In this document: piece after piece, positions 1 through 51,907 of the stretch
Position numbering within the stretch: position 1 is the stretch's first letter
Layout: every line of letters starts with the position of its first letter
DNA from: a virus
Direction: 5' to 3' (one strand)
Virus record (IMG/VR): IMGVR_UViG_3300045988_151376
Length of the DNA: 51,907 nt
The notes under the pieces: model-generated
Database searches by the model: none
Told to the model about the DNA's origin: nothing
Seen by the model: only the letters and a program-made list of their open reading frames with translations
Position numbers and translations under genes: made by a program

Positions 1-99
1 CGGTTTCAAGACTCCTTCATTATCGGTGTGAAGGTGCTCGGCGTCAAGCTCATAGCTCGCTCGTGGATGGTAATTCTTATGACCACCACGAAAAAAAAG
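1..99. repeat. Terminal direct repeat, identical to 51809..51907 (circular closure or assembly overlap)
   Basis: Hand comparison: bases 1..99 (cggtttcaagactcc...ccacgaaaaaaaag) match the last 99 bases of the window exactly. Confidence 0.95.
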
Positions 100-246
100 G
101 CTCGAAAGAGCGTTTCTTCCCACTTGGGAAGATGGAAGCTCATCTTCTGTACCGAATATCGTCATTGGCGAACTGGTAAGTTGATGCGTGCTTCCGACTA
201 TGGTTACAAGGCTTGGCCGTTCAAGGTTTGGGTTCCTGTGACTTAA
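28..246 (+). CDS. Hypothetical 72-aa W/K/R-rich ORF of doubtful coding status
   Basis: Only long ORF in this region. GTG start, no recognisable domain. Followed by the hairpin at 251..286. Joining the circle does not extend it (in-frame TGA at 51803..51805). Confidence 0.2.
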   Translation: MKVLGVKLIARSWMVILMTTTKKKARKSVSSHLGRWKLIFCTEYRHWRTGKLMRASDYGYKAWPFKVWVPVT

Positions 247-250
247 TGTG

Positions 251-286
251 AAAAACGCCCTGAGGATACGTCCTCGGGGCGTTTTC
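251..286. terminator. Bidirectional hairpin between convergent ORFs
   Basis: aaaaacgccctgagga-tacg-tcctcggggcgttttc: long imperfect stem flanked by an A-run and a T-run. Confidence 0.55.
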
Positions 287-541
287 TTACGCAACATTTT
301 CATCCTCTGTCTGAGCAAGGAGGACTGTCCCGCCTTTTATTCGATCCTTCCAGGCTGTCACCTCATCGACCTTGAATCGGGACAGACGGCCGAACTTGAT
401 GGGCTTCGGAAAGTCGGGCTCGTATTTCACCAATTTCCACACTGAGCTTTCGCCGATTTGCAGAGAGGCCGCGACGCCCTTAGCGTCGATCATGAACACC
501 CCGATGGGGGCGGCGTCTGCCGATTCTTCTCTCTTATGCAT
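287..541 (-). CDS. AlpA-family HTH protein, likely excisionase or prophage regulator
   Basis: The sequence IDAKGVAASLQIGESSVWKLVKYEPDFPKPIKFGRLSRFKVDEVTAWKD fits the AlpA/Xis pattern (HTH, then FP.PikiG...rW...ev..W). An internal Met at 493 is an alternative start. Confidence 0.65.
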   Translation of the reverse strand: MHKREESADAAPIGVFMIDAKGVAASLQIGESSVWKLVKYEPDFPKPIKFGRLSRFKVDEVTAWKDRIKGGTVLLAQTEDENVA

Positions 542-661
542 GATCTCAACTCCTTAGCTGTTCGTTTTGCGCCATGCCCACGGCTCCTCGTCAAAGTGCC
601 ATGCGATGGCGTCAAGGTCTTCTTTTTGGTTATTTGTGAACTCGATCATCGTTATTCCGAT

Positions 662-686
662 AAAAAGCCCGGCATCAAGTCGGGCG
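662..686 (-). terminator. Intrinsic terminator after the Rha gene at 730..1476
   Basis: gcccg-N9-cgggc stem. The plus-strand A-run gives a U-run on the minus-strand transcript. Confidence 0.5.
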
Positions 687-729
687 CATCAATGAAAGTT
701 AGTGCCTACTCTCATTCGTGTTGCGCGAT

Positions 730-1476
730 TCATTCAAGAGAAGACTGAAGAACCTGAACAACCGAATCGCGCCATTGAATTTGGAACCCTGAGTGGTTGT
801 TGCGCTCGTAAGGTCGGTTCTCGCCGTGAGCGGAGCCTGCTTCTGTCAGTTGCCACTGCTTGCCAACTTTTTTCTGGAATCCGAGCTTTTCTAGGAGCTT
901 GTTAACCTTGGCTGCGGCGGTTGTTGGGATGAGGCGTTTGCCGATCTCGGTCGGGTTGAGTAAGGCTGTCTCCGTTACTGGCACTGATGGAATGAGAGCG
1001 CGAAATGGGTCCGTTGGCATACCAATGTCCTTTTGGACCACCGAAAGCGCGTGCGCTGCCGCTCTTTCCTGCGGAACGTTGAACGTCTTGGCGAGCGTGT
1101 TCGCGATGAAAAAGGCAGCCTGAGCGCGCTCTATTGAGTAGGCGAGAGACTGCTGCGTTTTCTCATGCTGTGAACGAAGCTCGGTTTCCATTGCGTTAAA
1201 GGCGTTGATGTACTTGAGCTTCCATTCCATCGCTTTGCCTCCAGTAAAGCCCATAACGAGCAGACTGAAGCCGTCGCGGTTCATCAAAAACTCGGGGAAC
1301 GTTTTTCCACGGGAAGAGTAGGAACTTTCGATGAAAAATTTGGCGGCGGAATTTTCCGCCGTGAGAATTTCTCGGATGGCATAAAGCACATCTTTGTGTT
1401 CTTTCCCAAAGTTGTCAGCGATCTGCCGACTGCTCACAACTACTTGGTCGTTTACGACTTCAACAATTCCATTCAT
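730..1476 (-). CDS. Rha-family phage regulatory protein or antirepressor (paralogue 1)
   Basis: N-terminus VVSSRQIADNFGKEHKDVLYAIREI...FLMNRDGFSLLVMGFTGGKAMEWKLKYINAFNAME matches the Rha-domain pattern. Confidence 0.85.
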   Translation of the reverse strand: MNGIVEVVNDQVVVSSRQIADNFGKEHKDVLYAIREILTAENSAAKFFIESSYSSRGKTFPEFLMNRDGFSLLVMGFTGGKAMEWKLKYINAFNAMETELRSQHEKTQQSLAYSIERAQAAFFIANTLAKTFNVPQERAAAHALSVVQKDIGMPTDPFRALIPSVPVTETALLNPTEIGKRLIPTTAAAKVNKLLEKLGFQKKVGKQWQLTEAGSAHGENRPYERNNHSGFQIQWRDSVVQVLQSSLE

Positions 1477-1493
1477 GGTTTGAGTTCCATAGG

Positions 1494-1530
1494 TAAAAGA
1501 AAAGCCCCGGCGCTTTTCGGCGTCGAGGCT
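1494..1530 (-). terminator. Intrinsic terminator. Member of a two-copy repeat with 10612..10647
   Basis: aaaagccccggcgcttttcggcgtcgaggct: 10-bp imperfect stem with an A-run on the plus strand. Near-identical sequence occurs downstream of the paralogue at 10671. Confidence 0.55.
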
Positions 1531-1552
1531 GTTGGTTAGAAATAGGTATCAG

Positions 1553-2449
1553 TTACGCGGGCTGATGAGCCAGCCAGTGACGGTAGCAGGGCAGGTCTTC
1601 CATCCTGTAGCCGTGCTTGCTCAGGTCGTTCTCAATGAAGTAGAGATGCATGCACGTGAAGAACTCATAGAACTGCGCGGCAAGCGGCGATTTCATCTGA
1701 TTAAGCGTGTTGTAGAACGCCTGAATCTGCGGGCGGAAGAGGTACCGCAGGCAGTAGATTCCGGCGAGAAGGTTCTTTGCCTCTGCGTCCGTGAGGTAGA
1801 AGGCAGGAATCCTTTCCGGGATTCGCTCATCGCGGTAGGTCGTTGCCTCGATGCGCTTGCGTTCGGACTCTTCTTTCTGAAGCCACTGTTCGCGGCTCAT
1901 GATCGGAGCCTTCTGGATGAAGTCGAGAGCCGCTTCGAAGTCGCGCTTCTGCAGGCAGGTGTACCGCGGGATGCGGAAATGGTCCTTGAGGGCGGAGTAG
2001 ATCACGCGGAAGTTCTTCCCGATGCCGGCGGCGCGACGTCCGACTGCGCGCTGAATCTCGCGCTGTTGGGCCTCGTCGATGTAGTCGGGGCCGCCCTCGC
2101 CTGAGAGCGCCTTTTCCATCCGGTCGAACTCATCGATATAAGCCCACTTGAACTTGTCAGCTTTCTCGCCGGTAAAGCCCATGGCGAGGAACGTGAAGCC
2201 TGCTTTCGTGAGGGCATACGCCTTGTACTTCACGATGCCCTTTCCGAGGTTGGAAGGGCGCTCAAGCTCTACGGGGATGAAGTTCCCGCGACGATCTTCC
2301 GGCGTGCGCTGGATAATGTCTTCGACGTCGCGAAGGACGTGACGATGATTCTTTTCAAAGACGGCTGAGATGTTCGTCGTAAGGACGGTAGCAAGACCGT
2401 TGCAGACAGTGATAGCGGGCGCAGTGGTGCGCGTTTTGACAGCGTTCAT
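1553..2449 (-). CDS. Rha-domain antirepressor with shared ORF6C/KilA-C-like C-terminal domain (paralogue 2)
   Basis: Start moved to the ATG at 2449, which has the SD aaggaga 6 nt upstream. Rha motif FEKNHRHVLRDVEDII...LTKAGFTFLAMGFTGEKADKFKWAYIDEFDRME. The C-terminal half is shared with 4577..5398 and 10671..11555. Confidence 0.85.
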   Translation of the reverse strand: MNAVKTRTTAPAITVCNGLATVLTTNISAVFEKNHRHVLRDVEDIIQRTPEDRRGNFIPVELERPSNLGKGIVKYKAYALTKAGFTFLAMGFTGEKADKFKWAYIDEFDRMEKALSGEGGPDYIDEAQQREIQRAVGRRAAGIGKNFRVIYSALKDHFRIPRYTCLQKRDFEAALDFIQKAPIMSREQWLQKEESERKRIEATTYRDERIPERIPAFYLTDAEAKNLLAGIYCLRYLFRPQIQAFYNTLNQMKSPLAAQFYEFFTCMHLYFIENDLSKHGYRMEDLPCYRHWLAHQPA

Positions 2450-2634
2450 GCTTGTCTCCTTGAGAGGTTTAAGAACCTCGCTCCCACTTTCGACGGTGGT
2501 GGGCGAGGCATCGCGGGGTCGAAAACCGATCTCAAGGTATCGGCCACCCGAAGGTGCCCGCGAGCCTCTCCCATAAAGGAGACTTTCACGCAAGTCTGTG
2601 ATTTTCTCTAGAAGCCCAAAATTGGGCACCTAAG

Positions 2635-2722
2635 AAAAAAAGCCGCTTCCAACGGTCGGCGGCTTTCTTGCGCCTTGAGATCAGTCGGGTTTCGACGCCC
2701 GTCCCCGTCGCTTTCACGGGGC
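2635..2722 (-). ncRNA. Candidate ~90-nt terminated leader RNA or small RNA (copy A)
   Basis: Runs from the predicted transcription start just downstream of the promoter to the hairpin agccgc-N12-gcggct plus U-run. Contains the hairpin ccccg-tgaaagcga-cgggg. Duplicated at about 5576..5660. Confidence 0.4.
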
Positions 2723-2728
2723 AGGGAT

Positions 2729-2757
2729 ATTCTGCCCGATCTTAGGCGCTGTGTCAA
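2729..2757 (-). promoter_or_regulatory. Sigma70-type promoter (TTGACA-17-CAGAAT), leader copy A
   Basis: Minus strand: TTGACA (2752..2757), 17-nt spacer, CAGAAT (2729..2734). Confidence 0.6.
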
Positions 2758-2790
2758 AATACTATATGCGTTCGTACATCGGAGAAACAG

Positions 2791-3615
2791 ATGCCTGAAG
2801 TCGTTGCCTCAAATGCTGATATTGAAGTCTTGGATAACTGCAGTCACAAGAATGGGCATCGTTACTGGCTAGCGAAGGAGTTCATGCTACGTTTGGGATA
2901 TAGCTCTTGGGACCAGTTTAGGAGGGTCATTAACAGGGCTATTGCTTCATGTGCAAAGTTAGAACTGGACGTCTCTGAGGCATTTGAACAGATCCGTAGC
3001 GACGATGGCCGACTGGTTGACTACAAGCTGAACCGGTTCGCTTGCTTTCTGATTGCGACTTACGCTAACGACAAAAAGCCTGAAGTGCAACGCATCAAGA
3101 TAGCCCTGTCTGCCTTTGCTGAGACAGTTATCCAAGCCGCAATCGACTCGAACAGCGTCCTCCGTATAGAGACGCGAGAAGATCTAAAGTCTGCGGAAAA
3201 GCTCTTGAGCTCAGCCGCAAAGGAAGCCGGAGTTAACTCAGGCGAGTTTGGGCTATTTAAAGACGCAGGATTCCGAGGCATGTACAACATGTCTCTCGCG
3301 GATCTCCGGGCCCATAAGGGCGTGATTGGTAACGGACGTAAGTCTCCAGTTTTATACGACTTCATGGGCATAACGGAACTGGCGGGCAACTTGTTCCGAG
3401 ATACGCAAACCGCGGAGCGCATTCGCAGTAAAAATGTTCGTGGGCTTAGAGAAGCCGCAGATTCTGCACGAACGGTTGGTAAAGAAGTGCGCGACATGAT
3501 GATCCGAAATAGCGGTGTCAAGCCGGAAGACTTACCCGTTGAGGAAGACGTCAAGAAAGTGAAGACTCGTCTCAAGAAGGCCAGTCGAACCATGATCAAA
3601 CATGACAAAAATTGA
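2791..3615 (+). CDS. dinD: DNA-damage-inducible protein D (DinD)-like protein
   Basis: Collinear similarity, from memory, to E. coli DinD (HMGSTELAANLFRATQTEEKL versus FMGITELAGNLFRDTQTAERI here). RBS ggagaaacag before the ATG. Opposite strand to its neighbours. Confidence 0.75.
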   Translation: MPEVVASNADIEVLDNCSHKNGHRYWLAKEFMLRLGYSSWDQFRRVINRAIASCAKLELDVSEAFEQIRSDDGRLVDYKLNRFACFLIATYANDKKPEVQRIKIALSAFAETVIQAAIDSNSVLRIETREDLKSAEKLLSSAAKEAGVNSGEFGLFKDAGFRGMYNMSLADLRAHKGVIGNGRKSPVLYDFMGITELAGNLFRDTQTAERIRSKNVRGLREAADSARTVGKEVRDMMIRNSGVKPEDLPVEEDVKKVKTRLKKASRTMIKHDKN

Positions 3616-3801
3616 ACGCATTTTGGCCAATCACGTCATTTTGATGCCGTCTGCCTAAGCGCGCATCCACGTGGGAGGCGGTTTTCACTGCTTATCCTAG
3701 AAGGCAAGCGGCATCAAGATGAAGCCCCTGGGCGGGGCTGAAATCCAAATTAAGTTTGGGGTTTATGATGATTTTTTACTCTTCATTCTGGCGGCCCCTT
3801 T

Positions 3802-3945
3802 TTAGCTGATGACGACGGACTGACGGTCTTCGAGAGCCGCGCCGGGAATGACCTCACCGGATTTTAGGGCCTTTTTGAGGGCCACTTTATCCGGGTCGAT
3901 GGTCGTTTTGACGTGCTTGAATGCGTCGGCGGCTGCGCAGCTTTT
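3802..3945 (-). pseudogene. Start-less remnant duplicating the C-terminal ~41 aa of the Gp157-like gene at 7213..7704
   Basis: The frame translates to DAFKHVKTTIDPDKVALKKALKSGEVIPGAALEDRQSVVIS*, versus EAFRRIKTTIDPDKVALKKALKDGETIPGAALEERQSVVIS* at 7213. It is bounded upstream by an in-frame TAG and has no start codon. Confidence 0.75.
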
Positions 3946-4049
3946 CTAGCTTTCTTTGCACGTGCTGACCGCGTTTTGATTGCTCTACGTGCATCACGAC
4001 TCAATTCGTGCTTAGGGCGCCGATGTGGGTGGGAGGGAATACTCATCAT
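3864..4049 (-). CDS. Doubtful 61-aa basic ORF that runs out of frame into the Gp157 remnant
   Basis: Good RBS (gaggag 6 nt upstream of ATGATG), but the C-terminal half is an out-of-frame reading of the remnant. Possibly a decayed fusion. Confidence 0.25.
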   Translation of the reverse strand: MMSIPSHPHRRPKHELSRDARRAIKTRSARAKKARKAAQPPTHSSTSKRPSTRIKWPSKRP

Positions 4050-4061
4050 GCAGGCTCCTCA

Positions 4062-4337
4062 TTACGCCCCGCGGGACTTGTAGAAATTGTGCCAATCCTG
4101 AACGAGTTGGCTGAATTCCTTGGTCTTGCTGATTTTTTTACTTAGCCACGATTCAAAATCCTCAAGTGAAGGATCTTTGACGCAGCGGCTGTACCATTGG
4201 TAAACGATAATTGCCTCACGTCCGCGGGCTGCGATTGCTTCTTGGGTCGCTAATTCGAGTCTTGCGCCCAGAGCAACATTCAAAGCGGCGCCGCCAACTA
4301 AGTGTTGCAGCGCGGTGGTGATGACTTTGACGTTCAT
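4062..4337 (-). CDS. Hypothetical protein (91 aa)
   Basis: ORF with RBS aggag. No recognisable domain. Confidence 0.55.
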   Translation of the reverse strand: MNVKVITTALQHLVGGAALNVALGARLELATQEAIAARGREAIIVYQWYSRCVKDPSLEDFESWLSKKISKTKEFSQLVQDWHNFYKSRGA

Positions 4338-4348
4338 TGGCTGAACTC

Positions 4349-4510
4349 CTAAAAAAGTACGTAACCATTAAGAACTGCCCACTGCATGAGCAGGCAGAGT
4401 GAGATACCGAGAGCGCTGATACCGGCGCCAGTCAGAAAGGCGCAGAAGATGATTGCGGTATCGCTGAACCCAGTACGTTCGTTGTGGCCGAGAAGTTTTT
4501 TCAACGTCAT
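4349..4510 (-). CDS. Possible small membrane protein (53 aa; below the ORF-track cutoff)
   Basis: Hand translation MTLKKLLGHNERTGFSDTAIIFCAFLTGAGISALGISLCLLMQWAVLNGYVLF*. The stop overlaps the RBS of the next gene. Its own RBS is weak. Confidence 0.3.
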   Translation of the reverse strand: MTLKKLLGHNERTGFSDTAIIFCAFLTGAGISALGISLCLLMQWAVLNGYVLF

Positions 4511-4521
4511 GTCGTTCTCGG

Positions 4522-4558
4522 AAAAAAGAAAGGCCCCGGCAGGTGAGTGCCGAGGCCT
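4522..4558 (-). terminator. Intrinsic terminator after the BRO-N antirepressor gene
   Basis: Minus strand: ggcctcggca-ctcacc-tgccggggcc followed by tttctttttt. Confidence 0.6.
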
Positions 4559-4576
4559 ATTAAGAAAATTAGGTGA

Positions 4577-5398
4577 TTACGCGGTTAAGCGCTTGGGCTG
4601 TTGCGAAGCCCAGTGTTGGTAGCACGAGAGATCTTTCACCGAGTATCCCTGCTTGGCTAGAGCATCTTCCATAAAGCCAAGTCCCAGATCATTAACGGCT
4701 TCCCAAAAATGAGCTGCGAGAGGGGATTTCACGCGGCGCAAGAGCGCTAAAAAGAGATTCAGATCGTCTCGAAAGAGATATCGCCAGTAATAGATAAAGA
4801 CAACGATTTTCTCGGCCATAGCCTCGTCGATCACGATTGACCCTTCGGGAATTGCCGGAGCCGAAAGCTGCGGCTTAAGTGTGCATGTCTCGATGAGTGC
4901 GAGTGCTGCTTTCATCTGATCGTGTCTTAGGTCTTTGTAGCTCGCGATCTTGAAGTAATCGTAAAGAGCGTTGTAGACCGTCTGGTAGTGAACCGATGAG
5001 TTCTTTGCGCGTGACTTGATAGCTTTGCGGATCTCGTACTGCTCTGTAGTCGTGATCAGCGCGGACTGGTCTGTTTCGTAGCGTCCCGTGCGGCGAATCG
5101 CCGGCAGAACTTCCGACGTTACCCAGCGCTTGAAGCGTTTTGCGCTCTCCAGCTTGGAGCCGAAGATCAGTGCGTAGAGGCCGGACTCGGTGACGCAGTT
5201 GACGGTTTGCGTGCGGCCCATGCTGTCGGTGATCTCGGCCTTGACGATGTCTTCAGGGTCGACAAGATCGGCAATCGCCTTACGCGGATTGCTGTGTGAG
5301 AGCGCCTTGCAGATGTCGGTTGCGACAAAAAGAGGCGCTTCAGGCGTGCCAAGGGTGCGGACGGAAGAATTCTCAAAAGAGAAAGTGAGTGCAGACAT
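4577..5398 (-). CDS. BRO-N-domain antirepressor with the same shared C-terminal domain (paralogue 3)
   Basis: N-terminus FENSSVRTLGTPEAPLFVATDICKALSHSNPRKAI...SGLYALIFGSKLESAKRFKRWVTSEVLPAIRRTG fits BRO-N. The C-terminus aligns with paralogues 2 and 4 (VKSPLAAHFWEAV...GYSVKDLSCYQHW). SD aaggaga. Confidence 0.85.
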   Translation of the reverse strand: MSALTFSFENSSVRTLGTPEAPLFVATDICKALSHSNPRKAIADLVDPEDIVKAEITDSMGRTQTVNCVTESGLYALIFGSKLESAKRFKRWVTSEVLPAIRRTGRYETDQSALITTTEQYEIRKAIKSRAKNSSVHYQTVYNALYDYFKIASYKDLRHDQMKAALALIETCTLKPQLSAPAIPEGSIVIDEAMAEKIVVFIYYWRYLFRDDLNLFLALLRRVKSPLAAHFWEAVNDLGLGFMEDALAKQGYSVKDLSCYQHWASQQPKRLTA

Positions 5399-5695
5399 TT
5401 AGGTCTCCTTAGATGCGTTGAATGCCGCTCGCACGGTTCCAATCGTGGCGGGCGGGCTTGTAGGTTTGGAACGCCGCTCTAAGGAAACGGCCCCTCGAAG
5501 AGGGTCCTACAAGCCCACCCATAAAGGAGGCTTGTCGATGACGTAACTGCCGGTTACGCCATCCTGCACATCAAATAAAAAGCCGCTTCCAACGGTCGGC
5601 GGCTTTATTGTGCGCCTTAGAGTCGGGGTTCCAATCCCGTCCCCGTCGCTTTCACGGGGCACGAACATTGTGCCCGATCTTAGGCGCTGTGTCAA
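5399..5695 (-). promoter_or_regulatory. Structured 5' leader of antirepressor paralogue 3 (copy B), same architecture as 2450..2757
   Basis: e1 CUCUAAGG (plus 5615..5622), terminator (5576..5606), e2 CCUUAGAG (plus 5477..5484), e3 UCUAAGGAG containing the SD (plus 5405..5413). Confidence 0.6.
5667..5695 (-). promoter_or_regulatory. Sigma70-type promoter (TTGACA-17-CACAAT), leader copy B
   Basis: Minus strand: TTGACA (5690..5695), 17-nt spacer, CACAAT (5667..5672). Confidence 0.6.
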
Positions 5696-5740
5696 AATGG
5701 AAAAGGAGCTTGCGACAAACGTCGCGAGGGGAGTCTTGCC

Positions 5741-6307
5741 ATGAATAATCTTTATCGATCTCTTATTTCGTTGGCTACCGTGTTCCCGTTGAGCATCACG
5801 TTCAGCTATTTGTACTCGGATTGGCTGCTGAGCCTGTTGCCTGATGTGGTCTCTCATTTCTTAGAAGCTCACCTGAACGCGCAGCTGGTATTCGTTTTGT
5901 GCGCAGTGGTGTTCAACTATGCTCTTGGGCAAATAATCCTGATCTACCTCGGGTGGGTCGCGACGAAGTTGGATCGACTCCCCGTGAAGCTAACAAGCGT
6001 CAAAGAGCTGGGCACAGATAGCCTGTTGGCCTATCTGCCATATGTTCTTCCTTTGTTCATGATCCAGGGAGATCGCCAAGAGCCGACGGGGTGGTTGCTT
6101 GGCGGGATCTTGTTGTTGATCCTCTCGTGGGCGTCAATGACGATTGCTTTTTCCCCATTGCTGCGAATTTGTGGAATGCGCTTTTTTGAGGCCACGCGAC
6201 CAGACGGCACTACTGTGACGGTGTTGATCAAAAATCCCAGCCTTAGGCCGTTGCGATTGACGGAAGCTTCAAGTATTTCGGATAACTGCTTGTATGGATT
6301 GAAATGA
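5741..6307 (+). CDS. Four-TM membrane protein, first gene of an AT-rich two-gene island (KwaA-like architecture)
   Basis: Four hydrophobic segments (SLISLATVFPLSITF, LVFVLCAVVFNYALGQIILIYLGWV, LLAYLPYVLPLFMI, WLLGGILLLILSWASMTIAF) and a soluble tail. The stop overlaps the next start (ATGATG). Opposite strand to its neighbours. Confidence 0.7.
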   Translation: MNNLYRSLISLATVFPLSITFSYLYSDWLLSLLPDVVSHFLEAHLNAQLVFVLCAVVFNYALGQIILIYLGWVATKLDRLPVKLTSVKELGTDSLLAYLPYVLPLFMIQGDRQEPTGWLLGGILLLILSWASMTIAFSPLLRICGMRFFEATRPDGTTVTVLIKNPSLRPLRLTEASSISDNCLYGLK

Positions 6308-7197
6308 TGGATAACGCGGAATCTCTGTTTGTCTCTGGAGCCTCTTTTCGTGGGGTGTCGACCTGCGTTCGGCGTCTCAAACTCATGTCTGATGCGGCCA
6401 ATGATATAAGCGCCGTTGTCAGAAGCCAATACGAAGAGTTTTCAGAGCTAAGCGAAGTTGAATTCGACGGTCGTTACAAGGTGGAATCAGACGAATGCTT
6501 TTCCATCAGCGACTATGTTGATGCCGATGGAACATTCGCGTCGTTTCAGGAAATCATTAATGGTAACTGTAGCGATGTACTGAAAAACACGGATTCCTTA
6601 AGCGAATGCCGTGCTCTATTGTTCCGAGCGCCACAATTACCTAATCTGGTGCTAATTCAGCGCTTCACCAATTCTTATCTCGCTAAGCGCGATCGTTGGT
6701 TTGGTTTCGGTTGCAGCGACTCAGTCAGAAAAATCGAAGAGTCCGCATTCACTATTGCATCGTCGCTTTCAGGGGTCTATGACCTCGAGTCAAAAAGATT
6801 GCGTTTTAAAAGTGTTCAGAACATCCGCGCGGTCCTTCCGGGGTTTTCTGATCAGTATGCGCCCGGAGCGGACAAGACGACCATTACAACCTTCTTCCGA
6901 CAGCCAATCTTCGATCAAGATAGTGCAGACAAAGTCCAAGCGCTTGATTCGATGAAGGTGGCTCGCTTGGTATGGCTACTAAAAGAGCAGGACGCCCCTC
7001 TCGAAAGAAGGCTGGCTACTTTTCAGAAATACGATGAAATTCTCAACCTGAACTCAGTCAGAAATGGAAAAATCATTGTGAGCACAGAAGTGCGCAAAAT
7101 GGAGGTGATTCTTCGCATTTTGTTGGGGGATGTGTTTGAAGACAATGGACGAATCTATTTAAGCAACTCGAAGAGGCCAATCGAACGATTTGCGTGA
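6304..7197 (+). CDS. 297-aa soluble partner of the membrane protein (KwaB/DUF4868-sized; family unverified)
   Basis: Translationally coupled to 5741..6307. AT-richer than the backbone. No motif I can name with certainty. Confidence 0.7.
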   Translation: MMDNAESLFVSGASFRGVSTCVRRLKLMSDAANDISAVVRSQYEEFSELSEVEFDGRYKVESDECFSISDYVDADGTFASFQEIINGNCSDVLKNTDSLSECRALLFRAPQLPNLVLIQRFTNSYLAKRDRWFGFGCSDSVRKIEESAFTIASSLSGVYDLESKRLRFKSVQNIRAVLPGFSDQYAPGADKTTITTFFRQPIFDQDSADKVQALDSMKVARLVWLLKEQDAPLERRLATFQKYDEILNLNSVRNGKIIVSTEVRKMEVILRILLGDVFEDNGRIYLSNSKRPIERFA

Positions 7198-7212
7198 TGA
7201 GCTTGTCTTTAC

Positions 7213-7704
7213 TTACGAGATCACCACGGACTGGCGTTCTTCGAGCGCCGCTCCGGGGATGGTCTCGCCGTCCTTGAGCGCCTTCTTCAGCGCTACTTTG
7301 TCCGGATCGATCGTCGTCTTGATGCGCCTGAAGGCTTCGGGAAGGGCCTCAAGGTCGAGCACCTTGACGGCTTGCGTCGTGCCGATGCGAAGAGACACCA
7401 TGACGCCTTTGACCTTTCCGCCCATAGCTTCGAGCGCGGGCATCATGTAGGCCTTCAGGCGCTCGGACTTGTTCTCCAGTGCCTTACGGCGCTTTGCAAG
7501 ACGCTCTTCTTCAGCCTTGATAGCTTCGGCTTCGGCCTTGAGTTCGCGGCAGTAGCAAGCCGTCCCTTCGAGCTTTTCAGCTGCTGCGGTGGTGTACTCC
7601 GCGTAGGCGGCAAGGGCTTCGCCATCGACCTCACCCGTATCGGGATCGGCGTCGAGGCGGTCGAGAAGTTCGCGCAGCGCGCCGGGGATTTCGTAAATTT
7701 TCAT
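7213..7704 (-). CDS. Siphovirus Gp157-like protein
   Basis: Start moved to the ATG at 7704 (MKIYEIPGAL...). Coiled-coil centre and C-terminus IDPDKVALKKALKDGETIPGAALEERQSVVIS fit the Gp157 family. Classic neighbour of Sak4-type ATPases. Confidence 0.7.
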   Translation of the reverse strand: MKIYEIPGALRELLDRLDADPDTGEVDGEALAAYAEYTTAAAEKLEGTACYCRELKAEAEAIKAEEERLAKRRKALENKSERLKAYMMPALEAMGGKVKGVMVSLRIGTTQAVKVLDLEALPEAFRRIKTTIDPDKVALKKALKDGETIPGAALEERQSVVIS

Positions 7705-7717
7705 TTTGAGTGCTCGC

Positions 7718-7745
7718 AAAAAAGCCCCGGTGGTTGACCGGGGCT
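7718..7745 (-). terminator. Intrinsic terminator
   Basis: agccccggt-ggttg-accggggct: perfect 9-bp stem. The plus-strand A-run gives a U-run on the minus transcript. Confidence 0.65.
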
Positions 7746-7754
7746 GAATGGTTG

Positions 7755-8393
7755 TTAGAAGGGCATGTCGTCATCGACTGGCGGATCAGGCGGCATAGAA
7801 GCTGCGCGGGAGGTCTGTGCCTGCGTTCCTCCGTCAAGCTTGCGCACCGCCTTAGGATGCTCCTTCAGGTTCTTAAGAAGCGCGGGGATAGCCGTGGCTT
7901 CAGTCGCGCCCGAATCGATCTCCTTAGCGGTTCGACCGGTGGCCGGATCGAATGCGCGTCGGATCGTCATGTCGTTGGCGATCTTTACCTCCCCTAGATA
8001 GAGGTATTCGCGGGGCTCTGCTTCAAGGACGAGGCCGATTGGCTTTCCTTCGATCGCCTTTCCGCGATAGCCCTTCACGATCTCGCCTTTCATGGTGCGT
8101 ACCTTGCCTTCGACCCATTCGACCGACTCGGTTTTGGAGCAAAAAAGCATGGACTGGAAGATACCCATACCAAAAGCATCTTCGCCGTCGCTTTTGACGA
8201 TGCAAAGCGAGAGCCACGCCGTGGCTCCATCATTCGATTCGAAGTAAAACCGGAGCATCGCGGCTCCGTTCTTCGTTTCGTACTGCTCTGCCTGCAGGAT
8301 CTTTCCTTTGTAAGCCCCAGTTTCAAAGATGCGGGCCGGGGTTTCGCTCCTGATGGCAGATACCTTGTCGGCCTTGATAGTTCCGATGATCAT
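7755..8393 (-). CDS. ssDNA-binding-type protein (DUF669-like position) with a canonical SSB acidic tip
   Basis: The C-terminus ends PPVDDDMPF, compared with E. coli SSB DDDIPF. It lies in the Gp157 / ATPase / ssDNA-binding triad. Confidence 0.65.
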   Translation of the reverse strand: MIIGTIKADKVSAIRSETPARIFETGAYKGKILQAEQYETKNGAAMLRFYFESNDGATAWLSLCIVKSDGEDAFGMGIFQSMLFCSKTESVEWVEGKVRTMKGEIVKGYRGKAIEGKPIGLVLEAEPREYLYLGEVKIANDMTIRRAFDPATGRTAKEIDSGATEATAIPALLKNLKEHPKAVRKLDGGTQAQTSRAASMPPDPPVDDDMPF

Positions 8394-9109
8394 TTAGATT
8401 CCTTTGCCGATTCTTCGGCGGGTGTTGAAATTCCGTAGTACTCGCAGATGGCCTTGTCGACCTCTGCAAGGTCGTTGTCGATCTCGTCTTCTTCGAACAT
8501 CCCAAGAGGAGATTTCACGGTGTCGAAGCCTGAGTTGTGAGTGCGAAAGAGGTACCTGCCCTGATCGACCGCTGTTCGAAGGACGGTTGTGAACATCCCT
8601 TCAATGACGATCTTTTCGTCCAGCATCTGCCCGATCGTTTTGATGCGCGTCACGCCATCCTTGACCACCGTGTGCGCAAGGAGATAGACGCGTTTTGCAT
8701 CGTCGAGCTCTGAAGCGGTCTTGGCGAGATCGAACCCGCAGCCGCCGATCTGATTCCACTTGTCATAGCCTCCGACGTTCCGCAACTCCATCATTCTGAA
8801 GGATAGGAAGTACTGCCAATCGTCGATGACGATGATCTCCTTTGAGGTCTCCTTCATGGACTGAAGGATGAAGGGGACGTTGGACGTGCAGAGGATGTTG
8901 CCGCCACTCAGGCGTGTGAGCTCTTCTCGCTCTCGCTTGTTCTCGACAACTTTTTTAGTTCCGAGCTGAACAAACTTCCAGCCAGTTGACCTGAAAGGAA
9001 GCGGTTTTTTGACCGGTTGGATGATTAGCGTTTTGGTTGGATCGATATTGCGAAGGGAGCAAGTCTTGCCTGACCCACTTTCGCCCAAAACAAGCGTTCC
9101 GTAGCTCAT
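8390..9109 (-). CDS. P-loop ATPase, Sak4/AAA_24-like recombination protein
   Basis: Walker A VLGESGSGKT and Walker B-like IIVIDDWQY. Overlaps the downstream gene by 4 nt. Confidence 0.75.
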   Translation of the reverse strand: MSYGTLVLGESGSGKTCSLRNIDPTKTLIIQPVKKPLPFRSTGWKFVQLGTKKVVENKREREELTRLSGGNILCTSNVPFILQSMKETSKEIIVIDDWQYFLSFRMMELRNVGGYDKWNQIGGCGFDLAKTASELDDAKRVYLLAHTVVKDGVTRIKTIGQMLDEKIVIEGMFTTVLRTAVDQGRYLFRTHNSGFDTVKSPLGMFEEDEIDNDLAEVDKAICEYYGISTPAEESAKESK

Positions 9110-9127
9110 GTATGATTCTCCGTGTGG

Positions 9128-9436
9128 TTAAAACGCGAAGACTTCATCGAACTCTTTTCGCATGCGCTCGATGTCGTCTTCGTCTTGCCCGGACATAGGG
9201 AGGTTTGCGGAGGCCTGTTCGGCTTCCCAAACCTCTTTTTCTTTCTGGTCATTCGGTGTCATTTGAACCACCTTTCCAAGATGTAGCGAATGAGGTCGAA
9301 AAAGCCCGCCTGTTTGGGGGCGGGCTGTGCGGTTGTTCGCAGCTGTTCGGCCGCTCTTGGTCGTCTGGCGGCCCCGGCGCGCTTCTGCTTCCGGCTGCTT
9401 GAGCCATTCGGCCCGGTCTGCTGAGTCGGTTGTCAT
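9128..9436 (-). CDS. Hypothetical protein; boundaries uncertain
   Basis: The ATG at 9436 has RBS agggaga. Alternatively only the acidic 44-aa ORF 9128..9262 (RBS aaggtgg) is real, because a terminator-like hairpin (about 9298..9330) lies inside the longer ORF. Confidence 0.3.
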   Translation of the reverse strand: MTTDSADRAEWLKQPEAEARRGRQTTKSGRTAANNRTARPQTGGLFRPHSLHLGKVVQMTPNDQKEKEVWEAEQASANLPMSGQDEDDIERMRKEFDEVFAF

Positions 9437-9454
9437 CGGAAAAATCTCCCTAGT

Positions 9455-9484
9455 AAAAAGGCGAGCCCCTGGAGGAAGCTCGCC
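9455..9484 (-). terminator. Intrinsic terminator
   Basis: ggcgagc-N11-gctcgcc with a plus-strand A-run. Confidence 0.55.
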
Positions 9485-9602
9485 TTGGTGTGTTTCGTTG
9501 CTTTGGTCTTGCGCTCTCTCGCTCGGGCGTTGCGCGCTGCGCATGCCCTGCGCTGGCGCTTGCTGAGCTGAGAGCGATGCCGGTGCGGGTGCTGGGGGAT
9601 GG

Positions 9603-9839
9603 TCATTGCGGTTCCTTCTCTGAGCGGGTGAGGTCACTCCAAAGCGCGAAGAGTGCGAGACGCTTTGCGCCTAGCTTGGCGTCCAGTTCACCTATCAGGC
9701 GATGAACTTCATCTTCCTTGCCCTCCTCGTAGCGCTCTCGGATGATCGAGAGCTCTCCGGTCTCGTCCTTAGACCAAGCGTGAGACTCGCGGAGCTTCTT
9801 GAAGATCTGAATGAGCTCCTTTTTGGTGCGCCTGATCAT
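9603..9839 (-). CDS. Hypothetical protein (78 aa)
   Basis: Protein-like composition. 4-nt overlap with the upstream gene. Confidence 0.55.
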   Translation of the reverse strand: MIRRTKKELIQIFKKLRESHAWSKDETGELSIIRERYEEGKEDEVHRLIGELDAKLGAKRLALFALWSDLTRSEKEPQ

Positions 9840-10159
9840 GCGGCGTCCTCAGCACGGTCGCGCTTGTTCTCCTCGTACTCGTACTGAGACCATTCCTTGC
9901 AGGCCCGGTCGGCCTTGTGCAGGATGCGGTCGATTACGTCGAAGAACTCCCCGCCCTTGGCGGCCTCGCGGTCGAACGCTTCGCGGAACCCCTCGACGTT
10001 GTACAGGGAGCGCTCGAGGACGCGGCGTGCGCGGGTCTCGCGGTCATAGCTGGAGAGGAGCGCCCACCACACCCCAAGTTCGTAGAGATCGCGGTAGAAG
10101 TCGATCTCGAGCTCAGCCGCTCCGGAAAGGCAGCGCGGAGTGAATTCGGTTTCGTTCAT
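9836..10159 (-). CDS. Hypothetical protein (107 aa)
   Basis: ORF in an operon context. No domain recognised. Confidence 0.55.
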   Translation of the reverse strand: MNETEFTPRCLSGAAELEIDFYRDLYELGVWWALLSSYDRETRARRVLERSLYNVEGFREAFDREAAKGGEFFDVIDRILHKADRACKEWSQYEYEENKRDRAEDAA

Positions 10160-10168
10160 GATGAAGCC

Positions 10169-10360
10169 TCAGTTGGTAGCGAGGTATTTGAGGAGGTATG
10201 AGCCGCCGTAGATGACGAGGCACATCGTCGCGAAGAAGATGACCCCGCCGATGACGCCGATCATCTGAGCTTGATGCTCTCTGGCGAGCTCAGCCGGGGT
10301 AAAGCCCTTGGCCGGGCTGCCCGTCAGCGCGTCGAGCAGGAATTCCGTGAACTTGGTCAT
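10169..10360 (-). CDS. Small membrane protein (63 aa)
   Basis: C-terminal hydrophobic segment MIGVIGGVIFFATMCLVIYGG. Overlaps the upstream gene. Confidence 0.5.
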   Translation of the reverse strand: MTKFTEFLLDALTGSPAKGFTPAELAREHQAQMIGVIGGVIFFATMCLVIYGGSYLLKYLATN

Positions 10361-10599
10361 TTGCGGCTCCTCATCTGGTGAGCAAGTGCAGCACCCGCCG
10401 CGAAAGCGAAGCCCTCGCGGTCTTCAATGTCCTCGTCAATGTCGAGGAGCTGCTGGAGGTATTCGCGCATAAATGTGTTGAGTGCCTCGTCCGACATGGA
10501 GTCAAAAGCACGGATCACGCTCCGGAATCCGTATCGTGCGTCCCACATCTGGGCGCTGGTGAACTTCCGGAAATCGACCGTAACTTGATATGAGCTCAT
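10357..10599 (-). CDS. Hypothetical protein (80 aa)
   Basis: ORF following the terminator at 10612..10647. Confidence 0.55.
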   Translation of the reverse strand: MSSYQVTVDFRKFTSAQMWDARYGFRSVIRAFDSMSDEALNTFMREYLQQLLDIDEDIEDREGFAFAAGAALAHQMRSRK

Positions 10600-10611
10600 T
10601 TCGCTTCTCGC

Positions 10612-10647
10612 AAAAGAAAAGCCCCGGCGCTTTTCGGCGACGAGGCT
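10612..10647 (-). terminator. Intrinsic terminator; second copy of the 1494..1530 repeat
   Basis: aaaagccccggcgcttttcggcgacgaggct. The homology continues into the 3' ends of the two Rha genes (cagttacgcgggctgatg...). Confidence 0.55.
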
Positions 10648-10670
10648 TTGTAGTTAGAGATGATTGTCAG

Positions 10671-11555
10671 TTACGCGGGCTGATGGCTCAGCCAGTGTTT
10701 GTAGCAAGGAAGCTCCTTGACGCTGTATCCGATCTTGTCGAGAGAGGCTTCAAGGTTCAGCCAGTTGAAGTCGTGAACGGCTTCCCACATGGATGCAGCG
10801 TAGGGCGAATCGACGCTTCGGAGGAAGTCCACATAGCGCTCGAGGTTTGCGCGATGCAGGTAGCGCCACGTGTAGACGAGAGACCGTAGTTCCTCCATGA
10901 AGTGCGCCTTGACGGTGTAGACCTTCGGCGGGATCGGCTCGTCGTGATAAGTGGCAGCCTCGATGCGCTTCATCTGAGCCTTTTCATGCTCGATGCATTC
11001 TTCACGCGTCATGATTTTGACTGACTGGATGAAGGAGATTGCGGCCTCGAAGTCTTTTTCGAGAATCCGCTTGTAGCTGGGGACGTTGAAATGATTTTTC
11101 AGCGCCGAGTAAATCGTTTGATAGTTGATCCCGTAGCCTTCGGAGCGGCGGCCTACTGCTCTTTGGATTTCGCGTTGCTGTGCGTCGGTGATATATGCCG
11201 GAGCGGGAGGATTCTTCAGCGCCTGTTCCATCCGCTCGAACTCATCGTAGAAAGCACACTTGAATTCGAGCGCCTTAGCACCGGTGAAGCCCATAGCCAA
11301 TAGACAGAAGCCCTTGCGATCCATCCAGTACGCAGGAACCTTTCGAGTAGCACCCTTGTCGTTCAGACTGACTGTTTCTGAGTATCGCGCAAAATTGCGT
11401 AATACTTGAAGTTCTTGATTTTTTGCAATTAGGTCATCTACCGCGCGAACTACGTCGCTGTGCTTTTTGCCAAAGTATTCTGCAACTTTGAAGCTGGACG
11501 TAACCGCACGGCCTTCAACCACACGGAAGGCATTTTGAACAATGTTCTGAGCCAT
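10671..11555 (-). CDS. Rha-domain antirepressor with shared C-terminal domain (paralogue 4)
   Basis: Start moved to the ATG at 11555 (SD aaggag). Rha motif FKVAEYFGKKHSDVVRAVDDLI...WMDRKGFCLLAMGFTGAKALEFKCAFYDEFERME. C-terminus GYSVKELPCYKHWLSHQPA. Confidence 0.85.
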   Translation of the reverse strand: MAQNIVQNAFRVVEGRAVTSSFKVAEYFGKKHSDVVRAVDDLIAKNQELQVLRNFARYSETVSLNDKGATRKVPAYWMDRKGFCLLAMGFTGAKALEFKCAFYDEFERMEQALKNPPAPAYITDAQQREIQRAVGRRSEGYGINYQTIYSALKNHFNVPSYKRILEKDFEAAISFIQSVKIMTREECIEHEKAQMKRIEAATYHDEPIPPKVYTVKAHFMEELRSLVYTWRYLHRANLERYVDFLRSVDSPYAASMWEAVHDFNWLNLEASLDKIGYSVKELPCYKHWLSHQPA

Positions 11556-11760
11556 TGTGAACTCCTTTACATATTTGATTAATCGCCCCTTTTGAGAGGG
11601 CGGCCAAGCGCTCAAAACCGTGTAAAGGCGGCGGGCATATTTCCCTTTCGGGTTTTTTATTAGCCTCACGCTCAGCCATGAGCTGAGCTATCCGCGCCCA
11701 TAGGGCTACAGATACAAAAAAATCCGCATGACTGACAGGGCGGAATCCGCTTTACAGGTG
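11556..11760 (-). promoter_or_regulatory. 5' leader of paralogue 4 with its own anti-SD/SD pair
   Basis: Minus RNA: e2 CCUUUACA (plus 11621..11628) is complementary to UGUAAAGG at the SD (plus 11564..11571). An upstream UGUAAAG (plus 11750..11756) precedes a weak hairpin with U7. Confidence 0.45.
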
Positions 11761-11966
11761 TTTTGAGCACCTGAGCGCAGTATGCCCGAATCTGCAAGCG
11801 ATGTCAAAATTCAGGTTCAAGCCGCCTCCCGGAGCGTGCCTTGCATGGGGGCGCGGCATTCTTGGAATAAATGCCGGGGAAGCGGCCTGAAGCTGGGCTC
11901 TCATAGGAGAGCATGAAAAAGCCCCCGCACCTTTCGATGCGAGGGCCTGATTGTTCGTGTCAGCGA

Positions 11967-12068
11967 TTAGTGCCGATGGTTCGGGGGAAGACCGCGAAGT
12001 AGGTACAGGGCGAATGCCGCACCGATTACGCCGAAGATGGCTACTAGCGTCCATAAGTCCATGTTCAT
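11967..12068 (-). CDS. Possible 33-aa single-TM peptide
   Basis: Hand translation MNMDLWTLVAIFGVIGAAFALYLLRGLPPNHRH*. ATGA overlap with the ORF upstream. Confidence 0.3.
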   Translation of the reverse strand: MNMDLWTLVAIFGVIGAAFALYLLRGLPPNHRH

Positions 12069-12241
12069 CGCTCCAAAAGGTATGTGAGTAAGAGGCTGAC
12101 CGTCAAGAACCCCAGTCCAATCAACGTCCCTTGGAAGTTGTACTGGAAAAGCCCTAAGGCCAGACCTGCAACACCTACTTTCTCATAGATGTCGGCGATC
12201 CTTTTCACTAGAGCCCGTTTTTGATTGTCAGTAAGTGTCAC
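12065..12241 (-). CDS. Possible 58-aa membrane protein (GTG start)
   Basis: Hand translation (V)TLTDNQKRALVKRIADIYEKVGVAGLALGLFQYNFQGTLIGLGFLTVSLLLTYLLER*. Two hydrophobic segments. Confidence 0.35.
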   Translation of the reverse strand: MTLTDNQKRALVKRIADIYEKVGVAGLALGLFQYNFQGTLIGLGFLTVSLLLTYLLER

Positions 12242-12397
12242 GTCGTGTCCCCGTGTGTCTCTTCAATCAATTATACGAAAAGTCAACCTCAGACCACTCT
12301 TGCGAACAGGCTGAAGTTGGAATCTCCCTCTGGGGTAAGCTGAACTTGTCGCGGCTCTCACAGTGCGACTTTGTTCAACTACCTCAGAGGAGAAAAC

Positions 12398-12697
12398 ATG
12401 AGTGTTTATGACGTGCTTGCTCAAGCGATTGAGGAGCGCCGGGTGGTGACATTCACATACGATGGATTCCTGCGCGTCGTTGAGCCTTTCTTGCTCGGCA
12501 CCACCACCGCAGGGCGTTCCGCGCTGCGCGCTTACCAAACAGCAGGCGGTAGCAGGTCAGGCACAGTGCCCGGGTGGCATCTGTTCTCGCTTGGCAAAAT
12601 CGTTGGCCTAACCACATGCCAAAAGCAATTCTCCGGTGAGCGACCGCTCTACAACCCCGCTGACGAAGGTATGCAATCCATCGGCGTTCATATTTAG
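12398..12697 (+). CDS. Stand-alone WYL-like small protein (99 aa)
   Basis: Start moved to the ATG at 12398 (RBS agaggag). VVTFTYDGFLRVVEPFLLG...ALRAYQTAGGSRSGTVPGWHLFSLGKIVGL fits the WYL beta-barrel pattern (R.v.P..lg...l.ay....g....W+.F.l.kI). Confidence 0.55.
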   Translation: MSVYDVLAQAIEERRVVTFTYDGFLRVVEPFLLGTTTAGRSALRAYQTAGGSRSGTVPGWHLFSLGKIVGLTTCQKQFSGERPLYNPADEGMQSIGVHI

Positions 12698-12933
12698 CCT
12701 GAGCGCCGCAGTTACACGGCCCCGGCGGAAGCGCGGGGCCGTTGTGAACTGCACAATCGCTGTCGTGTTGAATCATGGTGTTCTCCATTCAGATTCAAGT
12801 CTCCTCCCGGAGAAGCCTTAAATCACTCTCTCGCTCCGAGAAGAGGCTTGAATATGAGGTCTCCTTCGGTGCGAAGATATGAACGTCGGACTCCCATTCG
12901 ACATTCCGTATCAACTCACCGAAGGAGAAATCC

Positions 12934-13200
12934 ATGTTCGATGATCTGAACCCTCAAGGTTTTTATCCGGGGGAGAACCTTCCAAAACTCTCAAAGGCTG
13001 AAGTTTTGTTCTTTGGCCTGCTCATGTCCGGTGCGATCAAGTTGGATCGCATCCCCACAACCAAAGCAGGTGAGGAGCTCGACTACTTTGATGAGGGCGA
13101 CTATGAAGTCATGAACCCGCTGAATCACGATCTCGAGTTGCTGGCTGATCTCTATGAGAAATGCCGCCGGTTTGCGGCTCGCCGTGATGAACAGAAGTAA
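12934..13200 (+). CDS. Hypothetical protein (88 aa)
   Basis: Strong RBS gaaggagaaatcc before the ATG. Converges on, and overlaps, the ORF at 13109..13459. Confidence 0.5.
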   Translation: MFDDLNPQGFYPGENLPKLSKAEVLFFGLLMSGAIKLDRIPTTKAGEELDYFDEGDYEVMNPLNHDLELLADLYEKCRRFAARRDEQK

Positions 13201-13459
13201 GTTGCCGTAAGGCTTCAACCTCATCGAAGAAGGCGCTCAGGGCTTCCTCGAACGCCTTCTTTTGGTTTTCAACCTCTTCCCGCGTGATTGGAGCGATGTA
13301 ACTGCCGCCTGTTCCCAAAACATTTTTGCCTTCGCGAAACGAGGCAGCGTTAATCGCCTGCGCATACGCACTCGCGGCAATCAGAAGCCAGCGCAATTCG
13401 TTTTCGGCCGTCTTGCTTCCTTCCAGGAAGCGAAAGCTTGAAGTATCGCTTGGCGTCAA
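13109..13459 (-). CDS. Hypothetical protein; C-terminal boundary doubtful
   Basis: Translationally coupled to 13456..13647. The last ~30 codons overlap 12934..13200 antisense and look non-protein-like. Confidence 0.45.
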   Translation of the reverse strand: MTPSDTSSFRFLEGSKTAENELRWLLIAASAYAQAINAASFREGKNVLGTGGSYIAPITREEVENQKKAFEEALSAFFDEVEALRQLTSVHHGEPQTGGISHRDQPATRDRDSAGS

Positions 13460-13647
13460 TTTCCATCTCTTTCTCCTATGAAAAAGTCTGTGAAAGCGTC
13501 ATCGGTGCAACGAACTGCTTCGCCCATGATCGGATAGCAAACAGCATCGAATGCGGCATAGGCGGCCGCCAATGCATAGATGATCCGAGAATCTTCTTCC
13601 GTGATCGGCGTAACGATCAGACGGCCGTCTTCAATTTCTACCTTCAT
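13456..13647 (-). CDS. Hypothetical protein (63 aa), first gene of the leftward operon
   Basis: Strong RBS aggagg. Confidence 0.6.
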   Translation of the reverse strand: MKVEIEDGRLIVTPITEEDSRIIYALAAAYAAFDAVCYPIMGEAVRCTDDAFTDFFIGERDGN

Positions 13648-13660
13648 AAATCCTCCTAAG

Positions 13661-13699
13661 AAAGACCCACAGAAGCGCTCTCAAAAGAAAGCGCTTCAA
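13661..13699 (-). terminator. Terminator-like hairpin inside the PL leader, just upstream of the first leftward gene
   Basis: gaagcgct-N10-agcgcttc (8-bp stem), followed on the minus strand by a T-rich tgtgggtctttctt. Confidence 0.4.
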
Positions 13700-13904
13700 T
13701 TGGCCCTCTCCCTCGCCGATGGTCTGAACCAACTCCCGGCGGGGGAGATTCACTGCTCCGGTCTGCCCGTGTGCGTTTTTGTCCGCTCGGCGGGAGGTAC
13801 TAGCTCCGCGCCTTGAGGCTTTCCTTCGCCCGTCTGACTAATCATCATCCGGTGCCCCACCCGGCTTCCGGCCGGAGGGGGGATGTTTCGGCATATAGGG
13901 ATGC

Positions 13905-13944
13905 CGATAGATGTAACTATAGACATTGCTATCATCGATGTCAA
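13905..13944 (-). promoter_or_regulatory. Leftward early promoter (PL-like) with overlapping operator
   Basis: Minus strand: TTGACA (13939..13944), 17-nt spacer, TATAGT (13916..13921). The 17-mer TATAGTTACATCTATCG (13905..13921) recurs at PR. Multiple CTATNG/GATAG half-sites. Confidence 0.7.
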
Positions 13945-13969
13945 TAGGTATAGCTATATGTGTAGGCAT

Positions 13970-13996
13970 AAAAAAAGCCCATCTAGGAGACGGGCT
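13970..13996 (-). terminator. Intrinsic terminator after the repressor gene
   Basis: Minus strand: agccc-N11-gggct followed by ttttttt. Confidence 0.6.
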
Positions 13997-14014
13997 GAAG
14001 GTAGGTGATTCAAA

Positions 14015-14725
14015 CTATCGTCTTCGGCGATAGGAGCGACGGTGTTCAACCATAACGCCAATGACGGAAAGTCTTTCCGTGCGCGAGTTGTATATCGGAT
14101 AGTCCTCATTAAGTGGGATCAATTCGAAGATTTCATTTCCATACTCGTCATATCCGCGGGGACGATATTTTTTGAATGTTGTTTCCATGTCGTCCGAGAA
14201 CTTACTGACCCTTGTTGCAATTACAAAATCACCAGGCATTGGATGAATAGTGGGATCAACAACGATGATGTCTCCCTCTTGGAAATCTGGTTCCATCGAA
14301 CTCCCAATAACCTTGAGGGCGTAACAATCATCGGGCAGGTCCATGTCAACCCAAATGAAATCCCCGCTTTCGATTGCTGCCTGCCTGGCAGCAATTTGCC
14401 CTGTTGATGTGGGATCTCCTGCCTGTGCATAGGAAAGGATGGGAATCCTTTTCATCCTCCCACGAATAGGCTCAACATTGCTCTGGTTAGCGGGAGGCTG
14501 GTCGTTTGATACAAGAGGCTCTCCTACGCCGTTAACGATCCAGTTTTGATTGAGAGGCAATTTGGAGCAAATAGCGAGAGCCGGAGCGGACTTCATATTT
14601 TTCGTCTTGCCCGACACCCAACTTGCCACAGAGGGCTGCTTGATGCCCGCCAACGCGGCTAGCTCCGATTGCGAGATATTGAAGTGCTGAAGCACCCAAG
14701 AGATTCTTTCTGAAAGCGTTGTCAT
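14015..14725 (-). CDS. CI-type repressor: XRE HTH plus S24 (LexA-like) self-cleaving peptidase domain
   Basis: N-terminal HTH SQSELAALAGIKQPSVASWVSGK. C-terminal ALKVIGSSMEPDFQEGDIIVVDP...TFKKY carries the Ser/Lys dyad context. ATG at 14725 with almost no leader. Confidence 0.9.
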   Translation of the reverse strand: MTTLSERISWVLQHFNISQSELAALAGIKQPSVASWVSGKTKNMKSAPALAICSKLPLNQNWIVNGVGEPLVSNDQPPANQSNVEPIRGRMKRIPILSYAQAGDPTSTGQIAARQAAIESGDFIWVDMDLPDDCYALKVIGSSMEPDFQEGDIIVVDPTIHPMPGDFVIATRVSKFSDDMETTFKKYRPRGYDEYGNEIFELIPLNEDYPIYNSRTERLSVIGVMVEHRRSYRRRR

Positions 14726-14751
14726 GATAGACAAGCCTATCGGTTCGTGTG

Positions 14752-14791
14752 AATGGAATGTCTATTACTTGTGATATAGTTGCTTCTATCG
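14752..14791 (+). promoter_or_regulatory. Rightward early promoter (PR-like, extended -10) with operator
   Basis: TGaTATAGT at 14772..14780. The 17-mer TATAGTTGCTTCTATCG (14775..14791) matches the PL operator at 15 of 17 positions. Further CTATCG/CTATTA/CTATCT half-sites lie in 14737..14800. Confidence 0.5.
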
Positions 14792-14817
14792 CTATCTATA
14801 AAGGTAAAGAGACACCT

Positions 14818-15045
14818 ATGACAAAACAGAGCAATCTGCGTGCAACTGCGATCGCTCGCGATCTCGTTCGCGAGGTCGGTAGTCAAAGGAAGACCGCCGA
14901 GCTTGTGGGTGTGAAACAGCCGTCAGTATTCGCATGGACAAAAAACGGTCTCACAGCGACTCGTGAAAACGATCTTCGATTTCGCTTTCCAGAACTTCGG
15001 GTCTGGAAACGTTATCCGCCGCTTACCTCTGCTGAGGCCAACTGA
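14818..15045 (+). CDS. Cro-like HTH protein
   Basis: Start moved to the ATG at 14818. KTAELVGVKQPSVFAWTKNG is an HTH. Divergent from the CI gene. Confidence 0.7.
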   Translation: MTKQSNLRATAIARDLVREVGSQRKTAELVGVKQPSVFAWTKNGLTATRENDLRFRFPELRVWKRYPPLTSAEAN

Positions 15046-15284
15046 TGTTCATTCGTCCAGAACTCCGCAAGGGCGATATCGATGTTCGCGTGAAGGCTCC
15101 CAAGGATCTTGTCGATAAAGTCGACCTGATCTCTCTTGCGCTTGGCCTGACGCGGCAGGACATTGTGCTTGTCGCTCTGGATGCGTACCTTAATGAAACG
15201 CTGGCAATAGCAAGAGTACTGAATCAAGTCGAGGCATCGCAACGGAATTCAAACGGCGTCGTAACGGCAGGAGATGCGCGATGA
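15045..15284 (+). CDS. Ribbon-helix-helix (Arc/CopG-like) protein; possible CII or Mnt analogue
   Basis: IDVRVKAPKDLVDKVDLISLALGLTRQDIVLVALDAYL fits a beta-strand plus two helices. Coupled start (TGATG). Confidence 0.45.
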   Translation: MFIRPELRKGDIDVRVKAPKDLVDKVDLISLALGLTRQDIVLVALDAYLNETLAIARVLNQVEASQRNSNGVVTAGDAR

Positions 15285-16216
15285 GCTACGCCGCAGAGAG
15301 ATGGGCCCGGGCACAGGCGCTGCGGCTTTCCGGAGAGCCTGAAGCCCTCGCCTTGCTGAAAGAAATTGCTTGTTGGTACTTAGAAAAAACGGGCGCTTGC
15401 GAGAAGACGCAAGGCGAACTCGCGAAACTGATGGGCTACAAAAAAGCAGATACCGTAGGGCGGTACGTGAAGAAGCTCGTTCAGATGGGCTACGTCACCT
15501 TTGAGCGCACACATGGGCCTACTGGGAACATCACCGGGAGCGTTTTCCGCCTTGTTGGATTCGTAGCAAGTGAATGGCCGGAAAAACGACAGGGAATGAA
15601 ATCGCTTTTGCCCGCAGATACCACTCCTTATTGTGGGGGTGCTCCGTATCAAGGGGTACCCCGTATCGCGGGGGACCCCCATGATAAGGAGAAGGGGTAT
15701 CCCGTAACGGGGGGGAGGGTACCCCGTATCGCGGGGGAGGGTACCCCGCAACACGGGATTCATATACAGGGTAATACAGGGAATACAGGTAATAACAGTA
15801 ATTCTATAGGCGCGTCCGCTTCGCAGACGCTTGAAAACACCTTCGAGGATGTTCCTTTCGACGAGTCCTTGTACGAGGAAGCCCGCTCGATGGGGTCAGA
15901 ACCCAACACCGTGAAGGCCGAAGCTCCGAAGCGCAGGACTACCACGCCGCGCAAAAAGCCCGCTACCCGATGCCCGTTTGGGCCTGATGCCTCAATCCCG
16001 CCCGAATACCTCGAAATTGCGCAAAAGGCCGGTATCGGGGACCCTCAGCAGGTCTTCTCCGCATTCGTCAATCACGCAATCGCACACGATCGAAGCCTAG
16101 TGGTCTGGCCTGCAGGTTTCCGAACGTGGTGCTCCAACGAGCTCCGATACCACCCCAACCAAACACCCAAGCCGAAGCCTCTCCACCAACGAACCGCTGC
16201 CGATTACGACTGGTAA
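15281..16216 (+). CDS. Replication initiator (lambda O-like, winged-helix N-terminus) containing the origin iterons
   Basis: wHTH-like TQGELAKLMGYKKADTVGRYVKKLVQMGYV. Iteron array inside the ORF. Followed by a DnaC-like loader gene. Confidence 0.6.
   Translation: MSYAAERWARAQALRLSGEPEALALLKEIACWYLEKTGACEKTQGELAKLMGYKKADTVGRYVKKLVQMGYVTFERTHGPTGNITGSVFRLVGFVASEWPEKRQGMKSLLPADTTPYCGGAPYQGVPRIAGDPHDKEKGYPVTGGRVPRIAGEGTPQHGIHIQGNTGNTGNNSNSIGASASQTLENTFEDVPFDESLYEEARSMGSEPNTVKAEAPKRRTTTPRKKPATRCPFGPDASIPPEYLEIAQKAGIGDPQQVFSAFVNHAIAHDRSLVVWPAGFRTWCSNELRYHPNQTPKPKPLHQRTAADYDW
15637..15757. repeat. Iteron array (about 5 copies; consensus GGGTACCCCGTATCGCGGGGGA); candidate origin of replication
   Basis: Copies at about 15637, 15655, 15694, 15718 and 15739. 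15718..15738 and 15655..15675 are nearly identical. Confidence 0.75.
15765..15812. repeat. AT-richer short tandem repeats (TACAGG[G]NAA units) flanking the iterons
   Basis: tacagggtaatacagggaatacaggtaataacagtaattc. Equivalent position to the AT-rich segment of lambda ori. Confidence 0.5.
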
Positions 16217-16222
16217 AACCCT

Positions 16223-17008
16223 ATGCCCGAACTTCAAAAAGCATTTTCAAAGCAAGCACTGCAGCCGATCTTCACGAAGATCGAGGCCGTGCGAGTCGCA
16301 AACCCGCCTCCGCGAGCACTTCCCAAAAAGTCCGAGTGCGATCTAAAGGCAGATGAACTCCGTGTACGCTTCAGCGACATTCACGCCTCTCTGGCCCGCT
16401 GTCTCTCATGGCTTCGTCAACCGTCTGCAGAGACCTTCTCGAACTTTCAGCTCGACGCGGCAGAGAAGGATCAGGCTAAGGCCCTCGCCATCTCGAAGCG
16501 CTTCTCTGAACGCCTCATGACGCGCCTCCTCGATGAGACTCACCCCGAGGCAGGAATCCTCTTCCTTGGGTTCACGGGAACGGGTAAGACTCATCTCGCC
16601 AAGGCCATCCTCACCGACCTCGCGGCGCGCAAGGCTCCCGGATTCTTCATCCCGGCAAGCGAGTACTTCGACCTTTACACGCCCGCCTACGCGGCGAAGC
16701 TCGATCAGCCGCTCTGGAAGATTCGCCAGTGGCTCGCTTCAACTTCCTGCCTCGTCATCGACGAAGTGGGAACGAGCGCATGGACCGACGCCCGCAAAGA
16801 TCGCCTTCAGCAGATCATCGATCTGCGCACTGCAAACCGCCTGCCGACCATCGTCACAACCAACCTAGCACAGGCCGACTTCGATGCCGCTGGTGCTGAG
16901 CGCATCGCCTCGCGCTTCAATCAGGTCCTTTACCCCATCAAATGCACCTGGTCGGACTTCCGCAAGCGCTCTGCCCTCAAAAACCTGAAGCCCGAGGAGG
17001 TGTTCTGA
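16223..17008 (+). CDS. DnaC/IstB-like AAA+ helicase loader
   Basis: Walker A LGFTGTGKTHL and Walker B CLVIDEVG. Confidence 0.85.
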   Translation: MPELQKAFSKQALQPIFTKIEAVRVANPPPRALPKKSECDLKADELRVRFSDIHASLARCLSWLRQPSAETFSNFQLDAAEKDQAKALAISKRFSERLMTRLLDETHPEAGILFLGFTGTGKTHLAKAILTDLAARKAPGFFIPASEYFDLYTPAYAAKLDQPLWKIRQWLASTSCLVIDEVGTSAWTDARKDRLQQIIDLRTANRLPTIVTTNLAQADFDAAGAERIASRFNQVLYPIKCTWSDFRKRSALKNLKPEEVF

Positions 17009-17103
17009 TGGAACCCACTACCGGAATCCACAAACGCTTCATCCACGCCTTCTCACGGTGGATCAGCCGGACGACCTTCATCATGAGGGAGCGACATGAG
17101 TGA
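17008..17103 (+). CDS. Possible coupled 31-aa ORF
   Basis: Hand translation MEPTTGIHKRFIHAFSRWISRTTFIMRERHE*. Start overlaps the upstream stop (TGATG). Stop overlaps the next start. Confidence 0.25.
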   Translation: MEPTTGIHKRFIHAFSRWISRTTFIMRERHE

Positions 17104-17410
17104 GTGTCTTCGCTGCCGCAACTGCGCACCGCTCGATCCGCTGCCGAAAGGCGATCCGCTTCGCCTCCACAGAGGCCAGTGGGGGATGCTCGCCAGAGGC
17201 CTCGTCTACTGCTCTCTCCCCGGGGAGATCGGCGGATACAAGCGATTTCGCTCCGTCGAGTCCGTGGACTACTGCGAGCACTTCGAGCCCGAGCCCGAAG
17301 CCGACCGCATAGCACGCCGGATTAAGACCGTCAAGATTCTTCGCGCCGCCTTCGACAAATGGCGCATCGATAAGCAACTCAAAGCCAAACAAGCAAAGGA
17401 CAAAAAATGA
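17096..17410 (+). CDS. Hypothetical Cys-rich protein (104 aa)
   Basis: CLRCRNC...YCSLP...YCEH suggests a zinc-binding protein. Chosen over the overlapping frames because it is coupled to the next ORF. Confidence 0.45.
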   Translation: MSECLRCRNCAPLDPLPKGDPLRLHRGQWGMLARGLVYCSLPGEIGGYKRFRSVESVDYCEHFEPEPEADRIARRIKTVKILRAAFDKWRIDKQLKAKQAKDKK

Positions 17411-17721
17411 CGCTCAAGAAAGTCTCCCGTCTCATGCCCATCGATCCACCTTCCAAGGAACACGCGCCGAAGCGCTTGCCCTTCACTTTCACTGAGGTGG
17501 ACATCGACGACATCTCCACCTATCCGCCTGAAGGTGCCGCGCTCTTCTTCGTCCTAAAAGAAGGAGCCTGGGATCGCTTCTACGGCGAACGACGCGGTTT
17601 TACGATCTTCGCTGACCTCTATGGGCTGACGTTCAAACTCGATCAGATCAAAGCATGGAGCCCAGCCGGCTTTACGAAGTATGAAGAACGCATTCGAGAG
17701 GAGAAGAAAGTCCGTGGTTAA
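17407..17721 (+). CDS. Hypothetical protein (104 aa)
   Basis: ATGA-coupled ORF. Confidence 0.5.
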   Translation: MTLKKVSRLMPIDPPSKEHAPKRLPFTFTEVDIDDISTYPPEGAALFFVLKEGAWDRFYGERRGFTIFADLYGLTFKLDQIKAWSPAGFTKYEERIREEKKVRG

Positions 17722-18121
17722 GCTCAACATTCCCGGTACGCCTCAGGGCAAGGCACGTCCGCGCTTCTCTCGCACCGGCCACGCCTATACGCCCGATGAA
17801 ACCCGTCGCTACGAGGCCCGTGTAGCCGTTCTTGGCAAGTACGCGATGTGCAACCGAGACATCATGCGCAGGGCAGTCAAGATTTCTATCCTCGCTGCTT
17901 TCCCTGTGCCTGCTTCGTACTCGCAGAAACGCCGCGCAGCATGCCTGCAGGGCTGCGAACGACCTGCCAAGAAGCCGGATATGGACAACATCATCAAAAT
18001 CATCTGCGATGGACTCAACGGCATCGCGTGGAAGGATGACGCTCAAGTCGTTGAGGTCTCTGCTGCCAAAACGTACGCAGAGTTCCCATCCGTCACCGTC
18101 TACATCGAGGAGCTTTCATGA
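17681..18121 (+). CDS. rusA: RusA-family Holliday-junction resolvase
   Basis: GTPQGKARPRF...YTPDETRRYE...KKPDMDNIIKIICDGLNGIAWKDDAQV matches RusA motifs. The start may be downstream, near the GTG at about 17715. Confidence 0.85.
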   Translation: MKNAFERRRKSVVKLNIPGTPQGKARPRFSRTGHAYTPDETRRYEARVAVLGKYAMCNRDIMRRAVKISILAAFPVPASYSQKRRAACLQGCERPAKKPDMDNIIKIICDGLNGIAWKDDAQVVEVSAAKTYAEFPSVTVYIEELS

Positions 18122-18504
18122 TCGATCCGATATTCTCCAAACGCTTGCAAAACTGGAGTCGGTGCATTCGAGCTCGCAGGAAATCATTACCTTCGCCGAC
18201 AGCTCAGGTATTAAACGAACTCCGCCTGAAGTATGGCCCTCCAGCTATTGAGGAGTACCGGAACGAACCTCCAATCTCGAGTGCTGATATGGCTGATGCG
18301 GAAAAGCTATCTGCTGCCTATGGGGGACCCTGGCTAACTCCACAGGAAAAGCGCGTGCTTCAAATGGTCTATGGAGAAGGGAGGCACGTCGGTTTGTGCG
18401 CTAGGGAACTCCGCGTGACGTATCGCGGTTTCTTGCGTGCATTTGATGGCGTGTGTCAGAAGTTCCAGAGAATCATCAAAACGTACTTTGACAACGATGG
18501 TTGA
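18118..18504 (+). CDS. Putative late-gene regulator (Q-like antiterminator, called by position)
   Basis: Lies after RusA and immediately upstream of a consensus promoter and short terminated transcript. Sequence family not verified. Confidence 0.45.
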   Translation: MIDPIFSKRLQNWSRCIRARRKSLPSPTAQVLNELRLKYGPPAIEEYRNEPPISSADMADAEKLSAAYGGPWLTPQEKRVLQMVYGEGRHVGLCARELRVTYRGFLRAFDGVCQKFQRIIKTYFDNDG

Positions 18505-18527
18505 GGTATATATACTGAACATACAAT
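18488..18527 (+). promoter_or_regulatory. Late promoter (PR'-like): TTGACA-17-TATACT plus a -10-like TACAAT in the initially transcribed region
   Basis: TTGACA 18488..18493, 17-nt spacer, TATACT 18511..18516, TACAAT 18522..18527. Confidence 0.6.
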
Positions 18528-18599
18528 TTTTAGCCGACTTCCATTGCGATTTCGAGAGTTTTGCCACGGGGCAGCCTTTTTGCACCCGAAAGAAACGTA

Positions 18600-18628
18600 A
18601 GCCCAGTCAGAGATGACCGGGCTTTTTT
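18600..18628 (+). terminator. Intrinsic terminator about 100 nt downstream of the late promoter (tR'-like)
   Basis: agcccagtc-agagat-gaccgggct followed by tttttt. Confidence 0.7.
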
Positions 18629-18663
18629 GATGCCGGAATAAGTAGCGTCGAAATACATAACAT

Positions 18664-18692
18664 TTGCAAAAATGCTAACCTCATGGTAGAAT
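18664..18692 (+). promoter_or_regulatory. Promoter of hicAB (TTGCAA-17-TGgTAGAAT)
   Basis: -35 at 18664..18669. Extended -10 TAGAAT at 18687..18692. Confidence 0.55.
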
Positions 18693-18721
18693 ATTCACGT
18701 GTTCAACCAATAGAGGAGATC

Positions 18722-18919
18722 ATGAAGCAAAGTGAATTTCTTCGGTGGCTTAAGTCGAGAGGCGTTGAGGTCACCCACGGAACCAGACACCTTCGCCTGA
18801 GAGTCCCGGGGAACCCAAAAACGCAAACCATGCCTCGACACCCCGGCGCAGAGATGAATGAAAGTATCCGCAAGGACATCATTCGCGATCTTGGCCTGAA
18901 GGAAGTCTCTAAGAAATAA
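18722..18919 (+). CDS. hicA: HicA mRNA-interferase toxin
   Basis: MKQSEFLRWLKSRGVEVTHGTRHLRLRVPGNPKTQTMPRHPGAEMNESIRKDIIRDLGL fits the HicA/YcfA pattern. RBS gaggag. Confidence 0.85.
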   Translation: MKQSEFLRWLKSRGVEVTHGTRHLRLRVPGNPKTQTMPRHPGAEMNESIRKDIIRDLGLKEVSKK

Positions 18920-18973
18920 AACACACCCCCGCCTTAGCCGGCGGGGCTTGCTGCATGATCGTATGTCTGACAA

Positions 18974-19399
18974 ATGTCAAATTTCGATTTTCCATGCCGC
19001 TTTGAAAAGCTTAAGGACGGCACTGAGATTGTTCGTTGCCGGGATCTGCCCGAACTTCTGTCATATTCCGTGGATGGCGAGCCTCTTGAAAATTGGGCCC
19101 GTTATGCCGTCGAGGATTGTGTCGAGTTCCGTATTAAAGATGGAGAACTTATTCCGGAGGCGTCACCTGCGCTTCCCGGTGAATATGTTGTTCATCTGAG
19201 CGCAAATCAGGTTGCAAAAATTCTGCTTTCAAATGCGATGGCGCGCGATGGTGTTTCTCGCGTCGAACTCGCTAAGAAGGCCGAACTGAAGCTTCCTGAA
19301 GTGACGCGGATTCTCGACGTTCGCCATCCTACGAAGATCGACCGTATTGAGGCCACTCTTCGGTCACTCGGCCATAGGCTTCAGCTGTCGATTGCCTAA
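18974..19399 (+). CDS. hicB: HicB antitoxin (HicB fold plus C-terminal HTH)
   Basis: Adjacent to hicA. The C-terminal VSRVELAKKAELKLPEVTRILD is an HTH. Confidence 0.8.
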   Translation: MSNFDFPCRFEKLKDGTEIVRCRDLPELLSYSVDGEPLENWARYAVEDCVEFRIKDGELIPEASPALPGEYVVHLSANQVAKILLSNAMARDGVSRVELAKKAELKLPEVTRILDVRHPTKIDRIEATLRSLGHRLQLSIA

Positions 19400-19407
19400 A
19401 ATCAAAC

Positions 19408-19454
19408 CAGGACCGAACCAGCTTTTCACTTTGCTTCACTGGTTCCGGGTCCTG
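19408..19454 (+). terminator. Long hairpin after hicB
   Basis: caggaccgaaccag-N17-ctggttccgggtcctg. Confidence 0.45.
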
Positions 19455-19461
19455 AGCACAA

Positions 19462-19493
19462 GGGCTTCTCTCCGGAGAGGCCCTTTTCTTTTT
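19462..19493 (+). terminator. Strong intrinsic terminator after hicB
   Basis: gggcttctc-tccg-gagaggccc followed by ttttcttttt. Confidence 0.75.
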
Positions 19494-19538
19494 GGGGTAG
19501 GACGATGCCTGAAGTTCCACAAAAGAAAAGGAGGTGCT

Positions 19539-20039
19539 ATGGCATCAAAACCGAACGCCTCCAAGGGCGGAAGACCATCAACCTATACGCCGGAGCTTGC
19601 GGAGAGAATCTGTGATTTGATTCGTGAAGGCAAGTCAGAGCGTCAGATTTGCAAGATGCCTGGCATGCCGGATGCGGTAACTCTTCGCAGATGGAAAGAC
19701 ACCAATCCAGAGTTTTGCACTCAGTCCGCGCGCGCGCGCGAAGCAAGCGCCGAGAAGTTCAACGATGAATTGCTTGAGCTTCAAGCAAATTTGAACAATG
19801 AACTGCAGACGCGATTGCTGAACGGCGATGACTTTCCGAAGGGAACTGTTGAAGCCTTCAAGGTGCTGATGCAGGAGAAGGCTCGCCAGATTTCGTGGCG
19901 TGATGATTCGCGCTACGGCGATCGCAAGACCGTGAAGATTCAGAGCGACACGCCTGATCTTTCCACGATCGACATGGAAAAGCTCAAGGCCGCAAGAGAG
20001 TTGCTGTATGACGAGACTCCCGACACTGATCGAACTTGA
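19539..20039 (+). CDS. Terminase small subunit (HTH type)
   Basis: Start moved to the ATG at 19539 (RBS aaggagg). GGRPSTYTPELAERICDLIREGKSERQICKMPGMPDAVTLRRWKDTNPEF is a typical terS N-terminus. Confidence 0.75.
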   Translation: MASKPNASKGGRPSTYTPELAERICDLIREGKSERQICKMPGMPDAVTLRRWKDTNPEFCTQSARAREASAEKFNDELLELQANLNNELQTRLLNGDDFPKGTVEAFKVLMQEKARQISWRDDSRYGDRKTVKIQSDTPDLSTIDMEKLKAARELLYDETPDTDRT

Positions 20040-21447
20040 TCAGGAGATTGCGCGGCGCAGCCTGTCCGAGTTCTGCAAGATGGCATGGCACGTGCTCGAG
20101 CCTGCTACACCGATCAAGTGGGGGTGGGCGCTCGATGCAATGTGCGAGCATCTCGAGGCAGTGCATAACGGCCAGATCAAGCGCCTTCTGATGAACGTTC
20201 CGCCGGGCATGATGAAATCACTGCTCACTGGCGTCTTCTTTCCTGCTTGGGAATGGGGCGCAGGCGGAAATCCTTCTCTGCGATATCTGACAACTGCGCA
20301 TAAGGAAGACCTCGCAATCCGAGACAACCTGAAGTGTCGACGCTTGATCTCCTCCGATTGGTATCAGGAGCGATGGAGCGTCGAACTGTGCGGCGACCAG
20401 AACGCAAAGAAGAAGTTCGAAAACACGGCTACTGGCTTTCGTGAGTCTATGGCTTTCCGAAGCCTCACTGGCTCTCGAGGCGACCGCATCATCATCGACG
20501 ACCCGCTGAGCGTAGACGACGCCTTTTCAGAAGCCGCGCTCTCCGCTGCGGAGCAGACCTTCCTAGAGGCCGTTCCGTCCCGTGTGAACAACCAGGACTC
20601 GGCGATCATCGTCATCATGCAAAGGTTGCACGAGCGCGATACGGCCGGGATCATCCTGAGCCGCCAGCTGGGCTATGAGCACCTGATGCTCCCAATGCGC
20701 TTCGAGCCGGAGCGCCGGTGCGCGACATGCATCGGCTTCACGGACCCGCGCACTGAGGACGGAGAGCTACTCTTCCCGGAGCGCTTCTCCGAAGCGCAAG
20801 TCTCCGAGATGGAGCGAACGATGGGCTCTTTCGCGACGGCCGGCCAGCTTCAGCAGAGACCGATGCCGCGCGGCGGTGGGCTCTTCAAGTCCGACTGGAT
20901 TCAGCACTGGGACAAGCTCCCGGAGCGCTTCGACGCGGCCGTTATCTCGTGGGATATGACTTTTAAAGAGTCCGCGACATCCGACTTCGTGGTCGGGCAG
21001 GTGTGGGGACGAAAGGACGGCGCTTTCTACCTCGTCGACCAGTTCCGGGGACGCTGGGACTTTGTGAAGTCGCTCGAGCAGTTCGTAGCGGCCGCGAGGA
21101 AGTACCCGCGGATCACCCGAAAGCTCATCGAGGACAAGGCGAACGGCCCGGCGATCATCAGCGCGCTCAAAAGGAAAGTGACCGGCATCATCCCGATCAC
21201 TCCGAAAGAGAGCAAGGAAGCCCGAGCGAACGCGGTAACGACGCTCTGGGAGGCCCGGAACGTCTACCTGCCGCCTCCGGACCGCTATCCGTGGGTGGCG
21301 CAGGACTTCATTCCTGAGCTCCTCGCATTTCCGTCAGGTGCTCACGATGACACCATCGACGCGATGAGCCAGGCATTGAATGACCTGAATCGCCACTCTG
21401 GACTGCACATCGACCCGACAAATCTCGCCTACCTTGCCCAGCGCTAG
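20008..21447 (+). CDS. Terminase large subunit
   Basis: ATPase and nuclease layout (GDRIIIDDPLS; C-terminal HDDTIDAMSQAL). Directly follows terS. Confidence 0.9.
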   Translation: MTRLPTLIELDQEIARRSLSEFCKMAWHVLEPATPIKWGWALDAMCEHLEAVHNGQIKRLLMNVPPGMMKSLLTGVFFPAWEWGAGGNPSLRYLTTAHKEDLAIRDNLKCRRLISSDWYQERWSVELCGDQNAKKKFENTATGFRESMAFRSLTGSRGDRIIIDDPLSVDDAFSEAALSAAEQTFLEAVPSRVNNQDSAIIVIMQRLHERDTAGIILSRQLGYEHLMLPMRFEPERRCATCIGFTDPRTEDGELLFPERFSEAQVSEMERTMGSFATAGQLQQRPMPRGGGLFKSDWIQHWDKLPERFDAAVISWDMTFKESATSDFVVGQVWGRKDGAFYLVDQFRGRWDFVKSLEQFVAAARKYPRITRKLIEDKANGPAIISALKRKVTGIIPITPKESKEARANAVTTLWEARNVYLPPPDRYPWVAQDFIPELLAFPSGAHDDTIDAMSQALNDLNRHSGLHIDPTNLAYLAQR

Positions 21448-21519
21448 GCGGCTCAAAATGAAGCCCCGCGGCGCGACCAGTACCCGGGGCTTTGACGACT
21501 GAATAAGCAGGCACTTGCA

Positions 21520-23142
21520 ATGACCAAGACCAAGACCAAGAAAAAGGCAAAGACTGAGGCCCGGGCCGATAAGCGCTCCGGCATCCTCGATCAGGCCCGC
21601 CGCGCCGCCCTAATGGAAGAGCTCGGCGCTCAGCTCTACGCCCCTCCGCTAGCTGCCAAGGTCTTCGAGACCGAAGAAAAGGTCCGCGAGCGCTTCGCCC
21701 TCCCGGTTACGCTCGGCACGACCGAAGAGGTCCGGCTGGCGCAGGACGCTGAGCTTGCCGATACCGGGCTGTACTCGACGATTTACAAGTCCCTGCAGCA
21801 GCACGGCTATGAGCTCGGACAGTATCCGACGACGTCGTTCATCGGCTACGGCGCCCTACAGCAGATCGCTCAAAATGGCATGATCCGCGCCTGCGTGCAG
21901 ACCATCTCCGACGACATCACGCGCGAGTGGATCCAGATCACCGGCTCCGACGATGGCGAGAAGGTGGACGAGCTTCAGAAGCTTCAGGAGAAAAAGTATC
22001 ACCTCCGGGGGCTCTTTCACGAGGCCGCAACAATCACCGGGTACATGGGCGGCGCCTTCATCTTTATCGATACCGGCGAAGAGAAGACTGAACTTCCTCT
22101 CCGCATCAATGACGCCTCGGCCGAGCTGGTGAAGGGCGGAACGCTCCGCTTCGTCGTGGTCGATCCGGTCAGCGTGTCGCCCGGCGACTACAACTCCTCC
22201 AATCCGCTTAAGGCCGATTACATGAGGCCGAAGTGGTATTGGGTGCTCGGCCAGCGCGTCCATGCTTCGCGCATGATCCCGCTCTACGACAACCCCCCGC
22301 CGACGCTTCTCCGGCCCGCATACAACTTCCTTGGAATCCCGCAGGCGCAAATTCTCTGGGACTACGTGATGCACTGGAACCAATGCAGGGTGTACACGGC
22401 GGACCTCGTCAGGAAGGTCTCGCTTCTGGTCTTTCAGACGAGCACGGACGACATCTTCAACTCGCCGAACGGCCTGCAGCTCTTCGACATCCGCATGAAG
22501 GCCCTGCAAAGGTATCGCGACAACTCCTCCGTCTTCGTCTGCGACAAGGACGCGGAGGCCGTGATGAACGTCCAGACGTCCATCGCCGGATGCACGGACG
22601 TTGTCCGGCAGTCGCTCGAGATGATCGCGGCGCTCAATCGGACCCCGGCCGTCAAGCTCTTGGGCATCAGCCCGAGCGGCTTCAACGCGACCGGCGAGTC
22701 GGATATCCGCAACTACTACGACTACATCAAATCGAAGCAGGAACTCCGGCGCGACGCGATCATGACATGCCTGAAGGCGATCGAGCTCGTCGAGTTCGGC
22801 ACCATCGATGCGGACCTCTCCTTCGACTTCAACCCACTTAGCAAAGAAGACGAGAACGCCGCCGCGATGACGGCTCAGTCTCGGGCTGGCACGCTGGCGA
22901 CGCTCGCTCAGATGCAGGCCATCAGCGCTGAAGAGGTGCGAGAGGCCGTCAAGACCGAGCCTGTCATGCACTTGGGCTTTCTCTCTGATGAGCCCCCGGA
23001 CGGCGATCCAGAGGACTTCCAAGGCCTTCTCGACTCGCTCCAGAGCGCGACGGCGGCGATCAAAGCGCCAGAGGCGCCGCAGGCGAATCCGCCCGACGAG
23101 TCTCGACAGCTTCTGCAGTCGCTAGGGGGTGTAAGTGGCTAA
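21520..23142 (+). CDS. Portal protein (DUF1073-like)
   Basis: 540 aa, positioned after terL and before a MuF-like gene. Confidence 0.8.
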   Translation: MTKTKTKKKAKTEARADKRSGILDQARRAALMEELGAQLYAPPLAAKVFETEEKVRERFALPVTLGTTEEVRLAQDAELADTGLYSTIYKSLQQHGYELGQYPTTSFIGYGALQQIAQNGMIRACVQTISDDITREWIQITGSDDGEKVDELQKLQEKKYHLRGLFHEAATITGYMGGAFIFIDTGEEKTELPLRINDASAELVKGGTLRFVVVDPVSVSPGDYNSSNPLKADYMRPKWYWVLGQRVHASRMIPLYDNPPPTLLRPAYNFLGIPQAQILWDYVMHWNQCRVYTADLVRKVSLLVFQTSTDDIFNSPNGLQLFDIRMKALQRYRDNSSVFVCDKDAEAVMNVQTSIAGCTDVVRQSLEMIAALNRTPAVKLLGISPSGFNATGESDIRNYYDYIKSKQELRRDAIMTCLKAIELVEFGTIDADLSFDFNPLSKEDENAAAMTAQSRAGTLATLAQMQAISAEEVREAVKTEPVMHLGFLSDEPPDGDPEDFQGLLDSLQSATAAIKAPEAPQANPPDESRQLLQSLGGVSG

Positions 23143-24016
23143 GCCGAAGACGATCGCGGCCATCGAGCCGAATGCGGGGCTCCGGGCGGCGCTTCAGAAG
23201 AAGATCGCAAAGCTCGTCCGGGCCCGCACGCGGGCCGCGGCGGCGGAGCTCTTCGAGGACCTCATCGCCTCCGGCCTGGTGGGCGAAGAAAGCCGCCTCG
23301 CGCAGGATGCGAAACCCACGGTCAAGGACTTCAAGGCCGTCGATCTGGAGAAGGCCTCGAAGCATGCCGACACTGCGTATGCAGAGCGACTCGCTCGTTG
23401 GATGATCCACACGGGCGAGGACGCAAAGGCGGTTTCTAAATGGTTTGTCCGCACGACGGCGCAGCGCATTACCGCGAGCCAGCGCCGTGCGCTGATTCGT
23501 GCGGGCATCTCCCCTGAGCTCATCAAGAACCGCTGGACGGTTCCGGTCGTCAAGAACCGGTACATCTCTCCAGCGGCCGCGCAGGAGATGCCGAAGCTCA
23601 TCGACGACATGACGGCCCTCATCACGAAGATGCAAGCCGACGATCTGGAGCGCCTTCGCGGGGCCCTTGACGCGGGGCTGAGCGGCGGAAAGACGATCGG
23701 AGACATCGAAGAGATACTTCGGCAGTCGGACGGCTTCACGGAAGCCCGGGCCAAGCGTGTAGCACTCGACCAGTCCGTAAAGGTGAATCAGGGGCTCCAG
23801 CGGGCCAATGCGCAGGGCCTCGGCGCCAAAACCGGCATTTGGGTGCATGTGCCAGGCATGTACAGCTCGCGCCAGACGCACAAAGCGATGGACGGTAAGC
23901 GCTTCAATCTCGACGAGGGACTTTACGACCCCGCGGTTGGGAGGAAGGTCATGACCGGTGAGCTTCCGTTCTGCCGATGCGTGTTCAGACTCGATATTGA
24001 CGAATTGCTGAAATGA
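23135..24016 (+). CDS. Phage Mu F-like minor head / head morphogenesis protein
   Basis: The C-terminus WVHVPGMYSSRQTHKAMDGKRFNLDEGLYDP...LPFCRCVF fits the Mu F / SPP1 gp7 motif. Confidence 0.8.
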   Translation: MAKPKTIAAIEPNAGLRAALQKKIAKLVRARTRAAAAELFEDLIASGLVGEESRLAQDAKPTVKDFKAVDLEKASKHADTAYAERLARWMIHTGEDAKAVSKWFVRTTAQRITASQRRALIRAGISPELIKNRWTVPVVKNRYISPAAAQEMPKLIDDMTALITKMQADDLERLRGALDAGLSGGKTIGDIEEILRQSDGFTEARAKRVALDQSVKVNQGLQRANAQGLGAKTGIWVHVPGMYSSRQTHKAMDGKRFNLDEGLYDPAVGRKVMTGELPFCRCVFRLDIDELLK

Positions 24017-25440
24017 TTCATGAAAGACTTGCCCTAGACGCGCAAAGCGTGCGCCGGTACGACAATAACGGCAACCTTCACGTCGCGGTCTCGCACCTCA
24101 CGAAAGCGCAAGTTCGGCCCTACTACGGGTCCGAGATCATCGGGTGGCAGAGGCTCAAGCTCGAGCCGACCAAGGTTTACTACGGCTACGCGCCGCCCGA
24201 AGAGCTTTCGAAGCCAGAGACGGTCGAGAGCACGAATGGCATCCCGATCCAGCTCGATCATCACCCGGACTACGCGGACGACCCTCAGCTCAAGACGAGG
24301 GTCGGTAGCACCGGGACGGACGGCGCCTTCCGCGAGCCGTATCTGGACAACTCTCTGCATATCACCGTGGAGAACGCCATCCGGCGGATCCTAGACGGAT
24401 CAATGCGTGAGCTATCCCTCGCGTACTCCTACACCCCCGACTTCACCTCGGGGAAGACGCCTGATGGCGATCCGTACGATTTTATTATGCGCGACATTTC
24501 CGCCAACCACGTCGCGCTAGTGGAGCAGGGACGCGCTGGGCGCGATGTGTTGGTGCAAGATAGTCAACTTAAAGAGGTAGGTCCTATGGACGACAAGGAA
24601 AAGACGACCCCCGCCACTGATGGCGATCCGGCCGTCGAAAAGAAGGAAGTGGCCCTCGCGCGAGCCATCGGCGAAGCAGCGAAGGGGATCGAAGACCTGC
24701 ACACGCAGGATCAGGAGGGAAACGTGATCGACAAGCCCGCAGAAGACGAGCCCGTCGCTGAAGATGAGGACAAGGACGCCGCCATCAGGCGCATCCTTGA
24801 CGACATGGTCGAAAAGGGGCTCAAGCCCGAAGACGCGAGGTCGTTCCTCGGTGCTCTCAAGGACCTCGCCTACAACCCGGACGAGGCTCAGGACGGCGAT
24901 GAGGACATGGCAGAAGGCGCCGACGACGAGCTCGAACAGGCCGATGGTGCCGAGCCGGACGACTGTGAGCAGATCGTTCAGGACGGGCTCAAGGCTTGCG
25001 GCTACGACGCCGAGCCGGAAGAGCTTCAGCGCGCTTTTGCTGAGGGCGTCCGCTACGGCGAAAAGAAGGAGAAGGCCGAGCCTGAGAAGCTCGACCGCGA
25101 GCACGAGCGCGAAGGCGAAGAGCGCGACGCCGAGGGTTCGGCCAAGCGCATCGAGCGCCGCATCATGAATCGCTTCGCGGCGATGGACGAGTGCGCCAAA
25201 ACGCTTGGCAAGGTCCGCGCGAACGCGTACGACTCCGCCGAGAGCGTCTACCTGGCCGCCCTCCGGCAGGAAGGCGTGAACACGAAGGGCGTCTCCCCGC
25301 AGGCCGCCCGCGCCGCTTACCGCGCGTTCATGGCGGGCAAGAGTCGCGCTCGCAAGGGCTCTTTCGCTCAGGACTCCGCGTCCAGGCAGAAGAGCAACCT
25401 CCTCGTCACCAAGCTCTCTCAGATCAAGAAGGGGTACTAA
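24013..25440 (+). CDS. Scaffold or prohead-protease-like protein (DUF2213-like N-terminus, acidic central region)
   Basis: Position between MuF and capsid. Long D/E-rich low-complexity segment. Confidence 0.6.
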   Translation: MIHERLALDAQSVRRYDNNGNLHVAVSHLTKAQVRPYYGSEIIGWQRLKLEPTKVYYGYAPPEELSKPETVESTNGIPIQLDHHPDYADDPQLKTRVGSTGTDGAFREPYLDNSLHITVENAIRRILDGSMRELSLAYSYTPDFTSGKTPDGDPYDFIMRDISANHVALVEQGRAGRDVLVQDSQLKEVGPMDDKEKTTPATDGDPAVEKKEVALARAIGEAAKGIEDLHTQDQEGNVIDKPAEDEPVAEDEDKDAAIRRILDDMVEKGLKPEDARSFLGALKDLAYNPDEAQDGDEDMAEGADDELEQADGAEPDDCEQIVQDGLKACGYDAEPEELQRAFAEGVRYGEKKEKAEPEKLDREHEREGEERDAEGSAKRIERRIMNRFAAMDECAKTLGKVRANAYDSAESVYLAALRQEGVNTKGVSPQAARAAYRAFMAGKSRARKGSFAQDSASRQKSNLLVTKLSQIKKGY

Positions 25441-25442
25441 TC

Positions 25443-25958
25443 ATGGGCTTTCAGGCAGCTGTTAAGACTGATCCGGCCATCGGCATTCCGGGGCAGGAGG
25501 TCAATCCTCGTCAGGCCGTCTACACGGCCTTCAACTTCGTCTCGGACGGCACGGTCCCGGCGGGCGGATTCGCTTTCGCCGTCGCTCTGAACGGCACCTC
25601 CCAGACCGAGCAGAACGTCCTCTCGGCCAAGGCTGAGGCCAGTGCGAAGCCGGTCGGATTCGTGGAGCGCGACGTCATCGCGACGATCCCGGCGCCTACC
25701 GACGACGCAACGCAGGTCTACCCGAAGGGCACGTGCCCCCCGGTCGCCATTCGCGGCCAGTTCTACGCCATCGCGACGGGCGCGGCTACGGAGGGCCAGT
25801 CGGTCCTCTGCGACCCGACGACTGGCAAGGTCACCTATGGCACGGCTGGTGCGACGAATGACACCGGCTGGACGGTCGTCTTCCCCCGCGGCGTCAAGAC
25901 GATCGCCGAGGGCGACACGGTGATCTATCAGAACTTCGGCGTGGACAAGGCCGCCTAA
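25443..25958 (+). CDS. Head decoration or structural protein
   Basis: Start moved to the ATG at 25443. Lies immediately upstream of the major capsid gene. Confidence 0.55.
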   Translation: MGFQAAVKTDPAIGIPGQEVNPRQAVYTAFNFVSDGTVPAGGFAFAVALNGTSQTEQNVLSAKAEASAKPVGFVERDVIATIPAPTDDATQVYPKGTCPPVAIRGQFYAIATGAATEGQSVLCDPTTGKVTYGTAGATNDTGWTVVFPRGVKTIAEGDTVIYQNFGVDKAA

Positions 25959-25971
25959 CTTGGAGAGATAA

Positions 25972-27030
25972 ATGAGTTTTGATCTTGACTTTGCAAAGTC
26001 GCGCGGCATCTCTGCTCCGCATGCCGTCGGCTTTATGCCTTTCGAGGAAAAGGACGGGCACATCGTCCTTAAGGACATTGACCTCCGCCAGCTCGCGCAG
26101 GACGCGGCGCTCTCGACGCAGCCGAACGTGGGCGCCCCCGCGGCTCTTTATACGTACCTCGACCCGCGCATCATCGAGGTGCTCTTCGGCGTCACGAACG
26201 CGACGCGCTTCTTCACGAAGACCCTCGTTGGCTCGTGGACGCAGGACTATGCAGACTTCGCGGTTGAAGAGGTCGCCGGTCAGGTCTCGCCTTACAACGA
26301 CTTCGCCAACGGGACGACGACGGACGTGAATTACAACTTCCCCGTCCGCCAGAACTTCCGCTACCAGACGACGATTAAGTACGGCGAGCTCGAGACGGCC
26401 AAGCTTGCGGAGGCGAAGGTCAATCTGCCCGCTCGTAAGCAGAATGCCGCCGCCCAGATCCTCGCCCGTGCTGAGAACAAGTTCCAGCTCTACGGCGTGG
26501 CCGGGATGGAGATCTACGGCATGCTCAATGACCCGAATATCCCGTCCACGATCGCTCCGATCTCCGTGAATGGGAATTCCACCTGGGCGACGAAGGTTGC
26601 GGCCGATCCGAACAACGCGGCAACGCTCGTCTTCAACGACGTCAACAAGCTTTGGCAGCAGCTGACGGCGCAGAACGGCGGCCATCTCGACATTGACGCT
26701 CCGATCGTCCTCGGTATCTCTAATAAGATGATCGGCTACCTCACGCAGCCGAACTCTTTCGGCAAGACGGCCAAGGCGATGCTGCTCGAGAACTACCCGA
26801 ACATGGAGATCGTGCAGCTCCCCGAGCTGTCGACTGCTGCTGGCGAGATGCTCTATATGACGGTCCGCGAGCTGTACGGCGACGAGACCGGATGGGCGGC
26901 CTTCTCTATGGCTTATCAGCTCGGTCGCCTTGTGTCGCACGAGTCGTCCTTCACTCAGAAGGCCTCGGCTGGCACGTGGGGATGCGTCATCCGTAGGCCG
27001 AGCCTTGTGGCAACCCTTACGGGCATTTGA
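25972..27030 (+). CDS. Major capsid protein (DUF2184-like, HK97-fold class)
   Basis: 352 aa in the canonical position, followed by a strong terminator. Confidence 0.8.
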   Translation: MSFDLDFAKSRGISAPHAVGFMPFEEKDGHIVLKDIDLRQLAQDAALSTQPNVGAPAALYTYLDPRIIEVLFGVTNATRFFTKTLVGSWTQDYADFAVEEVAGQVSPYNDFANGTTTDVNYNFPVRQNFRYQTTIKYGELETAKLAEAKVNLPARKQNAAAQILARAENKFQLYGVAGMEIYGMLNDPNIPSTIAPISVNGNSTWATKVAADPNNAATLVFNDVNKLWQQLTAQNGGHLDIDAPIVLGISNKMIGYLTQPNSFGKTAKAMLLENYPNMEIVQLPELSTAAGEMLYMTVRELYGDETGWAAFSMAYQLGRLVSHESSFTQKASAGTWGCVIRRPSLVATLTGI

Positions 27031-27083
27031 CGATCTAGAGCAAAGAAAGGTAAGGGCTGCTAACCGCGGCTTTTTCTCTGCTC

Positions 27084-27116
27084 GGGAGGGGGGCTTCGGC
27101 CTCCCTCCTCTTTTTT
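27084..27116 (+). terminator. Strong intrinsic terminator after the capsid gene
   Basis: gggaggggggcttcggcctccctcc followed by tctttttt. Confidence 0.75.
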
Positions 27117-27129
27117 GGGAACGAATACT

Positions 27130-27597
27130 ATGGCTCGCAAAACCACTAAGACCGCTACGAATACGCTTGGCATCGTCGCCGATACCTCAGAACAGGAAGT
27201 CGCGAAGGCCTCCGGCGCCTCGGGGGACGACGTCATCTATATCGCGTGCGGCATGCCTCTCGGCATCATCTTCGACGATGTGGACAATGGGAACGGCGGC
27301 ACGAAGGTCGTTGAATTTCCGGGCGTGAACCACGCCCTCCGCGGAAAGACGAAGGGCATTCTCCTCGGCCGCGGCAATGCCGTCCTCGTCTCCGTCGCGC
27401 GCAAGGACTGGGAAGACATCAAGCGCAAGCACGGAAAGGAGCGCGCCTTCACTGCCATGCCGCCGCTCCTTTGGGAGATGAGGTCTGAGAAGGACTTCAA
27501 GGCGCGGCGCGACGAGATCGCAGAAATGAAGACTGGCGTTGAGCCGGTCGATCCGAAGAGCGTTGGCGTTGAAGAAGTGAAGCGAAGCGAGGTCTAG
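27130..27597 (+). CDS. Hypothetical structural protein
   Basis: ATG at 27130. Head-module position. Confidence 0.5.
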   Translation: MARKTTKTATNTLGIVADTSEQEVAKASGASGDDVIYIACGMPLGIIFDDVDNGNGGTKVVEFPGVNHALRGKTKGILLGRGNAVLVSVARKDWEDIKRKHGKERAFTAMPPLLWEMRSEKDFKARRDEIAEMKTGVEPVDPKSVGVEEVKRSEV

Positions 27598-27599
27598 AG

Positions 27600-28025
27600 A
27601 TGGACGTAGAGCTTGACATTGAAGAGTTTCGTAAGTGGTTCCCGGGGTTGACGGAAGAGGCCATTTCCGATGCCGTGCTTGACGTGCTTTGGCAGCAGGT
27701 GTGCGCGCTCCTCGGAAACACGGACGCGACGAGCTTCGCGCCGTACGCCCCGGACGCGACGCCGCCAGTGCTCGAGCGCAAGGTCTTGCTCTACTACGCG
27801 CTCTGCCACTTCGCCACGCTCGCGACCCGGGGCGATCAGCCGGGCCGCGTCGCAAGCGCATCCGAAGGCTCCGTCTCGACGAGCTTCGACCTAATCAAGA
27901 GCGACTCGCAGACGGCGCAGTGGTGGACGCAGACTCCCTGCGGTGCGACCTATTGGATGATGACGATGAAGTACCGCCGAGGCGGCCGTCTTTACTTCTC
28001 CTCGCACTACCACCCCTGGGGCTGA
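27600..28025 (+). CDS. Head-tail connector (DUF4054-like)
   Basis: IEEFRKWFPGL...LLYYALCHFATL resembles DUF4054 adaptors. Confidence 0.65.
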   Translation: MDVELDIEEFRKWFPGLTEEAISDAVLDVLWQQVCALLGNTDATSFAPYAPDATPPVLERKVLLYYALCHFATLATRGDQPGRVASASEGSVSTSFDLIKSDSQTAQWWTQTPCGATYWMMTMKYRRGGRLYFSSHYHPWG

Positions 28026-28026
28026 C

Positions 28027-28632
28027 ATGGGCATGAAGCTGAATGCCGCGGGGCTCACGGCGCGCTTGGGCAAGCGCTATGCGGGGCTCGTCAACCCTGG
28101 CGTGAGCCACGTCGAGGTGGGCGTCGCCGACGCCAGCATCGCACCATATGCAACGTACGTCGAGTACGGCTGGGTGCAGCGCGTGACGGGGAAGCAGTCG
28201 CTTTTTCTGAGCAATGCGATCGGCAAGCCCGTCCCCCGTCGAGAAGACGGGAAGCCCAACTTTCAGGCGGCCGCCATCAAGCCGGGCATGGCGCTCGTCA
28301 ATCCTCCCAGGCCTTTCCTGCGAGGCACGATGGCCGCCGAGGCGCCGAAGTGGCGCGAGACGGCGAAGAAGGCTCTGCACAAGACGCTGGACAAGGAAAA
28401 GGCGCTCGCCATTCTCGGCAGGCAGGCCGCAGATGACGTCCGCATGACGATCACGAGCGGCGGGACTAGCAAAGAAAAGTTCCCAGAGCGCTCGTCGCTC
28501 ACGCTGGAGCTCTACCGGCAGAGGGCGGAATCCAAGGGCCGTAAGAGCAAGGGCGGCGGGAACCTTTCGACAGCGAAACCGCTCGTCTTGACGGGCAAGC
28601 TCCTCAACTCTATCGGGTATGAAGTGAAATGA
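28027..28632 (+). CDS. Neck or head-closure protein
   Basis: Called by position only. Confidence 0.5.
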   Translation: MGMKLNAAGLTARLGKRYAGLVNPGVSHVEVGVADASIAPYATYVEYGWVQRVTGKQSLFLSNAIGKPVPRREDGKPNFQAAAIKPGMALVNPPRPFLRGTMAAEAPKWRETAKKALHKTLDKEKALAILGRQAADDVRMTITSGGTSKEKFPERSSLTLELYRQRAESKGRKSKGGGNLSTAKPLVLTGKLLNSIGYEVK

Positions 28633-29189
28633 GTTCAGACGCAGGATCTCTAGGAATGGCCTTCCGGTGCGGCGTCGCGTTTGTCGCCGGGGCCCGATTT
28701 TCAGTGGGGCTCCGCTTCGTTAGTGAAGACGAGGACCTGAAATACCGAACGGCAGACAACGGAAACGTCATCGCGATCAAGGATGGCGAGGTTGTCGGAG
28801 GCGCGGGGGCTAGCGTCGGGCCGGACAAGATCCCGTCCTTCGAGTTCTTCTCCGCATCGGAAGAGCAAAAAGGCGAAGGGTTCACCAAGAGGGTCCGACA
28901 GTATGTCGAGACCTACGTCAGGGACAAGGTGGAGGCACAGCGGCATCCGAAAGGAATGCCGGACGACTGCGAGCGCATAGTCATGGGGCCGAAGCAAATC
29001 CGAGAGCTGACGTCGTTGAAGACGCGAGCCCCTTCTATGAGCTTCTTGAAGTTCGGGTCTCGTAGATACAAAGAAGCCCCGCAGCGACGTCCCTGCTCCC
29101 GAAGCAGGGGCCTTGCGGGGCCATCAACGGAGGCTCAACACCATCCGGCTATCTTTGTTGAGAACAACTTACATCAAAAGATCACTTGA
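28629..29189 (+). CDS. Hypothetical protein; the 3' third overlaps a strong compound hairpin, so the true end is uncertain
   Basis: ORF is open to 29189, but 29076..29121 forms a nested hairpin typical of intergenic DNA. Confidence 0.35.
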   Translation: MSSDAGSLGMAFRCGVAFVAGARFSVGLRFVSEDEDLKYRTADNGNVIAIKDGEVVGGAGASVGPDKIPSFEFFSASEEQKGEGFTKRVRQYVETYVRDKVEAQRHPKGMPDDCERIVMGPKQIRELTSLKTRAPSMSFLKFGSRRYKEAPQRRPCSRSRGLAGPSTEAQHHPAIFVENNLHQKIT

Positions 29190-29206
29190 GTAAAGAGGTT
29201 TCCGGC

Positions 29207-29632
29207 ATGGGACTGAATCTTCATCGCATCGTACGGGGCGCGATCAACGCCGCGCACCCGGATGAGGAGGTGCAGATCATGCACTCCGAAGGGTCCGTCC
29301 CGGACGAGCAAGGCTTTGCCAGGCCGCTGTTCTCCCGCATCACGGGGGTTATGGCTCAGGTGCAGAGCGAGGGAGACGCCGCGCTCTTCCACGCGGACAA
29401 GGCGGGCGCGAACTCGATTGTTAGGAGGTTCTACCTCTTCACTCCGAAGGCCTTCGCCGATCAGCCGGCCGGCATCTTCCGGCCGCTATCTCGCGCGGGT
29501 GACTACATCATCCGCAAGGACGGGACGGTCTGGGCTGTCGACGCGGTCATTGACAACTTCGCGGGTGTGAACTGGTTGTGCGTCCGCGCGACGCTACAGG
29601 TCCAGCCGCCAAAGGGGATTGAATGGGCATGA
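29207..29632 (+). CDS. Tail-completion or neck protein (hypothetical)
   Basis: ATG at 29207 with RBS aaagagg. Confidence 0.5.
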   Translation: MGLNLHRIVRGAINAAHPDEEVQIMHSEGSVPDEQGFARPLFSRITGVMAQVQSEGDAALFHADKAGANSIVRRFYLFTPKAFADQPAGIFRPLSRAGDYIIRKDGTVWAVDAVIDNFAGVNWLCVRATLQVQPPKGIEWA

Positions 29633-30204
29633 TGATGCAAAGCCCGCCGACGACTGCGGAGCTTCTCTCGTATGCGTCCGTCTACAAAGCGGTCCGCGAC
29701 TTTGAGATCCTCGTCATGCAGCCGCCGATCGAAGCTAGCCATGTGCTAGCGGGTAATCAGAATAACATTACTCTGCCGCCCGACCGAGAGTACGTAATCA
29801 ACTCAGTCGTGAGTCATCGAGAGATCGGCACGCCCGTCGAGTCATACGAGTGGGATGAGGAGGCGCAGGCGATGCGCGTCGTGATCTCCCGCCTGGTCGA
29901 GATGGTGATGCAGGTCGACGCCTACAGCGATGCAGTGGAGACGGCCCGCATGAGGGCGGAGTGTGTGGCGACGGTGGCGAGGTCCACGCCAGCGTGCGAC
30001 TTCTTCCGGAAGTACGGCATTTCGTCGCTCTATGCGGACGACGTGAGGAATACAACGACTGTTGTCGACGAGGATCAGTTTGTCCAGCGCTGGACGACGT
30101 CACTGCACTTGACCTACACGCACAAGGTCCGGCTCGACGTGGATAGCATCAGCGCGGTCACCGTCGGCGTGCAGAACGTCGACGTCCGTTTCCCGCAAAA
30201 CTAA
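29623..30204 (+). CDS. Hypothetical tail or neck protein
   Basis: Lies upstream of the sheath gene. Confidence 0.5.
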   Translation: MGMMMQSPPTTAELLSYASVYKAVRDFEILVMQPPIEASHVLAGNQNNITLPPDREYVINSVVSHREIGTPVESYEWDEEAQAMRVVISRLVEMVMQVDAYSDAVETARMRAECVATVARSTPACDFFRKYGISSLYADDVRNTTTVVDEDQFVQRWTTSLHLTYTHKVRLDVDSISAVTVGVQNVDVRFPQN

Positions 30205-30246
30205 CTTTTTTACGGACCGCCATGCGCGGCCATCATTGGAGGAATC

Positions 30247-31749
30247 ATGTCACTTCCTGCTTCGCGGATCGTCCAGGTGAGTCCGCGCGTCATCAGCGGC
30301 GGCGCCAAAGATCTGGAAACGAACGGCTTGCTCTTCACGAAGAGCGCGCTCCTTCCGGCCGACCAGCTCGCCATGGCCTTCTCTTCGGCTTCTGCGGTCT
30401 CCGCGCTCTTCGGCCCCGAAGCTGAGGAGACGAAGTTCGCTCAGCAGTATTTCACCGGCGTGCAGAATCAGCAGTCGACGCCGAAGAGCCTCGTCATCGC
30501 CCGCCGCGTCGACGAAGCGGTTGCGGCGTGGATCCGCGGTGGCAAGCTGGGCGTCACGCTCGCAAAGCTCAAGGCCGTCACTGACGGCGCGCTCAAGATC
30601 ACGGTTGACGGCGTCGAGAAGACGGCGGCGGCCGTTGACCTCTCCGGAGCTACCTCGCTTTCCGCTGTCGCGCAGACGGTCGCGACGGCCATTACGGGCG
30701 TGACCGGATCCTACGATAGCAACACGAACTCCTTTACCTTCACGTCTTCGACGACGGGTGCGGACTCGACGATCGGCTACGCCTCCGCGGGCGACAGCGG
30801 CACGGATCTCAGCGCGATGCTTGGCCTCACGCAGGATGGCGGAGCGGTGCTCTCTCAGGGCGCCGCCGCCATGAACGAAAAGGCGAATCTCGACGCGGTC
30901 TGCGAAGTCACGCGGAACTGGGTCGGCTTCACGACGCTCTGGCAGGGGGATCTCGAAGAGATCGAGGCCCTCGCCGCGTGGGCGGACGTCTATGACGACT
31001 TCGTCTACTTCCCCTGGTCGAGCGACGAAAAGCTCACGAACGCCCTAACGGCGTCCTCGAGCCCGCTCGCGCAGATCGTGGACAAGTATGACGTGGTCGC
31101 TCCGCTCTACTCCCCCGACTGGCGCCTCGCCGCTATGGCGATGGCCTGCGGCGCCTCCATCGCATGGACCAGAACTCAGGGCATGAAGACGTGGTTCGCC
31201 AAGTACGCCTCCGGAATCGCGCCGAACGTCTTGGACGAAGCCTCCGCCGACGCCCTCGAAGCGAACCGCATCAACTTCGTCGGCAAGTACGCGACGCGGA
31301 ACGATAATTTCCAGTTCTTCAACCGCGGCACGCTCTCGAGCGACTATTACGGCTTTGTTGACGTGCTATACGGAAGCATTTTTCTGCGCTCTGCAATCCA
31401 GACGAGCTGCATGAGCGGCTTCAAGAGCATCAATCGCGTCCCGTACAACGCCCGCGGCGAGGCGCTGATCCGTGCGTGGTGCCAGGATCCGATCAATCGG
31501 TGCCTTGACAGCGGCGTCATCGATGCGGGGCTCGAGCTCAATGAGTCTCAGCAGGCGCAGATCATGCAGGAGCTCGGTGACGACGGGCAGGACGCTATTC
31601 AGGCCATCGTTTCGAAGGGCTACTGGATCGGCGTGGACCTCCCGGACGCGGCCGGTCGCGCGAATCGCGAAGCGCCGAATGTGACGATCCTGTATGCGTA
31701 CGCAGGCGCTGTCCAGAGTCTGCAGTGCGCCGCGACCACCGTGATCTAA
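30247..31749 (+). CDS. Tail sheath protein (DUF3383-like)
   Basis: 500 aa. N-terminus LPASRIVQVSPRVISGG. Followed by a tube gene. Confidence 0.75.
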   Translation: MSLPASRIVQVSPRVISGGAKDLETNGLLFTKSALLPADQLAMAFSSASAVSALFGPEAEETKFAQQYFTGVQNQQSTPKSLVIARRVDEAVAAWIRGGKLGVTLAKLKAVTDGALKITVDGVEKTAAAVDLSGATSLSAVAQTVATAITGVTGSYDSNTNSFTFTSSTTGADSTIGYASAGDSGTDLSAMLGLTQDGGAVLSQGAAAMNEKANLDAVCEVTRNWVGFTTLWQGDLEEIEALAAWADVYDDFVYFPWSSDEKLTNALTASSSPLAQIVDKYDVVAPLYSPDWRLAAMAMACGASIAWTRTQGMKTWFAKYASGIAPNVLDEASADALEANRINFVGKYATRNDNFQFFNRGTLSSDYYGFVDVLYGSIFLRSAIQTSCMSGFKSINRVPYNARGEALIRAWCQDPINRCLDSGVIDAGLELNESQQAQIMQELGDDGQDAIQAIVSKGYWIGVDLPDAAGRANREAPNVTILYAYAGAVQSLQCAATTVI

Positions 31750-31816
31750 TGTCGCGAAATCGGTGAAAATTCATAGGCCCCGGCTTCGGTCGGGGTCTAT
31801 CTTTTGAGAGTGAAAA

Positions 31817-32248
31817 ATGGCAACTTCAAACTTCGACGTGACCTCTGCGAATGCGCAGCTCGTCTTGACGGTCGATCAGCTCTTCCCGAGCGGCATCGAG
31901 CTTCAGCACTTCAGCGCAGACGGCATCCTCTCGAGCGACGCGATCGAGATGACGGAAACCCGCCGCTCGGTGGACGGCCGCATGGTCGCGGGCGTCATCA
32001 AGAACATCTCGAGCGTCTCGATCGTGCTCGAGGCGGCTTCGCCTTCGGTCGCTAGTCTCGAGTACCTGCGCGACTGCATGGAAGCGAACAACACGCCGTA
32101 CGAATGCACGCTGACGTGCTTCATCCCGTCGCTCGGCGTCACGCGAACCTTCGTCAAGGGCGTGCTCAAGAGCGCGCCTCCGATCAGCGCCGCCCAGCGC
32201 ACCATGCAGCCCACGCAGTGGGGCTTCGACTTCGAGCGCGTGCAGTAA
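31817..32248 (+). CDS. Tail tube protein (DUF3277-like)
   Basis: 143 aa, immediately after the sheath gene. Confidence 0.75.
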   Translation: MATSNFDVTSANAQLVLTVDQLFPSGIELQHFSADGILSSDAIEMTETRRSVDGRMVAGVIKNISSVSIVLEAASPSVASLEYLRDCMEANNTPYECTLTCFIPSLGVTRTFVKGVLKSAPPISAAQRTMQPTQWGFDFERVQ

Positions 32249-32257
32249 GGAGCTGAG

Positions 32258-32668
32258 ATGGACGAGATCAAGATCCAAGACGGCGCGACCGAAAAGCGCT
32301 TCACCATCACGAAGATGAGCGCGTATCAGGCGGAGCAGTGGCTCTACCGCGCGGCTTTCGCACTTGGGCGCGGTGTGGACGACATCCAGCAGGTTTTCAG
32401 CGGCGATCCGCAGACGCTTCTGCGCTCGATCCTGAGCGTGCCCTATGAGAGTGCAAAGCCGCTCCTCGACGACCTGCTCTCCTGCTGCACCCTTGTGCAG
32501 GGCAACGCCCTTCGTCGGCTGACGTCGGCTGAGGCGTGCTCGGCGATCGAGAGCCCGCTCACGCTCACGAAACTCCGTGTTGAATCCCTGAAGGCCAACT
32601 TCGGTTTTTTCTTCGATGGAGACGCCTTGAGCTCCCTTATGCCGCAAAGTACCGAAACGCCTGCCTAA
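32258..32668 (+). CDS. Tail assembly chaperone (G-like, zero-frame product)
   Basis: Lies between the tube and tape-measure genes. Contains a slippery site near its 3' end. Confidence 0.75.
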   Translation: MDEIKIQDGATEKRFTITKMSAYQAEQWLYRAAFALGRGVDDIQQVFSGDPQTLLRSILSVPYESAKPLLDDLLSCCTLVQGNALRRLTSAEACSAIESPLTLTKLRVESLKANFGFFFDGDALSSLMPQSTETPA

Positions 32669-32862
32669 AAGTAACTGGCGTTGCGGGCTTTGCCAATGTC
32701 CCGCGGGTCTGCGGCGCGCTCATCGCCGCGGACCTCGCGAGCATGGTGGATCTTAAGGAGCGGCTGACGCTCGAGGAGGCCTATGAGCTTCTGGAGGTCT
32801 TGGAAGTCCGCAATTACCACTCGTGGCTCGCCGCCCAGAGGCTAGAGAAAGAAAATGGCTAA
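32258..32862 (+). CDS. Tail assembly chaperone, -1 frameshift product (GT-like)
   Basis: The -1 frame is open from the slippery site to the TAA at 32860..32862. It encodes ...VTGVAGFANVPRVCGALIAADLASMVDLKERLTLEEAYELLEVLEVRNYHSWLAAQRLEKENG*. Confidence 0.6.
32605..32611 (+). promoter_or_regulatory. Slippery heptamer T TTT TTC for -1 programmed frameshifting
   Basis: Zero frame GGT TTT TTC. X XXY YYZ pattern. Confidence 0.6.
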
Positions 32863-34936
32863 CGCTATCGACAAACTTGTTATCTCGCTAGGCTTTGACA
32901 GCGTCGAGCTCAACGAAGGACTGCGCAAGGCCTCCGGCGCGATCGCCGACTTCGGCAAGCGCGTGGAGCTCGACGGCCGCGCGCTGGACCGCCTCGCGGC
33001 GACGGCTTCGAAGACGGGCCTGATGATGGGCGGCGTCTCGGACGAGGTGGCTGAGCGCGTCATGTCGATCGGCACGGCCGGACAAAAGACCTCGCTTGTC
33101 ATGGGCCGGGCGATGGACGGCATCTCCGCTCGTGTCGGCAAGGTTGGGGCGCTTCTGAAGACCGCCCTGGGGCCCGTGCTCGCAGTCTTCGCGGGCGGGA
33201 AGATCTTCAGCGGCCTCTCGCAGATGGGCGAGAGCCTCGACGTGCTGAGCGAGCGCACGGGCGTCGCCGTGGACAAAATCGACGCATGGGCCAAGGCGAA
33301 CCGGGACGCAGGTGGCTCTGAGGAGGCTTTCAAGTCCGCGCTCGAGAACTGGACGGTCGAGAAGGGCCGCTCTGCAGACGACTTCTTCCGCATGGGTGAG
33401 GCCGTCAAGGGCATGAGCCAGCAGCAGGCCGCCTACTTTATGCGGGCGATGGGCCTGAGCCAAGACGCCGCGGCGGTCTTCACGAAGTTCACGGACAAGG
33501 CGTCGTCCGCCGCCAAGGCCTACGAAGGCATGGCGATGACCAGCGAGCAGGCCAAGGCCGCGCGCGAGATGAACATCCGCTGGCGCCAGTTCACCGATCA
33601 GGCGCAGGCCCTCGGGAATGTGCTTGGGGTGACGGTACTCCCGGTCGTGAACCGCGTTCTCAAGGTGCTCGGCGACGGCGTGGCCTTCCTGAGGGAGCAC
33701 AGCAAGGGCGTGAAGCTGATCCTCGCCGGGCTGGGGGCGGTGCTCGCCGTCACTTACGGCCGGTCGATCATCCAGGCGATCGCGACAACCTCGACTTTCT
33801 TCAAGACGCTGAAGGCCGGTCAAGGCGTCATGGCGGCGCTCAATGCGACGATGCTCGCGAATCCCGTCGCGGCGCTCGTGGCAGGCGTCCTCGCGCTCTG
33901 CCTTGCCCTCGACGACCTGCTCGCCTTCCTTGACGGCGGGAACTCCCTTCTCGGGAAGTTCCTGAGCTTCATCGGCTTTTCTGATAAGCAGATCGACGCC
34001 TTCCGAAAGAGCCTGCTGAACTTCTTGCAAGTGCTCGGCGGCATCCCGGAGAAGATCGTCGGGGCGATCCAGTCCGCTTGGGACGGCGTCAAGGATTTCG
34101 GCAAGTGGGTCGGCGGCCTCTTTGACGGCGTCGACTTTTCGGGGGTCGGCAAGGCCCTTTCGGTGGGGATCCTGCTGCCGCTGAAGGTGATCGGGAAAGG
34201 CATCGTCGCGGTATTCGACGGCCTGGAGGTCTTCTTTACCGATCTGCCAACGAAGATAGCTAAGGGCATCCCCAAGGCGCTATCTTCGCTTTCCGGGCTT
34301 TCTGATGAAGTCGGCGCCGCCTTTATCAGGGCCTTCCACTCGGCCATCGATTGGGCGAAGAAGGCGTTTAAGGCGCTTGTTGGTTTGATCGGCAAGTGGG
34401 TCGCGAATGCACTCAATATCGGCGGCAAAGTGAAAGGGGTCGTAAGCGGAGCTGTTGATAGCGTTACGGACGGCGTGAAAAACGCCATGGGCGGTATCGC
34501 GGACATTTTAGGCTTCGACGCAAAAGGAAAGCCGAAAGAGGCATCAGCTCCGGCGCAGGACCCCAGCGGGAAGCCTGCGCCGGATGGTGGAGCCGCGGAC
34601 GGCATCAAGGACCGTGTGAAGGGCGTCTTTGGCGGCATCGCGAGCTTCTTCAGGGGTGGCGACGAAGCCAAGGCGCCCGCGGCGGATGCGTGGGACTGGG
34701 GCCGATACGCCTCTGCGCCGACTCAGGCGGCGGCGGGGGCTATCGCGGCATCGCAGGCGAAGACCTCGCAGGCTCCGGCCGTGGCGAATCAAATGGAAAT
34801 GAACGTCGTGAACAACATCCAGACGAACGGCAGTCCGGAAGACGTGGGCAAGGCCGTCGGCGGGGCGATGGACAACGCCCTTAGCCGCCGCAACAGGATG
34901 CTGGTCGCGGCGCAGTCCGGCGTGATTTCAAAGTGA
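32855..34936 (+). CDS. Tape measure protein
   Basis: 693 aa, Ala/Gly-rich with hydrophobic central segments, after the chaperone pair. Confidence 0.9.
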   Translation: MANAIDKLVISLGFDSVELNEGLRKASGAIADFGKRVELDGRALDRLAATASKTGLMMGGVSDEVAERVMSIGTAGQKTSLVMGRAMDGISARVGKVGALLKTALGPVLAVFAGGKIFSGLSQMGESLDVLSERTGVAVDKIDAWAKANRDAGGSEEAFKSALENWTVEKGRSADDFFRMGEAVKGMSQQQAAYFMRAMGLSQDAAAVFTKFTDKASSAAKAYEGMAMTSEQAKAAREMNIRWRQFTDQAQALGNVLGVTVLPVVNRVLKVLGDGVAFLREHSKGVKLILAGLGAVLAVTYGRSIIQAIATTSTFFKTLKAGQGVMAALNATMLANPVAALVAGVLALCLALDDLLAFLDGGNSLLGKFLSFIGFSDKQIDAFRKSLLNFLQVLGGIPEKIVGAIQSAWDGVKDFGKWVGGLFDGVDFSGVGKALSVGILLPLKVIGKGIVAVFDGLEVFFTDLPTKIAKGIPKALSSLSGLSDEVGAAFIRAFHSAIDWAKKAFKALVGLIGKWVANALNIGGKVKGVVSGAVDSVTDGVKNAMGGIADILGFDAKGKPKEASAPAQDPSGKPAPDGGAADGIKDRVKGVFGGIASFFRGGDEAKAPAADAWDWGRYASAPTQAAAGAIAASQAKTSQAPAVANQMEMNVVNNIQTNGSPEDVGKAVGGAMDNALSRRNRMLVAAQSGVISK

Positions 34937-34943
34937 GGTGAGG

Positions 34944-35447
34944 ATGGCTGAAGTGTGGGCTGTCATCGATGACAGCGGAAACCCATTCTGCGGATATACG
35001 GCGCTCGACGGGTTCGAGGACAACTCGGCCGCCACGGTGCCGACGGAACCGCAGGAAAACGGGGCGCTCTACGCCTACGACAAGGTGCCGAACCCTTCCG
35101 AGTGCTCGGTGAGCCTTCTCTTCTCGGGGGACTTCCTCGCGCAGCAGGAGGCCGTGACGAAGCTTGAGGCGTACCGTCTCGGCACGCAGCTCTTCCGCAT
35201 CCTAACGCCGAGCAAGGTCTACTCCCGCATGGCGCTTGTCTCCTACGGCTACTCTCGATCCGCGGTGAATGGCGCGAACGCGCTCGAAATTCACTGCGAC
35301 TTCCGCGAGATCGTGTCGGCGCAGGTTGGCGGCGCGACGGTCGTCTGGTCTCCGAAGAGCGCGAATGACGCGGGGAAGACTCAGACCGGGAAAGTGCAAG
35401 GGGAAAAAAGACAAGGCATTGTCGCCGACTTGGTGAGTCCGAAATGA
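34944..35447 (+). CDS. Tail or baseplate protein
   Basis: ATG at 34944 (RBS aggtgagg). Called by position. Confidence 0.55.
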   Translation: MAEVWAVIDDSGNPFCGYTALDGFEDNSAATVPTEPQENGALYAYDKVPNPSECSVSLLFSGDFLAQQEAVTKLEAYRLGTQLFRILTPSKVYSRMALVSYGYSRSAVNGANALEIHCDFREIVSAQVGGATVVWSPKSANDAGKTQTGKVQGEKRQGIVADLVSPK

Positions 35448-35761
35448 TTGAAATTCCTCTTCAGAAACTGCCCCATCAGGAGTTCTCGATCGTGCTCGAT
35501 GGGCAGAACTGCGTGCTCGAGCTCCGGCAGATGGGCTCCTTTCTGTACCTCACGCTGACGGCGGATGAGGTGAAGATCTGCGACTCGCACGCATGCCAGT
35601 CCGGGGAGCCGATCCCGGTGTGGAATACCCCGCTCTTCTCCGGGCGGCTCTTCTTTCAGGACGGCAACGGCAAGCTCAAGGCGCCGCAGTACGACGGACT
35701 CAGCGATCGATACACTCTCTACTACGTGACGGCAGAAGAATGGCAGGAACTTACAGCCTAA
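35444..35761 (+). CDS. Hypothetical tail protein
   Basis: Coupled ORF. Confidence 0.5.
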   Translation: MIEIPLQKLPHQEFSIVLDGQNCVLELRQMGSFLYLTLTADEVKICDSHACQSGEPIPVWNTPLFSGRLFFQDGNGKLKAPQYDGLSDRYTLYYVTAEEWQELTA

Positions 35762-36597
35762 AGGACATCAGGGTTTCGATCACGCTAGACAAGGGTGGCG
35801 CTAATAATCAATTCGTCTTTCAGGGCTTCGCGACGAACGTCAGCCTCTCGAAGACGGGCGGCGTGGACTTTGCGACGGCCCAGGTCGAGATCTATGGCCT
35901 CACGCTTCCGGTCATGGGCCAGCTCACAACGCTTGCCTTCAAGCCCCTGGATCGCCTCTGGAATGCAATCGAGATCGCGGCTGGGGAGCGGGGCAGTGAC
36001 CTCCCGGTGATCTTCCGCGGGTGCGTGACGGTGGCCTATGCGGACCTCAACGGATCGTCCCCGGTGCTCAAGATCGAGGCGCAGGTTGGCGCCTATCCGC
36101 TACTCGAGCCGGCATCTACGGTGAGCATCAAGGGCACTCAGGACGCGGCGACCTTCATCCAGTCGCAAAGCGCGCAAGCGGGCTTTGACTTTCAAAATGA
36201 CGGCGTGAAGGGGACGCTCTCGGACACGACGATCTACGGCGACCCGATCACGAAGATCAGGACGGCTACCAACGCCATCGGGGCGGATGTCATCTTTGAT
36301 GACGATAAGACGGTTCTGATCCCGAAGGACGGCGTGCGGCGCGCAGAGGGCGGCATCCCGCTCGTCTCAGCGGCGACTGGCATGATCGGGTATCCGGTCT
36401 TCACGAGCCAGGGCATCCAGTGCAAGACCTTCTTCCGGCCGGAGCTCCGCGTAGCCGCGGTCGTGAAGGTCGAGTCGATCGTCCCGCACGCGAGCGGAAC
36501 GTGGAAGATCACGCAGCTCACGCACACCTTGAGCGCGCACAACCCGGGCTCGAGCACGTGGGAAACTTCTTTTGATGGCATGTGGCAGGGGGACTGA
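35740..36597 (+). CDS. Baseplate hub-like protein
   Basis: ATG at 35740. Lies upstream of the V-like spike gene. Confidence 0.55.
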   Translation: MAGTYSLKDIRVSITLDKGGANNQFVFQGFATNVSLSKTGGVDFATAQVEIYGLTLPVMGQLTTLAFKPLDRLWNAIEIAAGERGSDLPVIFRGCVTVAYADLNGSSPVLKIEAQVGAYPLLEPASTVSIKGTQDAATFIQSQSAQAGFDFQNDGVKGTLSDTTIYGDPITKIRTATNAIGADVIFDDDKTVLIPKDGVRRAEGGIPLVSAATGMIGYPVFTSQGIQCKTFFRPELRVAAVVKVESIVPHASGTWKITQLTHTLSAHNPGSSTWETSFDGMWQGD

Positions 36598-37379
36598 TGA
36601 CAGAAAGAACTCAGCCGCAAGGCGCCTTCGTATCTGGATCTCAGCTGAACGTCCTCGACTTTTTGATTCGGTCGATCGTCAAGGGCATGATAAATACGGC
36701 GATTCCGGTGCGAGTTGACGCAATCGAAAGGCCGGGCGATGGATCGGGCGCGGGGTATCTCTCCGCGACGCCTCTCGTGAAAATGCGGAGCGCGTCGGGC
36801 GAGGCCCTGGAGCCCGTCTCCATCCCGAAGCTGAGGTGGTTCCGGCTCCAGCATGGGACGGCGGCTCTCATCTGCGACCCGAAGCCGGGCGATGTCGGAC
36901 TGGCGGTCTTCGCTCAGCAGGACGTCTCGACGCTCACGGGAGGGGCCTCGCCGCAACAGCCGGGGAGCTTCCGATGCTACGACATGAGCGATGGCTTCTA
37001 CCTCGGGGGCTTCTGGGGGCAGACGCCGACGACTTTCGTGCGCATCGAGGACTCGGGAGATATCACGATCACGGCGCCGGAGACGGTCGTCGTGAACACG
37101 AACGCGAAGACGATCAACGCGACGTCGTCCTGCGACATAAACACTCAGCAGGCGACGATCAACACTCCCCAGACACACATCACGGGGAACGTGCAGATCG
37201 ACGGGAACCTCTCCGTGAAGGGGCACATCTCCGGCTTGTCCGGGCTCTCGGTGAGCGGGGGCGGCGGCGCAAGCGTGACGGGTAGCCTCACGACGACCGG
37301 GGACGTTACGGCCGGAGGCATCAGCCTGCAAGGGCACGTGCATACCTGCCCAGACGGCGAGACGGGCACGCCTCACTAG
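36597..37379 (+). CDS. Baseplate assembly protein V / Mu gp45-like spike
   Basis: ATGA-coupled start. IPVRVDAI...PKPGDVGLAVF... and a C-terminal beta-helix-like repeat (NTNAKTINATSSCDINTQQATINTPQTHITGNVQIDGNLSV). Confidence 0.75.
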   Translation: MTERTQPQGAFVSGSQLNVLDFLIRSIVKGMINTAIPVRVDAIERPGDGSGAGYLSATPLVKMRSASGEALEPVSIPKLRWFRLQHGTAALICDPKPGDVGLAVFAQQDVSTLTGGASPQQPGSFRCYDMSDGFYLGGFWGQTPTTFVRIEDSGDITITAPETVVVNTNAKTINATSSCDINTQQATINTPQTHITGNVQIDGNLSVKGHISGLSGLSVSGGGGASVTGSLTTTGDVTAGGISLQGHVHTCPDGETGTPH

Positions 37380-37387
37380 GAGAAAGC

Positions 37388-37756
37388 ATGACGCATACGG
37401 CCTACACGGCGGAGCTATCAGACGACTGGGATCTCACGGTGGACGGCAACGGGGATCTTTCGATGATCCGGGGCGCGCAGGCGATCTGTCAGAATGTCTG
37501 CAACGAAGGACGCCTCTTCTATCATGACGCGGTCTTCCGATGGGATCAGGGTATAAAGTGGTTTGAGGACCAGATCGCCCAGCCGATTCAGGAGGCCGTC
37601 ACGACCGAGGATCTGCGCACGGCGGCGTCAAGCGTCCCGGGTGTGCTCACTGTGAACTCGGTGACGCTTAAGAAGCTGGATCCGGCGACAAGAACATTGA
37701 GCGCAGAGATCGAAATCACTACAGAAGAGGGCATGAATGGCCGAGCTGAAATTTGA
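37388..37756 (+). CDS. Baseplate wedge protein (gp25/W-like)
   Basis: 122 aa, positioned between the V-like and J-like genes. Confidence 0.7.
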   Translation: MTHTAYTAELSDDWDLTVDGNGDLSMIRGAQAICQNVCNEGRLFYHDAVFRWDQGIKWFEDQIAQPIQEAVTTEDLRTAASSVPGVLTVNSVTLKKLDPATRTLSAEIEITTEEGMNGRAEI

Positions 37757-38954
37757 TCCACGGTCCGGCGTAGTCGTGCCGACGACCCAAGAGGTCCGCG
37801 ACGATATCGCGTCTGGCCTGCAGGAGGCTTTCAAGACCAAAGACGGCGATCCCCCGCTGAACGTCGATCCGTCCTCCCCGATGGGGCAGGTCGCGGACAT
37901 CATCACGACCGAGGCGGCGGCGAAGAACTCCGAAGTGGCCTTTCTGGCGAACCAATTGAACCCGCGCACGGCAACGGGCATCTGGCTCGACGCGCTCGCG
38001 GCGCTCTACGGCCTCACGCGGCACGTCTCCGAGCCGACCGTCGTCGTCTGCACCTGCACGGGCCTCCGGGGGACGGTGATCCCATACGGGGCGATCGTGC
38101 AGGATACTCAGGGCCATCAGCTCCGGCACAGCGTTGGCGGTGGCGTGACGATCCCGGACTCCGGCTCCGTCGAGACGACCTTTTCGGCCGTCGAGCACGG
38201 AGCTATCGAGATCGGACCGGGCACGGTGACGCAGATCGTAACCGTGATAGCGGGCTGGGATAGCGTGACGAACGCCGCCGCGGGCGTCACGGGCCGCGTC
38301 GCAGAGCCGGACGGCGAGCTGCTGAATCGCATGATCGAGAGCTATGCAGTCAACGCCAACGGGACCGTAGCGAACGTCCAGGCGAACCTCTCTGAGCTCG
38401 ACGGCGTCCTCGACTGCGTGGTCCTCGAAAACTACACGAACCAGCCGCAACAGCAGTACGGCATCACCTTGACGGCGCACAGCATCGCGGTATGCATCGT
38501 GGGCGGCGACGACGAGGCCATCGCCGAGACGATCTTCCAGCGCAAGAGCGCCGGATGCGGGACGGTCGGAACGACGCAGGTGAACTACGTGGACACGGAG
38601 CACTTCAACGCCTCATACACGTACAACATCGTGAGGCCGACGGCGGTTGCTCTCAAGATCCAGGTGACTTTCTTCGCCGATAGTATGGACGCTGAGACTC
38701 AGTCGAAGGTCAAGAAAGCGCTCATCTCGGACTTCCTCGGCGAGCTCTCGAATCCGCGCGTGAAGCTGGCGACTACGGTCTACGCGAGCCGCTTCTATCG
38801 ATGCATCCAGAGCGTCACGGACAGCCCGATCAATCAAATACTCCTCGGACTCAATAACAGGGGGCTGGCGACGTCCATCGATGTGCCCGCGGACGAAAGT
38901 CCTACGCTCAGCGAGGAGACCATTTCGCTAGTCTTCGGAGGCCGACATGGCTGA
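37737..38954 (+). CDS. Baseplate J-like protein
   Basis: 405 aa in the canonical V-W-J order. Confidence 0.8.
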   Translation: MAELKFDPRSGVVVPTTQEVRDDIASGLQEAFKTKDGDPPLNVDPSSPMGQVADIITTEAAAKNSEVAFLANQLNPRTATGIWLDALAALYGLTRHVSEPTVVVCTCTGLRGTVIPYGAIVQDTQGHQLRHSVGGGVTIPDSGSVETTFSAVEHGAIEIGPGTVTQIVTVIAGWDSVTNAAAGVTGRVAEPDGELLNRMIESYAVNANGTVANVQANLSELDGVLDCVVLENYTNQPQQQYGITLTAHSIAVCIVGGDDEAIAETIFQRKSAGCGTVGTTQVNYVDTEHFNASYTYNIVRPTAVALKIQVTFFADSMDAETQSKVKKALISDFLGELSNPRVKLATTVYASRFYRCIQSVTDSPINQILLGLNNRGLATSIDVPADESPTLSEETISLVFGGRHG

Positions 38955-39579
38955 TACTCAGACTTGGCAAGACATCCTCGACGTCGATGACGTGCGCGAC
39001 GAGGCCGACTTCGCGGACATGACGACGGACGCCATTCAGTCTCAGTACGCGCACGCGAAGCGCATCCGTGGCGTCGCGGAGAAGGTTCGGCAGGAGATCG
39101 ACGCAACACAAGATATGGTGGATTTGCACGGCATGGTCGCGGACATGCAGACCGCGCAGGGCGTCTATCTTGATTGGTGGGGTCAGCGCGTCGGCGTGGC
39201 CCGGCTTCTGAAAGTCAAGGGCGAGTGGTGCCGCTTCGATGATGATTACTACCGCTTTCTGCTCCTCTATCGAGCGCGATGCAACCTCGCCAACGCAACG
39301 GTCTCGACGATGAACAACATGCTGTCGCAACTGACAGATACTCGGGTATTCGTAGTCGACTATCAGAACATGTCGATTCAAAGCATCGTCGTTATCGGCA
39401 CCATCAGCGATCTCCAAGCGCAGATCCTTCAAACCTACGGACTGCTGAACCGGCCCGCTGGCGTGCTGACGAACTTTCTTATCATTTACCCGGACGAGAA
39501 GATCTTCGGCTTCGCCGGGCAGGATCTGCAACCCTTTGACTTTGGGGTATTTAACCCCGGGCGAACGATTGAAACGTGA
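38947..39579 (+). CDS. Baseplate wedge / tail-fibre attachment protein (DUF2612-like)
   Basis: Lies after the J-like gene. YLDWWGQRVGV... motif. Confidence 0.65.
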   Translation: MADTQTWQDILDVDDVRDEADFADMTTDAIQSQYAHAKRIRGVAEKVRQEIDATQDMVDLHGMVADMQTAQGVYLDWWGQRVGVARLLKVKGEWCRFDDDYYRFLLLYRARCNLANATVSTMNNMLSQLTDTRVFVVDYQNMSIQSIVVIGTISDLQAQILQTYGLLNRPAGVLTNFLIIYPDEKIFGFAGQDLQPFDFGVFNPGRTIET

Positions 39580-39607
39580 TTCACTCAGCGCGAAGCCACG
39601 TAGCGAG

Positions 39608-39652
39608 AAAAAAGCAAACCCCGCAAGGTTCGCGGCCTTAGCGGGGTTTTTC
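39608..39652 (+). terminator. Hairpin family copy H1 (caaaccccgc-loop-gcggggttttt)
   Basis: aaaaaagcaaaccccgcaaggttcgcggccttagcggggttttt. About 44 bp nearly identical to H5 at 42889..42933. Confidence 0.65.
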
Positions 39653-39678
39653 TTGACCACCTTCTGGACAGGTGCTCA

Positions 39679-39819
39679 ATGGAACCAATTTTAGAGCTAG
39701 TGAGGGCCCCCTATATGGCTCAAGAACTACCTTTCTCGATATACGTTATCGCTTATGCGGTGGCGATCTTGGTAACCGCAAAGGCGGTTAGGGCTATCAA
39801 AGAGCTTTGGAAAAAGTAA
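39679..39819 (+). CDS. Small single-pass membrane protein (46 aa), paralogue a
   Basis: Hand translation MEPILELVRAPYMAQELPFSIYVIAYAVAILVTAKAVRAIKELWKK*. Below the ORF-track cutoff. Confidence 0.5.
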   Translation: MEPILELVRAPYMAQELPFSIYVIAYAVAILVTAKAVRAIKELWKK

Positions 39820-39853
39820 ACCCCACAGGTGTAGCGGCCTGCGGGGTTGTTTG
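39818..39853 (+). terminator. Hairpin family copy H2
   Basis: aaccccac-aggtgtagcggcct-gcggggtt followed by gtttgt. Confidence 0.55.
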
Positions 39854-39876
39854 TACCTCAACTCACCTGAGGACAT

Positions 39877-40041
39877 ATGGATATTTTACCTTCATTTGAC
39901 TTGGTGAGACTTATGACGACGCCTGATCTTCCGCTCTACGGTCAGCTTTTCGCCTATGGCATCGGGCTTGCCGGAATCGGTATCGGCCTCAAACAAATAG
40001 TCGGAGCTATCTCGCAGATTCTTGAGTGGTTTCGGAAATAG
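39877..40041 (+). CDS. Small single-pass membrane protein (54 aa), paralogue b
   Basis: Hand translation MDILPSFDLVRLMTTPDLPLYGQLFAYGIGLAGIGIGLKQIVGAISQILEWFRK*. Confidence 0.5.
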   Translation: MDILPSFDLVRLMTTPDLPLYGQLFAYGIGLAGIGIGLKQIVGAISQILEWFRK

Positions 40042-40078
40042 CAAACCCCGCAGGGAGTGACGGTCTTGCGGGGTTTTT
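40042..40078 (+). terminator. Hairpin family copy H3
   Basis: caaaccccgc-agggagtgacggtctt-gcggggttttt. The stop codon sits in the conserved AAATAGCAAA box. Confidence 0.65.
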
Positions 40079-40102
40079 CGTATCTGATGAAGAGGATCAG
40101 AC

Positions 40103-40258
40103 ATGAAGATTTTACTGGAGATCAATCGGGAGGTGCGGATGTTGCTGAGCGAAAAGAATCTGCCGGCTCATGGCAAGGCGGCCGCTTGGGTGCTTGTCGC
40201 TTTGGTCGCGGCTGTAGCCTTTGCCATTGTGTGCTTTGGAATTAGCTTGCTGAAATAG
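40103..40258 (+). CDS. Small single-pass membrane protein (51 aa), paralogue c
   Basis: Hand translation MKILLEINREVRMLLSEKNLPAHGKAAAWVLVALVAAVAFAIVCFGISLLK*. Confidence 0.5.
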   Translation: MKILLEINREVRMLLSEKNLPAHGKAAAWVLVALVAAVAFAIVCFGISLLK

Positions 40259-40294
40259 CAAACCCCGCTGACGTGCAGGCCAAGCGGGGCTTTT
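40259..40294 (+). terminator. Hairpin family copy H4
   Basis: caaaccccgc-tgacgtgcaggccaa-gcggggctttt. Confidence 0.6.
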
Positions 40295-40351
40295 ATTGAT
40301 CACCTTCACTGCGGGCGATCCATAGAAACAATTTTACTTCAGGTAATTGGC

Positions 40352-40438
40352 GTGCTGATTTTGTGCGGCATTGCCGGTTTTACGGCTTTGACTGCTGGTC
40401 TTGCCGTTCTCGTTTGGAAGAGAGTGTTCAAAGAATGA
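40352..40438 (+). CDS. Possible 28-aa TM mini-ORF coupled to the first tail-fibre gene
   Basis: GTG start; VLILCGIAGFTALTAGLAVLVWKRVFKE*. The TGA overlaps the tail-fibre ATG (ATGA). No ATG start. Confidence 0.2.
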   Translation: MLILCGIAGFTALTAGLAVLVWKRVFKE

Positions 40439-41499
40439 GCAAATATCCACCTCATCTTTTGTCGTGCCCAATTGCCCAAAACGGCGACAAGGCCGCAGTC
40501 CCTGTGACGGCTCAGGAAGCCGGTGCGGGGCGACTCAGTCAAGAAGAAGGCTGGGGGGCATGGAACTCCCGCCCTATCGGTGAGGGCGGCATCCCGCCGA
40601 AACGCGAAGACTTTAACTCCGTACTGAATTTGCTTTCGTCCTTTTTGGTTTACTACCAGCAAGGCGGGGTCATGAAGTACTCCGCCTCACTTGACTATGA
40701 GCCGGGCAATGAAATCTTCTCCGCCACGGGTACGAAGTGCCGGTGCCTCGTAGCGAACGGCCCCAACACCGCAAAGGGTGTAGTCGCTCCCGGATCGGAT
40801 AAGACTGTATGGAAGAACCTTGATGCGCCATCCGTTATCGCCGGTCAGATCACGCCTTTCTACAACTGTCGGCTCGGCGGCTCTGACGGTCGCCGCCTGA
40901 TCCCGTGGGGCGAGAGCGTCGCCGACGAGCGGTACGTACTTTGCGACGGCGGCACAGACGGCTTGGGCGGGAACGTCCCGAACCTGATGGATAAGTTCCT
41001 CCTGCCGAGCACGGTCGCGCAGGCGGGACAGACGGGAGGTAGCCTCAACCTCTCGATCCCGGGCGTGACCGTCAACGGCACGGTCGGGGAGACGGTGCTT
41101 ACGGTCGAGCAGATGCCCGCGCACACGCACACAGGCAGTTCATCGACTGCGGGCGCGCATACGCACACTCGCGGCACGATGGAGATTACAGGCGCGATCC
41201 CCGTGGACGATCACAAGATCCGCTATGTCGAGGGGGCCTTTTATCAAAACGGGAACTATTCCAACTGCGACAACCGCGACTCAGAAAACGACTCTCCTCG
41301 CGCGTCCTTTGCGGCTTCGAGAACGTGGTCCGGGGAAACGTCGTCTGGCGGCTCGCACTCGCACACGATGAATCTAAACTCGACCGGTGGCGGGCAGGGG
41401 CATACGCACACAATCACGAGCTCATCCGAAGCGCAGACGCTCACGCTAGACCGTCCGCCTTTCTATCGTCTCGCTTATTTTGTCAAACTGCCGGAGTAG
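40435..41499 (+). CDS. Tail fibre protein 1 with phage tail-collar domain and His-rich HTHT repeats
   Basis: Start moved to the ATG at 40435. YVLCDGGTDGLGGNVPNLMDKFLL is the collar motif. Also PAHTHTG, GAHTHTRG, GSHSHTM, GHTHTI and a C-terminal PPFYRLAYFVKL. Confidence 0.85.
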   Translation: MSKYPPHLLSCPIAQNGDKAAVPVTAQEAGAGRLSQEEGWGAWNSRPIGEGGIPPKREDFNSVLNLLSSFLVYYQQGGVMKYSASLDYEPGNEIFSATGTKCRCLVANGPNTAKGVVAPGSDKTVWKNLDAPSVIAGQITPFYNCRLGGSDGRRLIPWGESVADERYVLCDGGTDGLGGNVPNLMDKFLLPSTVAQAGQTGGSLNLSIPGVTVNGTVGETVLTVEQMPAHTHTGSSSTAGAHTHTRGTMEITGAIPVDDHKIRYVEGAFYQNGNYSNCDNRDSENDSPRASFAASRTWSGETSSGGSHSHTMNLNSTGGGQGHTHTITSSSEAQTLTLDRPPFYRLAYFVKLPE

Positions 41500-41505
41500 T
41501 AAGGC

Positions 41506-42789
41506 ATGGCATCAAAAGAATTTCATTTCCATTACGTCAAAACGCCGACCGGAGCAATAAGTGGGCAGTCTGTCCTTACGCAGACAGAGGACGCGATCAA
41601 TGACCTCGGCGACTATATGTTCGAGGCTACGGGCGACGCGACCGAGGCGTTGAATAAGGCTACTGAAGCGCTCAACACGGCGAATACGGCTCAGCAAAAT
41701 GCGGCCGAGGCGCTCTCTACTGCGAATTCTGCGATTGGTAAGGTCAACACCTTAACCGCGACCGTCAATTCGTTTGATGGTCGCATCAAAAAGGCTGAGA
41801 GCAACGCGGCTAATGCCGTCACTGCGGCGACTGAGGCATCTAATAATGCCTCTCAGGCAGTCACAACGGCCAATTCTGCGCTTAATACGGCTCAGCAGGC
41901 CGTCACGACGGCCAATGCCGCGAAGACGATGGCTCAGAATGCAAGCACTGCGGCTACTCAGGCCGTGGGCACGGCCGGCGCGGCGAATGCGACGGCGGAA
42001 GAGGCGAAGAAGATTGCTCGGCAGGCCGTGACCGACACGGACGGCATCCGCGAAGAAATCAATCAGAACATGGCCGTGATGACCCAAAAGGTAACCGAGG
42101 CCACGACGCAAGCGCAGAACTCCGCGTCCTCCGCCGCCCAATCACAGGCCAATAGTGACCTTTCTAAGCGGTGGGCGACATGGACGACGGGCGTAGAGAC
42201 CGAAGGCGGCACGGACTACACCGTCGCCGATGACGGCTATTCGTCCAAGTGGAATGCTCAGCTCGCTCAGGCATGGGCGGTGAAGACTGACGGCAAGGTG
42301 ACGGAAAACAACCTGCCCGATGGAGCTGAGATCGACTACTCGGCAAAGTACTACGCTCAGCAGTCGCAGGCTAGCGCAACAGCGGCGGACGCCTCTGAAG
42401 CCTCTGCGCTCTCTTCGAAGACCGCGGCGGCATCGAGTGCGGCGGCGGCCAAGACGTCTGAGACAAATGCCGCCAATTCTGCATCTGCGGCTAATACTTC
42501 AAAGACAGCGGCGGCAGGCAGTGCTACTACTGCAAGCACGAAGGCAACGGAGTCGTCTGCTTCTGCGCAAAAAGCGAAGGACTGGGCTTCAAAAGAGGGC
42601 GGCCCGGTTGAAGGCGAAGGCGCTACAGCAGAGTATTCTGCGAAGTATTACGCGCAACAAGCGAATCAGAGCAATAGCGTGAAGTACGTTGCTCAGACGC
42701 TTACGACTGAAGAGCAGTTGCAGGCTCGAACGAACATCGGAATGACGACACTAAGTAATTCCGAAATCGATGCCTTGTTTAGCGCCTAA
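41506..42789 (+). CDS. Tail fibre protein 2 (Ala/Ser/Thr-rich coiled fibre)
   Basis: Repetitive A..SA..A heptad-like shaft. The SAKYYAQQ motif occurs twice, as in P2 H / Mu S-type fibres. Confidence 0.8.
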   Translation: MASKEFHFHYVKTPTGAISGQSVLTQTEDAINDLGDYMFEATGDATEALNKATEALNTANTAQQNAAEALSTANSAIGKVNTLTATVNSFDGRIKKAESNAANAVTAATEASNNASQAVTTANSALNTAQQAVTTANAAKTMAQNASTAATQAVGTAGAANATAEEAKKIARQAVTDTDGIREEINQNMAVMTQKVTEATTQAQNSASSAAQSQANSDLSKRWATWTTGVETEGGTDYTVADDGYSSKWNAQLAQAWAVKTDGKVTENNLPDGAEIDYSAKYYAQQSQASATAADASEASALSSKTAAASSAAAAKTSETNAANSASAANTSKTAAAGSATTASTKATESSASAQKAKDWASKEGGPVEGEGATAEYSAKYYAQQANQSNSVKYVAQTLTTEEQLQARTNIGMTTLSNSEIDALFSA

Positions 42790-42888
42790 GTTGAAGCTCC
42801 CCCGTTTAAAAACGGAGGATTCACCATGACACTCTCAAGGTTGTTTTCAGGGGGCAAAGCCGCCTGAGCGTCACCCAATCAATTGCAC

Positions 42889-42933
42889 AAAAAAGCAAAC
42901 CCCGCAAGGTTCACGGCCTTAGCGGGTTTTTTT
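42889..42933 (+). terminator. Hairpin family copy H5 (near-identical to H1)
   Basis: aaaaaagcaaaccccgcaaggttcacggccttagcgggttttttt. Confidence 0.65.
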
Positions 42934-42947
42934 CAAGAGGAAAAGAC

Positions 42948-43556
42948 ATGGCTGGATATTTGGATGCGTCGGGTCTCAAACATTTCAAGAGGAAAAACGA
43001 CGCTACATATCTTGGCAAGCAGGAGAAGGCGGCTTCGGCGAAGGTCGCAGACTCAGTCGTTTGGGAGAACGTTTCCGGGAGGCCGGATCTATCTGCATTA
43101 ATTCCGCCCGGCACGATCATCCACTACGCCGGGCGCACGGTCCCGAGCGGCTGGCTCATCTGCAACGGCGCGAATGTGAGCCGAACCGACTACGCGGCCC
43201 TTTTCGCGGCTATCGGTACGATCTACGGTGCCGGCAACGGGTCGACAACCTTTGGCCTGCCGAATTTGAACGGTCGCTTCCTCGAAGGCACTACCTCGAC
43301 GTCAGAAGTCGGTACCTATAAGTCAGCGGGGTTACCGAACATAAAGGGCTACTTCAGCAACAACGGGGATGGGCGGTTCGAGACTAGCAGTGGCTCTTTT
43401 ACTAACAACACCTCAGTGACGCATAGCCACAGCGGAAATAACGCTAATGAAGGTCGGGGATTTAACTTTAGTGCTTCGAAATCCTCGTCTTTTTATGGCC
43501 AATCTTCAACGGTTAAACCCCCGGCGATGGTGGCTTTAGTCCTGATCAAGTCTTAA
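42948..43556 (+). CDS. Tail fibre protein 3 (tail-collar domain); expressed tip variant
   Basis: PSGWLICNGANVSRTDYAALFAAIGTIYGAGNGSTTFGLPNLNGRFL is a textbook collar motif. C-terminus ...STVKPPAMVALVLIKS*. Confidence 0.85.
   Translation: MAGYLDASGLKHFKRKNDATYLGKQEKAASAKVADSVVWENVSGRPDLSALIPPGTIIHYAGRTVPSGWLICNGANVSRTDYAALFAAIGTIYGAGNGSTTFGLPNLNGRFLEGTTSTSEVGTYKSAGLPNIKGYFSNNGDGRFETSSGSFTNNTSVTHSHSGNNANEGRGFNFSASKSSSFYGQSSTVKPPAMVALVLIKS
43335..43342. repeat. Left copy of the 8-bp inverted repeat CCGAACAT (candidate crossover site), in frame at Pro130-Asn-Ile
   Basis: Exact reverse complement of 43760..43767. Same codon phase (CCG AAC AT) in both cassettes. Confidence 0.4.
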
Positions 43557-43759
43557 TGAGGGCTAGTGTCGCCAGTGCCGCTGGTTGAACTACACTGGTC
43601 GCTCCGTATACGCTAGACGACAGGTTTGCGTAAAACTCTCGCCGAAGAGAATTGAACGAACCACCCCCGTACCGAGACGTACCCTGCATCGCCGAATTGG
43701 TCGAGAAACACCCGTCGGTCCCGTCACCCTGGTTAAGACCAGCAATGAGTCCGCCTGTG
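43343..43759. other. Predicted invertible segment carrying two convergent tail-fibre tip cassettes
   Basis: Bounded by the inverted 8-mers. Contains the expressed tip (plus strand) and the silent tip (minus strand), with overlapping stop codons. Confidence 0.4.
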
Positions 43760-43806
43760 ATGTTCGGCCATTCAATTTGGCGTTTTCGGGGCTTGAACGC
43801 GTTGCC
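43546..43806 (-). other. Silent (start-less) alternative tail-fibre C-terminal cassette, 86 codons
   Basis: Hand translation GNAFKPRKRQIEWPNITGGLIAGLNQGDGTDGCFSTNSAMQGTSRYGGGSFNSLRREFYANLSSSVYGATSVVQPAALATLALIKT*. Homologous to the last ~75 aa of 42948..43556 (LPNIKG / WPNITG; SFYGQSSTVKPPAMVALVLIKS / SVYGATSVVQPAALATLALIKT). Bounded upstream by an in-frame TGA, with no start codon before the homology begins. Confidence 0.75.
43760..43767. repeat. Right copy of the 8-bp inverted repeat (ATGTTCGG on the plus strand)
   Basis: Reverse complement of 43335..43342. Confidence 0.4.
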
Positions 43807-43846
43807 TCAGCACTGTGCCAAGCCCCACAGATCGGAAGCGCTATGG

Positions 43847-45016
43847 CTAAGGGTTGTCGCTGCGGCCATTGGGAAGCAGAGGCATCAGCCCGGCACTTCG
43901 GGCACAGTGCTCAAGGTAGTCGCTCCACGCCCGCATGACCGCTCGTCTCGCGTCGAGGTAATCGCTCCTTTGATAGGCGCGGGATACCTGAGAACCTGAG
44001 ACGTGAGAGAGGCAGGCTTCGGCGACTTCGAAGGGTGTGCCCATGTCCGCCATCCAACAGCGGGCCATTGATCGCAGGCCGTGGGCCACAAGCCTTCCGG
44101 CGAGCGTGGTTCCGTGCAGGTACTTGGCGAGTGCTTGGGAAGAGATGTGGGAGCCGGGATCGCGCCCGGCGAAGACGTAGGAGCTTCTGGGGTGCGGGGA
44201 GAGGGATGCTTCCTTGGCGAGGAGAAGGCGCATGAAAGTGGTCAAGGGGACGCGGTGCAGGCATCCATTTTTCATCTCAGCGGCAGGGATGGAGAGGGTG
44301 TCGCCGTCGATCCACGCCTTCCGGAGCTTGGCGGTTTCTCCGGGCCGGAGCATGGAAGCGAGGGACCAAAGAAAGAGGGTTTGCGTGCGCATTGGAGCGC
44401 ACTTGACTACTGCCAGCGCGTCCGGAAGAGATTGCCATGAGATCGACGGCATGGGTCTGACGATGGGGGCAGCGAAGACTCTGCTGACTCTGGCAACGGG
44501 GTTGTGAAGGATGTAACCGGCGCAGACGGCCAAATCCATGATCTCGCGCGTTCGCATCAGCACGCGTTTGAGTGTGGCTTGATGGCCTGCGGCTTCGATG
44601 TGCCGGACGGTCGCGATGATGAGGGGAGCGGTGATTTCGTCGAGCTGACGGCGACCGAGAGGGGCGATGACATAACGCTCAAGGCGGCGCTTTTCATCCA
44701 TGTAGGAGGTGATTCTGCCGCGCTTGAGATTGCACCACAGGCGGAAGGCGTCTGAAAGGACGTATCCACGGGGCGGCTCCTGCCCTAACTCCTTCCGCTT
44801 TCTGCGGGCCAGTTGCCGGGCCTGCATCAGAGAAACCTCGGGCCATCGTCCGAGGCTCAGATCAGTAACCCTGCCTCCGTAGGAAATGCGGAGACACCAA
44901 CTTTTGACCCCCGAGGGGTGAACCCGAAGGGTGAGGCCGTGGCTATCTGTCACGGTGTAACGCTTTTCACGCGGTCGCAAGGCCGCAATTTTTCTTGTAG
45001 AGAGGTTTTTCGACAT
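43847..45016 (-). CDS. Tyrosine recombinase, P4/CP4-57-type (DUF4102-like N-terminus); candidate tail-fibre invertase or second integrase
   Basis: ATG at 45016. N-terminus LSTRKIAALRPREKRYTVTDSHGLTLRVHPSGVKSWCLRISYGG...LGRWPEVSLMQAR. Catalytic context MLRPGE, HGLRSMA, LSHV...RAYQRSDY. Confidence 0.9.
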   Translation of the reverse strand: MSKNLSTRKIAALRPREKRYTVTDSHGLTLRVHPSGVKSWCLRISYGGRVTDLSLGRWPEVSLMQARQLARRKRKELGQEPPRGYVLSDAFRLWCNLKRGRITSYMDEKRRLERYVIAPLGRRQLDEITAPLIIATVRHIEAAGHQATLKRVLMRTREIMDLAVCAGYILHNPVARVSRVFAAPIVRPMPSISWQSLPDALAVVKCAPMRTQTLFLWSLASMLRPGETAKLRKAWIDGDTLSIPAAEMKNGCLHRVPLTTFMRLLLAKEASLSPHPRSSYVFAGRDPGSHISSQALAKYLHGTTLAGRLVAHGLRSMARCWMADMGTPFEVAEACLSHVSGSQVSRAYQRSDYLDARRAVMRAWSDYLEHCARSAGLMPLLPNGRSDNP

Positions 45017-45785
45017 GAAGCCCAATGAGATCAAAGAAATCCCGCACGTCGATGAGGATGGCTACTTTGATGGCATGGTGGCCTGCATAGCCGACGCGAA
45101 GGGCTCGCTGATGCTCGGCGCGGACTGCTATGACATCGCCGCCCCCGAAGACGATGGGAAGCACTTTTTCAAGCTGTCTGCCGACAAAAATGGCTGGGTG
45201 GCGGAAGCTATTCCGCAAACAGTCGAGGAATGCGTCGGCATCGTGCTCGATCATCACAAACAGACGAAAAGAATTCACAAACTCCGCACGGCTTTCGATG
45301 AGCTCACGAAGAACTCGACGACCTATCGCCTGGTCCAAGACCCGGAAACGAATGCCCGCTCGATCGAAAAGATTCCGGAACAGACTGTTGAGGAAGCGCG
45401 CTCCGAGAAGATGCGGGCCCTCGACTCTGACTTTACGTCTTGGTATGAGGACGGCGCGACACTAAAGTCTTCTCTGGGCTTCGAAGCCGACTCGGACTCC
45501 CGCGCCATGCAGGACGTGAACGGCCTAGTCACGGCGGCGGAATCTTCGGCCGCCTTCGTGGACACGGAGAGCGGGGGCGGTCTGATCTTCATGGACGCCA
45601 ACAACGTTGGGCATCAAGTCAGTCTTGACCAACTCAAGGCTCTGCAGCTCGAAATTATTCAGGCCGGACAGGCAGCCTATCAGGAAAAATGGAAGCTGCG
45701 CGACGCGATTGAAAAGGCGAAGACGAAAGAGGAGCTGGGAAAGATCGTCATCGCCTTCCATCCGGTTGACTTCTCTACGAAGTGA
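45015..45785 (+). CDS. Tail-fibre assembly or chaperone-like protein (DUF4376-like C-terminus)
   Basis: GFEADSDSRAMQDVNGLV...FMDANNVGHQVSLDQLKALQLEIIQAGQAAYQEKWKLRDAIEKAKTKEEL resembles DUF4376. Its ATG overlaps the recombinase ATG on the other strand (CATG). Confidence 0.55.
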   Translation: MKPNEIKEIPHVDEDGYFDGMVACIADAKGSLMLGADCYDIAAPEDDGKHFFKLSADKNGWVAEAIPQTVEECVGIVLDHHKQTKRIHKLRTAFDELTKNSTTYRLVQDPETNARSIEKIPEQTVEEARSEKMRALDSDFTSWYEDGATLKSSLGFEADSDSRAMQDVNGLVTAAESSAAFVDTESGGGLIFMDANNVGHQVSLDQLKALQLEIIQAGQAAYQEKWKLRDAIEKAKTKEELGKIVIAFHPVDFSTK

Positions 45786-46021
45786 TGCGGCGCTATCTGA
45801 AGCAGGTGCTCATCGCCTTTGATCAGCTCATCAACGCTCTCCTGGGCGGGTGGGCTGATGAGAGCCTCTCTGCGCACGCATGGCGACAGCACCTAGAAGG
45901 GAAACGAAATTGGCCGTATTTGCTCATCGATGCGATCTTGTTCTTCGATGGCAATCATTGCCGGACGAGCTATGAGAGTGAGCTAGAGCGGACCCAACTG
46001 CCGCCCAGCATGCGGGGCTAG
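45785..46021 (+). CDS. Hypothetical protein (78 aa)
   Basis: ATG overlaps the upstream TGA. LINALLGGWADESLSAHAW...HC motif of a recurrent phage family I cannot name. Confidence 0.5.
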   Translation: MRRYLKQVLIAFDQLINALLGGWADESLSAHAWRQHLEGKRNWPYLLIDAILFFDGNHCRTSYESELERTQLPPSMRG

Positions 46022-46189
46022 GTATAATCGCCGCCAGCATGAAGCAAGGACGCGGCGCATAGCCTGTTCCTGCCTATCCACACCTACCGACGGCCGAGGC
46101 AAGGAATTCCCGGCGTATCGCCGGAGGATAGGCCCCCGCTAGGGGTGTAGAAGCGACAAAGCCCAGTGCGCTAACACCGGGCTGAGTCA

Positions 46190-46339
46190 ATGATGCAAGG
46201 GGTGGTTATGCATGCCTTCACTCTTGCTTCGTGTCAGATTATGCCACACGACATCGTTGTGGTGACGGGCGACATCAATATTGATGGGCTCGTCATTGCC
46301 GTCATTATTGCGGCGTGGCTGATCGGCAAGAGGCGTTAA
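46190..46339 (+). CDS. Possible 49-aa C-tail-anchored peptide
   Basis: Hand translation MMQGVVMHAFTLASCQIMPHDIVVVTGDINIDGLVIAVIIAAWLIGKRR*. Confidence 0.3.
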   Translation: MMQGVVMHAFTLASCQIMPHDIVVVTGDINIDGLVIAVIIAAWLIGKRR

Positions 46340-46396
46340 GCCGCAGGGGTCGTTCTTCTTCGGGAGTTCGGCCCCTCTTGCTATCTGTCTGCTCAG

Positions 46397-46421
46397 GCCC
46401 GCCAATGCGCGGGCTTTTTTT
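46397..46421 (+). terminator. Intrinsic terminator
   Basis: gcccgc-caatgc-gcgggc followed by ttttttt. Confidence 0.75.
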
Positions 46422-46979
46422 ATGGGTGAATTGATGCTCTATGTGAAATGGATATGTCTGTTGCCGCTGAGCTTCGTCATGGCGGTCGTCGGGAGGGTGC
46501 TCGCGCCGATCCTGCCGTTCTTCGCGAAGTCAGACGGCTATCTGCCCTCATGGCTTTCGTGGTTTCAGACGCCTGACAACCCTCTTGATGGCGACAAAGG
46601 CCATTGGGAGCGCTGGCCGGGCGTCTCGGCGTGGGCCACCTACAGACGACGGGTTGCGTGGCTTCTCCGGAACGTCTGCTACGGCTTCGATATCTCGGTG
46701 CTCGGACAGAAGACCTATCCGGGAGACCGGCTGGAAATGCTCGGCGAGGAGGGCGTCTCGGATCAGCCTTACGGAAGGTCCGGCTACTGGGTTAAACGCG
46801 TCTATCACGGCGAAAAGCTGGTCTGCTGGCACCTCTATGTCATCCGGCAGTGGAGCTTACTGCCGTCGAAGTGCCTGCGCATTTCAATGGGATGGAAGCT
46901 CTTCAGATTTGATGGCTTGAAAGAAGAGATGCATCAGCTCACCTGCTACTGCAACCCCTTAAAAACCTTCAAACAATAA
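46422..46979 (+). CDS. Membrane-anchored hypothetical protein (185 aa)
   Basis: N-terminal TM segment LLPLSFVMAVVGRVLAPILPFF, then LPSWLSWFQTPDNPLDGD. Family not identified. Confidence 0.55.
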   Translation: MGELMLYVKWICLLPLSFVMAVVGRVLAPILPFFAKSDGYLPSWLSWFQTPDNPLDGDKGHWERWPGVSAWATYRRRVAWLLRNVCYGFDISVLGQKTYPGDRLEMLGEEGVSDQPYGRSGYWVKRVYHGEKLVCWHLYVIRQWSLLPSKCLRISMGWKLFRFDGLKEEMHQLTCYCNPLKTFKQ

Positions 46980-46989
46980 TGAGGTCATT

Positions 46990-47214
46990 ATGACTAAGGA
47001 AGAAGTTCTCGCCAAGCTCAAGGAGCTCGGTATCGACGTGAACGGCGCAACGGATGAAGTGATCCAGAAGGCGCAGGCGTGGCTTGAAGACCAGAAGGCA
47101 CAGCTCGATACCGAGACGCGCCGCAAGGTCAGAGCCGCGTGGATCGCGATCTCGGTCGTTGCTCTCGTCGTCGGACTTGCGGTCGGCTGGTACGGCCGCA
47201 TCCTGCTCGGGTGA
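46990..47214 (+). CDS. Hypothetical C-tail-anchored protein (74 aa)
   Basis: Coiled N-terminus and TM segment AAWIAISVVALVVGLAVGWYG. Immediately upstream of the holin gene. Confidence 0.5.
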   Translation: MTKEEVLAKLKELGIDVNGATDEVIQKAQAWLEDQKAQLDTETRRKVRAAWIAISVVALVVGLAVGWYGRILLG

Positions 47215-47218
47215 CGCA

Positions 47219-47716
47219 ATGCACTCGCTTCTACCGGTAGGGACTGAGGCGGCGTGGATAAAGATAGGTGCGGTATTGGGGGTGATCTGGGGGGCGACGT
47301 TAGAGAGCGTTGCCCCCTTGGTCTATTGGTATCTGGCCTTCATGGCGGCCGACCTTCTCACCGGGATATGGGCCGCCTGCCGGACCGGGACTTTCAGCTC
47401 AAAGCGCCTTAGCTTTGGGATGGCGAAGAAGGGACTTGCCTTTTTCATCATCACTCTTGCGCACGGGATCGACGTGAGCTTCTGGTTCGTGCTCCACGAC
47501 ATGCCACTTTTTCAAAGCGTGACGCTCTGCGCCTATGCCTGCGGCGAATTCGGCTCGATCGTCGAAAACATCGAGCGGGCGGGTTTCGGAGATGCACTGC
47601 CTCCAGTCCTCAAGAAACTTTTCTTGTCGCTTGAGAAGCGCCTTGAGAATGCCGTGGACTCCAAGCTCGATCAGATCGGGCTTGATGATGAGGAGAAAGA
47701 CAAGAAGACCAAATAG
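47219..47716 (+). CDS. Holin (phage_holin_4 / phi-LC3-like family)
   Basis: ATG at 47219. LAFMAADLLTGIWAA...SSKRLSFGMAKKGLAFFIITLAH...CGEFGSIVENIERAG fits this holin family. Confidence 0.7.
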   Translation: MHSLLPVGTEAAWIKIGAVLGVIWGATLESVAPLVYWYLAFMAADLLTGIWAACRTGTFSSKRLSFGMAKKGLAFFIITLAHGIDVSFWFVLHDMPLFQSVTLCAYACGEFGSIVENIERAGFGDALPPVLKKLFLSLEKRLENAVDSKLDQIGLDDEEKDKKTK

Positions 47717-47717
47717 C

Positions 47718-47752
47718 AAAAGCCGCTCGGGAGCGAACCGGGCGGCTTTTTT
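47718..47752 (+). terminator. Intrinsic terminator (two-copy family with 48021..48055)
   Basis: aaaagccgctcgggagcgaaccgggcggctttttt. The stop codon lies in an AAATAGCAAA box. Confidence 0.7.
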
Positions 47753-47790
47753 GTTCTTTACGAACATGAATTAGCAAGAGGATTGTACCA

Positions 47791-48006
47791 ATGAACACTG
47801 AAGAGCGCATAGCTCGCCTGGAAGGTTTTATGAACAAGTTTGAGGAAGAGCGTATTCGAAGTGAAGAGCGAACTCGCATAGAAATCGAACTTGCGGAGGC
47901 GCGACTAAAGAAGATGCGTCGCATGTGGGAGTTCTTCAAGGTAGTACTGAGCCCGATCATTGCCGCCGTTGTGACGGCAATAGTCATGCAGTACATACAA
48001 AAATGA
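47791..48006 (+). CDS. XhlA-like coiled-coil protein with C-terminal TM segment
   Basis: EERIARLEGFMNKFEEERIRSEERTRIEIELAEARLKK followed by the TM segment VVLSPIIAAVVTAIVMQYI. Confidence 0.5.
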   Translation: MNTEERIARLEGFMNKFEEERIRSEERTRIEIELAEARLKKMRRMWEFFKVVLSPIIAAVVTAIVMQYIQK

Positions 48007-48020
48007 AAATCAGAATACGC

Positions 48021-48055
48021 AAAAGCCGCTCGGAGGCGAACCGGGCGGCTTTTTT
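48021..48055 (+). terminator. Intrinsic terminator (copy 2)
   Basis: aaaagccgctcggaggcgaaccgggcggcttttttt. Confidence 0.7.
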
Positions 48056-48078
48056 ATAGGCAATTGTTTCGAGGGCCT

Positions 48079-48243
48079 ATGGGAGACATTTTAAATGCTT
48101 TGAAGATCGGAGAGCTCATGACTGCAGATGATTTGACATGGCAGGCGACGGCCATCCTGGTCGTCCTCATCGCTTTCGGTGTTGCCGTCGTCGCGTGCGT
48201 CGCCGGGAAGGCCGTGAAGATTTGGCGTGATGCTCTGAAGTGA
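48079..48243 (+). CDS. Small single-pass membrane protein (54 aa); probable paralogue of 39679/39877/40103
   Basis: Hand translation MGDILNALKIGELMTADDLTWQATAILVVLIAFGVAVVACVAGKAVKIWRDALK*. Shares the M.(D/E)IL start and the GKAV(K/R).I...(W)K tail with paralogue a. Confidence 0.45.
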   Translation: MGDILNALKIGELMTADDLTWQATAILVVLIAFGVAVVACVAGKAVKIWRDALK

Positions 48244-48249
48244 GGGACT

Positions 48250-48663
48250 ATGACCGCTCGAGGAATTCGGAACAACAACCCGGGGAATCTCCGGCACGGG
48301 GAAGACTGGCTCGGACTTGCTCCGGTGCAGGATGATCAGAATTTCTGCACATTTACAGAAATGCACTTTGGTGTGAGGGCGCTCCTGAAAACCCTTCGCA
48401 CCTACGTAGAGAAGCGAGGATGCGACACCGTGAGCAAAATCATCACCCGATGGGCTCCGGAAAATGAAAACGATACGGCCTCATATGTGCTTCATGTCGC
48501 GACGGCCTGCCGCCGTGATCCGGATGAAGGTCTGAACTTCGAGGCCGACCCGCTCCTCTATCTGGACATCGCGAAGGCGATCGCCCGACATGAGTGCGGC
48601 GTCGATGTTGAAGCGATCACGGATGATGCGTGGGAAGTGGGCCTCAAGGAGGCCGGGCTGTGA
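48250..48663 (+). CDS. Endolysin-like protein (RNNNPGNLR family)
   Basis: The GIRNNNPGNLRHGEDWLG motif recurs in phage cell-wall-associated proteins. Lies between holin and spanin genes. Activity type not established. Confidence 0.55.
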   Translation: MTARGIRNNNPGNLRHGEDWLGLAPVQDDQNFCTFTEMHFGVRALLKTLRTYVEKRGCDTVSKIITRWAPENENDTASYVLHVATACRRDPDEGLNFEADPLLYLDIAKAIARHECGVDVEAITDDAWEVGLKEAGL

Positions 48664-49070
48664 CCTATCTGAAGATCGCGGGCGCACTGCTTGCGGTGCT
48701 TCTGGCTTTCGGAGGCGGCTATCGCTATGCCGCTGCGCTTTACGAAAAGGACGCGGCGGAGCTTCGGGAAGCCGAGGCCGTTGCCCGTGCCGATATGGGG
48801 AGGAAGCAATATGCGAAGATGGTTGAAGCGCTGGACGCTCTTGCCGGCCTGCGCGGTGAGCTTGCCGATGCTCGCGCTGATGCTGAACGGGTGCGCCGCG
48901 CCGCCGAGGTACGTGAGCGAAGAGCCAGCGCCTCTGCCTGCGGTGCTGAGCGCGCCGCAGTCTCAGCGTGCGAAGGCCTACTCAGAGAAAGTGTCGAGCT
49001 TCTCGCAGAGGGTCGAGAGCTACTTCAAGAGTCAGCCGGAGTTCACGACGCCGCAATAGGGGTGAAGTAG
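48660..49070 (+). CDS. i-spanin (Rz-like)
   Basis: The GTG at 48660 overlaps the endolysin stop. N-terminal TM segment YLKIAGALLAVLLAFGGGY, then a charged coiled coil. Confidence 0.6.
   Translation: MTYLKIAGALLAVLLAFGGGYRYAAALYEKDAAELREAEAVARADMGRKQYAKMVEALDALAGLRGELADARADAERVRRAAEVRERRASASACGAERAAVSACEGLLRESVELLAEGRELLQESAGVHDAAIGVK
48811..49059 (+). CDS. o-spanin (Rz1-like lipoprotein) fully embedded in the Rz frame
   Basis: +1 frame: MRRWLKRWTLLPACAVSLPMLALMLNGCAAPP. Signal peptide plus lipobox LNGC; Pro-rich mature part. Confidence 0.7.
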   Translation: MRRWLKRWTLLPACAVSLPMLALMLNGCAAPPRYVSEEPAPLPAVLSAPQSQRAKAYSEKVSSFSQRVESYFKSQPEFTTPQ

Positions 49071-49125
49071 CTCTATACTTTTTTGGGCGGATGTTTCCTG
49101 CCGAAACAGTCCTAGCAACTGTCCT

Positions 49126-49147
49126 AAGTACACCAAGAAGTACACCA
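49126..49147 (+). repeat. Tandem AAGTACACCA repeats (candidate integrase arm-type sites)
   Basis: AAGTACACCA at 49126..49135 and 49138..49147. GTACACCA recurs at 49371..49378, and GTGTACA at about 49339 and 49423. Confidence 0.45.
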
Positions 49148-49189
49148 CCGTGACAGGTGCATTTTGAAATCGGTGTGAGAGAAGCTATC

Positions 49190-49211
49190 TTGAATCCTCT
49201 CACCCCGACCA
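49190..49211 (+). other. tRNA 3'-end-like segment (candidate attP core)
   Basis: ttgaatcctctcaccccgacca resembles a T-loop 3' half, T-stem, acceptor 3' strand, discriminator base and CCA. Followed by a terminator. Confidence 0.35.
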
Positions 49212-49220
49212 GGATTCTTA

Positions 49221-49248
49221 AAAAGGTCGTCGCAAGACGGCCTTTTTT
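49221..49248 (+). terminator. Intrinsic terminator directly after the tRNA-like segment
   Basis: aggtcgtc-gcaa-gacggcct followed by tttttt. Confidence 0.65.
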
Positions 49249-49451
49249 GTTGTGTCTAACTCTACGGCCCTCCTGCGGCTCTAGGGAAGACAGTCGCCAT
49301 TACGGCGCGTAAAGGCTCGTCTGCCATTCCTAAACCCCGTGTACAGCTCTTGACGGATGTCCACCAAGATGTACACCATAGAAGCGCGATTACCGGTGAA
49401 AGCGATTTCCGCCCGGATTTTTTGTGTACATCAGGAAAGGAGCCTGCTGAG

Positions 49452-50816
49452 ATGCCAAGAGTTGCAGAGAGGATGACAGAAAAGCGCCTGCGGAGCCTGA
49501 CGAAAGGTTGCTCCTGCGGCGTCGTTCCGGGCCTTGAGGTGCGCGTGCGCACTCTGGGCGACGGGAGCACGGCAAAGTACTTTTTGCTTCGTGACCGTGC
49601 GACGGGTAAGGCGTACCAGATCGGACAATATCCGAAGGTCTCGCTCTCTGAAGCATTCAAGACTGCGGCCGAGTGGCGCGAAAAGATTAAGGCGGGGATT
49701 GATCCGGTTGCTGAGAGAAAGGCGCTGCGCATGTCTCTTCAGTCTGAGGAGCCCGCGCCGGCTGTTCTGACCGTCCGGGAGATGGTCTACGGGTGGATTC
49801 GGTTCAATGAGGAGCGGGGGAGATGGAAGAACGCTCGCAAGCCGAAGGAGCGAGTGTGGGATGGGTACTGCAGCAACCACTTCGCGCCGGACTTTCTTTC
49901 GATGCCGGCGAAGGACGTGACTGCTGAGCTTCTATACGACGAGTTGGGGGAGAAGTGGCGCACCATGATCGATACGCCGGAGAGGATTCTGAGCGATATG
50001 CGTAATGCCTACGACTGGGCAATGCGGCAGGAGATGATTCCCGTAATGATGAATCCGGCCCGTGTAGCCGGAGGGAAGCTCGGCGATATGCTGTCCCTCG
50101 CTCGTCCCGAGGGCGGCCATGAGCCCGCGCTGCCGCCTAAGCGCATGCCGGCTTTCTTTGCTGAGCTGATGAAGCTCGTGCCGCGCAGTCAGTCTGCGCG
50201 CTGTCTGGCCTTCGCCATTCTCACGTCGGCCCGCAATTCAACCGCCAGAGAGGCCACGTGGGATGAGATTCAGCAGGACGATGAGGGACAGTGGTTCCAC
50301 GTCATCCCGCGCGAGCGGATGAAAATGAAGTCAGACAAGATTCCTTTTGACCGGAAAACGCCGCTCTGCGCTCCGGCGAAAAGTCTTCTGGACACCGCGC
50401 CGCGCTTTCCGGGCGAAGGCCGCAACTTCATCTTCCCGAATATCAATCAGGGGAACATGTCGCCCTTCTCGCTCGATGCGGTTCGCTCGTTACTGAAGAG
50501 AATGCACGACAGGCAGCGCGCGAAGGATGGCATAGGGTGGGTCGATCCGGAGCAAAAGGCGAAGGACGGTAAGCCGAGGATTGTCACCCTTCACGGTCTA
50601 GCGCGGGCCACGTTCAACACGTGGGCGAAGGACGCGAAGGGCTACGGCCATAAGTCCTTCTCCCGTGACCTGCGGGAAAGCTGTCTCGATCACCGCAATG
50701 AATCGTACCAATGCGCCTATGACCGTGAACAGGCGTTGGGCGACATGAGAGAGGTTTATGACGCTTGGGGAAAATATTGTTGTGCAATGTTGACAATAAC
50801 TCCAAAAGTGATATGA
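49452..50816 (+). CDS. Tyrosine integrase (IntA/P4-like); probable phage integrase
   Basis: ATG at 49452 (RBS aaggag). MTEKRLRSL..GLEVRVRTLGDGSTAKYFLLR...IGQYPKVSLSEAFKTAAEWR. Catalytic context TSARNSTAREATW, LHGLARATF, LDHRNESYQCAYDR. Confidence 0.9.
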   Translation: MPRVAERMTEKRLRSLTKGCSCGVVPGLEVRVRTLGDGSTAKYFLLRDRATGKAYQIGQYPKVSLSEAFKTAAEWREKIKAGIDPVAERKALRMSLQSEEPAPAVLTVREMVYGWIRFNEERGRWKNARKPKERVWDGYCSNHFAPDFLSMPAKDVTAELLYDELGEKWRTMIDTPERILSDMRNAYDWAMRQEMIPVMMNPARVAGGKLGDMLSLARPEGGHEPALPPKRMPAFFAELMKLVPRSQSARCLAFAILTSARNSTAREATWDEIQQDDEGQWFHVIPRERMKMKSDKIPFDRKTPLCAPAKSLLDTAPRFPGEGRNFIFPNINQGNMSPFSLDAVRSLLKRMHDRQRAKDGIGWVDPEQKAKDGKPRIVTLHGLARATFNTWAKDAKGYGHKSFSRDLRESCLDHRNESYQCAYDREQALGDMREVYDAWGKYCCAMLTITPKVI

Positions 50817-50860
50817 TTTCACCTAATCAGTGAATTCGCTGATTCAAAGAGGAAAACAAG

Positions 50861-51217
50861 ATGAAGATTAGTGAGTATGGCAAGCTTGTCCGAAAAGGTC
50901 GGATAGATGCTGGTGTCACCATGCTCGATATGGCTCGAAGCATTGGTGTTGCTCCTTCGTATCTCAGTGCTACGGAAGTTGGTTCGAAGAAAATTTCCGA
51001 CGATTTCCTGAATCGAGTGATCGAATTTTTCGCCTCCAAAGGGATCCACATCAGCGGCATTAGAGAAGCCGCAGACGTGTCAAATAAGGCGGTTTCTTTG
51101 GAGGGACTTTCTACAACTCAGCAATTCCTTGTCGCAGGGTTTGCTCGTGCAAATATGTCAAAAGATCAACTCGATGCCTTTGTAAAGTTATTAGCTGACA
51201 CAAAAAAAGGAGGCTAA
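50861..51217 (+). CDS. XRE-family HTH regulator (ImmR-like)
   Basis: VTMLDMARSIGVAPSYLSATEVG is an HTH. AT-richer DNA. Immediately upstream of an ImmA-like peptidase gene. Confidence 0.8.
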   Translation: MKISEYGKLVRKGRIDAGVTMLDMARSIGVAPSYLSATEVGSKKISDDFLNRVIEFFASKGIHISGIREAADVSNKAVSLEGLSTTQQFLVAGFARANMSKDQLDAFVKLLADTKKGG

Positions 51218-51739
51218 ATGAGTGGACACGGATATAAAGTACCCCCTCGATCCATTAGGAATATTCGGGAAATCGCTGAGGGAGTCCGCAAAATCGTAGG
51301 TGATCCGAGAAAAAATATAGGAATGTTTCTGGAAATCCTACTATTCCAAGGGAAGTTGGATGTGGTCGAGGATAACGATCGCCGGTTAGCACGGGATGTT
51401 GAAGCGGTTTTCATCCCAAATGATCAATGTATTCGCCTTAGAAACCGGGACTATGAGGCGGTGATAACAGGTTCAAACCGAAGATCTTTATTTACGTTCT
51501 GGCATGAGTTCGGTCATATGATCCTGGGGCATGAAAGAACATTCAATCGCGAAGAGTCACAAGAACATAAAGCGTACGAAGACTCTGAGTGGCAAGCCAA
51601 CACTTTTGCTGGGGAAATTCTGATGCCGCTTCCAGTTATTGACGAAGAAAATTTGAAGACGCCAAACGTGATTGCGGAAAGGTTTGGCGTTTCTTACGCA
51701 GCTGCCACGTCTAGGCTAAGACAGCTGAAACGAATATGA
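51218..51739 (+). CDS. ImmA/IrrE-family zinc metallopeptidase
   Basis: HEXXH motif in FWHEFGHMILGHE, plus the downstream E..AN.FAGEILMP motif. Confidence 0.85.
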   Translation: MSGHGYKVPPRSIRNIREIAEGVRKIVGDPRKNIGMFLEILLFQGKLDVVEDNDRRLARDVEAVFIPNDQCIRLRNRDYEAVITGSNRRSLFTFWHEFGHMILGHERTFNREESQEHKAYEDSEWQANTFAGEILMPLPVIDEENLKTPNVIAERFGVSYAAATSRLRQLKRI

Positions 51740-51742
51740 GAA

Positions 51743-51775
51743 AGGCGCTGAAGAAGTACCAATTCTGCAGCGCCT
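51743..51775 (+). terminator. Hairpin after the ImmA-like gene (no clear U-run)
   Basis: aggcgctg-N17-cagcgcct. Confidence 0.35.
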
Positions 51776-51808
51776 ATAGGGTGTCGCGAGCGAGTCACCC
51801 TTTGATGT

Positions 51809-51907
51809 CGGTTTCAAGACTCCTTCATTATCGGTGTGAAGGTGCTCGGCGTCAAGCTCATAGCTCGCTCGTGGATGGTAATTCTTATGACCACCACGAA
51901 AAAAAAG
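51809..51907. repeat. Second copy of the 99-bp terminal direct repeat
   Basis: Identical to 1..99. Confidence 0.95.

Follow-up and report, generated by a model that had tools for sequence, protein, structure and literature searches.

A probable immI-type antirepressor lock with a C4 antisense RNA and co-evolving recognition words in a temperate phage or prophage

The minus strand in front of an antirepressor-like gene of the virus record IMGVR_UViG_3300045988_151376 (51,907 nucleotides, here called the window) contains the 8-base word UCUCAAGG twice, at 2680-2673 and at 2465-2458, and its complement CCUUGAGA at 2537-2530. Which kind of control do these words serve, and is it a new one? A preliminary description regarded them as the decoy, the anti-Shine-Dalgarno element and the Shine-Dalgarno sequence (SD) of a three-part RNA switch, and reading of the minus strand between 1500 and 3300 found all three at the positions it gave. 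The three matching words are real and co-evolving, and they belong to a C4 device of the type known from phages P1 and P7. The segment 2447-2757 (minus) probably represents an immI-type antirepressor control module in which a C4 RNA acts as the lock and the leader as decoy or activator. The module adds one more case to a known system and does not constitute a novel class of RNA switch. The window itself is a temperate phage or prophage: early genes are on the minus strand, genes from terminase to tail on the plus strand, and an S24 CI-like repressor is encoded at 14015-14734. The identity of its terminase large subunit (TerL) with those of cultured phages does not exceed 57%, and megablast of the region 1500-6500 against phage and plasmid collections found nothing.

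The upstream word, named b1 below, reads GAUCUCAAGG at 2682-2673 (minus, core 2680-2673) and in its extended form cugaUCUCAAGG at 2684-2673. The middle word, b', is CCUUGAGA. The downstream word, b2, is UCUCAAGG at 2465-2458 (minus) and covers the Shine-Dalgarno sequence AAGGAG(A) of the antirepressor-like gene ant; the entire b2/SD region reads UCUCAAGGAGA (2465-2455, minus, seven bases 5' of the ant ATG). Exact complementarity to b' extends over 10 nt for b1 and over 8 nt for b2, and the net energies, calculated as duplex energies plus opening costs, are estimated at -7.4 kcal/mol for b1:b' vs -4.2 kcal/mol for b2:b'. The upstream word is indeed the longer partner, as had been proposed, but the 12 base pairs originally counted include one G.U pair and require opening of the 3' strand of a hairpin stem.

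The anti-SD word had been placed in the loop of a small hairpin. This is correct (GCCGAU/AUCGGU, 2544-2525, minus), but the hairpin is actually P3 (stem 2544-2539 / 2530-2525) of a three-way-junction C4 antisense RNA of about 80 nt. A scan of the whole window with Rfam at gathering thresholds returned three matches, C4 twice and sRNA-Xcc1 once. The C4 match discussed here (RF01695, 2578-2495, minus) scores 54.2 bits vs a gathering threshold of 45 and covers model positions 1-87. It shows an outer stem P1, a hairpin P2 with UUCG tetraloop, the hairpin P3 with b' in its loop and a further word, a', in the strand joining P3 to P1. The 77-nt C4 fold has a minimum free energy (MFE) of -41.8 kcal/mol with both a' and b' accessible, its 5' end has a conserved UAU directly followed by GG, and in a comparison of 32 modules 15 of its structural pairs are altered in both partners (0/500 shuffles). 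Recognition is not by one site as had been assumed but by two, the a and the b words. The second triple, unseen at first reading, was recognised by comparison of the window with the P1 sequence: a1 (GUCGAAA, 2696-2690, minus) is the complement of a' (UUUCGAC, 2524-2518, minus), which is single-stranded in the junction after P3, and a2 (again GUCGAAA, 2494-2488, minus) occupies the loop of the short CCAC/GUGG hairpin that follows C4 immediately. The match a':a2 comprises 7 nt and the match b':b2, on AAGGAG, 8 nt. All defining features of C4 and immI that can be inspected in silico are present.

The pairings between loops and strands are pseudoknots, which RNAfold cannot represent, and therefore accessibilities and duplex energies were used. 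In this arrangement around ant, called module 1, all six words (a', b', a1, b1, a2 and b2) are accessible. The MFE structure of the whole leader pairs the SD (AAGGAGAC) with GUCUCCUU, a conserved sequence just 5' of C4 (2583-2576, minus) that the preliminary description had not mentioned, and this long-range helix encloses C4 in the primary transcript. Across 32 modules the helix between GUCUCCUU and the SD is 89.7% paired, with only two compensatory pairs. Since it is mostly invariant, it can be considered plausible but not proven.

The gene ant (1553-2449, minus, ATG 2449-2447) encodes 298 amino acids with an Rha N-domain and a C-domain of the ORF6C/KilAC type (Pfam Phage_pRha, 3.6e-23, and ORF6C, 2.1e-06) and matches the anti-repressor family phrog_373 of PHROG (1e-24). 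By protein family the regulated gene is of the antirepressor type, with repressor binding as its putative activity. An open reading frame also runs through the C4 region, from AUG 2574 or GTG 2589 to TGA 2446 (42 or 47 codons), and overlaps the ant start by AUGA. As a coupled reading frame similar to icd of P1 or orf45 of Gifsy-1 it was rejected; it has no SD, and neither its frame nor its length is conserved in other specificity classes.

Upstream of C4 the scan for sigma70 promoters predicted a single promoter for the module (TTGACA-17-CAGAAT, 2757-2729, minus). Equivalent lone promoters lie upstream of two further modules described below, and in none of the three modules did the same scan find a second promoter between terminator and C4. 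The leader RNA (2722-2636, minus) is composed, in this order, of hairpin H1 (2721-2703), hairpin H2 (2701-2686) showing a1 in its loop, single-stranded b1 and an intrinsic terminator. All six pairs of H1 have changes in both partners, and pairing in H2 reaches 100%. The terminator, already suspected between decoy and anti-SD, is indeed found at 2666-2635 (minus) and consists of AAAGCCGC (5' strand, 2666-2659), a loop of 12 nt, GCGGCUUU (3' strand, 2646-2639) and a run of seven U (2641-2635). A weaker alternative hairpin, CCGUU-GGA-AGCGG, shares its 3' strand. With relaxed thresholds, the leader matches the isrK family (RF01394) over model positions 1-77, including the terminator, with 33.7 bits and an E-value of 9.5e-6, while the gathering threshold is 50; the leader of module 2 reaches 32.5 bits and the leader of P1 itself, with 35.1 bits, is sub-threshold as well. 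With the c4-a1b1 model (RF03163) no match at E<=10 was obtained in the region 2400-2800. The published c4-a1b1 layout comprises two hairpins after the -10 box, a1 in the second loop (CGGG...CCCG) and b1 3' of it, and the same layout is found in H1 and H2. By structure, though sub-threshold by score, this is an RNA of the IsrK or c4-a1b1 type.

Whether the words are functionally linked can be judged from related modules. Searches with exact patterns of the leader hairpin and of the terminator yielded 16 contigs in IMG/VR, one contig of a metagenome-assembled genome in GTDB and 52 contigs in human-gut metagenomes. Including the two copies in the window this makes 66 complete modules, 37 of them distinct, in about 12 a/b classes. 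The scaffold is almost constant. The a words include GUCGAAA, UUGGAAC, UUGGCGU, GUGAGAA and UUGGUCU, and the b words UCUCAAGG, UCUAAGG, UCAUACGG, UCAACUGG, UCCAUAGG, UACAAGG, UCGAAAGG, CUAGAAGG, UCGAAUGG and UCGUAAGG. Within each class, rare exceptions aside, b1 equals b2 and the reverse complement of b', and a1 equals a2 and the reverse complement of a'. The matching is kept even where the SD itself becomes ACGGAG, CUGGAG or AUGGAG. The exceptions are the first copy of a tandem (L047), with an a1 that mismatches a', a point change in a2 (L027) and one recombinant leader. In a matrix of 17 x 17 modules the own leader and the own target match C4 by 14-17 nt, vs off-diagonal means of 5.7 and 7.3, and none of 20000 permutations reached the observed total of own-partner matching.

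A MAFFT alignment of 32 distinct modules from gut viromes and metagenomes was used for a covariation analysis. Leader and C4 are 93.3% paired, with 12 of 17 pairs changed on both sides and a covariation score of 0.489 vs 0.127 after shuffling (0/500); slid registers are 33-52% paired. Individually, a1:a' has six of seven pairs changed on both sides, b1:b' is 97% paired with six compensatory pairs, and b':b2 is 94% paired with compensatory changes in six of eight pairs. The C4 helices and the leader hairpins covary too. The value for a':a2 is low (62% paired, 58% after a slide by +1) because MAFFT set a2 words of the AUUGG type one column off register; exact words give matches of 7 nt in all but one class. 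Since the upstream copy is re-matched in each code class, a1 and b1 are clearly under selection to match C4. The core of the three-part switch originally envisaged is therewith retained: its elements are linked pairing partners by strong compensatory covariation, the 3' element is the ribosome-binding site of ant, and the 5' element, part of a short leader that ends at a terminator, is able to compete for the middle element.

These data leave practically no room for chance complementarity around an SD-like word. The AAGG/CCUU part of the match is admittedly forced by the SD consensus, and GTCGAAA by itself occurs no more often in the window than expected (11 occurrences vs 11 expected). However, TCTCAAGG or its complement occurs seven times in 51.9 kb vs 2.2 expected, and three of these seven occurrences cluster within 223 nt. 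Moreover, the three words co-vary among about 12 classes, some of them with an altered SD (0/20000 permutations), so that chance is refuted by the permutations and by the covariation of both leader:C4 and b':b2.

A purely cis-acting leader with three states, in which CCUUGAGA would pair back onto the SD of its own mRNA and the upstream word would lift this block in the same read-through molecule with no diffusible RNA, is very unlikely. Every element is located on one transcript, the MFE structure of the full leader does sequester the SD in the long-range helix with GUCUCCUU, and in Gifsy-1 a part of IsrK pairs in cis with the downstream region (structure A), as demonstrated by compensatory mutations (PMC4825925). 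Nevertheless, a' and b' sit in a stable, family-conserved three-way-junction RNA scoring above the C4 gathering threshold, and the C4 RNAs of P1 and P7 are processed and trans-acting. A specificity determinant of immunity that acts between genomes would be expected to have two separate words for recognition and many orthogonal codes on a single scaffold. Orphan units of leader and C4 that have no ant gene (L018, L035) would be sensible only for a trans-acting RNA. The cis leader was consequently abandoned as the primary mode, because C4 in P1 and P7 is an RNA cut from the transcript that serves as diffusible immunity repressor.

The window harbours two further modules, and the earlier statement that in paralogous copies the three elements change in step holds true, as both carry their own matched sets of words. 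Module 2 (5695-5396, minus) has a promoter at 5695-5667, an IsrK-like leader at 5660-5576 and the ATG of its gene at 5398. The leader words are a1 UUGGAAC (5634-5628) and b1 CUCUAAGG (5622-5615), and its C4 (RF01695, 53.0 bits, 5526-5444, minus) contains b' CCUUAGA and a' GUUCCAA, giving the word pairs UUGGAAC/GUUCCAA and UCUAAGG/CCUUAGA with a2 and b2 on the SD. Module 3 (11807-11553, minus, ATG 11555) is built on a different RNA. In place of C4 the Rfam scan detected an sRNA-Xcc1 (RF02221, 70.6 bits, 11677-11594, minus). Upstream of it are a1 (11767-11761), b1 (11756-11750) and a terminator (11744-11716), and b' (11628-11621), a' (11617-11611), a2 (11596-11590) and b2 (11571-11564) follow on the same strand, with CUCAAAA/UUUUGAG and UGUAAAGG/CCUUUACA as word pairs. 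One phage thus carries three orthogonal locks, and each antirepressor paralogue has its own a/b code.

The RNA sRNA-Xcc1 has been described as an integron-borne Xanthomonas sRNA under control of HrpG/HrpX and of unclear mechanism; antisense regulation of the adjacent gene is not described in the literature consulted on its integron and virulence roles. In module 3 it occupies exactly the place of C4 and is provided with its own a1/b1, a'/b' and a2/b2. Compared with C4 it has a longer P2 and a shorter outer stem, and its leader has one hairpin instead of two. Homology with C4 was considered and rejected, as there is no detectable similarity to the C4 model and the family is not in the C4 clan. 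Module 3 gave no match at E<=10 with the C4, isrK and c4-a1b1 models, and therefore an analogous design and not homology is claimed. The 45 distinct variants of the Xcc1 type from IMG/VR retain matched words both upstream, beside a terminator, and downstream, on the SD (0/20000 permutations).

Regarding the competition between leader and target for the antisense RNA, the estimated net two-site energies differ between the modules. In module 1 they amount to -12.6 kcal/mol for the leader (a1+b1) and -9.5 kcal/mol for the target (a2+b2), in module 2 to -11.1 and -10.2 kcal/mol, and in module 3 to about +1 and -8.6 kcal/mol, b1 of module 3 being weak and partly buried (net +3.0 kcal/mol). By these estimates the mimic would be a slightly better partner than the target in module 1, and this is not true across all three modules.

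How would such a module work? Established directly are its elements with their complementarity, accessibility and covariation, and the lone promoter in front of a terminator. Its layout is homologous to c4-icd-ant of P1 and P7, to IsrK-orf45-anrP of Gifsy-1 and to seqA-CI-seqC of P4, and from these systems we infer the transcript ends, the processing and the action in trans. The promoter at 2757-2729 would drive a short leader that shows a1 in a hairpin loop and b1 as single strand and ends at the terminator. Transcripts that read through would contain C4, whose exposed a' and b' are complementary to a2 and b2 just downstream. By analogy with the family, RNase P would excise C4 from the transcript at its 5' end, between UAU and GGG, cutting 5' of GGGAGAGG. 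The released C4 is expected to bind a2 and b2 in cis and in trans and to block ribosome binding, as its relatives do, so that neither the lysogen nor an incoming phage of identical a/b code would produce antirepressor. The leader would be a target mimic, its a1 and b1 binding the same a' and b', and the ratio of leader to C4 would set the translation of ant.

Most likely the leader acts as an anti-antisense decoy or activator, as was measured for the short IsrK RNA. The decoy idea for the upstream word is not new; it dates from 1990, and a test of the version with IsrK was made in Gifsy-1. The supplement of Weinberg et al. 2010 (PMC2864571) describes the a1b1 motif and credits Citron & Schuster 1990 with the proposal that a1/b1 compete with a2/b2. 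In Gifsy-1 the short terminated IsrK RNA provided in trans acts on the mRNA of its own read-through and raises anrP translation 139-fold, as supported by compensatory mutations (Hershko-Shalev et al. 2016, PMC4825925). The role of decoy or activator is favoured because of this competition proposal and of the trans activation by IsrK. Nevertheless, the role assigned to a1 and b1 is the weakest step of the explanation, because the three studied relatives give a competitor, a trans-activator and a termination target. In addition, b2 lies on the SD of ant itself, whereas P1 and Gifsy-1 have an intervening small reading frame, and therefore the downstream logic may differ.

The comparison with P1 rests on GenBank annotation and secondary accounts. 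The annotated order in P1 is a1, b1, c4, a2, b2, icd, and the shared words follow in identical order here. Both immI regions (P1 and P7) and the present module have the same six-word order, the same C4 fold, b2 on a ribosome-binding site and an antirepressor as the regulated gene. In the P1 leader, too, a1 is located in the loop of the second hairpin and b1 just 3' of it, followed by a hairpin and a U-run between b1 and c4; this terminator has the same position and the same loop of 12 nt. The P1 leader is detected with 35.1 bits by isrK and with 51.0 bits by c4-a1b1 (RF03163), whereas the leader in the window is not found by the latter model. There are differences from P1 and P7 as well: b2 is here the SD of the antirepressor itself and an icd-like gene with its own ribosome-binding site is missing, the annotation shows no C1-type operator, the sequences have low identity, the antirepressor is an Rha/Bro plus ORF6C protein and not Ant1/2 of P1, and the genome has three modules instead of a single one. 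The mechanism of C4 and its processing by RNase P have been summarised (PMC5320573).

The arrangement IsrK-orf45 (STnc1160)-anrP of Gifsy-1 resembles the present one by a short sRNA, a Rho-independent terminator and partial read-through into a silent antirepressor-like gene. There, short IsrK has complementarity to a structured region further downstream and acts in trans as an activator of translation, and processing of the read-through transcript yields a stable RNA (PMC4825925). The reading frame through C4 of module 1 overlaps the start of ant by AUGA, an arrangement also seen for orf45 and anrP. In contrast, the isrK score here is 33.7 bits vs a gathering threshold of 50, and the frame similar to orf45 is unconserved and has no SD. 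As ant has a strong SD of its own, it can probably do without translational coupling. In P1 and Gifsy-1 a small reading frame (icd or orf45) separates the RNA from the antirepressor gene, whereas here b2 is on the ant SD. With P4 the module shares the three-part layout seqA-CI RNA (seqB)-seqC. The CI RNA belongs to the C4 family (74.9 bits), the seqA leader scores 60.8 bits with isrK and 44.1 bits with c4-a1b1, and the a-word GUGAGAA of P4 recurs in a related module class (L006). The outcome in P4 is different, namely premature termination of transcription of the replication operon and not control of antirepressor translation (PMC4825925).

Control of antirepressor translation by antisense RNA is also found outside this family. 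The sar RNA of phage P22 is a small antisense RNA that blocks translation of the antirepressor (ant) at its ribosome-binding site. Its transcription proceeds from the opposite strand and its complementarity is complete, and it has neither a structured C4 fold nor a two-word code nor an upstream mimic.

Instead of a decoy the a1b1 leader could mainly be a transcription attenuator that senses C4, a reading we regard as possible but tentative and one that could operate together with the decoy role. In the free state the 3' end of b1 (GG) together with a conserved CGC would occupy the 5' strand of the terminator stem by pairing, so that only the weak hairpin remains. Binding of C4 to b1 would release this strand, the strong terminator would form, and C4 would limit its own synthesis as well as the transcription of ant. 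Pair probabilities were computed for the nascent leader cut at the end of the terminator 3' strand. In module 1 the terminator stem has a mean pair probability of 0.04 in the free leader, of 0.86 with b1 masked and of 0.93 with a1 and b1 masked; in module 2 this value rises from 0.02-0.04 to 0.94-0.95 when a1 and b1 are masked. The means of 32 distinct leaders are 0.10 (free), 0.71 (b1 masked) and 0.80 (a1 and b1 masked), and in the P1 leader the value shifts from 0.54 to 0.96 with both words masked. An attenuator would also be in line with C4 and ant being producible by read-through alone and with the description of the P4 CI RNA (C4 family, 74.9 bits) as a cause of premature termination via pairing with seqA and seqC (PMC4825925). 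The same possibility was raised for the IsrK terminator by Hershko-Shalev et al. (PMC4825925).

However, these calculations describe equilibrium folding only, the proposed anti-terminator comprises just about four G-C pairs, and the free state keeps a hairpin before the U-tract. Because an exact terminator pattern was used to select them, the 32 leaders have a common scaffold; they do not count as independent, and covariation of the anti-terminator cannot appear among them. Masking of a1 and b1 has no predicted effect of this kind in module 3 (0.94 to 0.85) and in P4 (0.97 to 0.97), and in Gifsy-1 co-expression of the downstream RNA gave a result other than the one expected from an attenuator (PMC4825925). 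Extended further, occupancy of b1 by its cognate C4 would switch between the weak and the strong terminator, each module would be a code-specific homeostat, and the whole sRNA-Xcc1 family would represent the same device on another scaffold. This extension is speculative and rather unlikely to hold as a whole; if true, the switch would set the ratio of the short mimic RNA to the read-through RNA with C4 and ant, and the "virulence/integron" sRNA-Xcc1 RNAs would be recast as C4-like locks on the adjacent gene.

With the reading preferred here, a C4 lock with the leader as decoy or activator, another antirepressor lock of the C4/IsrK type is added to a family known since 1990. Departures from the studied relatives are the targeting of the SD of ant itself and the three orthogonal locks, one of them on an sRNA-Xcc1 RNA. 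Less expected were the shift of the terminator stem on masking of b1 and the sRNA-Xcc1 paralogue with the same design. The value of the finding is that of a natural experiment: on a near-constant scaffold gut phages present a dozen a/b codes in which a1 and b1 have been re-matched. Their role has been debated since the work on P1 (competitor, trans-activator or termination target), and the covariation series makes this question testable. The orthogonal code sets are ready for testing models and for building programmable RNA locks. For the sRNA-Xcc1 family, widely annotated and of unclear function, the observation in module 3 would, if confirmed, provide a mechanism. For the phage itself, three orthogonal locks on three paralogues suggest separately addressable switches of induction or anti-immunity.

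The sRNA-Xcc1 RNA (RF02221; 11677-11594, minus strand), which belongs to the third of the promoter–leader–antisense RNA–antirepressor modules of the window (11553-11807, minus strand), occupies a layout of the C4 type, and the same holds for the related Xcc1-type loci (L072-L151). Upstream of it lie the a1 hairpin, the second leader word b1 and a terminator. Within the RNA the antisense word b' lies in a hairpin loop and a' in the joining strand, and downstream the target words a2 and b2, the latter on the Shine–Dalgarno sequence (SD), precede an antirepressor-like gene. The upstream and downstream words stay matched in 45 distinct Xcc1-type variants from IMG/VR (0 of 20000 permutations). The consulted papers on the sRNA-Xcc1 family contain no description of it as a C4-like antisense regulator.

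At most 12 kb of the window hold four Rha/Bro antirepressor-like genes on the minus strand (730-1476, 1553-2449, 4577-5398 and 10671-11555) together with one divergent, weak Bro-N-like gene on the plus strand (phrog_8036; 2791-3615). Neither a C4 lock nor an obvious SD accompanies the first of them (730-1476), in front of which lies a hairpin resembling a terminator (about 1530-1495). In module 1 an open reading frame without SD runs across the C4 RNA (2446-2589, minus strand), starting either with GTG at 2589 (47 codons) or with a conserved AUG at 2574 (42 codons), which is located at the 5' end of C4. Its stop codon TGA (2448-2446) overlaps the ATG of the antirepressor-like gene ant (1553-2449) as AUGA, a type of overlap likewise found between orf45 and anrP of Gifsy-1. 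This reading frame is common to the same-scaffold modules L008, L041 and L047 and absent from module 2 and the other classes.

All three module promoters (2729-2757, 5667-5695 and 11779-11807, minus strand) share a conserved spacer of the GACA-CAGCGCCUAAGAUCGGGCA type with many related loci. By analogy with Op51 of P1 it could act as the operator of a phage repressor. Directly 3' of b1 a conserved GGCGC... is, by eye, complementary to a stretch just past the U-tract of the terminator (window 2630-2672, minus strand, and equivalents in L016 and L017; e.g., GCGCACAGCC and GGCUGUGCGC in L017), and therefore a long hairpin enclosing the terminator could form in the read-through RNA. Such a hairpin might represent a processing site.

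Among the related loci L018 and L035 are orphan units with complete promoter, leader and C4, in which a2, b2 and ant are replaced by unrelated sequence directly 3' of C4. They could represent immunity RNAs that stand alone, or scars left by recombination. The tandem modules of L047 (1386-1660 and 3586-3860), 2.2 kb apart, have identical C4 and targets; in the first one a1 (GUGAGAA) does not match its own a' (UUUCGAC), which is a rare natural mismatch, and its leader is possibly recombinant. Single a-words recur in very distant elements, as seen when the published leader alignment is compared with L002, L006, L016 and L017: GUGAGAA is the loop of P4 seqA, and AUUGGCGU is the a1 loop in prophage leaders of Escherichia coli O157 Sakai and Salmonella LT2. 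This sharing suggests either a small, reused vocabulary or an exchange of specificity cassettes.

Follow-up and report, generated by a model that had tools for sequence, protein, structure and literature searches.

A diverged IsrK-type RNA unit and a C4 antisense RNA precede two antirepressor-like genes in an uncultured human-gut phage

Several phages control their antirepressor genes through small RNAs. In P22, the sar RNA that controls ant is made from the opposite strand to that of the ant leader and complements this leader in full, and in the heteroimmune phages P1 and P7 the specificity of immunity is set by a few bases. The immI region of P1 and P7 comprises the c4 antisense RNA, the a1/b1 and a2/b2 sites, icd and ant (Citron and Schuster, 1990, cited via PMC8201110).

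A relative of this arrangement is the IsrK system of the Salmonella prophage Gifsy-1, in which transcription from the isrK promoter also reads through into the mRNA of the antirepressor AnrP, this mRNA being translationally silent (Hershko-Shalev et al., 2016, PMC4825925). The short IsrK RNA activates anrP translation more than 100-fold when supplied in trans, and point mutants separate its cis and trans effects; the published mechanism runs via a leader ORF, orf45, which overlaps C4 and is translationally coupled to anrP (PMC4825925). The RNA STnc1160, which is stable and arises by processing, maps immediately 3' of IsrK. Its co-expression did not relieve IsrK toxicity, and the authors raised the idea that it might influence whether transcription stops at the IsrK terminator, in the way that P4 CI acts with seqA and seqC; they also called IsrK a structural homologue of the P4 seqA RNA (PMC4825925). 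Hfq binding and trans-activation of antirepressor translation have been demonstrated experimentally for Gifsy-1 only (PMC4825925).

Rfam searches of three phages give a consistent order of isrK, then C4, then an antirepressor gene, which is also the order of the locus described here. In Gifsy-1 (NC_010392), isrK (34240-34316, 79 bits) is overlapped by a c4-a1b1 match (34277-34329, 48.1 bits) and accompanied by C4 (34131-34214, 69 bits) and the antirepressor-like gene STM2616. The Klebsiella phage MK416010 has isrK (80 bits), C4 (66 bits) and next an anti-repressor CDS; the P1-like phage D6 has isrK with its terminator (59 bits), c4-a1b1 (21.7 bits), C4 (76 bits), icd and then the antirepressor. 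In both Gifsy-1 and D6 the a1/b1 element that precedes C4 is isrK itself. Reading of the Gifsy-1 sequence gives AUUGGCGU for both a1 and a2, with ACGCCAA as a', and UCACCG for b1, CGGUGA for b' and UCACCGGAGG for b2 at the anrP RBS.

Layout of the duplicated modules

The window, by which we mean the whole stretch of viral DNA analysed (51,907 nucleotides, IMG/VR record IMGVR_UViG_3300045988_151376), carries two modules of this kind, and every window feature described below lies on the minus strand. A sequence-only reading of the window had described a unit of about 125 bp, running from promoter to terminator, duplicated just upstream of two antirepressor genes, with similar ends and divergent centres. 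A repeat search bears out the same-strand direct repeats (2683-2760 vs 5621-5698, 78 nt at 90% identity; 2626-2673 vs 5566-5613, 48 nt at 88%), and both genes are indeed antirepressor-like: the product of ant1 (1553..2449, start ATG 2449-2447) has Phage_pRha and ORF6C domains, and that of ant2 (4577..5398, start ATG 5398-5396) has Bro-N and ORF6C domains. In a pairwise alignment, the identity of the two copies starts just 5' of the -35 box and is near-perfect up to the terminator, barring four short patches that correspond to the -10/start region, the hairpin-2 loop, the linker and a pre-terminator stretch. Beyond the terminator the homology becomes weaker but extends another 190 nt or so, as far as the ant start codon, and an Rfam match places a C4 RNA gene in this stretch. 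The unit is thus present as described, but the duplication extends over a module of about 320 nt, and the C4 gene stands between the unit and ant. The similar ends and divergent centres are explained by a common promoter, hairpin 1 and terminator flanking the specificity sites. From 5' to 3', each module consists of the promoter, a terminated three-hairpin RNA with sites a1 and b1, a spacer hairpin, C4 with sites b' and a', a hairpin bearing a2, and b2 at the Shine-Dalgarno (SD) sequence with the ant ATG.

The promoter proposed in the sequence-only reading was recovered by our scan. In copy 1 (2729..2757), the -35 box TTGACA (2757-2752) is followed after a 17-nt spacer by the -10 box CAGAAT (2734-2729), with a predicted start near G2722; copy 2 (5667..5695) reads TTGACA-17-CACAAT. 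Each has 10 of 12 sigma70 matches and is the sole sigma70-like site in its 600-nt region (2300-2900 for copy 1), the scan finding no second promoter-like site between terminator and C4 in either copy. The two copies have the same 19-nt promoter-spacer sequence, CAGCGCCTAAGATCGGGCA, which even with up to 3 mismatches allowed is found nowhere else in the 51.9 kb, where the chance expectation is 0.

Transcription from these promoters would yield an IsrK-like RNA of about 88 nt from copy 1 (2634..2722) and about 86 nt from copy 2 (5574..5660), close to the 90 nt anticipated from the letters. Folding of the predicted transcripts returns both the conserved hairpin and the terminator that had been pointed out: in copy 1, hairpin 1 (CCCCG/CGGGG, 2721-2703) and the terminator stem AGCCGC/GCGGCU (2664-2641) with its U-run (2641-2635), and in copy 2 a terminator at 5604-5581 with a U-run ending at 5577. 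Hairpin 2 (copy 1 stem 2701-2698/2689-2686) belongs to the minimum free energy (MFE) structure of copy 2 (fold of 5660..5574), whereas the MFE structure of copy 1 (fold of 2722..2634) has a weaker alternative.

The Rfam isrK model (RF01394) aligns with both units over its full length (positions 1-77 of 77), at scores of 33.7 bits for copy 1 (E=1.2e-5) and 32.5 bits for copy 2 (E=2.5e-5) in 501-nt searches at permissive thresholds, both scores lying below the gathering score of 50. The scores reach only about 33 bits because the hairpin-1 and terminator sequences of the window units differ from those of isrK; hairpin 2 of Gifsy-1, CGGGAUUGGCGUCCCG, is identical to hairpin 2 of many relatives of the window unit. 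In architecture the order of parts is that of Gifsy-1, each having a sigma70 promoter, an RNA of about 80 nt with three hairpins of which the last is an intrinsic terminator, a C4-type RNA directly 3' of it and then an antirepressor gene, and in each a stretch of about 30 nt within the C4 region that follows complements the central part of the short RNA. The window phage differs in its host, which would be a human-gut bacterium and not an enterobacterium. The window units are not recognised by the c4-a1b1 model (RF03163, gathering score 46.7): the permissive search gave 10.3 bits (E=9.4) for copy 2 and no match for copy 1.

A covariance model of our own, constructed from nine variants of the lineage and the IsrK sequences of Gifsy-1, the Klebsiella phage and D6, finds exactly two units in the window, with 88 bits for copy 1 and 85.5 bits for copy 2. 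Among 26 distinct aligned sequences, 99.7% of the cells pair (38-50% in slid controls) and five pairs are altered on both sides, values reached in none of 500 shuffles, although this alignment leans towards structure because it was fitted to the model. The compensatory changes are seen in hairpin 1 and in the terminator. A protein-coding reading of the unit was considered and rejected, the small ORFs across it being incompatible with the swapping of a/b-site cassettes and with covariation of the RNA type.

Directly 3' of each unit, the Rfam scan of the whole window finds a full-length C4 RNA (RF01695) above the gathering score of 45: at 2495..2578 in copy 1 (54.2 bits, fold z-score -3.4) and at 5444..5526 in copy 2 (53.0 bits, fold z-score -6.3). 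The impression that the unit belongs to RNA control of antirepressor genes and recalls P1 c4 gains from this neighbour; the accompanying judgement that the sequences are unrelated to c4 is contradicted by it, and by the end-to-end alignment with isrK. The tRNA-like closing stem of C4 is followed by ACCA, carried at the 3' end in copy 1, or GCCA, so that RNase P probably releases C4. Terminator and C4 are separated by about 50 nt, which hold a variable extra hairpin, compared with about 25 nt in Gifsy-1. An ORF runs through C4 in both copies (42 codons with an ATGA overlap with ant in copy 1, 37 codons in copy 2); its ATG is present in 12 of 18 distinct modules and absent from the other 6, and its stop position wanders, so that an ORF like the orf45 of Gifsy-1 is not a conserved feature of this lineage.

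Just 5' of C4 in copy 1, an anti-SD sequence (GUCUCCUU, 2576..2583) is complementary to the SD sequence of ant (AAGGAGAC, 2461-2454). The MFE structure of the 150 nt that follow the terminator consists of the C4 shape and the a2 hairpin, closed by this anti-SD:SD helix (z-scores -4.9 and -4.8 for the two copies). On reading the Gifsy-1 leader we saw no such complementary sequence. The predicted helix could silence ant without C4, which counts against a firm sign for the effect of the short RNA. Judged by eye, the two strands of the helix covary in relatives.

Specificity sites and their relatives

In copy 1, a1 (GUCGAAA, 2690..2696) occupies the hairpin-2 loop and b1 (GAUCUCAAGG, 2673..2682) the single-stranded linker that follows it. 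Both are complementary to the neighbouring C4: b1 makes a 10-nt Watson-Crick match with b' (CCUUGAGAUC, 2537-2528) in the loop of C4 hairpin 2, and a1 matches a' (UUUCGAC, 2524-2518) at the C4 3' junction. On the other side of C4 the same words recur in the same sense, as a2 (GUCGAAA, 2488..2494) in the loop of the hairpin between C4 and the RBS, and as b2 (UCUCAAGG, 2465-2458), which overlaps the SD sequence in an element (2447..2465) that includes the ant1 ATG. Copy 2 has the same arrangement with other sequences, namely a1 UUGGAAC (5634-5628), b1 CUCUAAGG (5622-5615), b' CCUUAGAG (5484-5477), a' GUUCCAA (5472-5466), a2 UUGGAAC in its hairpin loop (5442-5436) and b2 UCUAAGGA overlapping the SD sequence (5413-5406), the targets lying in the element 5396..5442. 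This recurrence of a1/b1 as an a2 loop and a b2 over the SD sequence holds in every module.

The pairing of C4 with the downstream translation start amounts to 8 nt for b':b2 and 7 nt for a':a2 in both window copies, and as in P1 immI the sites 5' of C4 (a1/b1) and 3' of it (a2/b2) are all complementary to C4. The likeness to immI of P1 and P7 extends to a C4 above the Rfam threshold, to the duplication of the target sites upstream and at the translation start, to the control of an antirepressor, and to a specificity that depends on a few bases; with D6 the locus has in common an isrK-type terminated unit 5' of C4. A difference lies in the target, since b2 of P1 and D6 serves as the RBS of icd and translation of ant is coupled to that of icd, whereas in the window b2 directly precedes the ant ATG and is the RBS of ant itself. 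The immunity region of P4 offers a further parallel of layout, in that the processed CI RNA pairs with copies of its target on both sides of it in the transcript.

Predicted duplex energies separate the two modules of the window. The cognate pairs of unit and C4 reach -37.4 kcal/mol (copy 1) and -32.3 kcal/mol (copy 2), compared with -15.9 and -24.2 kcal/mol for the crossed pairs, and on these calculated values the two copies are mutually orthogonal, an arrangement that sets the window apart from Gifsy-1.

Relatives were collected by exact and degenerate pattern scans of three collections. The unit was found in 15 IMG/VR viral contigs, 43 metagenome stretches and one MAG contig, giving 62 copies with 32 distinct sequences, the two of the window included; the metagenome stretches with descriptive record names are from the human gut. 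The degenerate pattern contributed one true locus only, among GC-rich chance matches. The single MAG contig is 3.8 kb long and labelled Collinsella, and we suspect that it was mis-binned.

Matched sets of a and b sites recur throughout these relatives with different sequences. To the sets of window copy 1 (b site UCUCAAGG, a site GUCGAAA) and copy 2 (b site CUCUAAGG, a site UUGGAAC) can be added those of modules L001 (CAUACGG, UUGGCGU), L005 (CAACUGG, GUGAGAA) and L079 (CAUACGG, UUGGUCU). By eye, the module sequences comprise at least 13 b types and at least 6 a types.

Co-variation was quantified as the mean longest contiguous Watson-Crick run in cognate as against non-cognate combinations of 15 modules with distinct C4 cores. 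In this comparison the upstream sites track their own C4, with runs of 8.4 vs 4.6 for b1:b' and 6.8 vs 4.9 for a1:a', and so do the downstream sites, with 8.2 vs 4.6 for b2:b' and 7.0 vs 5.6 for a2:a'; for each of the four, none of 20,000 permutations reaches the observed total. Whole-segment duplex energies for unit and C4 agree, at -36.0 kcal/mol for cognate and -24.1 kcal/mol for non-cognate pairs. For the RBS and C4 such energies were too noisy, because a2 and b2 are about 30 nt apart, and the site-wise longest-run statistic was used instead. The loop of C4 hairpin 2 was placed by fixed offsets, MFE placement being unsuited to three palindromic loops.

Several related contigs carry more than one unit according to our covariance model, L010 having three and L014, L059 and L069 two apiece, and phages of this lineage seem as a rule to have two or three orthogonal modules. 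Some units of these four contigs have a different hairpin-1 stem, for example GCACCG/CGGUGC or GUCAGCGC/GCGCUGAC. An exception to the matching of sites is the second copy in L014, in which b1 and b2 match each other and the C4 loop matches neither. Stand-alone cassettes of unit and C4 occur in L010 and L037, beside a PemK-like toxin gene.

The promoters show no such linkage to the specificity sites. They are shuffled freely against them, with 44 distinct promoter/b1 combinations and no correlation, and the flanks of the promoter spacer (GCGCC...TCGGG) are conserved across loci. The spacer resembles the reverse complement of a b1 cassette; co-variation with the cognate b1 was examined as a candidate and rejected (5.9 vs 6.1, with 18,031 of 20,000 permutations at or above the observed value).

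A proposed switch and its alternatives

The system of the window is a diverged member of the known kind formed by IsrK or c4-a1b1 together with C4, and we consider it likely that the unit forms the 5' part of a switch of the P1 immI/Gifsy-1 isrK type, its RNA of about 88 nt serving as a target mimic, that is a decoy or activator, for C4. In such a switch the sigma70-type promoter would fire and, by analogy with IsrK, most transcripts would stop at the intrinsic terminator to give the three-hairpin RNA, the hairpin-2 loop of which displays a1 and the linker b1. A read-through minority would carry C4, the a2 hairpin and the ant RBS with b2, and RNase P would excise C4 from this precursor 5' of GGGAGAGG. 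The b' and a' sites of C4 would pair with a2/b2 and block ant translation, with a1/b1 as the alternative partner. Since C4 can pair with either set, the short RNA would act as a mimic of the ant translation-initiation region and as a decoy or activator rather than a repressor; when abundant it would compete for C4, titrating or re-folding it, and so free ant translation. Activation as the direction of regulation is something we infer from the IsrK experiments (PMC4825925). We propose that each copy would control its own antirepressor only, because the a/b address codes differ while promoter, hairpin 1 and terminator are common to both.

The strongest competitor of this decoy model is a leader that works in cis alone, as in readings of P1 or P4, which we think unlikely. 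Here C4 from an earlier read-through would bind a1/b1 on the nascent or precursor transcript and bring about either termination or folding and RNase P processing; synthesis of C4 and ant would thereby limit itself, and the short RNA, once released, would have no role in trans and be a by-product only. The position of b1, only 6-8 nt 5' of the terminator stem, suits this arrangement, and in the MFE structure of the read-through leader about 25-30 bp form in cis between the a1-b1 region and b'-a' (z-scores -5.8 and -4.7), a pairing that resembles helix b-I of IsrK 'structure A'. It also draws on the lack of a separate C4 promoter in our scan and on the suggestion of the IsrK authors that STnc1160 might act on the IsrK terminator as P4 CI does with seqA/seqC (PMC4825925). 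Against it, the homologous IsrK activates in trans by more than 100-fold, with mutants that separate cis from trans effects, and STnc1160 co-expression left IsrK toxicity unrelieved (PMC4825925); moreover, the unit ends in a strong terminator hairpin of canonical form, followed by a U7 run, and this terminator should work without C4.

The remaining readings fare much worse than either of these. Conservation of the spacer flanks across loci, the identical spacer of the two window copies and the free shuffling of promoters against specificity sites could all reflect a duplicated promoter/operator with an attenuator, in which a protein operator is what is conserved and the RNA structure has no regulatory role; we regard this as very improbable, because it leaves unexplained the three-way co-variation of a and b sites 3' of the start site, the compensatory changes in hairpin 1 and terminator, and the match to isrK. 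We give still less credence to an independent antisense repressor of ant, like c4 or sar, which was the role implied in the sequence-only reading and to which the promoter-to-terminator architecture 5' of ant does lend itself. The variable sites of the unit are copies of a2/b2 and not their complements: unit and ant leader have same-sense words in common (8+8 nt for copy 1, 10+7 nt for copy 2), while uninterrupted Watson-Crick pairing of the unit core with the ant leader/RBS nowhere exceeds 4-5 nt. What the sites are complementary to is C4, and a true C4 stands next door. The sar comparison in particular fails because sar comes from the opposite strand and the unit from the ant strand, where it would give no cis-antisense RNA of the sar type; the likeness is limited to a small RNA that controls ant.

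These observations point to the presence of the c4/IsrK antirepressor switch, so far studied in enterobacterial phages, in an uncultured lineage of human-gut phages as well. They establish no new principle and no new kind of system; the unit is nevertheless worth annotating, for a standard Rfam scan annotates C4 here and misses its partner RNA. To our knowledge, the role of the upstream a1/b1 was never clearly assigned in P1 and has been tested for IsrK only. The natural variants with matching a and b sites, among them the two orthogonal modules of a single genome, amount to ready-made compensatory 'mutants' and could help to settle whether upstream a1/b1 acts as decoy/activator or as cis attenuator. 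A broader picture, which we regard as less likely than not, is that the triad serves this lineage as a modular address code, in which a/b types recombine freely with promoters, each phage holds two or three orthogonal modules, the anti-SD helix makes a three-state switch, antirepressors are released by decoys, and the cassettes of L010 and L037 possibly confer RNA-only immunity against phages with the same code.

A blastn search (word size 11) with both modules against 50,697 GenBank phage records gave no match, and among the phages listed the terminase and ant1 proteins have distant relatives only, with at most 57% identity for the terminase; the hosts of these protein relatives are mostly Proteobacteria.

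Predicted pairing between the 5' flank of C4 and the ant ribosome binding site

In both copies of the RNA module the Shine-Dalgarno (SD) sequence of the antirepressor-like gene ant, AAGGAGAC, is complementary to the 8 nt lying directly 5' of the C4 antisense RNA (GUCUCCUU / GCCUCCUU). On the minus strand, complementarity and the minimum free energy (MFE) fold place this pairing between 2576-2583 and 2454-2461 in copy 1, and between 5524-5531 and 5403-5410, with one A.C mismatch, in copy 2; in the predicted MFE fold of the post-terminator leader it forms the closing helix. When the module sequences of the relatives were compared by eye, the two strands of the helix were seen to co-vary at one position, with the combinations GUCUCC/GGAGAC, GCCUCC/GGAGGC (in contigs L072 and L060) and GACUCC/GGAGUC (in L039).

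An open reading frame also runs through C4 on the minus strand of each copy, starting at an AUG inside the C4 5' end. The frame in copy 1 (2446-2574, 42 codons) ends in an ATGA overlap with ant1, and that in copy 2 (5411-5524, 37 codons) ends in the b2 site, which precedes ant2. These frames parallel orf45 of Gifsy-1, the leader ORF overlapping C4 at the Salmonella IsrK-anrP locus; examination of the relatives showed that an orf45-like frame through C4 is not conserved among them.

Related modules with mismatched or missing sites

The second module of contig L014 (10125-10208 plus about 300 nt of downstream sequence) breaks the pattern of co-varying sites. Its b1 site in the IsrK-like unit (CUCAUGG) matches b2 (CUCAUGGAG), and the a sites also match, but no complementary b' occurs in the C4 hairpin region. 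This module may be decaying or re-targeted. The two modules of L059 (1383-1471 versus 3583-3671) lie 2.2 kb apart and have equal b specificity; in one of them the a1 loop (GUGAGAA) no longer matches its own a'. The a2 site of L044 carries a point change (GUCUAAA), and the L059 and L044 modules appear to be products of recent recombination or mutation.

The modules of L037 (about 2106-2811) and L010 (11589-11671, minus strand) retain an intact unit and an intact C4, but diverge exactly past the 3' CCA of C4, beyond which a2, b2 and ant are absent. The next ORF in both encodes a PemK/MazF-like toxin (in L037, Pfam PF02452, E = 2.3e-14). Such modules may represent a stand-alone C4 cassette or, alternatively, a recombination junction.

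Promoter spacer and flanking genes

The two copies have one and the same promoter spacer, CAGCGCCTAAGATCGGGCA (2733-2751 and 5671-5689, minus strand). In relatives it takes the form GCGCC-(variable)-TCGGG, which is similar to the b1 cassette of the RNA itself (CCCGA-b1-GGCGC) when the latter is reverse-complemented; a test for co-variation between its variable part and the cognate b1 found none. The spacer may be an operator, or else a relic of an inverted duplication.

Divergent plus-strand genes begin 34 nt (2791-3615; phrog_8036 match, weak Bro-N match) and 46 nt (5741-6307; no match in the family search) upstream of the respective -35 boxes, and both intergenic regions therefore probably contain back-to-back promoters. 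Directly downstream of ant1 lies a third antirepressor-like gene (730-1476, minus strand; Phage_pRha, E = 2e-26). A scan of the window found neither a unit nor a C4 belonging to this third gene, which is probably co-transcribed with ant1. Bearing no relation to the IsrK-like/C4 modules, a full-length match to sRNA-Xcc1 (RF02221) occupies 11594-11677 on the minus strand (Rfam, 70.6 bits; gathering score 53).

What the first reader, a model, noticed from the sequence alone, without database searches (positions are those of the whole stretch)
5405..5622. Copy B of the switch shows compensatory changes in all three elements (CUCUAAGG / CCUUAGAG / UCUAAGGAG)
Upstream of the BRO-N antirepressor the SD context is UCUAAGGAG (plus 5405..5413). 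The mid-leader element is CCUUAGAG (plus 5477..5484), again in the loop of a gccg/cggc hairpin. The element inside the terminated RNA is CUCUAAGG (plus 5615..5622). Relative to copy A (CAAGG), all three elements carry UAAGG or its complement. Complementarity is thus maintained within each copy but differs between copies. Co-variation of three separated 8-mers is hard to explain without RNA pairing. It would also make each decoy specific for its own ant gene.
Basis: seen in the sequence. Interest (0 to 1): 0.8.

Follow-up and report, generated by a model that had tools for sequence, protein, structure and literature searches.

The report
P1-type c4 antisense lock on antirepressor
The three matching 8-mers are real and do mark RNA pairing, but they belong to an already known phage device: the c4 antisense RNA that masks an antirepressor gene's ribosome-binding site, preceded by an IsrK-like small RNA carrying the same target sequences. 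This prophage carries three such devices with different pairing sequences.

Summary
On the minus strand, CUCUAAGG (5622..5615), CCUUAGAG (5484..5477) and UCUAAGGAG (5413..5405) sit exactly where stated. The middle element is not just a leader hairpin. It is the hairpin-2 loop (b') of an Rfam C4 antisense RNA (RF01695, 53.0 bits, cut-off 45) at 5526..5444. Copy A (2578..2495) is a second C4. The layout (promoter, a1-b1 small RNA with intrinsic terminator, c4 with b' and a', a2, 22 nt, b2 = Shine-Dalgarno, AUG) matches phage P1 immI as annotated in GenBank. It also matches the Gifsy-1 isrK locus. Across 19 distinct alleles, including P1 and Gifsy-1, cognate pairing averages 7.5-7.8 nt for b and 6.6-7.0 nt for a; non-cognate averages 4.3-4.9 nt. 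P1, P7, SJ46 and D6 show the same compensatory pattern, the classical basis of P1/P7 heteroimmunity. The "decoy" idea agrees with published IsrK genetics but is untested here. This is a new member of a known kind. Side results: Rfam isrK, c4-a1b1 and C4 all hit the Gifsy-1 locus, and the window's sRNA-Xcc1 element is a third, c4-like module.

The parts
5667..5695 (-). Module B promoter: TTGACA, 17-nt spacer, CACAAT
   Evidence: Consensus scan, 10 of 12 matches. The core is identical in copy A.
5576..5660 (-). Module B IsrK-like small RNA: hairpin 1, a hairpin presenting a1 in its loop, single-stranded b1, then the intrinsic terminator
   Evidence: Rfam isrK hit of 32.5 bits, E 1.9e-5, below the gathering score of 50. 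Fold.
5628..5634 (-). a1 (UUGGAAC), complementary to a'
   Evidence: Duplex with the b' loop is -8.1 kcal/mol.
5576..5605 (-). Intrinsic terminator (AAGCCGCC...GGCGGCUU stem plus U-run)
   Evidence: Identical in copy A.
5444..5526 (-). Module B C4 antisense RNA: outer stem, hairpin 1, hairpin 2 and junction
   Evidence: Rfam RF01695, 53.0 bits against gathering score 45. MFE -47.4 kcal/mol, z = -6.45. Fold covariation.
5466..5472 (-). a' (GUUCCAA) in the multiloop junction of C4
5436..5442 (-). a2 (UUGGAAC), immediately 3' of C4
   Evidence: Same position as a2 in P1.
5405..5413 (-). b2 (UCUAAGGAG), the Shine-Dalgarno region of the ant gene, 22 nt after a2
   Evidence: Duplex with the b' loop is -11.1 kcal/mol. 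The 22-nt a2-b2 gap equals that of P1.
4577..5398 (-). BRO-N/ORF6C antirepressor gene controlled by module B
   Evidence: Pfam Bro-N 7.6e-22. PHROG anti-repressor Ant 5.9e-43.
2458..2757 (-). Module A (paralogous copy): promoter 2757..2729, a1 2696..2690, b1 2680..2673, C4 2578..2495 (b' 2537..2530, a' 2524..2518), a2 2494..2488, b2/SD 2465..2458, ATG 2449 of the Rha/ORF6C gene (to 1553)
11553..11807 (-). Module C (sRNA-Xcc1 type, same logic): promoter 11807..11779, a1 11767..11761, b1 11755..11750, sRNA-Xcc1 11677..11594 (b' 11628..11622, a' 11617..11611), a2 11596..11590, b2/SD 11570..11562, ATG 11555 of the Rha-family gene (to 10671)

Best explanation
Module B is a P1-immI / Gifsy-1-isrK type RNA control cassette for an antirepressor gene. 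A sigma-70-like promoter (5695..5667) starts a transcript whose first ~85 nt form a small RNA. This RNA carries a1 in a hairpin loop and b1 in a single-stranded stretch, and it ends at an intrinsic terminator. Transcripts that read through continue into a C4 antisense RNA (5526..5444) and then into the BRO-N ant gene. C4 folds into a stable three-way junction that displays b' in the hairpin-2 loop and a' in the junction. C4 binds a2 (directly 3' of itself) and b2 (the Shine-Dalgarno sequence), in cis or, after processing, in trans. This blocks ribosome binding and keeps Ant off. The a1b1 RNA carries the same two target sequences, so it competes for C4 both within the read-through RNA and as the free terminated sRNA. 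That competition relieves repression. The a and b sequences act as an address: modules A, B and C in this prophage carry different addresses and should not cross-regulate. What is shown here: the elements, their complementarity, their covariation across many alleles, the C4 fold and family membership, and the identity of layout with P1 and Gifsy-1. What is inferred: expression and processing of the RNAs, the direction of regulation in this phage, the sponge role of the a1b1 RNA, and what the Ant protein inactivates.
For: Family membership: Rfam C4 hits above the gathering score for both copies. The C4 fold is supported by MFE z-scores of -6.45 and -4.51. It is also supported by covariation on 28 distinct sequences: 91.6% of cells paired, 12 of 20 pairs changed on both sides, score 0.428 against 0.197 in shuffles (0 of 500 reach it) and 0.08-0.14 in slid controls.

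Layout: the P1 GenBank record annotates a1, b1, c4, a2 and b2 in the same order and with the same 22-nt a2-b2 gap. It notes 'repression of icd ant translation'. Rfam finds isrK (79.3 bits), c4-a1b1 (48.1) and C4 (69.0) side by side in Gifsy-1, with b2 on the anrP Shine-Dalgarno. In P1 it finds c4-a1b1 (51.0) and C4 (68.8), plus a sub-threshold isrK hit that includes a terminator-like hairpin.

Covariation of the pairing elements: 19 alleles were compared. Cognate versus non-cognate longest Watson-Crick matches are 7.47 vs 4.58 nt (b'-b1), 7.84 vs 4.28 (b'-b2), 6.95 vs 4.94 (a'-a1) and 6.63 vs 4.27 (a'-a2). Composite a...b patterns occur 3 times per module against about 0 expected. P1, P7, SJ46 and D6 differ almost only in the a and b triplets, in a compensatory way, and a and b assort independently.

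Specificity: cognate a2+b2 duplexes sum to about -20 kcal/mol, against -7.5 to -8.8 for A/B cross combinations.

Experimental support from homologues: c4 represses ant in P1 and underlies P1/P7 heteroimmunity (reviews). IsrK supplied in trans activates anrP translation 139-fold, and the G28A and G31A sRNAs are inactive. C159U and C162U derepress, and combining them with the complementary IsrK changes restores the wild-type RNA conformation and lowers basal expression relative to the C-to-U single mutants. By coordinates, those four positions are a1:a' pairs. The MFE of the full read-through leaders pairs a1..b1 with b'..a' in cis, like IsrK 'structure A'.
Against: There are no expression, processing or genetic data for this phage. 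The lineage is known only from metagenomes and has no match among isolated phages. The upstream sRNA scores below the Rfam gathering thresholds: isrK 32.5 and 33.7 against 50, and c4-a1b1 10.3 against 46.7. Its homology to IsrK and to the P1 a1b1 region therefore rests on architecture rather than on a curated score. The IsrK authors explain their data through translation of an upstream ORF ('orf45') and translational coupling, not through a c4-like repressor. Here such an ORF is not conserved across alleles. In P1 the direct target is icd and ant is affected indirectly, whereas here b2 sits on the ant Shine-Dalgarno itself. Ten of 56 unique modules fall below 6 nt for at least one of the four pairings. 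Four of these have unrelated DNA directly after c4, four have a G.U pair in b1, and two carry single changes in a1 or a2.
Confidence: 0.8

Rival explanations
1. The device is a purely cis-acting leader switch. e2 is an anti-Shine-Dalgarno element that folds back on e3 within one mRNA. e1 acts as an anti-anti-SD element or decoy. No separate trans-acting antisense RNA is involved.
For: All elements lie on one transcription unit. a2 begins within 2 nt of the 3' end of C4, which favours cis binding. The MFE of the whole leader uses a1b1:b'a' pairing in cis. The IsrK study found cis effects of the same mutations.
Against: e2 sits in a stable, independently folding C4 RNA (z = -6.45) whose fold covaries. 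Gifsy-1 has a stable processed species, STnc1160, at this position. Cis and trans action are not mutually exclusive.
Confidence: 0.12
2. The main role of a1/b1 is P4 CI-like control of transcription elongation. C4 binding to a1/b1 on the nascent RNA changes termination at the terminator about 10 nt downstream. This would autoregulate read-through into c4 and ant, rather than a1b1 acting as a sponge.
For: b1 ends 9-12 nt before the terminator stem in every allele. IsrK in trans also raised a transcriptional fusion 8-fold. The IsrK authors themselves draw the analogy with P4 CI, seqA and seqC.
Against: No alternative anti-terminator pairing involving b1 is predicted, and b1 is unpaired in the sRNA MFE. 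Constitutive STnc1160 did not reduce the IsrK effect in Gifsy-1. The translational effect (139-fold) far exceeds the transcriptional one.
Confidence: 0.06
3. The matches are chance similarity, or a by-product of all three elements containing Shine-Dalgarno-like AAGG(AG) sequences, with no RNA pairing involved.
For: A single 8-mer is not rare in the window: 1.08 expected, 2 seen. All b elements end in GG.
Against: Composite patterns are found 3 times against about 0 expected. There are 17 different b' loops and 10 different a' junctions, each with matching partners at conserved positions. The a elements have no SD-like content.
Confidence: 0.01

Closest known systems
Phage P1/P7 immI: c4 antisense RNA with a1-b1 and a2-b2 targets, controlling icd-ant (Rfam C4 RF01695 and c4-a1b1 RF03163)
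   Same: The order a1, b1, c4 (b' in the hairpin-2 loop, a' in the junction), a2, b2 is the same. Element lengths are 7 and 8 nt. a2 abuts the 3' end of c4, the a2-b2 gap is 22 nt, and b2 is at a ribosome-binding site. Specificity changes by compensatory substitutions in the a and b triplets. An antirepressor is the regulated output.
   Different: Here b2 is the Shine-Dalgarno of the ant gene itself (BRO-N or Rha type), with no icd-like upstream gene. In P1 the target is icd, and ant is controlled indirectly (from my knowledge of Biere, Citron and Schuster 1992, not checked here). The prophage is a CI/LexA-type siphovirus, not a P1-like plasmid prophage. It carries two C4 modules and one sRNA-Xcc1-type module instead of one. 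The upstream a1b1 region scores only 10.3 bits against c4-a1b1.
Gifsy-1 isrK - 'orf45'/STnc1160 - anrP locus (Rfam isrK RF01394; Hershko-Shalev et al. 2016, PMC4825925)
   Same: A short sRNA ends at an intrinsic terminator, and partial read-through produces the antirepressor mRNA. a1 is in the loop of the second hairpin. A C4-family RNA lies between the sRNA and the ant gene (C4 69.0 bits in Gifsy-1). b2 is on the Shine-Dalgarno of the antirepressor. The sRNA has been shown experimentally to activate translation in trans.
   Different: The window's sRNAs are sub-threshold for isrK (32.5 and 33.7 against 50). The published model invokes translation of orf45 and translational coupling. The corresponding ORF is not conserved among the alleles examined here.
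APSE phages of Hamiltonella: c4 plus isrK upstream of a BRO-N gene (PMC7313666)
   Same: This is a bioinformatic report that c4 a'/b' match the upstream non-coding region of the adjacent BRO-N gene, with an isrK-family sRNA present. It is the same gene type as module B.
   Different: That report does not connect isrK functionally to c4, and it describes a single module. Some APSE phages also carry sRNA-Xcc1 upstream of another gene, which the report treats as unrelated.
Satellite phage P4: CI RNA with seqA and seqC
   Same: A processed small RNA from the leader pairs with complementary sequences both upstream and downstream of itself on the same transcript, to give immunity. The IsrK authors drew this analogy.
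   Different: In P4 the outcome is premature transcription termination, and the RNA belongs to a different family. Nothing about P4 was tested here.

Membership tests
C4 antisense RNA (Rfam RF01695) | Scores above the curated gathering threshold of the covariance model over its full length | tested here: met
   Copy B scores 53.0 bits and copy A 54.2 bits against a gathering score of 45, both covering model positions 1-87.
C4 antisense RNA (Rfam RF01695) | Three-way junction fold: long outer stem, short hairpin 1, hairpin 2 with a large loop, and a ~7-nt junction. The fold should be supported by compensatory changes. | tested here: met
   The MFE reproduces the fold, with z = -6.45 and -4.51. 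55 of 56 unique copies could be parsed into a hairpin-2 loop and a junction from their MFE folds. Covariation score is 0.428 against 0.197 in shuffles, and 0 of 500 shuffles reach it.
P1 immI-type c4 system | b' and a' are complementary to a downstream a2-b2 pair, with b2 at the ribosome-binding site of the first downstream gene | tested here: met
   a2 at 5442..5436, b2 at 5413..5405, AUG at 5398. The spacing equals that of P1. Cognate versus non-cognate matches are 7.84 vs 4.28 nt for b2 and 6.63 vs 4.27 nt for a2.
P1 immI-type c4 system | A second copy of the targets (a1-b1) lies upstream of c4 on the same transcript | tested here: met
   a1 at 5634..5628 and b1 at 5622..5615. Cognate versus non-cognate matches are 7.47 vs 4.58 nt for b1 and 6.95 vs 4.94 nt for a1.
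P1 immI-type c4 system | c4 is processed to a ~77-nt RNA (5' end made by RNase P) and represses in trans | not testable with these tools
   This needs RNA mapping and genetics. The only related observation is a conserved CCAC-like tail 3' of the outer stem (invariant columns in A2).
P1 immI-type c4 system | The regulated operon encodes an antirepressor | tested here: met
   Bro-N plus ORF6C, with PHROG 'anti-repressor Ant' at 5.9e-43. The function of the protein itself was not tested.
isrK Hfq-binding RNA (Rfam RF01394) | Scores above the curated gathering threshold | tested here: not met
   32.5 bits (copy B) and 33.7 bits (copy A) against a gathering score of 50, with E about 1e-5 in a local search. 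The P1 a1b1 region is likewise sub-threshold at 35.1 bits. The architecture is the same: two hairpins, a1 in the loop of the second, then a terminator.
c4-a1b1 motif (Rfam RF03163) | Scores above the curated gathering threshold | tested here: not met
   10.3 bits against a gathering score of 46.7 for copy B, and no hit for copy A. Gifsy-1 (48.1) and P1 (51.0) pass.
isrK-type regulation | The short terminated sRNA activates translation of its own read-through mRNA in trans | not testable with these tools
   Shown only for Gifsy-1. Here the promoter, the terminator and complementarity are present.

The most novel reading that the evidence does not exclude
This reading has three parts. (1) One prophage runs three orthogonal RNA 'address locks', two of C4 type and one of sRNA-Xcc1 type. 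Each gates a different antirepressor-type gene (Rha/ORF6C, BRO-N/ORF6C, Rha). (2) sRNA-Xcc1 (RF02221), so far treated as an integron-borne or virulence-associated trans-acting sRNA, would in fact be a second structural class of c4-like immunity RNA with the same a1b1 / a'b' / a2b2(SD) logic. (3) IsrK and the P1 a1b1 region would be the same element, namely a terminated sRNA that titrates c4.
Probability: 0.45. Interest if true: 0.55.

Novelty: new member of a known kind. Interest (0 to 1): 0.35.

Why it matters
For the finding itself, the value is correct annotation. Two 'leader switches' in an uncultured human-gut prophage are C4 antisense RNA modules of the P1 immI type. Their differing 8-mers are the specificity determinants, as in P1/P7 heteroimmunity.

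The comparison also links three separately curated Rfam families into one mechanism. The isrK, c4-a1b1 and C4 models all hit the same Gifsy-1 locus. The published IsrK compensatory mutants map onto a1:a' pairs. This suggests that IsrK's activating effect could be titration of a c4-like repressor.

The sRNA-Xcc1 element behaves as a c4 analogue in at least eight alleles. If that holds generally, many annotated 'sRNA-Xcc1' copies in prophages, integrons and genomic islands of proteobacteria may be local regulators of adjacent Ant/Rha-type genes rather than virulence sRNAs.

Multiple orthogonal modules in one phage give a natural set of programmable two-site RNA repressor and anti-repressor pairs.

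Tried and rejected
1. Searched for close relatives among isolated phages with megablast on window 1-12000 and blastn on the leader. There was no match, so the lineage could not be named.

2. Tried to use MAFFT alignment A2 directly for structure work. It misaligned hairpin 1. I replaced it with an nhmmer search plus per-sequence folding, and with an alignment fitted to a covariance model.

3. Tested whether an orf45-like upstream ORF starting at the conserved AUGG of c4 is conserved and coupled to the ant start. It is not: several alleles have ACG or CUG at that position, and stop positions range from inside b' to beyond the ant start. I rejected it as a defining feature.

4. Looked for extra a-b target sites elsewhere in the window that could be trans targets. 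There are none beyond the three per module.

5. Looked for sub-threshold C4, isrK or c4-a1b1 signal in module C. There is none, and my C4 model R1 did not hit it either. sRNA-Xcc1 is therefore an analogue or a very distant relative, not a C4 member.

6. Tried to read the primary c4 papers and the P1 genome paper (PMC312442, PMC196329, PMC523184). They are not held. Statements on RNase P processing and on Rho-dependent polarity in P1 rest on my own knowledge.

7. Considered an anti-terminator involving b1. None is predicted.

Full report
**Observation**

The gene at 4577..5398 lies on the minus strand. It encodes a Bro-N plus ORF6C protein (Pfam 7.6e-22) that matches PHROG 'anti-repressor Ant' families.
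- CUCUAAGG at 5622..5615
- CCUUAGAG at 5484..5477
- UCUAAGGAG at 5413..5405, followed by AUG at 5398

The first element lies 5' of a strong terminator hairpin with a U-run, at about 5605..5576. The second lies in the loop of a GGCCG/CGGC hairpin.

One 8-mer alone is not remarkable. CTCTAAGG is expected 1.08 times in the window and is seen twice. The composite TTGGAAC-N(3-30)-TCTAAGG is different: it occurs three times against zero in 100 shuffles. The copy-A composite GTCGAAA-N(3-30)-CTCAAGG also occurs three times, against 0.03 expected.

Aligning the two copies shows an identical promoter core, first hairpin and terminator. In the upstream small RNA the differences fall mainly in the a1 loop and in b1. 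The two C4 RNAs themselves are more diverged.

**What it is**

A scan of the window against Rfam at gathering thresholds gives C4 antisense RNA (RF01695) twice. One hit is at 5526..5444 (53.0 bits) and one at 2578..2495 (54.2 bits); the cut-off is 45. The GUUCCAA element is the junction between hairpin 2 and the outer stem.

The GenBank record of phage P1 annotates the same arrangement:
- a1 (7 nt), b1 (8 nt), the 77-nt c4 RNA, then a2 (7 nt) starting 3 nt after c4
- a 22-nt gap, then b2 (8 nt), then the icd start codon

In module B the a2-b2 gap is also 22 nt.

Permissive Rfam scans of the upstream terminated RNA give a sub-threshold isrK hit in both copies (32.5 and 33.7 bits, cut-off 50). 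They give only 10.3 bits for c4-a1b1 in copy B.

**Reference loci tie the pieces together**

In Gifsy-1, Rfam finds three families side by side:
- isrK at 79.3 bits
- c4-a1b1 at 48.1 bits, above its cut-off
- C4 at 69.0 bits

The C4 hit covers the region described in the literature as 'orf45' or STnc1160. The b2 element AUCACCGGAGG is the Shine-Dalgarno of the antirepressor gene anrP.

In P1, Rfam finds c4-a1b1 (51.0 bits) and C4 (68.8 bits). It also gives a sub-threshold isrK hit (35.1 bits) that includes a terminator-like hairpin between b1 and c4. That hairpin is conserved in P7, SJ46 and D6.

P1 immI, the Gifsy-1 isrK locus and the window's modules therefore share one architecture.

Scans of viral, genome and metagenome collections with scaffold sequences gave about 60 related loci, mostly from human gut. 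An nhmmer profile found 73 c4 copies. Of these, 56 unique modules with full flanks fall into 19 distinct (b', a') alleles, including P1 and Gifsy-1.

The geometry is conserved:
- a1 lies 13-16 nt before b1
- a2 lies 0-2 nt after c4 (5 nt in Gifsy-1)
- b2 lies at about +27 to +35
- the start codon lies at about +38 to +54

The longest Watson-Crick match between each c4 and its own flanks was compared with its match to the flanks of other alleles:

| Pairing | Cognate (nt) | Non-cognate (nt) |
|---|---|---|
| b'-b1 | 7.47 | 4.58 |
| b'-b2 | 7.84 | 4.28 |
| a'-a1 | 6.95 | 4.94 |
| a'-a2 | 6.63 | 4.27 |

Non-cognate pairs reach 7 nt or more in only 1.5-3.6% of cases. There are 17 different b' loops and 10 different a' junctions.

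Ten of the 56 modules fall below 6 nt for at least one of the four pairings. Four have a G.U pair in b1 (the L014 type). Four have unrelated DNA directly after c4 and so lack a2/b2. Two carry single changes in a1 or a2 (L025 and L039).

The C4 fold itself covaries. 91.6% of cells are paired and 12 of 20 pairs change on both sides. The score is 0.428 against 0.197 for shuffles (0 of 500 reach it) and 0.08-0.14 for slid controls.

**Classical precedent**

An alignment of P1, P7, SJ46 and D6 leaders is 93% identical. The remaining differences fall almost entirely in the a and b triplets, and they are compensatory.
- b: GUUAGUG/CACUAAC in P1, GAUUGUG/CACAAUC in P7, ACUUACG/CGUAAGU in SJ46 and D6
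- a: UUGACAG/CUGUCAA in P1 and D6, UUAGCAG/CUGCUAA in P7 and SJ46

So a and b assort independently.

**Mechanism**

For P1, the GenBank annotation and reviews state that trans-acting c4 RNA represses Ant synthesis by pairing with a2/b2 around the ribosome-binding site.

For Gifsy-1, Hershko-Shalev et al. reported the following:
- the isrK promoter drives both a short terminated IsrK and a read-through mRNA that is not translated
- IsrK supplied in trans raises anrP translation 139-fold
- IsrK carrying G28A or G31A is inactive
- C159U and C162U in the long RNA derepress (484 and 926 units, against 4)
- the complementary double mutants restore the wild-type conformation

With +1 placed at L017 34316, A107 is the A of the conserved AUGG at the 5' edge of C4. 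G28 and G31 lie in a1 (UUGGCGU), and C162 and C159 lie in a' (ACGCCAA). The sums 28+162 and 31+159 are equal, as expected for an antiparallel helix. The published compensatory mutants therefore tested a1:a' pairing.

In the window, the MFE of each full read-through leader pairs a1..b1 with b'..a' in cis. This happens at the expense of the C4 fold, with z = -5.6 and -5.8. It resembles IsrK 'structure A'.

Predicted duplexes:
- Cognate: -11.1 kcal/mol for b'-b2 and -8.8 for a'-a2 in module B; -11.9 and -7.7 in module A
- Cross: -5.1 and -2.4 for c4 A on module B targets; -7.1 and -1.7 for c4 B on module A targets

The two modules should therefore be largely orthogonal.

The steps not shown for this phage are expression and processing of the RNAs, cis versus trans action, the sponge role of the a1b1 RNA, and the target of the Ant protein.

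**Rivals**

- A strictly cis switch is possible but unlikely, given the independently folding and covarying C4 RNA and its trans action in P1.
- A P4 CI-like effect on termination at the terminator next to b1 cannot be excluded. IsrK raised a transcriptional fusion 8-fold. However, no anti-terminator structure is predicted.
- An orf45-like coupled upstream ORF is not conserved.
- Chance is excluded.

**Context**

The window is a temperate siphovirus-like prophage. It encodes:
- a CI/LexA-type repressor (14015..14734)
- Sak4, SSB and Gam
- replication genes
- large terminase, portal, major head protein and tape measure protein

It has no match among isolated phages. Many related contigs carry two or three c4 copies.

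**Third module**

The Rfam sRNA-Xcc1 hit at 11677..11594 (70.6 bits) has the same topology as C4 and the same logic. Reading 5' to 3' on the minus strand:
- promoter at 11807..11779
- a hairpin with CUCAAAA in its loop, which is a1
- GUAAAG, which is b1
- a hairpin followed by a U-run
- the sRNA itself, with CCUUUAC in the hairpin-2 loop and UUUUGAG in the junction
- CUCAAAA directly after it, which is a2
- 19 nt further on, GUAAAGGAG, which is b2 and the Shine-Dalgarno
- ATG at 11555, the start of a Rha-family gene

The composite pattern occurs 3 times against 0 expected. At least eight alleles from other contigs show three-way b covariation, with b2 ending in GGAG in all but one.

Rfam shows no C4 or isrK signal in this region, so sRNA-Xcc1 is a separate family by sequence. 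In the searchable literature, only two papers mention sRNA-Xcc1 together with c4. Neither connects them.

**Verdict**

The system is a new member of a known kind: C4 antisense RNA with an IsrK-like a1b1 sRNA. An arrangement with c4 and isrK upstream of a BRO-N gene has already been reported for APSE phages.

Interest in the finding as stated is modest. The side observations are more interesting but were only partly followed up. They are that IsrK equals the a1b1 sRNA, that 'orf45'/STnc1160 equals C4, that sRNA-Xcc1 is a c4 analogue, and that one prophage carries three orthogonal modules.

Noticed in passing
window 11553..11807 (minus strand): The Rfam sRNA-Xcc1 hit (11677..11594) is a third, c4-like module in front of a Rha-family gene. 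a1 is CUCAAAA in a hairpin loop and b1 is GUAAAG, followed by a hairpin with a U-run. The RNA has b' CCUUUAC in its hairpin-2 loop and a' UUUUGAG in the junction. a2 is CUCAAAA and b2 is GUAAAGGAG, the Shine-Dalgarno. At least eight alleles in other contigs covary in b. No paper found links sRNA-Xcc1 to c4.
   Followed up: partly
L017 (Gifsy-1 NC_010392) 34076..34330, minus strand: Rfam isrK, c4-a1b1 and C4 all hit the isrK locus. The C4 hit covers the published 'orf45'/STnc1160 region. The published compensatory mutants G28A/C162U and G31A/C159U map onto a1:a' base pairs. Rfam does not place isrK in the C4 clan.
   Followed up: yes
L018 (P1) 4280..4312; also P7, SJ46 and D6 (alignment A3): A conserved terminator-like hairpin (AACCGCAG...UGCGGUAUUUUU) lies between b1 and c4 in P1-like phages. 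The P1 a1b1 region gives a sub-threshold isrK hit (35.1 bits). P1 may therefore also make a short a1b1 sRNA.
   Followed up: partly
window 5741..7197 (plus strand): KwaA (5741..6307, PADLOC 1.7e-13) and KwaB (6304..7197, 8.4e-25) form a Kiwa anti-phage defence pair. They are transcribed divergently from the module B promoter. A Mu Gam-like gene (7213..7719, minus) lies immediately beside them.
   Followed up: partly
window 2791..3615 (plus strand): A DinD-like protein lies between modules A and B, divergent from module A. It matches PADLOC candidate defence gene PDC-S13 (1.1e-74) and NCBIfam 'DNA damage-inducible protein D' (165.7 bits, below the cut-off of 242).
   Followed up: no
window 730..1476 (minus strand): A fourth Rha-type gene follows the module A gene and a terminator (about 1525..1495). 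It has no c4 module of its own.
   Followed up: no
L016:2235, L033:867, L010:11535, L064:4149: In these modules unrelated DNA starts right at the 3' end of c4 (L064 keeps a2 but has lost b2), so the downstream target set is missing or incomplete. L016 and L033 share the same foreign sequence. The c4 3' edge may be a recombination boundary, or these may be orphan c4 copies that act in trans.
   Followed up: no
L010, L039, L042, L049, L003, L014, L016: Many related contigs carry two or three c4 copies within a few kb. L010 has three, with different addresses. Multi-module arrays are therefore typical of this gut phage lineage.
   Followed up: partly
L014 10283..10372: A divergent c4-like RNA (37.7 bits with model R1) has an unusually long hairpin 1, and its loops could not be parsed. 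It may be an intermediate form between C4 and other classes.
   Followed up: no

Follow-up and report, generated by a model that had tools for sequence, protein, structure and literature searches.

Two genes of low GC content, read from the plus strand, lie among the minus-strand early genes of a phage sequence of 51,907 nucleotides (IMG/VR record IMGVR_UViG_3300045988_151376; this whole stretch is called the window here). They raise the question of whether a temperate phage carries an antiviral defence system at this place or only membrane functions of its own. A preliminary description of the DNA had proposed Kiwa from the size, order and topology of the gene products alone. This proposal is now backed by four independent lines, namely PADLOC hidden Markov models, Foldseek comparisons, a bridge to the Pfam family PF16162 and strict co-inheritance of the two genes. 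We put the probability at about 80% that the pair is a real and functional Kiwa system, though deeply diverged, which a temperate gut phage carries as cargo (a "moron"). It is of the known Kiwa kind and does not constitute a new type of system; Kiwa borne by prophages has been documented before.

The gene pair and its site in the phage genome

The kwaA-like gene (5741..6307, plus strand) encodes 188 amino acids and the kwaB-like gene (6304..7197, plus strand) 297 amino acids, exactly as the preliminary description had it. At the junction the sequence reads ...TTG AAA TGA with an ATG at 6304. The start codon of kwaB and the stop codon of kwaA share this directly read ATGA overlap (6304..6307, plus strand), implying that translation of kwaB is probably coupled to that of kwaA. 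A Shine-Dalgarno-like sequence, GAGGGGAG (5726..5733, plus strand), is located 7 nt 5' of the kwaA ATG. The two reading frames are evidently not chance ORFs, since full-length homologues sharing 39-73% identity were found, always as the same adjacent pair. Two overlapping minus-strand ORFs (5507..5857 and 6031..6429) were without support and were taken as spurious. A consensus scan detected no plus-strand promoter for kwaA, hits in the region being as frequent as expected from shuffled sequence, and only about 44 bp of cargo-derived sequence precede the kwaA ATG. No terminator was found after kwaB.

The GC content of the cassette is 48.0%, compared with a mean of 57.4% for the window (sd 4.3%, segments of equal size), and it is lower than that of every 1457-bp segment sampled in 50-bp steps. 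The earlier statement of a GC content below that of the backbone is therefore borne out, and the low value suggests a foreign origin.

Insertion between minus-strand early genes was likewise confirmed. The left neighbour is ant (Bro-N; 4577..5398, minus strand). Between ant and the cassette lies the C4 antisense RNA of the ant leader (5444..5526, minus strand), recognised over the full model by Rfam RF01695 with 53 bits (gathering threshold 45; E = 1.9e-7). A candidate sigma-70-like promoter, TTGACA-17-CACAAT (5667..5695, minus strand), was picked up by consensus scan and is a consensus match only; reading from 5695 to 5667, it points leftwards to the C4 RNA and the ant leader, and its -35 hexamer abuts the cargo junction. 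A promoter-bearing ant leader running in the direction opposite to the cassette had been described before and is found here in these two elements. The tRNA-like GGTTCCAATCC in the ant leader (around 5627-5637) was considered as a remnant of an att site and rejected, as ARAGORN finds no tRNA. This motif lies outside the C4 RNA.

The right border is formed by Sipho_Gp157 (7213..7719, minus strand; Pfam PF05565, 126.6 bits; phrog_253, E = 2e-37), which is convergent with kwaB, 15 nt separating the two stop codons. It is accompanied by the genes for SSB (7755..8393, minus strand) and Sak4 (8390..9109, minus strand). The cassette thus sits between a C4-RNA/ant module and a Sipho_Gp157-SSB-Sak4 recombination module. 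In PHROGs the Sipho_Gp157 neighbour bears the name "Mu Gam-like end protection", and lambda Gam inhibits Kiwa. The notion of a built-in Kiwa inhibitor was dropped: according to Pfam the neighbour is Sipho_Gp157 and not lambda Gam, and there was no PADLOC match.

Genes for an S24 repressor, integrase, terminase, portal, head and tape measure proteins establish a temperate context, and integrated copies were found beside the host gene ispB. The carrier appears to be a tailed, temperate phage that infects a gut bacterium; for this particular phage the host is probably beta-proteobacterium-like.

Comparison by blastn and junction alignments with three related loci (L029, L033 and L036) delimited a swappable segment of about 48% GC (5697..7212). 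On the left, homology stops just past TGTCAA at 5690-5695; on the right, it resumes at the stop codon of Gp157 at 7213. In phages of the same lineage, whose Sak4 is 100% identical, the same breakpoints (about 5697 and about 7212) enclose an insert of 801 bp or some other insert. In further relatives the slot is taken by PDC-S13, SDH_protease or DinD-like genes, and one alternative cargo is a membrane protein (DUF805). The cassette, dispensable in phages of the same lineage, is low-GC accessory cargo with exact breakpoints. The defence-island position assigned to the pair in advance also fits, in that the slot is a variable cargo site and PDC-S13, a second defence-candidate gene, is found 2 kb from the cassette. 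Temperate phages carry defence "morons" at variable hotspots, for instance in P2/P4-like elements; to our knowledge, a hotspot between C4-RNA/ant and Gp157-SSB-Sak4 modules has not been described so far.

Relationship of the two proteins to KwaA and KwaB

The AlphaFold model of the KwaA-like protein (pLDDT 79.9) contains four transmembrane helices (residues 3-32, 47-76, 94-107 and 115-132), with which the hydropathy peaks coincide, so the predicted number of four was upheld by both approaches. Six strands are arranged as two plus four (79-81 and 86-90; 147-152, 158-163, 175-180 and 183-186). The model, for which there is no experimental structure, predicts an inner-membrane protein whose loop 77-93 and C-terminal tail would build a cytoplasmic beta-barrel. 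Lysine and arginine are enriched in this loop and in the tail, which fits the topology. In E. coli Kiwa, KwaA has two periplasmic loops, while its intracellular loop and C-terminus together form a six-stranded cytoplasmic barrel (PMC11785009).

The KwaA profile check proposed in the preliminary description was positive. PADLOC model PDLC00221 matched the KwaA-like protein with E = 1.7e-13, residues 1-166 aligning to profile positions 2-149 of 173 (85% of the profile), and three more PADLOC KwaA models followed with E values of 3.5e-9 to 5.4e-7. When the structural model was searched against the PDB with Foldseek, the top seven chains were all KwaA (E = 1.3e-4 to 1.6e-3, probability 1.00). The best of these was 9mrg_A (E = 1.3e-4, TM-score 0.52); the first chain other than KwaA had a probability of 0.33. 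The subfamily profile also ranked KwaA first among PDB sequences, at only E = 0.09. A weak alignment with E. coli KwaA (E = 0.0019) revealed a common VK[IL]TS strand motif in the loop (residues 82-86) and a lysine at the end of TM2, K76 in the window protein and K75 in E. coli; nothing else lined up, the alignment being too weak for the E. coli interface residues to be mapped. The interface in E. coli comprises KwaA residues K75/N77 and Y181/F183/K194 and KwaB residues R21, P100/N101/Q103 and Y157 (PMC11785009).

The KwaB-like protein was recognised by PADLOC models that carry the description "DUF4868 domain". Three of them (PDLC00234, PDLC00222 and PDLC00225) matched with E values between 8.4e-25 and 1.8e-21. 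In the best case, PDLC00234 with E = 8.4e-25, residues 20-293 aligned to profile positions 14-288 of 289. No hydrophobic segment was detected in the protein (maximum KD19 1.16), in agreement with its earlier designation as soluble. In its AlphaFold model (pLDDT 87.6) beta and alpha elements alternate over the first 168 or so residues, after which helices and a terminal hairpin follow. The predicted fold, a mixed alpha/beta N-terminal half followed by a helical C-terminal half homologous to KwaB/DUF4868, agrees with the two domains of known KwaB, of which the N-terminal one is Rossmann-like and the C-terminal one is the helical DUF4868 domain. At E <= 1e-3, Foldseek returned six PDB matches, all of them KwaB (E about 1e-6, probability 1.00), with 9nyu_A at the top (E = 1.1e-6) and the first chain other than KwaB at E = 0.55. 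About 310 columns were aligned to 9nyu_A, 9mrx_D and 9mtn. Identity to the solved KwaB proteins was 10-11%, with a global TM-score of 0.41-0.43 and an rmsd of about 14 A; the low global TM-score may reflect a different orientation of the two domains in the model.

The search with hmmscan against PF16162 that the preliminary description had suggested came out negative. PF16162, which is DUF4868 and is now called "Kiwa protein KwaB-like", was matched by neither protein of the pair; the KwaB-like one had no Pfam match of any kind at E <= 1, and the 15 members of its subfamily had none even at E <= 10. NCBIfam model NF041623 (anti-phage protein KwaB) did not match the KwaB-like protein either, nor did any other model in NCBIfam. 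Neither PF16162 nor NF041623 detects the protein or its 14 closest relatives. Because homology to DUF4868, which had been anticipated for the second gene, is shown by PADLOC, hhalign and Foldseek, we read this failure as a limit of model sensitivity. As a consequence of the negative PF16162 scan, Kiwa membership becomes visible only through PADLOC models, profile-profile comparison or structure.

A bridge to PF16162 was obtained with the subfamily profile, which retrieves 406 representatives. Among sampled proteins of the outer shell, retrieved at E values of 1e-21 to 1e-10, 26 of 29 hit PF16162 "KwaB". When the subfamily was aligned by hhalign with the PF16162-positive outer shell, a probability of 100% and E = 8e-40 over 289 columns were obtained, and the outer-shell profile matched only KwaB in the PDB. 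Direct comparisons did not reach this far. Single-sequence phmmer searches of the PDB with both proteins yielded only chance matches to a clamp loader (E about 0.3), and the KwaB-like subfamily profile found no KwaB among PDB sequences, its lone match to UL130 being due to chance. The hhalign comparison with the E. coli KwaB fragment was unreliable (probability 0.07), and the route through the outer shell (E = 0.0023, probability 12.7) was too weak for mapping of residues. E. coli KwaB contacts DNA through N134, R142, R167, D169, K187 and R233 (PMC11785009). The subfamily has 13 columns with at least 85% K/R, whose equivalence to the E. coli contacts is unproven.

Within this subfamily the sequences stand close together. 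They score at least 229 bits, whereas all other KwaB-like proteins score at most 92 bits, and their invariant motifs include PGF..Y.PGAD, RLVWL and LGDV. The subfamily alignments contain 37 invariant columns for the KwaB-like and 36 for the KwaA-like protein, among sequences that are only 38-73% identical. Basic residues that do not vary in the KwaB-like protein are R57, R103, R120, R131, R175, R221, K265, K290 and R291.

Co-inheritance, probable function and alternative readings

Every intact locus fetched by means of either gene (L001-L024, L032, L034 and L035) contained both genes, adjacent, in the same order and abutting or overlapping. The co-inherited pair occurs in at least seven sequence variants, down to 44% and 40% identity, and in unrelated contexts, at least three in number, of which two are different positions in prophages and one is a site outside phages, beside autotransporter and tra genes. 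Neither ORF is disrupted in any variant. The start/stop overlap has been kept, as has the Shine-Dalgarno sequence, and identical copies of the cassette recur across many independent metagenome assemblies. The clade comprises about 15 clusters at 50% identity from gut metagenomes, a Sutterella MAG and several phage lineages. In the one genome collection that was scanned, only this Sutterella MAG was found, with a 40%-identical cassette. A megablast search with the region against GenBank phages and a tblastn search with the KwaB-like protein against phages and plasmids gave no match; thus, no cultured phage or plasmid in the sets searched carries this Kiwa clade. Because PF16162 and NF041623 are blind to them, the proteins of the clade are left unnamed by genome annotation pipelines.

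Most probably, the pair serves to defend the lysogen in the manner of Kiwa against superinfecting phages, and perhaps also against plasmids. In known Kiwa systems both genes are needed for protection against phages, which is non-abortive, and conjugation is often reduced as well. By homology to E. coli Kiwa (PMC11785009), KwaA would assemble in the inner membrane as a tetramer, its protomers having four TM helices each, with a cytoplasmic beta-barrel onto which KwaB dimers would dock; the strict co-inheritance of the two genes is compatible with such an assembly. The complex would be activated when an attaching superinfecting phage or conjugative pilus, or the entry of DNA from either, disturbs the membrane. 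Activated KwaB would then bind the incoming DNA, replication would be stalled, late gene expression would be blocked and the cell would survive. If expressed from the prophage, Kiwa would shield the lysogen, and hence the prophage itself, from competitors. Induction of the resident prophage begins inside the cell and would give Kiwa no entry signal.

It was considered whether the pair descends from Kiwa but has changed its job, the folds being kept and another trigger or output having been acquired, such as exclusion of DNA entry, tuning to conjugation or wiring to C4/ant. Such a change would agree with the extreme divergence (10-11% identity to solved KwaB), the blindness of the curated Pfam and NCBIfam models, the gap between at least 229 and at most 92 bits and the invariant motifs peculiar to the subfamily. 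The -35 box of the ant/C4 promoter lies directly at the cargo junction, and Kiwa variants are known to differ in specificity, one Burkholderiales variant causing no drop in conjugation (PMC11785009). We nevertheless regard a changed job as unlikely: homology extends over the full length of both proteins with no domain gained or lost, and the two-gene architecture is unaltered. The cassette also occurs elsewhere in prophages and at a site outside phages, and therefore does not depend on the C4/ant neighbourhood. A little less probable still is the idea that the clade represents a fourth Kiwa branch with a function of its own, which would respond to another trigger or give another effector output, for example a superinfection-exclusion device optimised for the phage and driven from the divergent C4/ant promoter region. 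Three KwaB clusters have been distinguished so far (PMC11785009). The idea of a fourth branch is founded on the tight, gut-restricted clade, the large score gap and the invisibility to Pfam and NCBIfam; with such a device, the prophage would switch its defence in step with its own lytic or lysogenic state.

The remaining explanations do without a defence role. That the cassette came in by horizontal transfer and has since lost its expression or function, so that it is now a silent or decaying passenger, might be suspected from the missing recognisable promoter and terminator and from the low GC content with its hint of foreign origin. The intact ORFs in all variants, the 37 and 36 invariant columns, the identical copies in independent assemblies and the preserved overlap and Shine-Dalgarno sequence speak against decay and render it very improbable. 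We give even less credence to ordinary phage genes for membrane or lysis control (holin/antiholin-like, or a membrane anchor with its partner). Small multi-TM proteins such as the first gene product are common in phages, and the DUF805 membrane protein is an alternative cargo at the same slot. However, the late genes are far from the pair, which is read from the opposite strand within the early/immunity region, and no holin, lysis or PHROG functional match was obtained. Profile and fold matches are specific to KwaA and KwaB only, and the cassette is dispensable in phages of the same lineage and is found outside phages too.

The Kiwa pair itself reveals no new mechanism. What it demonstrates is that a defence system can be recognised by its architecture alone when only the raw sequence is read, and that Pfam and NCBIfam annotation misses a whole Kiwa clade of about 15 clusters. 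Adding these sequences to KwaA and KwaB models would improve censuses of defence systems in gut microbiomes. Moreover, one phage backbone with a precisely bounded hotspot holding Kiwa, PDC-S13 or other cargo provides a natural comparison set, which could serve the study of how temperate phages exchange defence cargo.

Comparison with known Kiwa systems and prophage hotspots

The closest characterised counterparts are the Kiwa systems of E. coli O55:H7 RM12579 and ECOR49 (PDB 9mrg, 9mrr, 9mrx, 9mtn and 9nyu; PMC11785009), with which the window shares the kwaA-kwaB operon in the same order. KwaA has four TM helices and a six-stranded cytoplasmic barrel in E. coli and, as modelled, in the window. 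In both, KwaB is soluble, is built of two domains and has about 300 amino acids. For the two window models, E. coli KwaA and KwaB were the only significant structural matches. The differences lie in the sequences, identity being 10-11% for KwaB and 14-18% for KwaA, and the solved proteins show no direct single-sequence match to the window pair. The inferred host also differs, being a gut beta-proteobacterium-like organism and not a member of the Enterobacterales or Bacillales. Carriage by a mobile element is shared with many Kiwa loci, about half of the dereplicated ones being located in such elements, including about 197 prophages (PMC11785009).

Measured against the Kiwa models of PADLOC-DB, the window proteins score 49-86 bits, as expected of a distant relative and not of a member of the model-building sequences. 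Under what we take to be the PADLOC thresholds, annotation of this type would very probably name the locus Kiwa.

The site of the cassette differs from P2/P4-like hotspots in its position between C4-RNA/ant and Gp157-SSB-Sak4 and in its occurrence in an uncultured gut phage lineage. It resembles the "moron" hotspots of prophages in other ways: the cargo is low in GC, lies on the opposite strand between conserved modules and has sharp breakpoints, and in sister phages the same site is occupied by unrelated cargo, including PDC-S13.

Layout of the gene pair and its flanks

The kwaA-like ORF (5741..6307, 188 aa) and the kwaB-like ORF (6304..7197, 297 aa) lie on the plus strand and are joined by an ATGA start/stop overlap, in which the first ORF ends ...AAA TGA and the second opens at that ATG. 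A Shine-Dalgarno sequence, GAGGGGAG, is located 7 nt 5' of the kwaA-like ATG. The GC content of the cassette was 48.0%, compared with a mean of 57.4% (sd 4.3%) for equal-length window segments, and no sampled segment fell below it. Every flanking gene is on the minus strand. On the left, an Ant-type anti-repressor with a Bro-N domain (4577..5398) is separated from the cassette by a C4 antisense RNA (RF01695, 5444..5526) and a sigma-70-like promoter (5695..5667), both also minus-strand; on the right follow Sipho_Gp157 (Pfam; 7213..7719), SSB (7755..8393), and a Sak4-like annealing protein (8390..9109). The preliminary description, which had placed two coupled genes of exactly these positions and sizes and of clearly lower GC among minus-strand genes beside a promoter-bearing ant leader, was thus confirmed in every respect.

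A promoter scan revealed no plus-strand promoter for the kwaA-like gene, and no terminator was found for the cassette. Because only about 44 bp of the DNA 5' of kwaA belongs to the cargo, transcription probably starts, if we may speculate, in the shared region also holding the divergent ant/C4 promoter. An inverted repeat, GCGAC-AAAC-GTCGC, is present in this 44-bp cargo-specific leader at 5710..5725 (+), just 5' of the Shine-Dalgarno sequence; on sequence grounds, it may act as an operator or fold into an RNA hairpin.

The kwaB and Sipho_Gp157 genes are convergent, with stop codons 15 nt apart. PHROGs names the Sipho_Gp157 gene product 'Mu Gam-like end protection', and lambda Gam has been published as an inhibitor of Kiwa. 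The Pfam family Sipho_Gp157 is different from Gam, and a built-in Gam-Kiwa link through this neighbor is not claimed.

The window contains three C4-type RNAs within 12 kb, all on the minus strand (5444..5526, 2495..2578, and 11594..11677). Two were RF01695 C4 antisense RNAs (53 and 54 bits) and one was RF02221 sRNA-Xcc1 (70.6 bits), and each is positioned on the 5' side of one Ant/Rha-type gene (4577..5398, 1553..2629, and 10671..11669, respectively). The three modules resemble the c4-ant arrangement of P1/P7 immI. No RNA was detected beside a fourth Rha-like gene (730..1476). The mechanically called ORF 1553..2629 (-), with a GTG start at 2629, overlaps the RNA at 2495..2578. Rha/Ant homology of its product begins only at about residue 44-69, and translation probably starts at a codon downstream of the RNA.

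Homology to KwaA and KwaB

The cassette proteins are unnamed in all sources and went unrecognized by Pfam and NCBIfam: neither matched Pfam-A even at E ≤ 1, PF16162 matched no protein of the 15-member KwaB-like subfamily (the window protein and its closest relatives), and NCBIfam returned no match. Single-sequence searches of the PDB likewise gave nothing relevant for either protein. Besides PADLOC, membership was therefore tested by structure and by a sequence bridge. PADLOC profiles matched both proteins near full length, namely KwaA PDLC00221 for the 188-aa protein (E = 1.7e-13, with matches to three further KwaA models) and KwaB PDLC00234 (E = 8.4e-25), PDLC00222 (1.4e-24), and PDLC00225 (1.8e-21) for the 297-aa protein.

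An AlphaFold model of the 297-aa protein was built from 15 homologues (mean pLDDT 87.6). As evident from a PDB structure search, all six matches at E ≤ 1e-3 were solved KwaB chains (9nyu_A, 9mrx_D, and 9mtn_A/K/B/C), with E about 1e-6, a probability of 1.00, and about 310 aligned columns; the next match had E = 0.55. The global TM-score to solved KwaB was 0.41-0.43 with a large rmsd, probably because the two domains are oriented differently relative to each other. The model of the 188-aa protein (pLDDT 79.9) contained four long helices; the loop that follows helix 2 contributed two strands and the C-terminal tail another four. In the published KwaA protomer (PMC11785009), ICL1 and the C-terminus build a six-stranded cytoplasmic barrel alongside four TM helices, an architecture that the predicted structure reproduces. 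Its top seven PDB matches were all KwaA chains (E 1.3e-4 to 1.6e-3, probability 1.00, TM-score up to 0.53), and the first non-KwaA match had a probability of 0.33. Hydropathy peaks matched the four helices and, together with the K/R distribution, were consistent with an N-in, C-in topology.

When the subfamily alignment served as the profile in an exhaustive search (E ≤ 1e-3), it retrieved 406 representative proteins in two tiers: a tight group of about 15 full-length clusters at ≥229 bits, and a large shell of about 290-aa proteins at ≤92 bits, matched end to end. PF16162, nowadays 'Kiwa protein KwaB-like', was matched by 26 of 29 sampled shell proteins, and the PDB matches of the shell profile were KwaB only (E = 0.019). 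Alignment of the subfamily and shell profiles with hhalign spanned 289 columns (probability 100%, E = 8e-40). Thus, the window 297-aa protein is a genuine, deep-branching KwaB homologue, and the Pfam model is too narrow to detect it. The earlier expectation of DUF4868 in KwaB failed in the direct Pfam scan and stood by way of the bridge; those of four TM helices and of Kiwa-like size, order, and topology were borne out, and the suggested comparison with KwaA profiles gave a match.

Identity to solved KwaB was 10-11%, and the alignment to E. coli fragments was too weak for mapping the published DNA-contact and interface residues. Within a similarly weak alignment, the KwaA loop strand VK[IL]TS is common to the window subfamily and E. 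coli KwaA. Operon architecture, the two folds, and homology at profile level all identify the locus as Kiwa; we put the probability that the pair belongs to this family at about 0.95.

An exchangeable cargo slot

Loci were fetched via either protein from a genome MAG, metagenome contigs, and IMG/VR contigs. Wherever the contig end did not cut the locus, both genes stood side by side in an unchanged order, abutting or overlapping, and this arrangement was kept in at least seven variants, the most divergent at 44%/40% identity. Three contexts were seen: prophages with the same slot from an Ant/Rha gene to recombination genes (L002-L005), another prophage type with the slot just upstream of HNH/terminase (L010-L012), and a site outside phages, flanked by an autotransporter and an AAA-ATPase-like gene with tra genes nearby (L006-L009). 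In the best-covered variant pairs (L001-L022 against the window), KwaA and KwaB identities were 68/53%, 52/40%, 48/43%, and 48/40%; the most distant variant had a small margin (44% versus 42%). On these identities, the membrane sensor KwaA appears to evolve more slowly than its DNA-binding partner.

Same-lineage contigs (Sak4 100% identical) carried either an identical cassette or the backbone to about 5696 and from 7213 with other content. Junction alignment placed the left breakpoint directly after the -35 hexamer of the leftward ant/C4 promoter and the right one at the Gp157 stop codon. Alternative cargo comprised an 801-bp segment with 56- and 70-aa ORFs and 46% GC (L029 8896..9696, L033, and L036), a 78-aa TM protein with a 271-aa DUF805 membrane protein (L027 8896..10564), and an SDH_protease/NfeD-like gene (L043 14516..15196); other arrangements were also seen among the contigs, which include L026. 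None of these three cargo types matched PADLOC. Distant relatives next to host ispB have a PDC-S13, DinD-like, or SDH_protease gene at the corresponding position. Because sister phages hold other cargo between the same breakpoints, the cassette is dispensable and exchangeable hotspot cargo, as expected of a defence moron, in keeping with the prophage defence-island position proposed beforehand.

A second plus-strand, lower-GC gene lies amid the minus-strand early genes at 2791..3615. Its product is DinD-like (NCBIfam NF008573, 165.7 bits, under the cutoff of 242) and matched the PADLOC defence candidate PDC-S13 over its full length (E = 1.1e-74). A PDC-S13 homologue in L041 (14638..15522) occupies the slot held by Kiwa in the window; the stretch from 2.7 to 7.2 kb thus resembles a small island of defence cargo.

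Carrier phage and proposed role

An S24/CI-type repressor, replication initiator, DnaC-like loader, large terminase, portal, major head protein, tape measure, and integrase are encoded in the window; from the repressor, integrase, and structural genes, the carrier is a temperate tailed phage. At the right end lie the integrase (49350..50816), an HTH gene (50861..51217), and an M78 peptidase (51218..51739). In integrated copies (L041-L044), this set runs straight into the early region of the left end (1..1500), showing that the window represents the genome in permuted or circular form. Integrated relatives adjoin host ispB in the order proS-proB-obg-rpmA-rplU-ispB/int. The M78 protein occurred in 492 index blocks, and the lineage is thus very common. 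In sister prophages at the same site, the Gp157-SSB-Sak4 module (7213..9109) is swapped for ERF+YqaJ or RecT+YqaJ (L043 15856..17135; L044 11840..13750). A Sutterella MAG was the only carrier of a related cassette in the species-level genome collection, which together with the 57% GC suggests a Sutterellaceae-like gut bacterium as host. The clade was absent from the GenBank phages and PLSDB plasmids searched; in BFVD, two proteins of uncultured siphoviruses share the fold.

By homology to E. coli Kiwa (PMC11785009), KwaA tetramers would sit in the inner membrane with KwaB dimers docked on the cytoplasmic barrel, and KwaB would bind entering DNA, stall replication forks, and block late transcription, the cell not being killed. 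Carried by the prophage and transcribed opposite the lytic early genes, the system would shield its lysogen against superinfection by other phages. When the resident prophage is induced, no DNA entry is involved and the system should not be triggered. That the window pair is expressed in the lysogen, forms a complex, binds DNA, and confers this phenotype is inferred from the homology, as is its silence on induction. A functional Kiwa-type defence is quite likely; that the clade has altered its trigger or output, or is tied to the C4/ant switch, we regard as improbable.

The assignment to Kiwa closes an annotation gap and adds a well-delimited cargo hotspot. Prophage-borne Kiwa is already documented (~197 of ~1,260 dereplicated loci; PMC11785009), so a specialist would meet here a known system without surprise: the window pair is Kiwa of a divergent, under-annotated clade.
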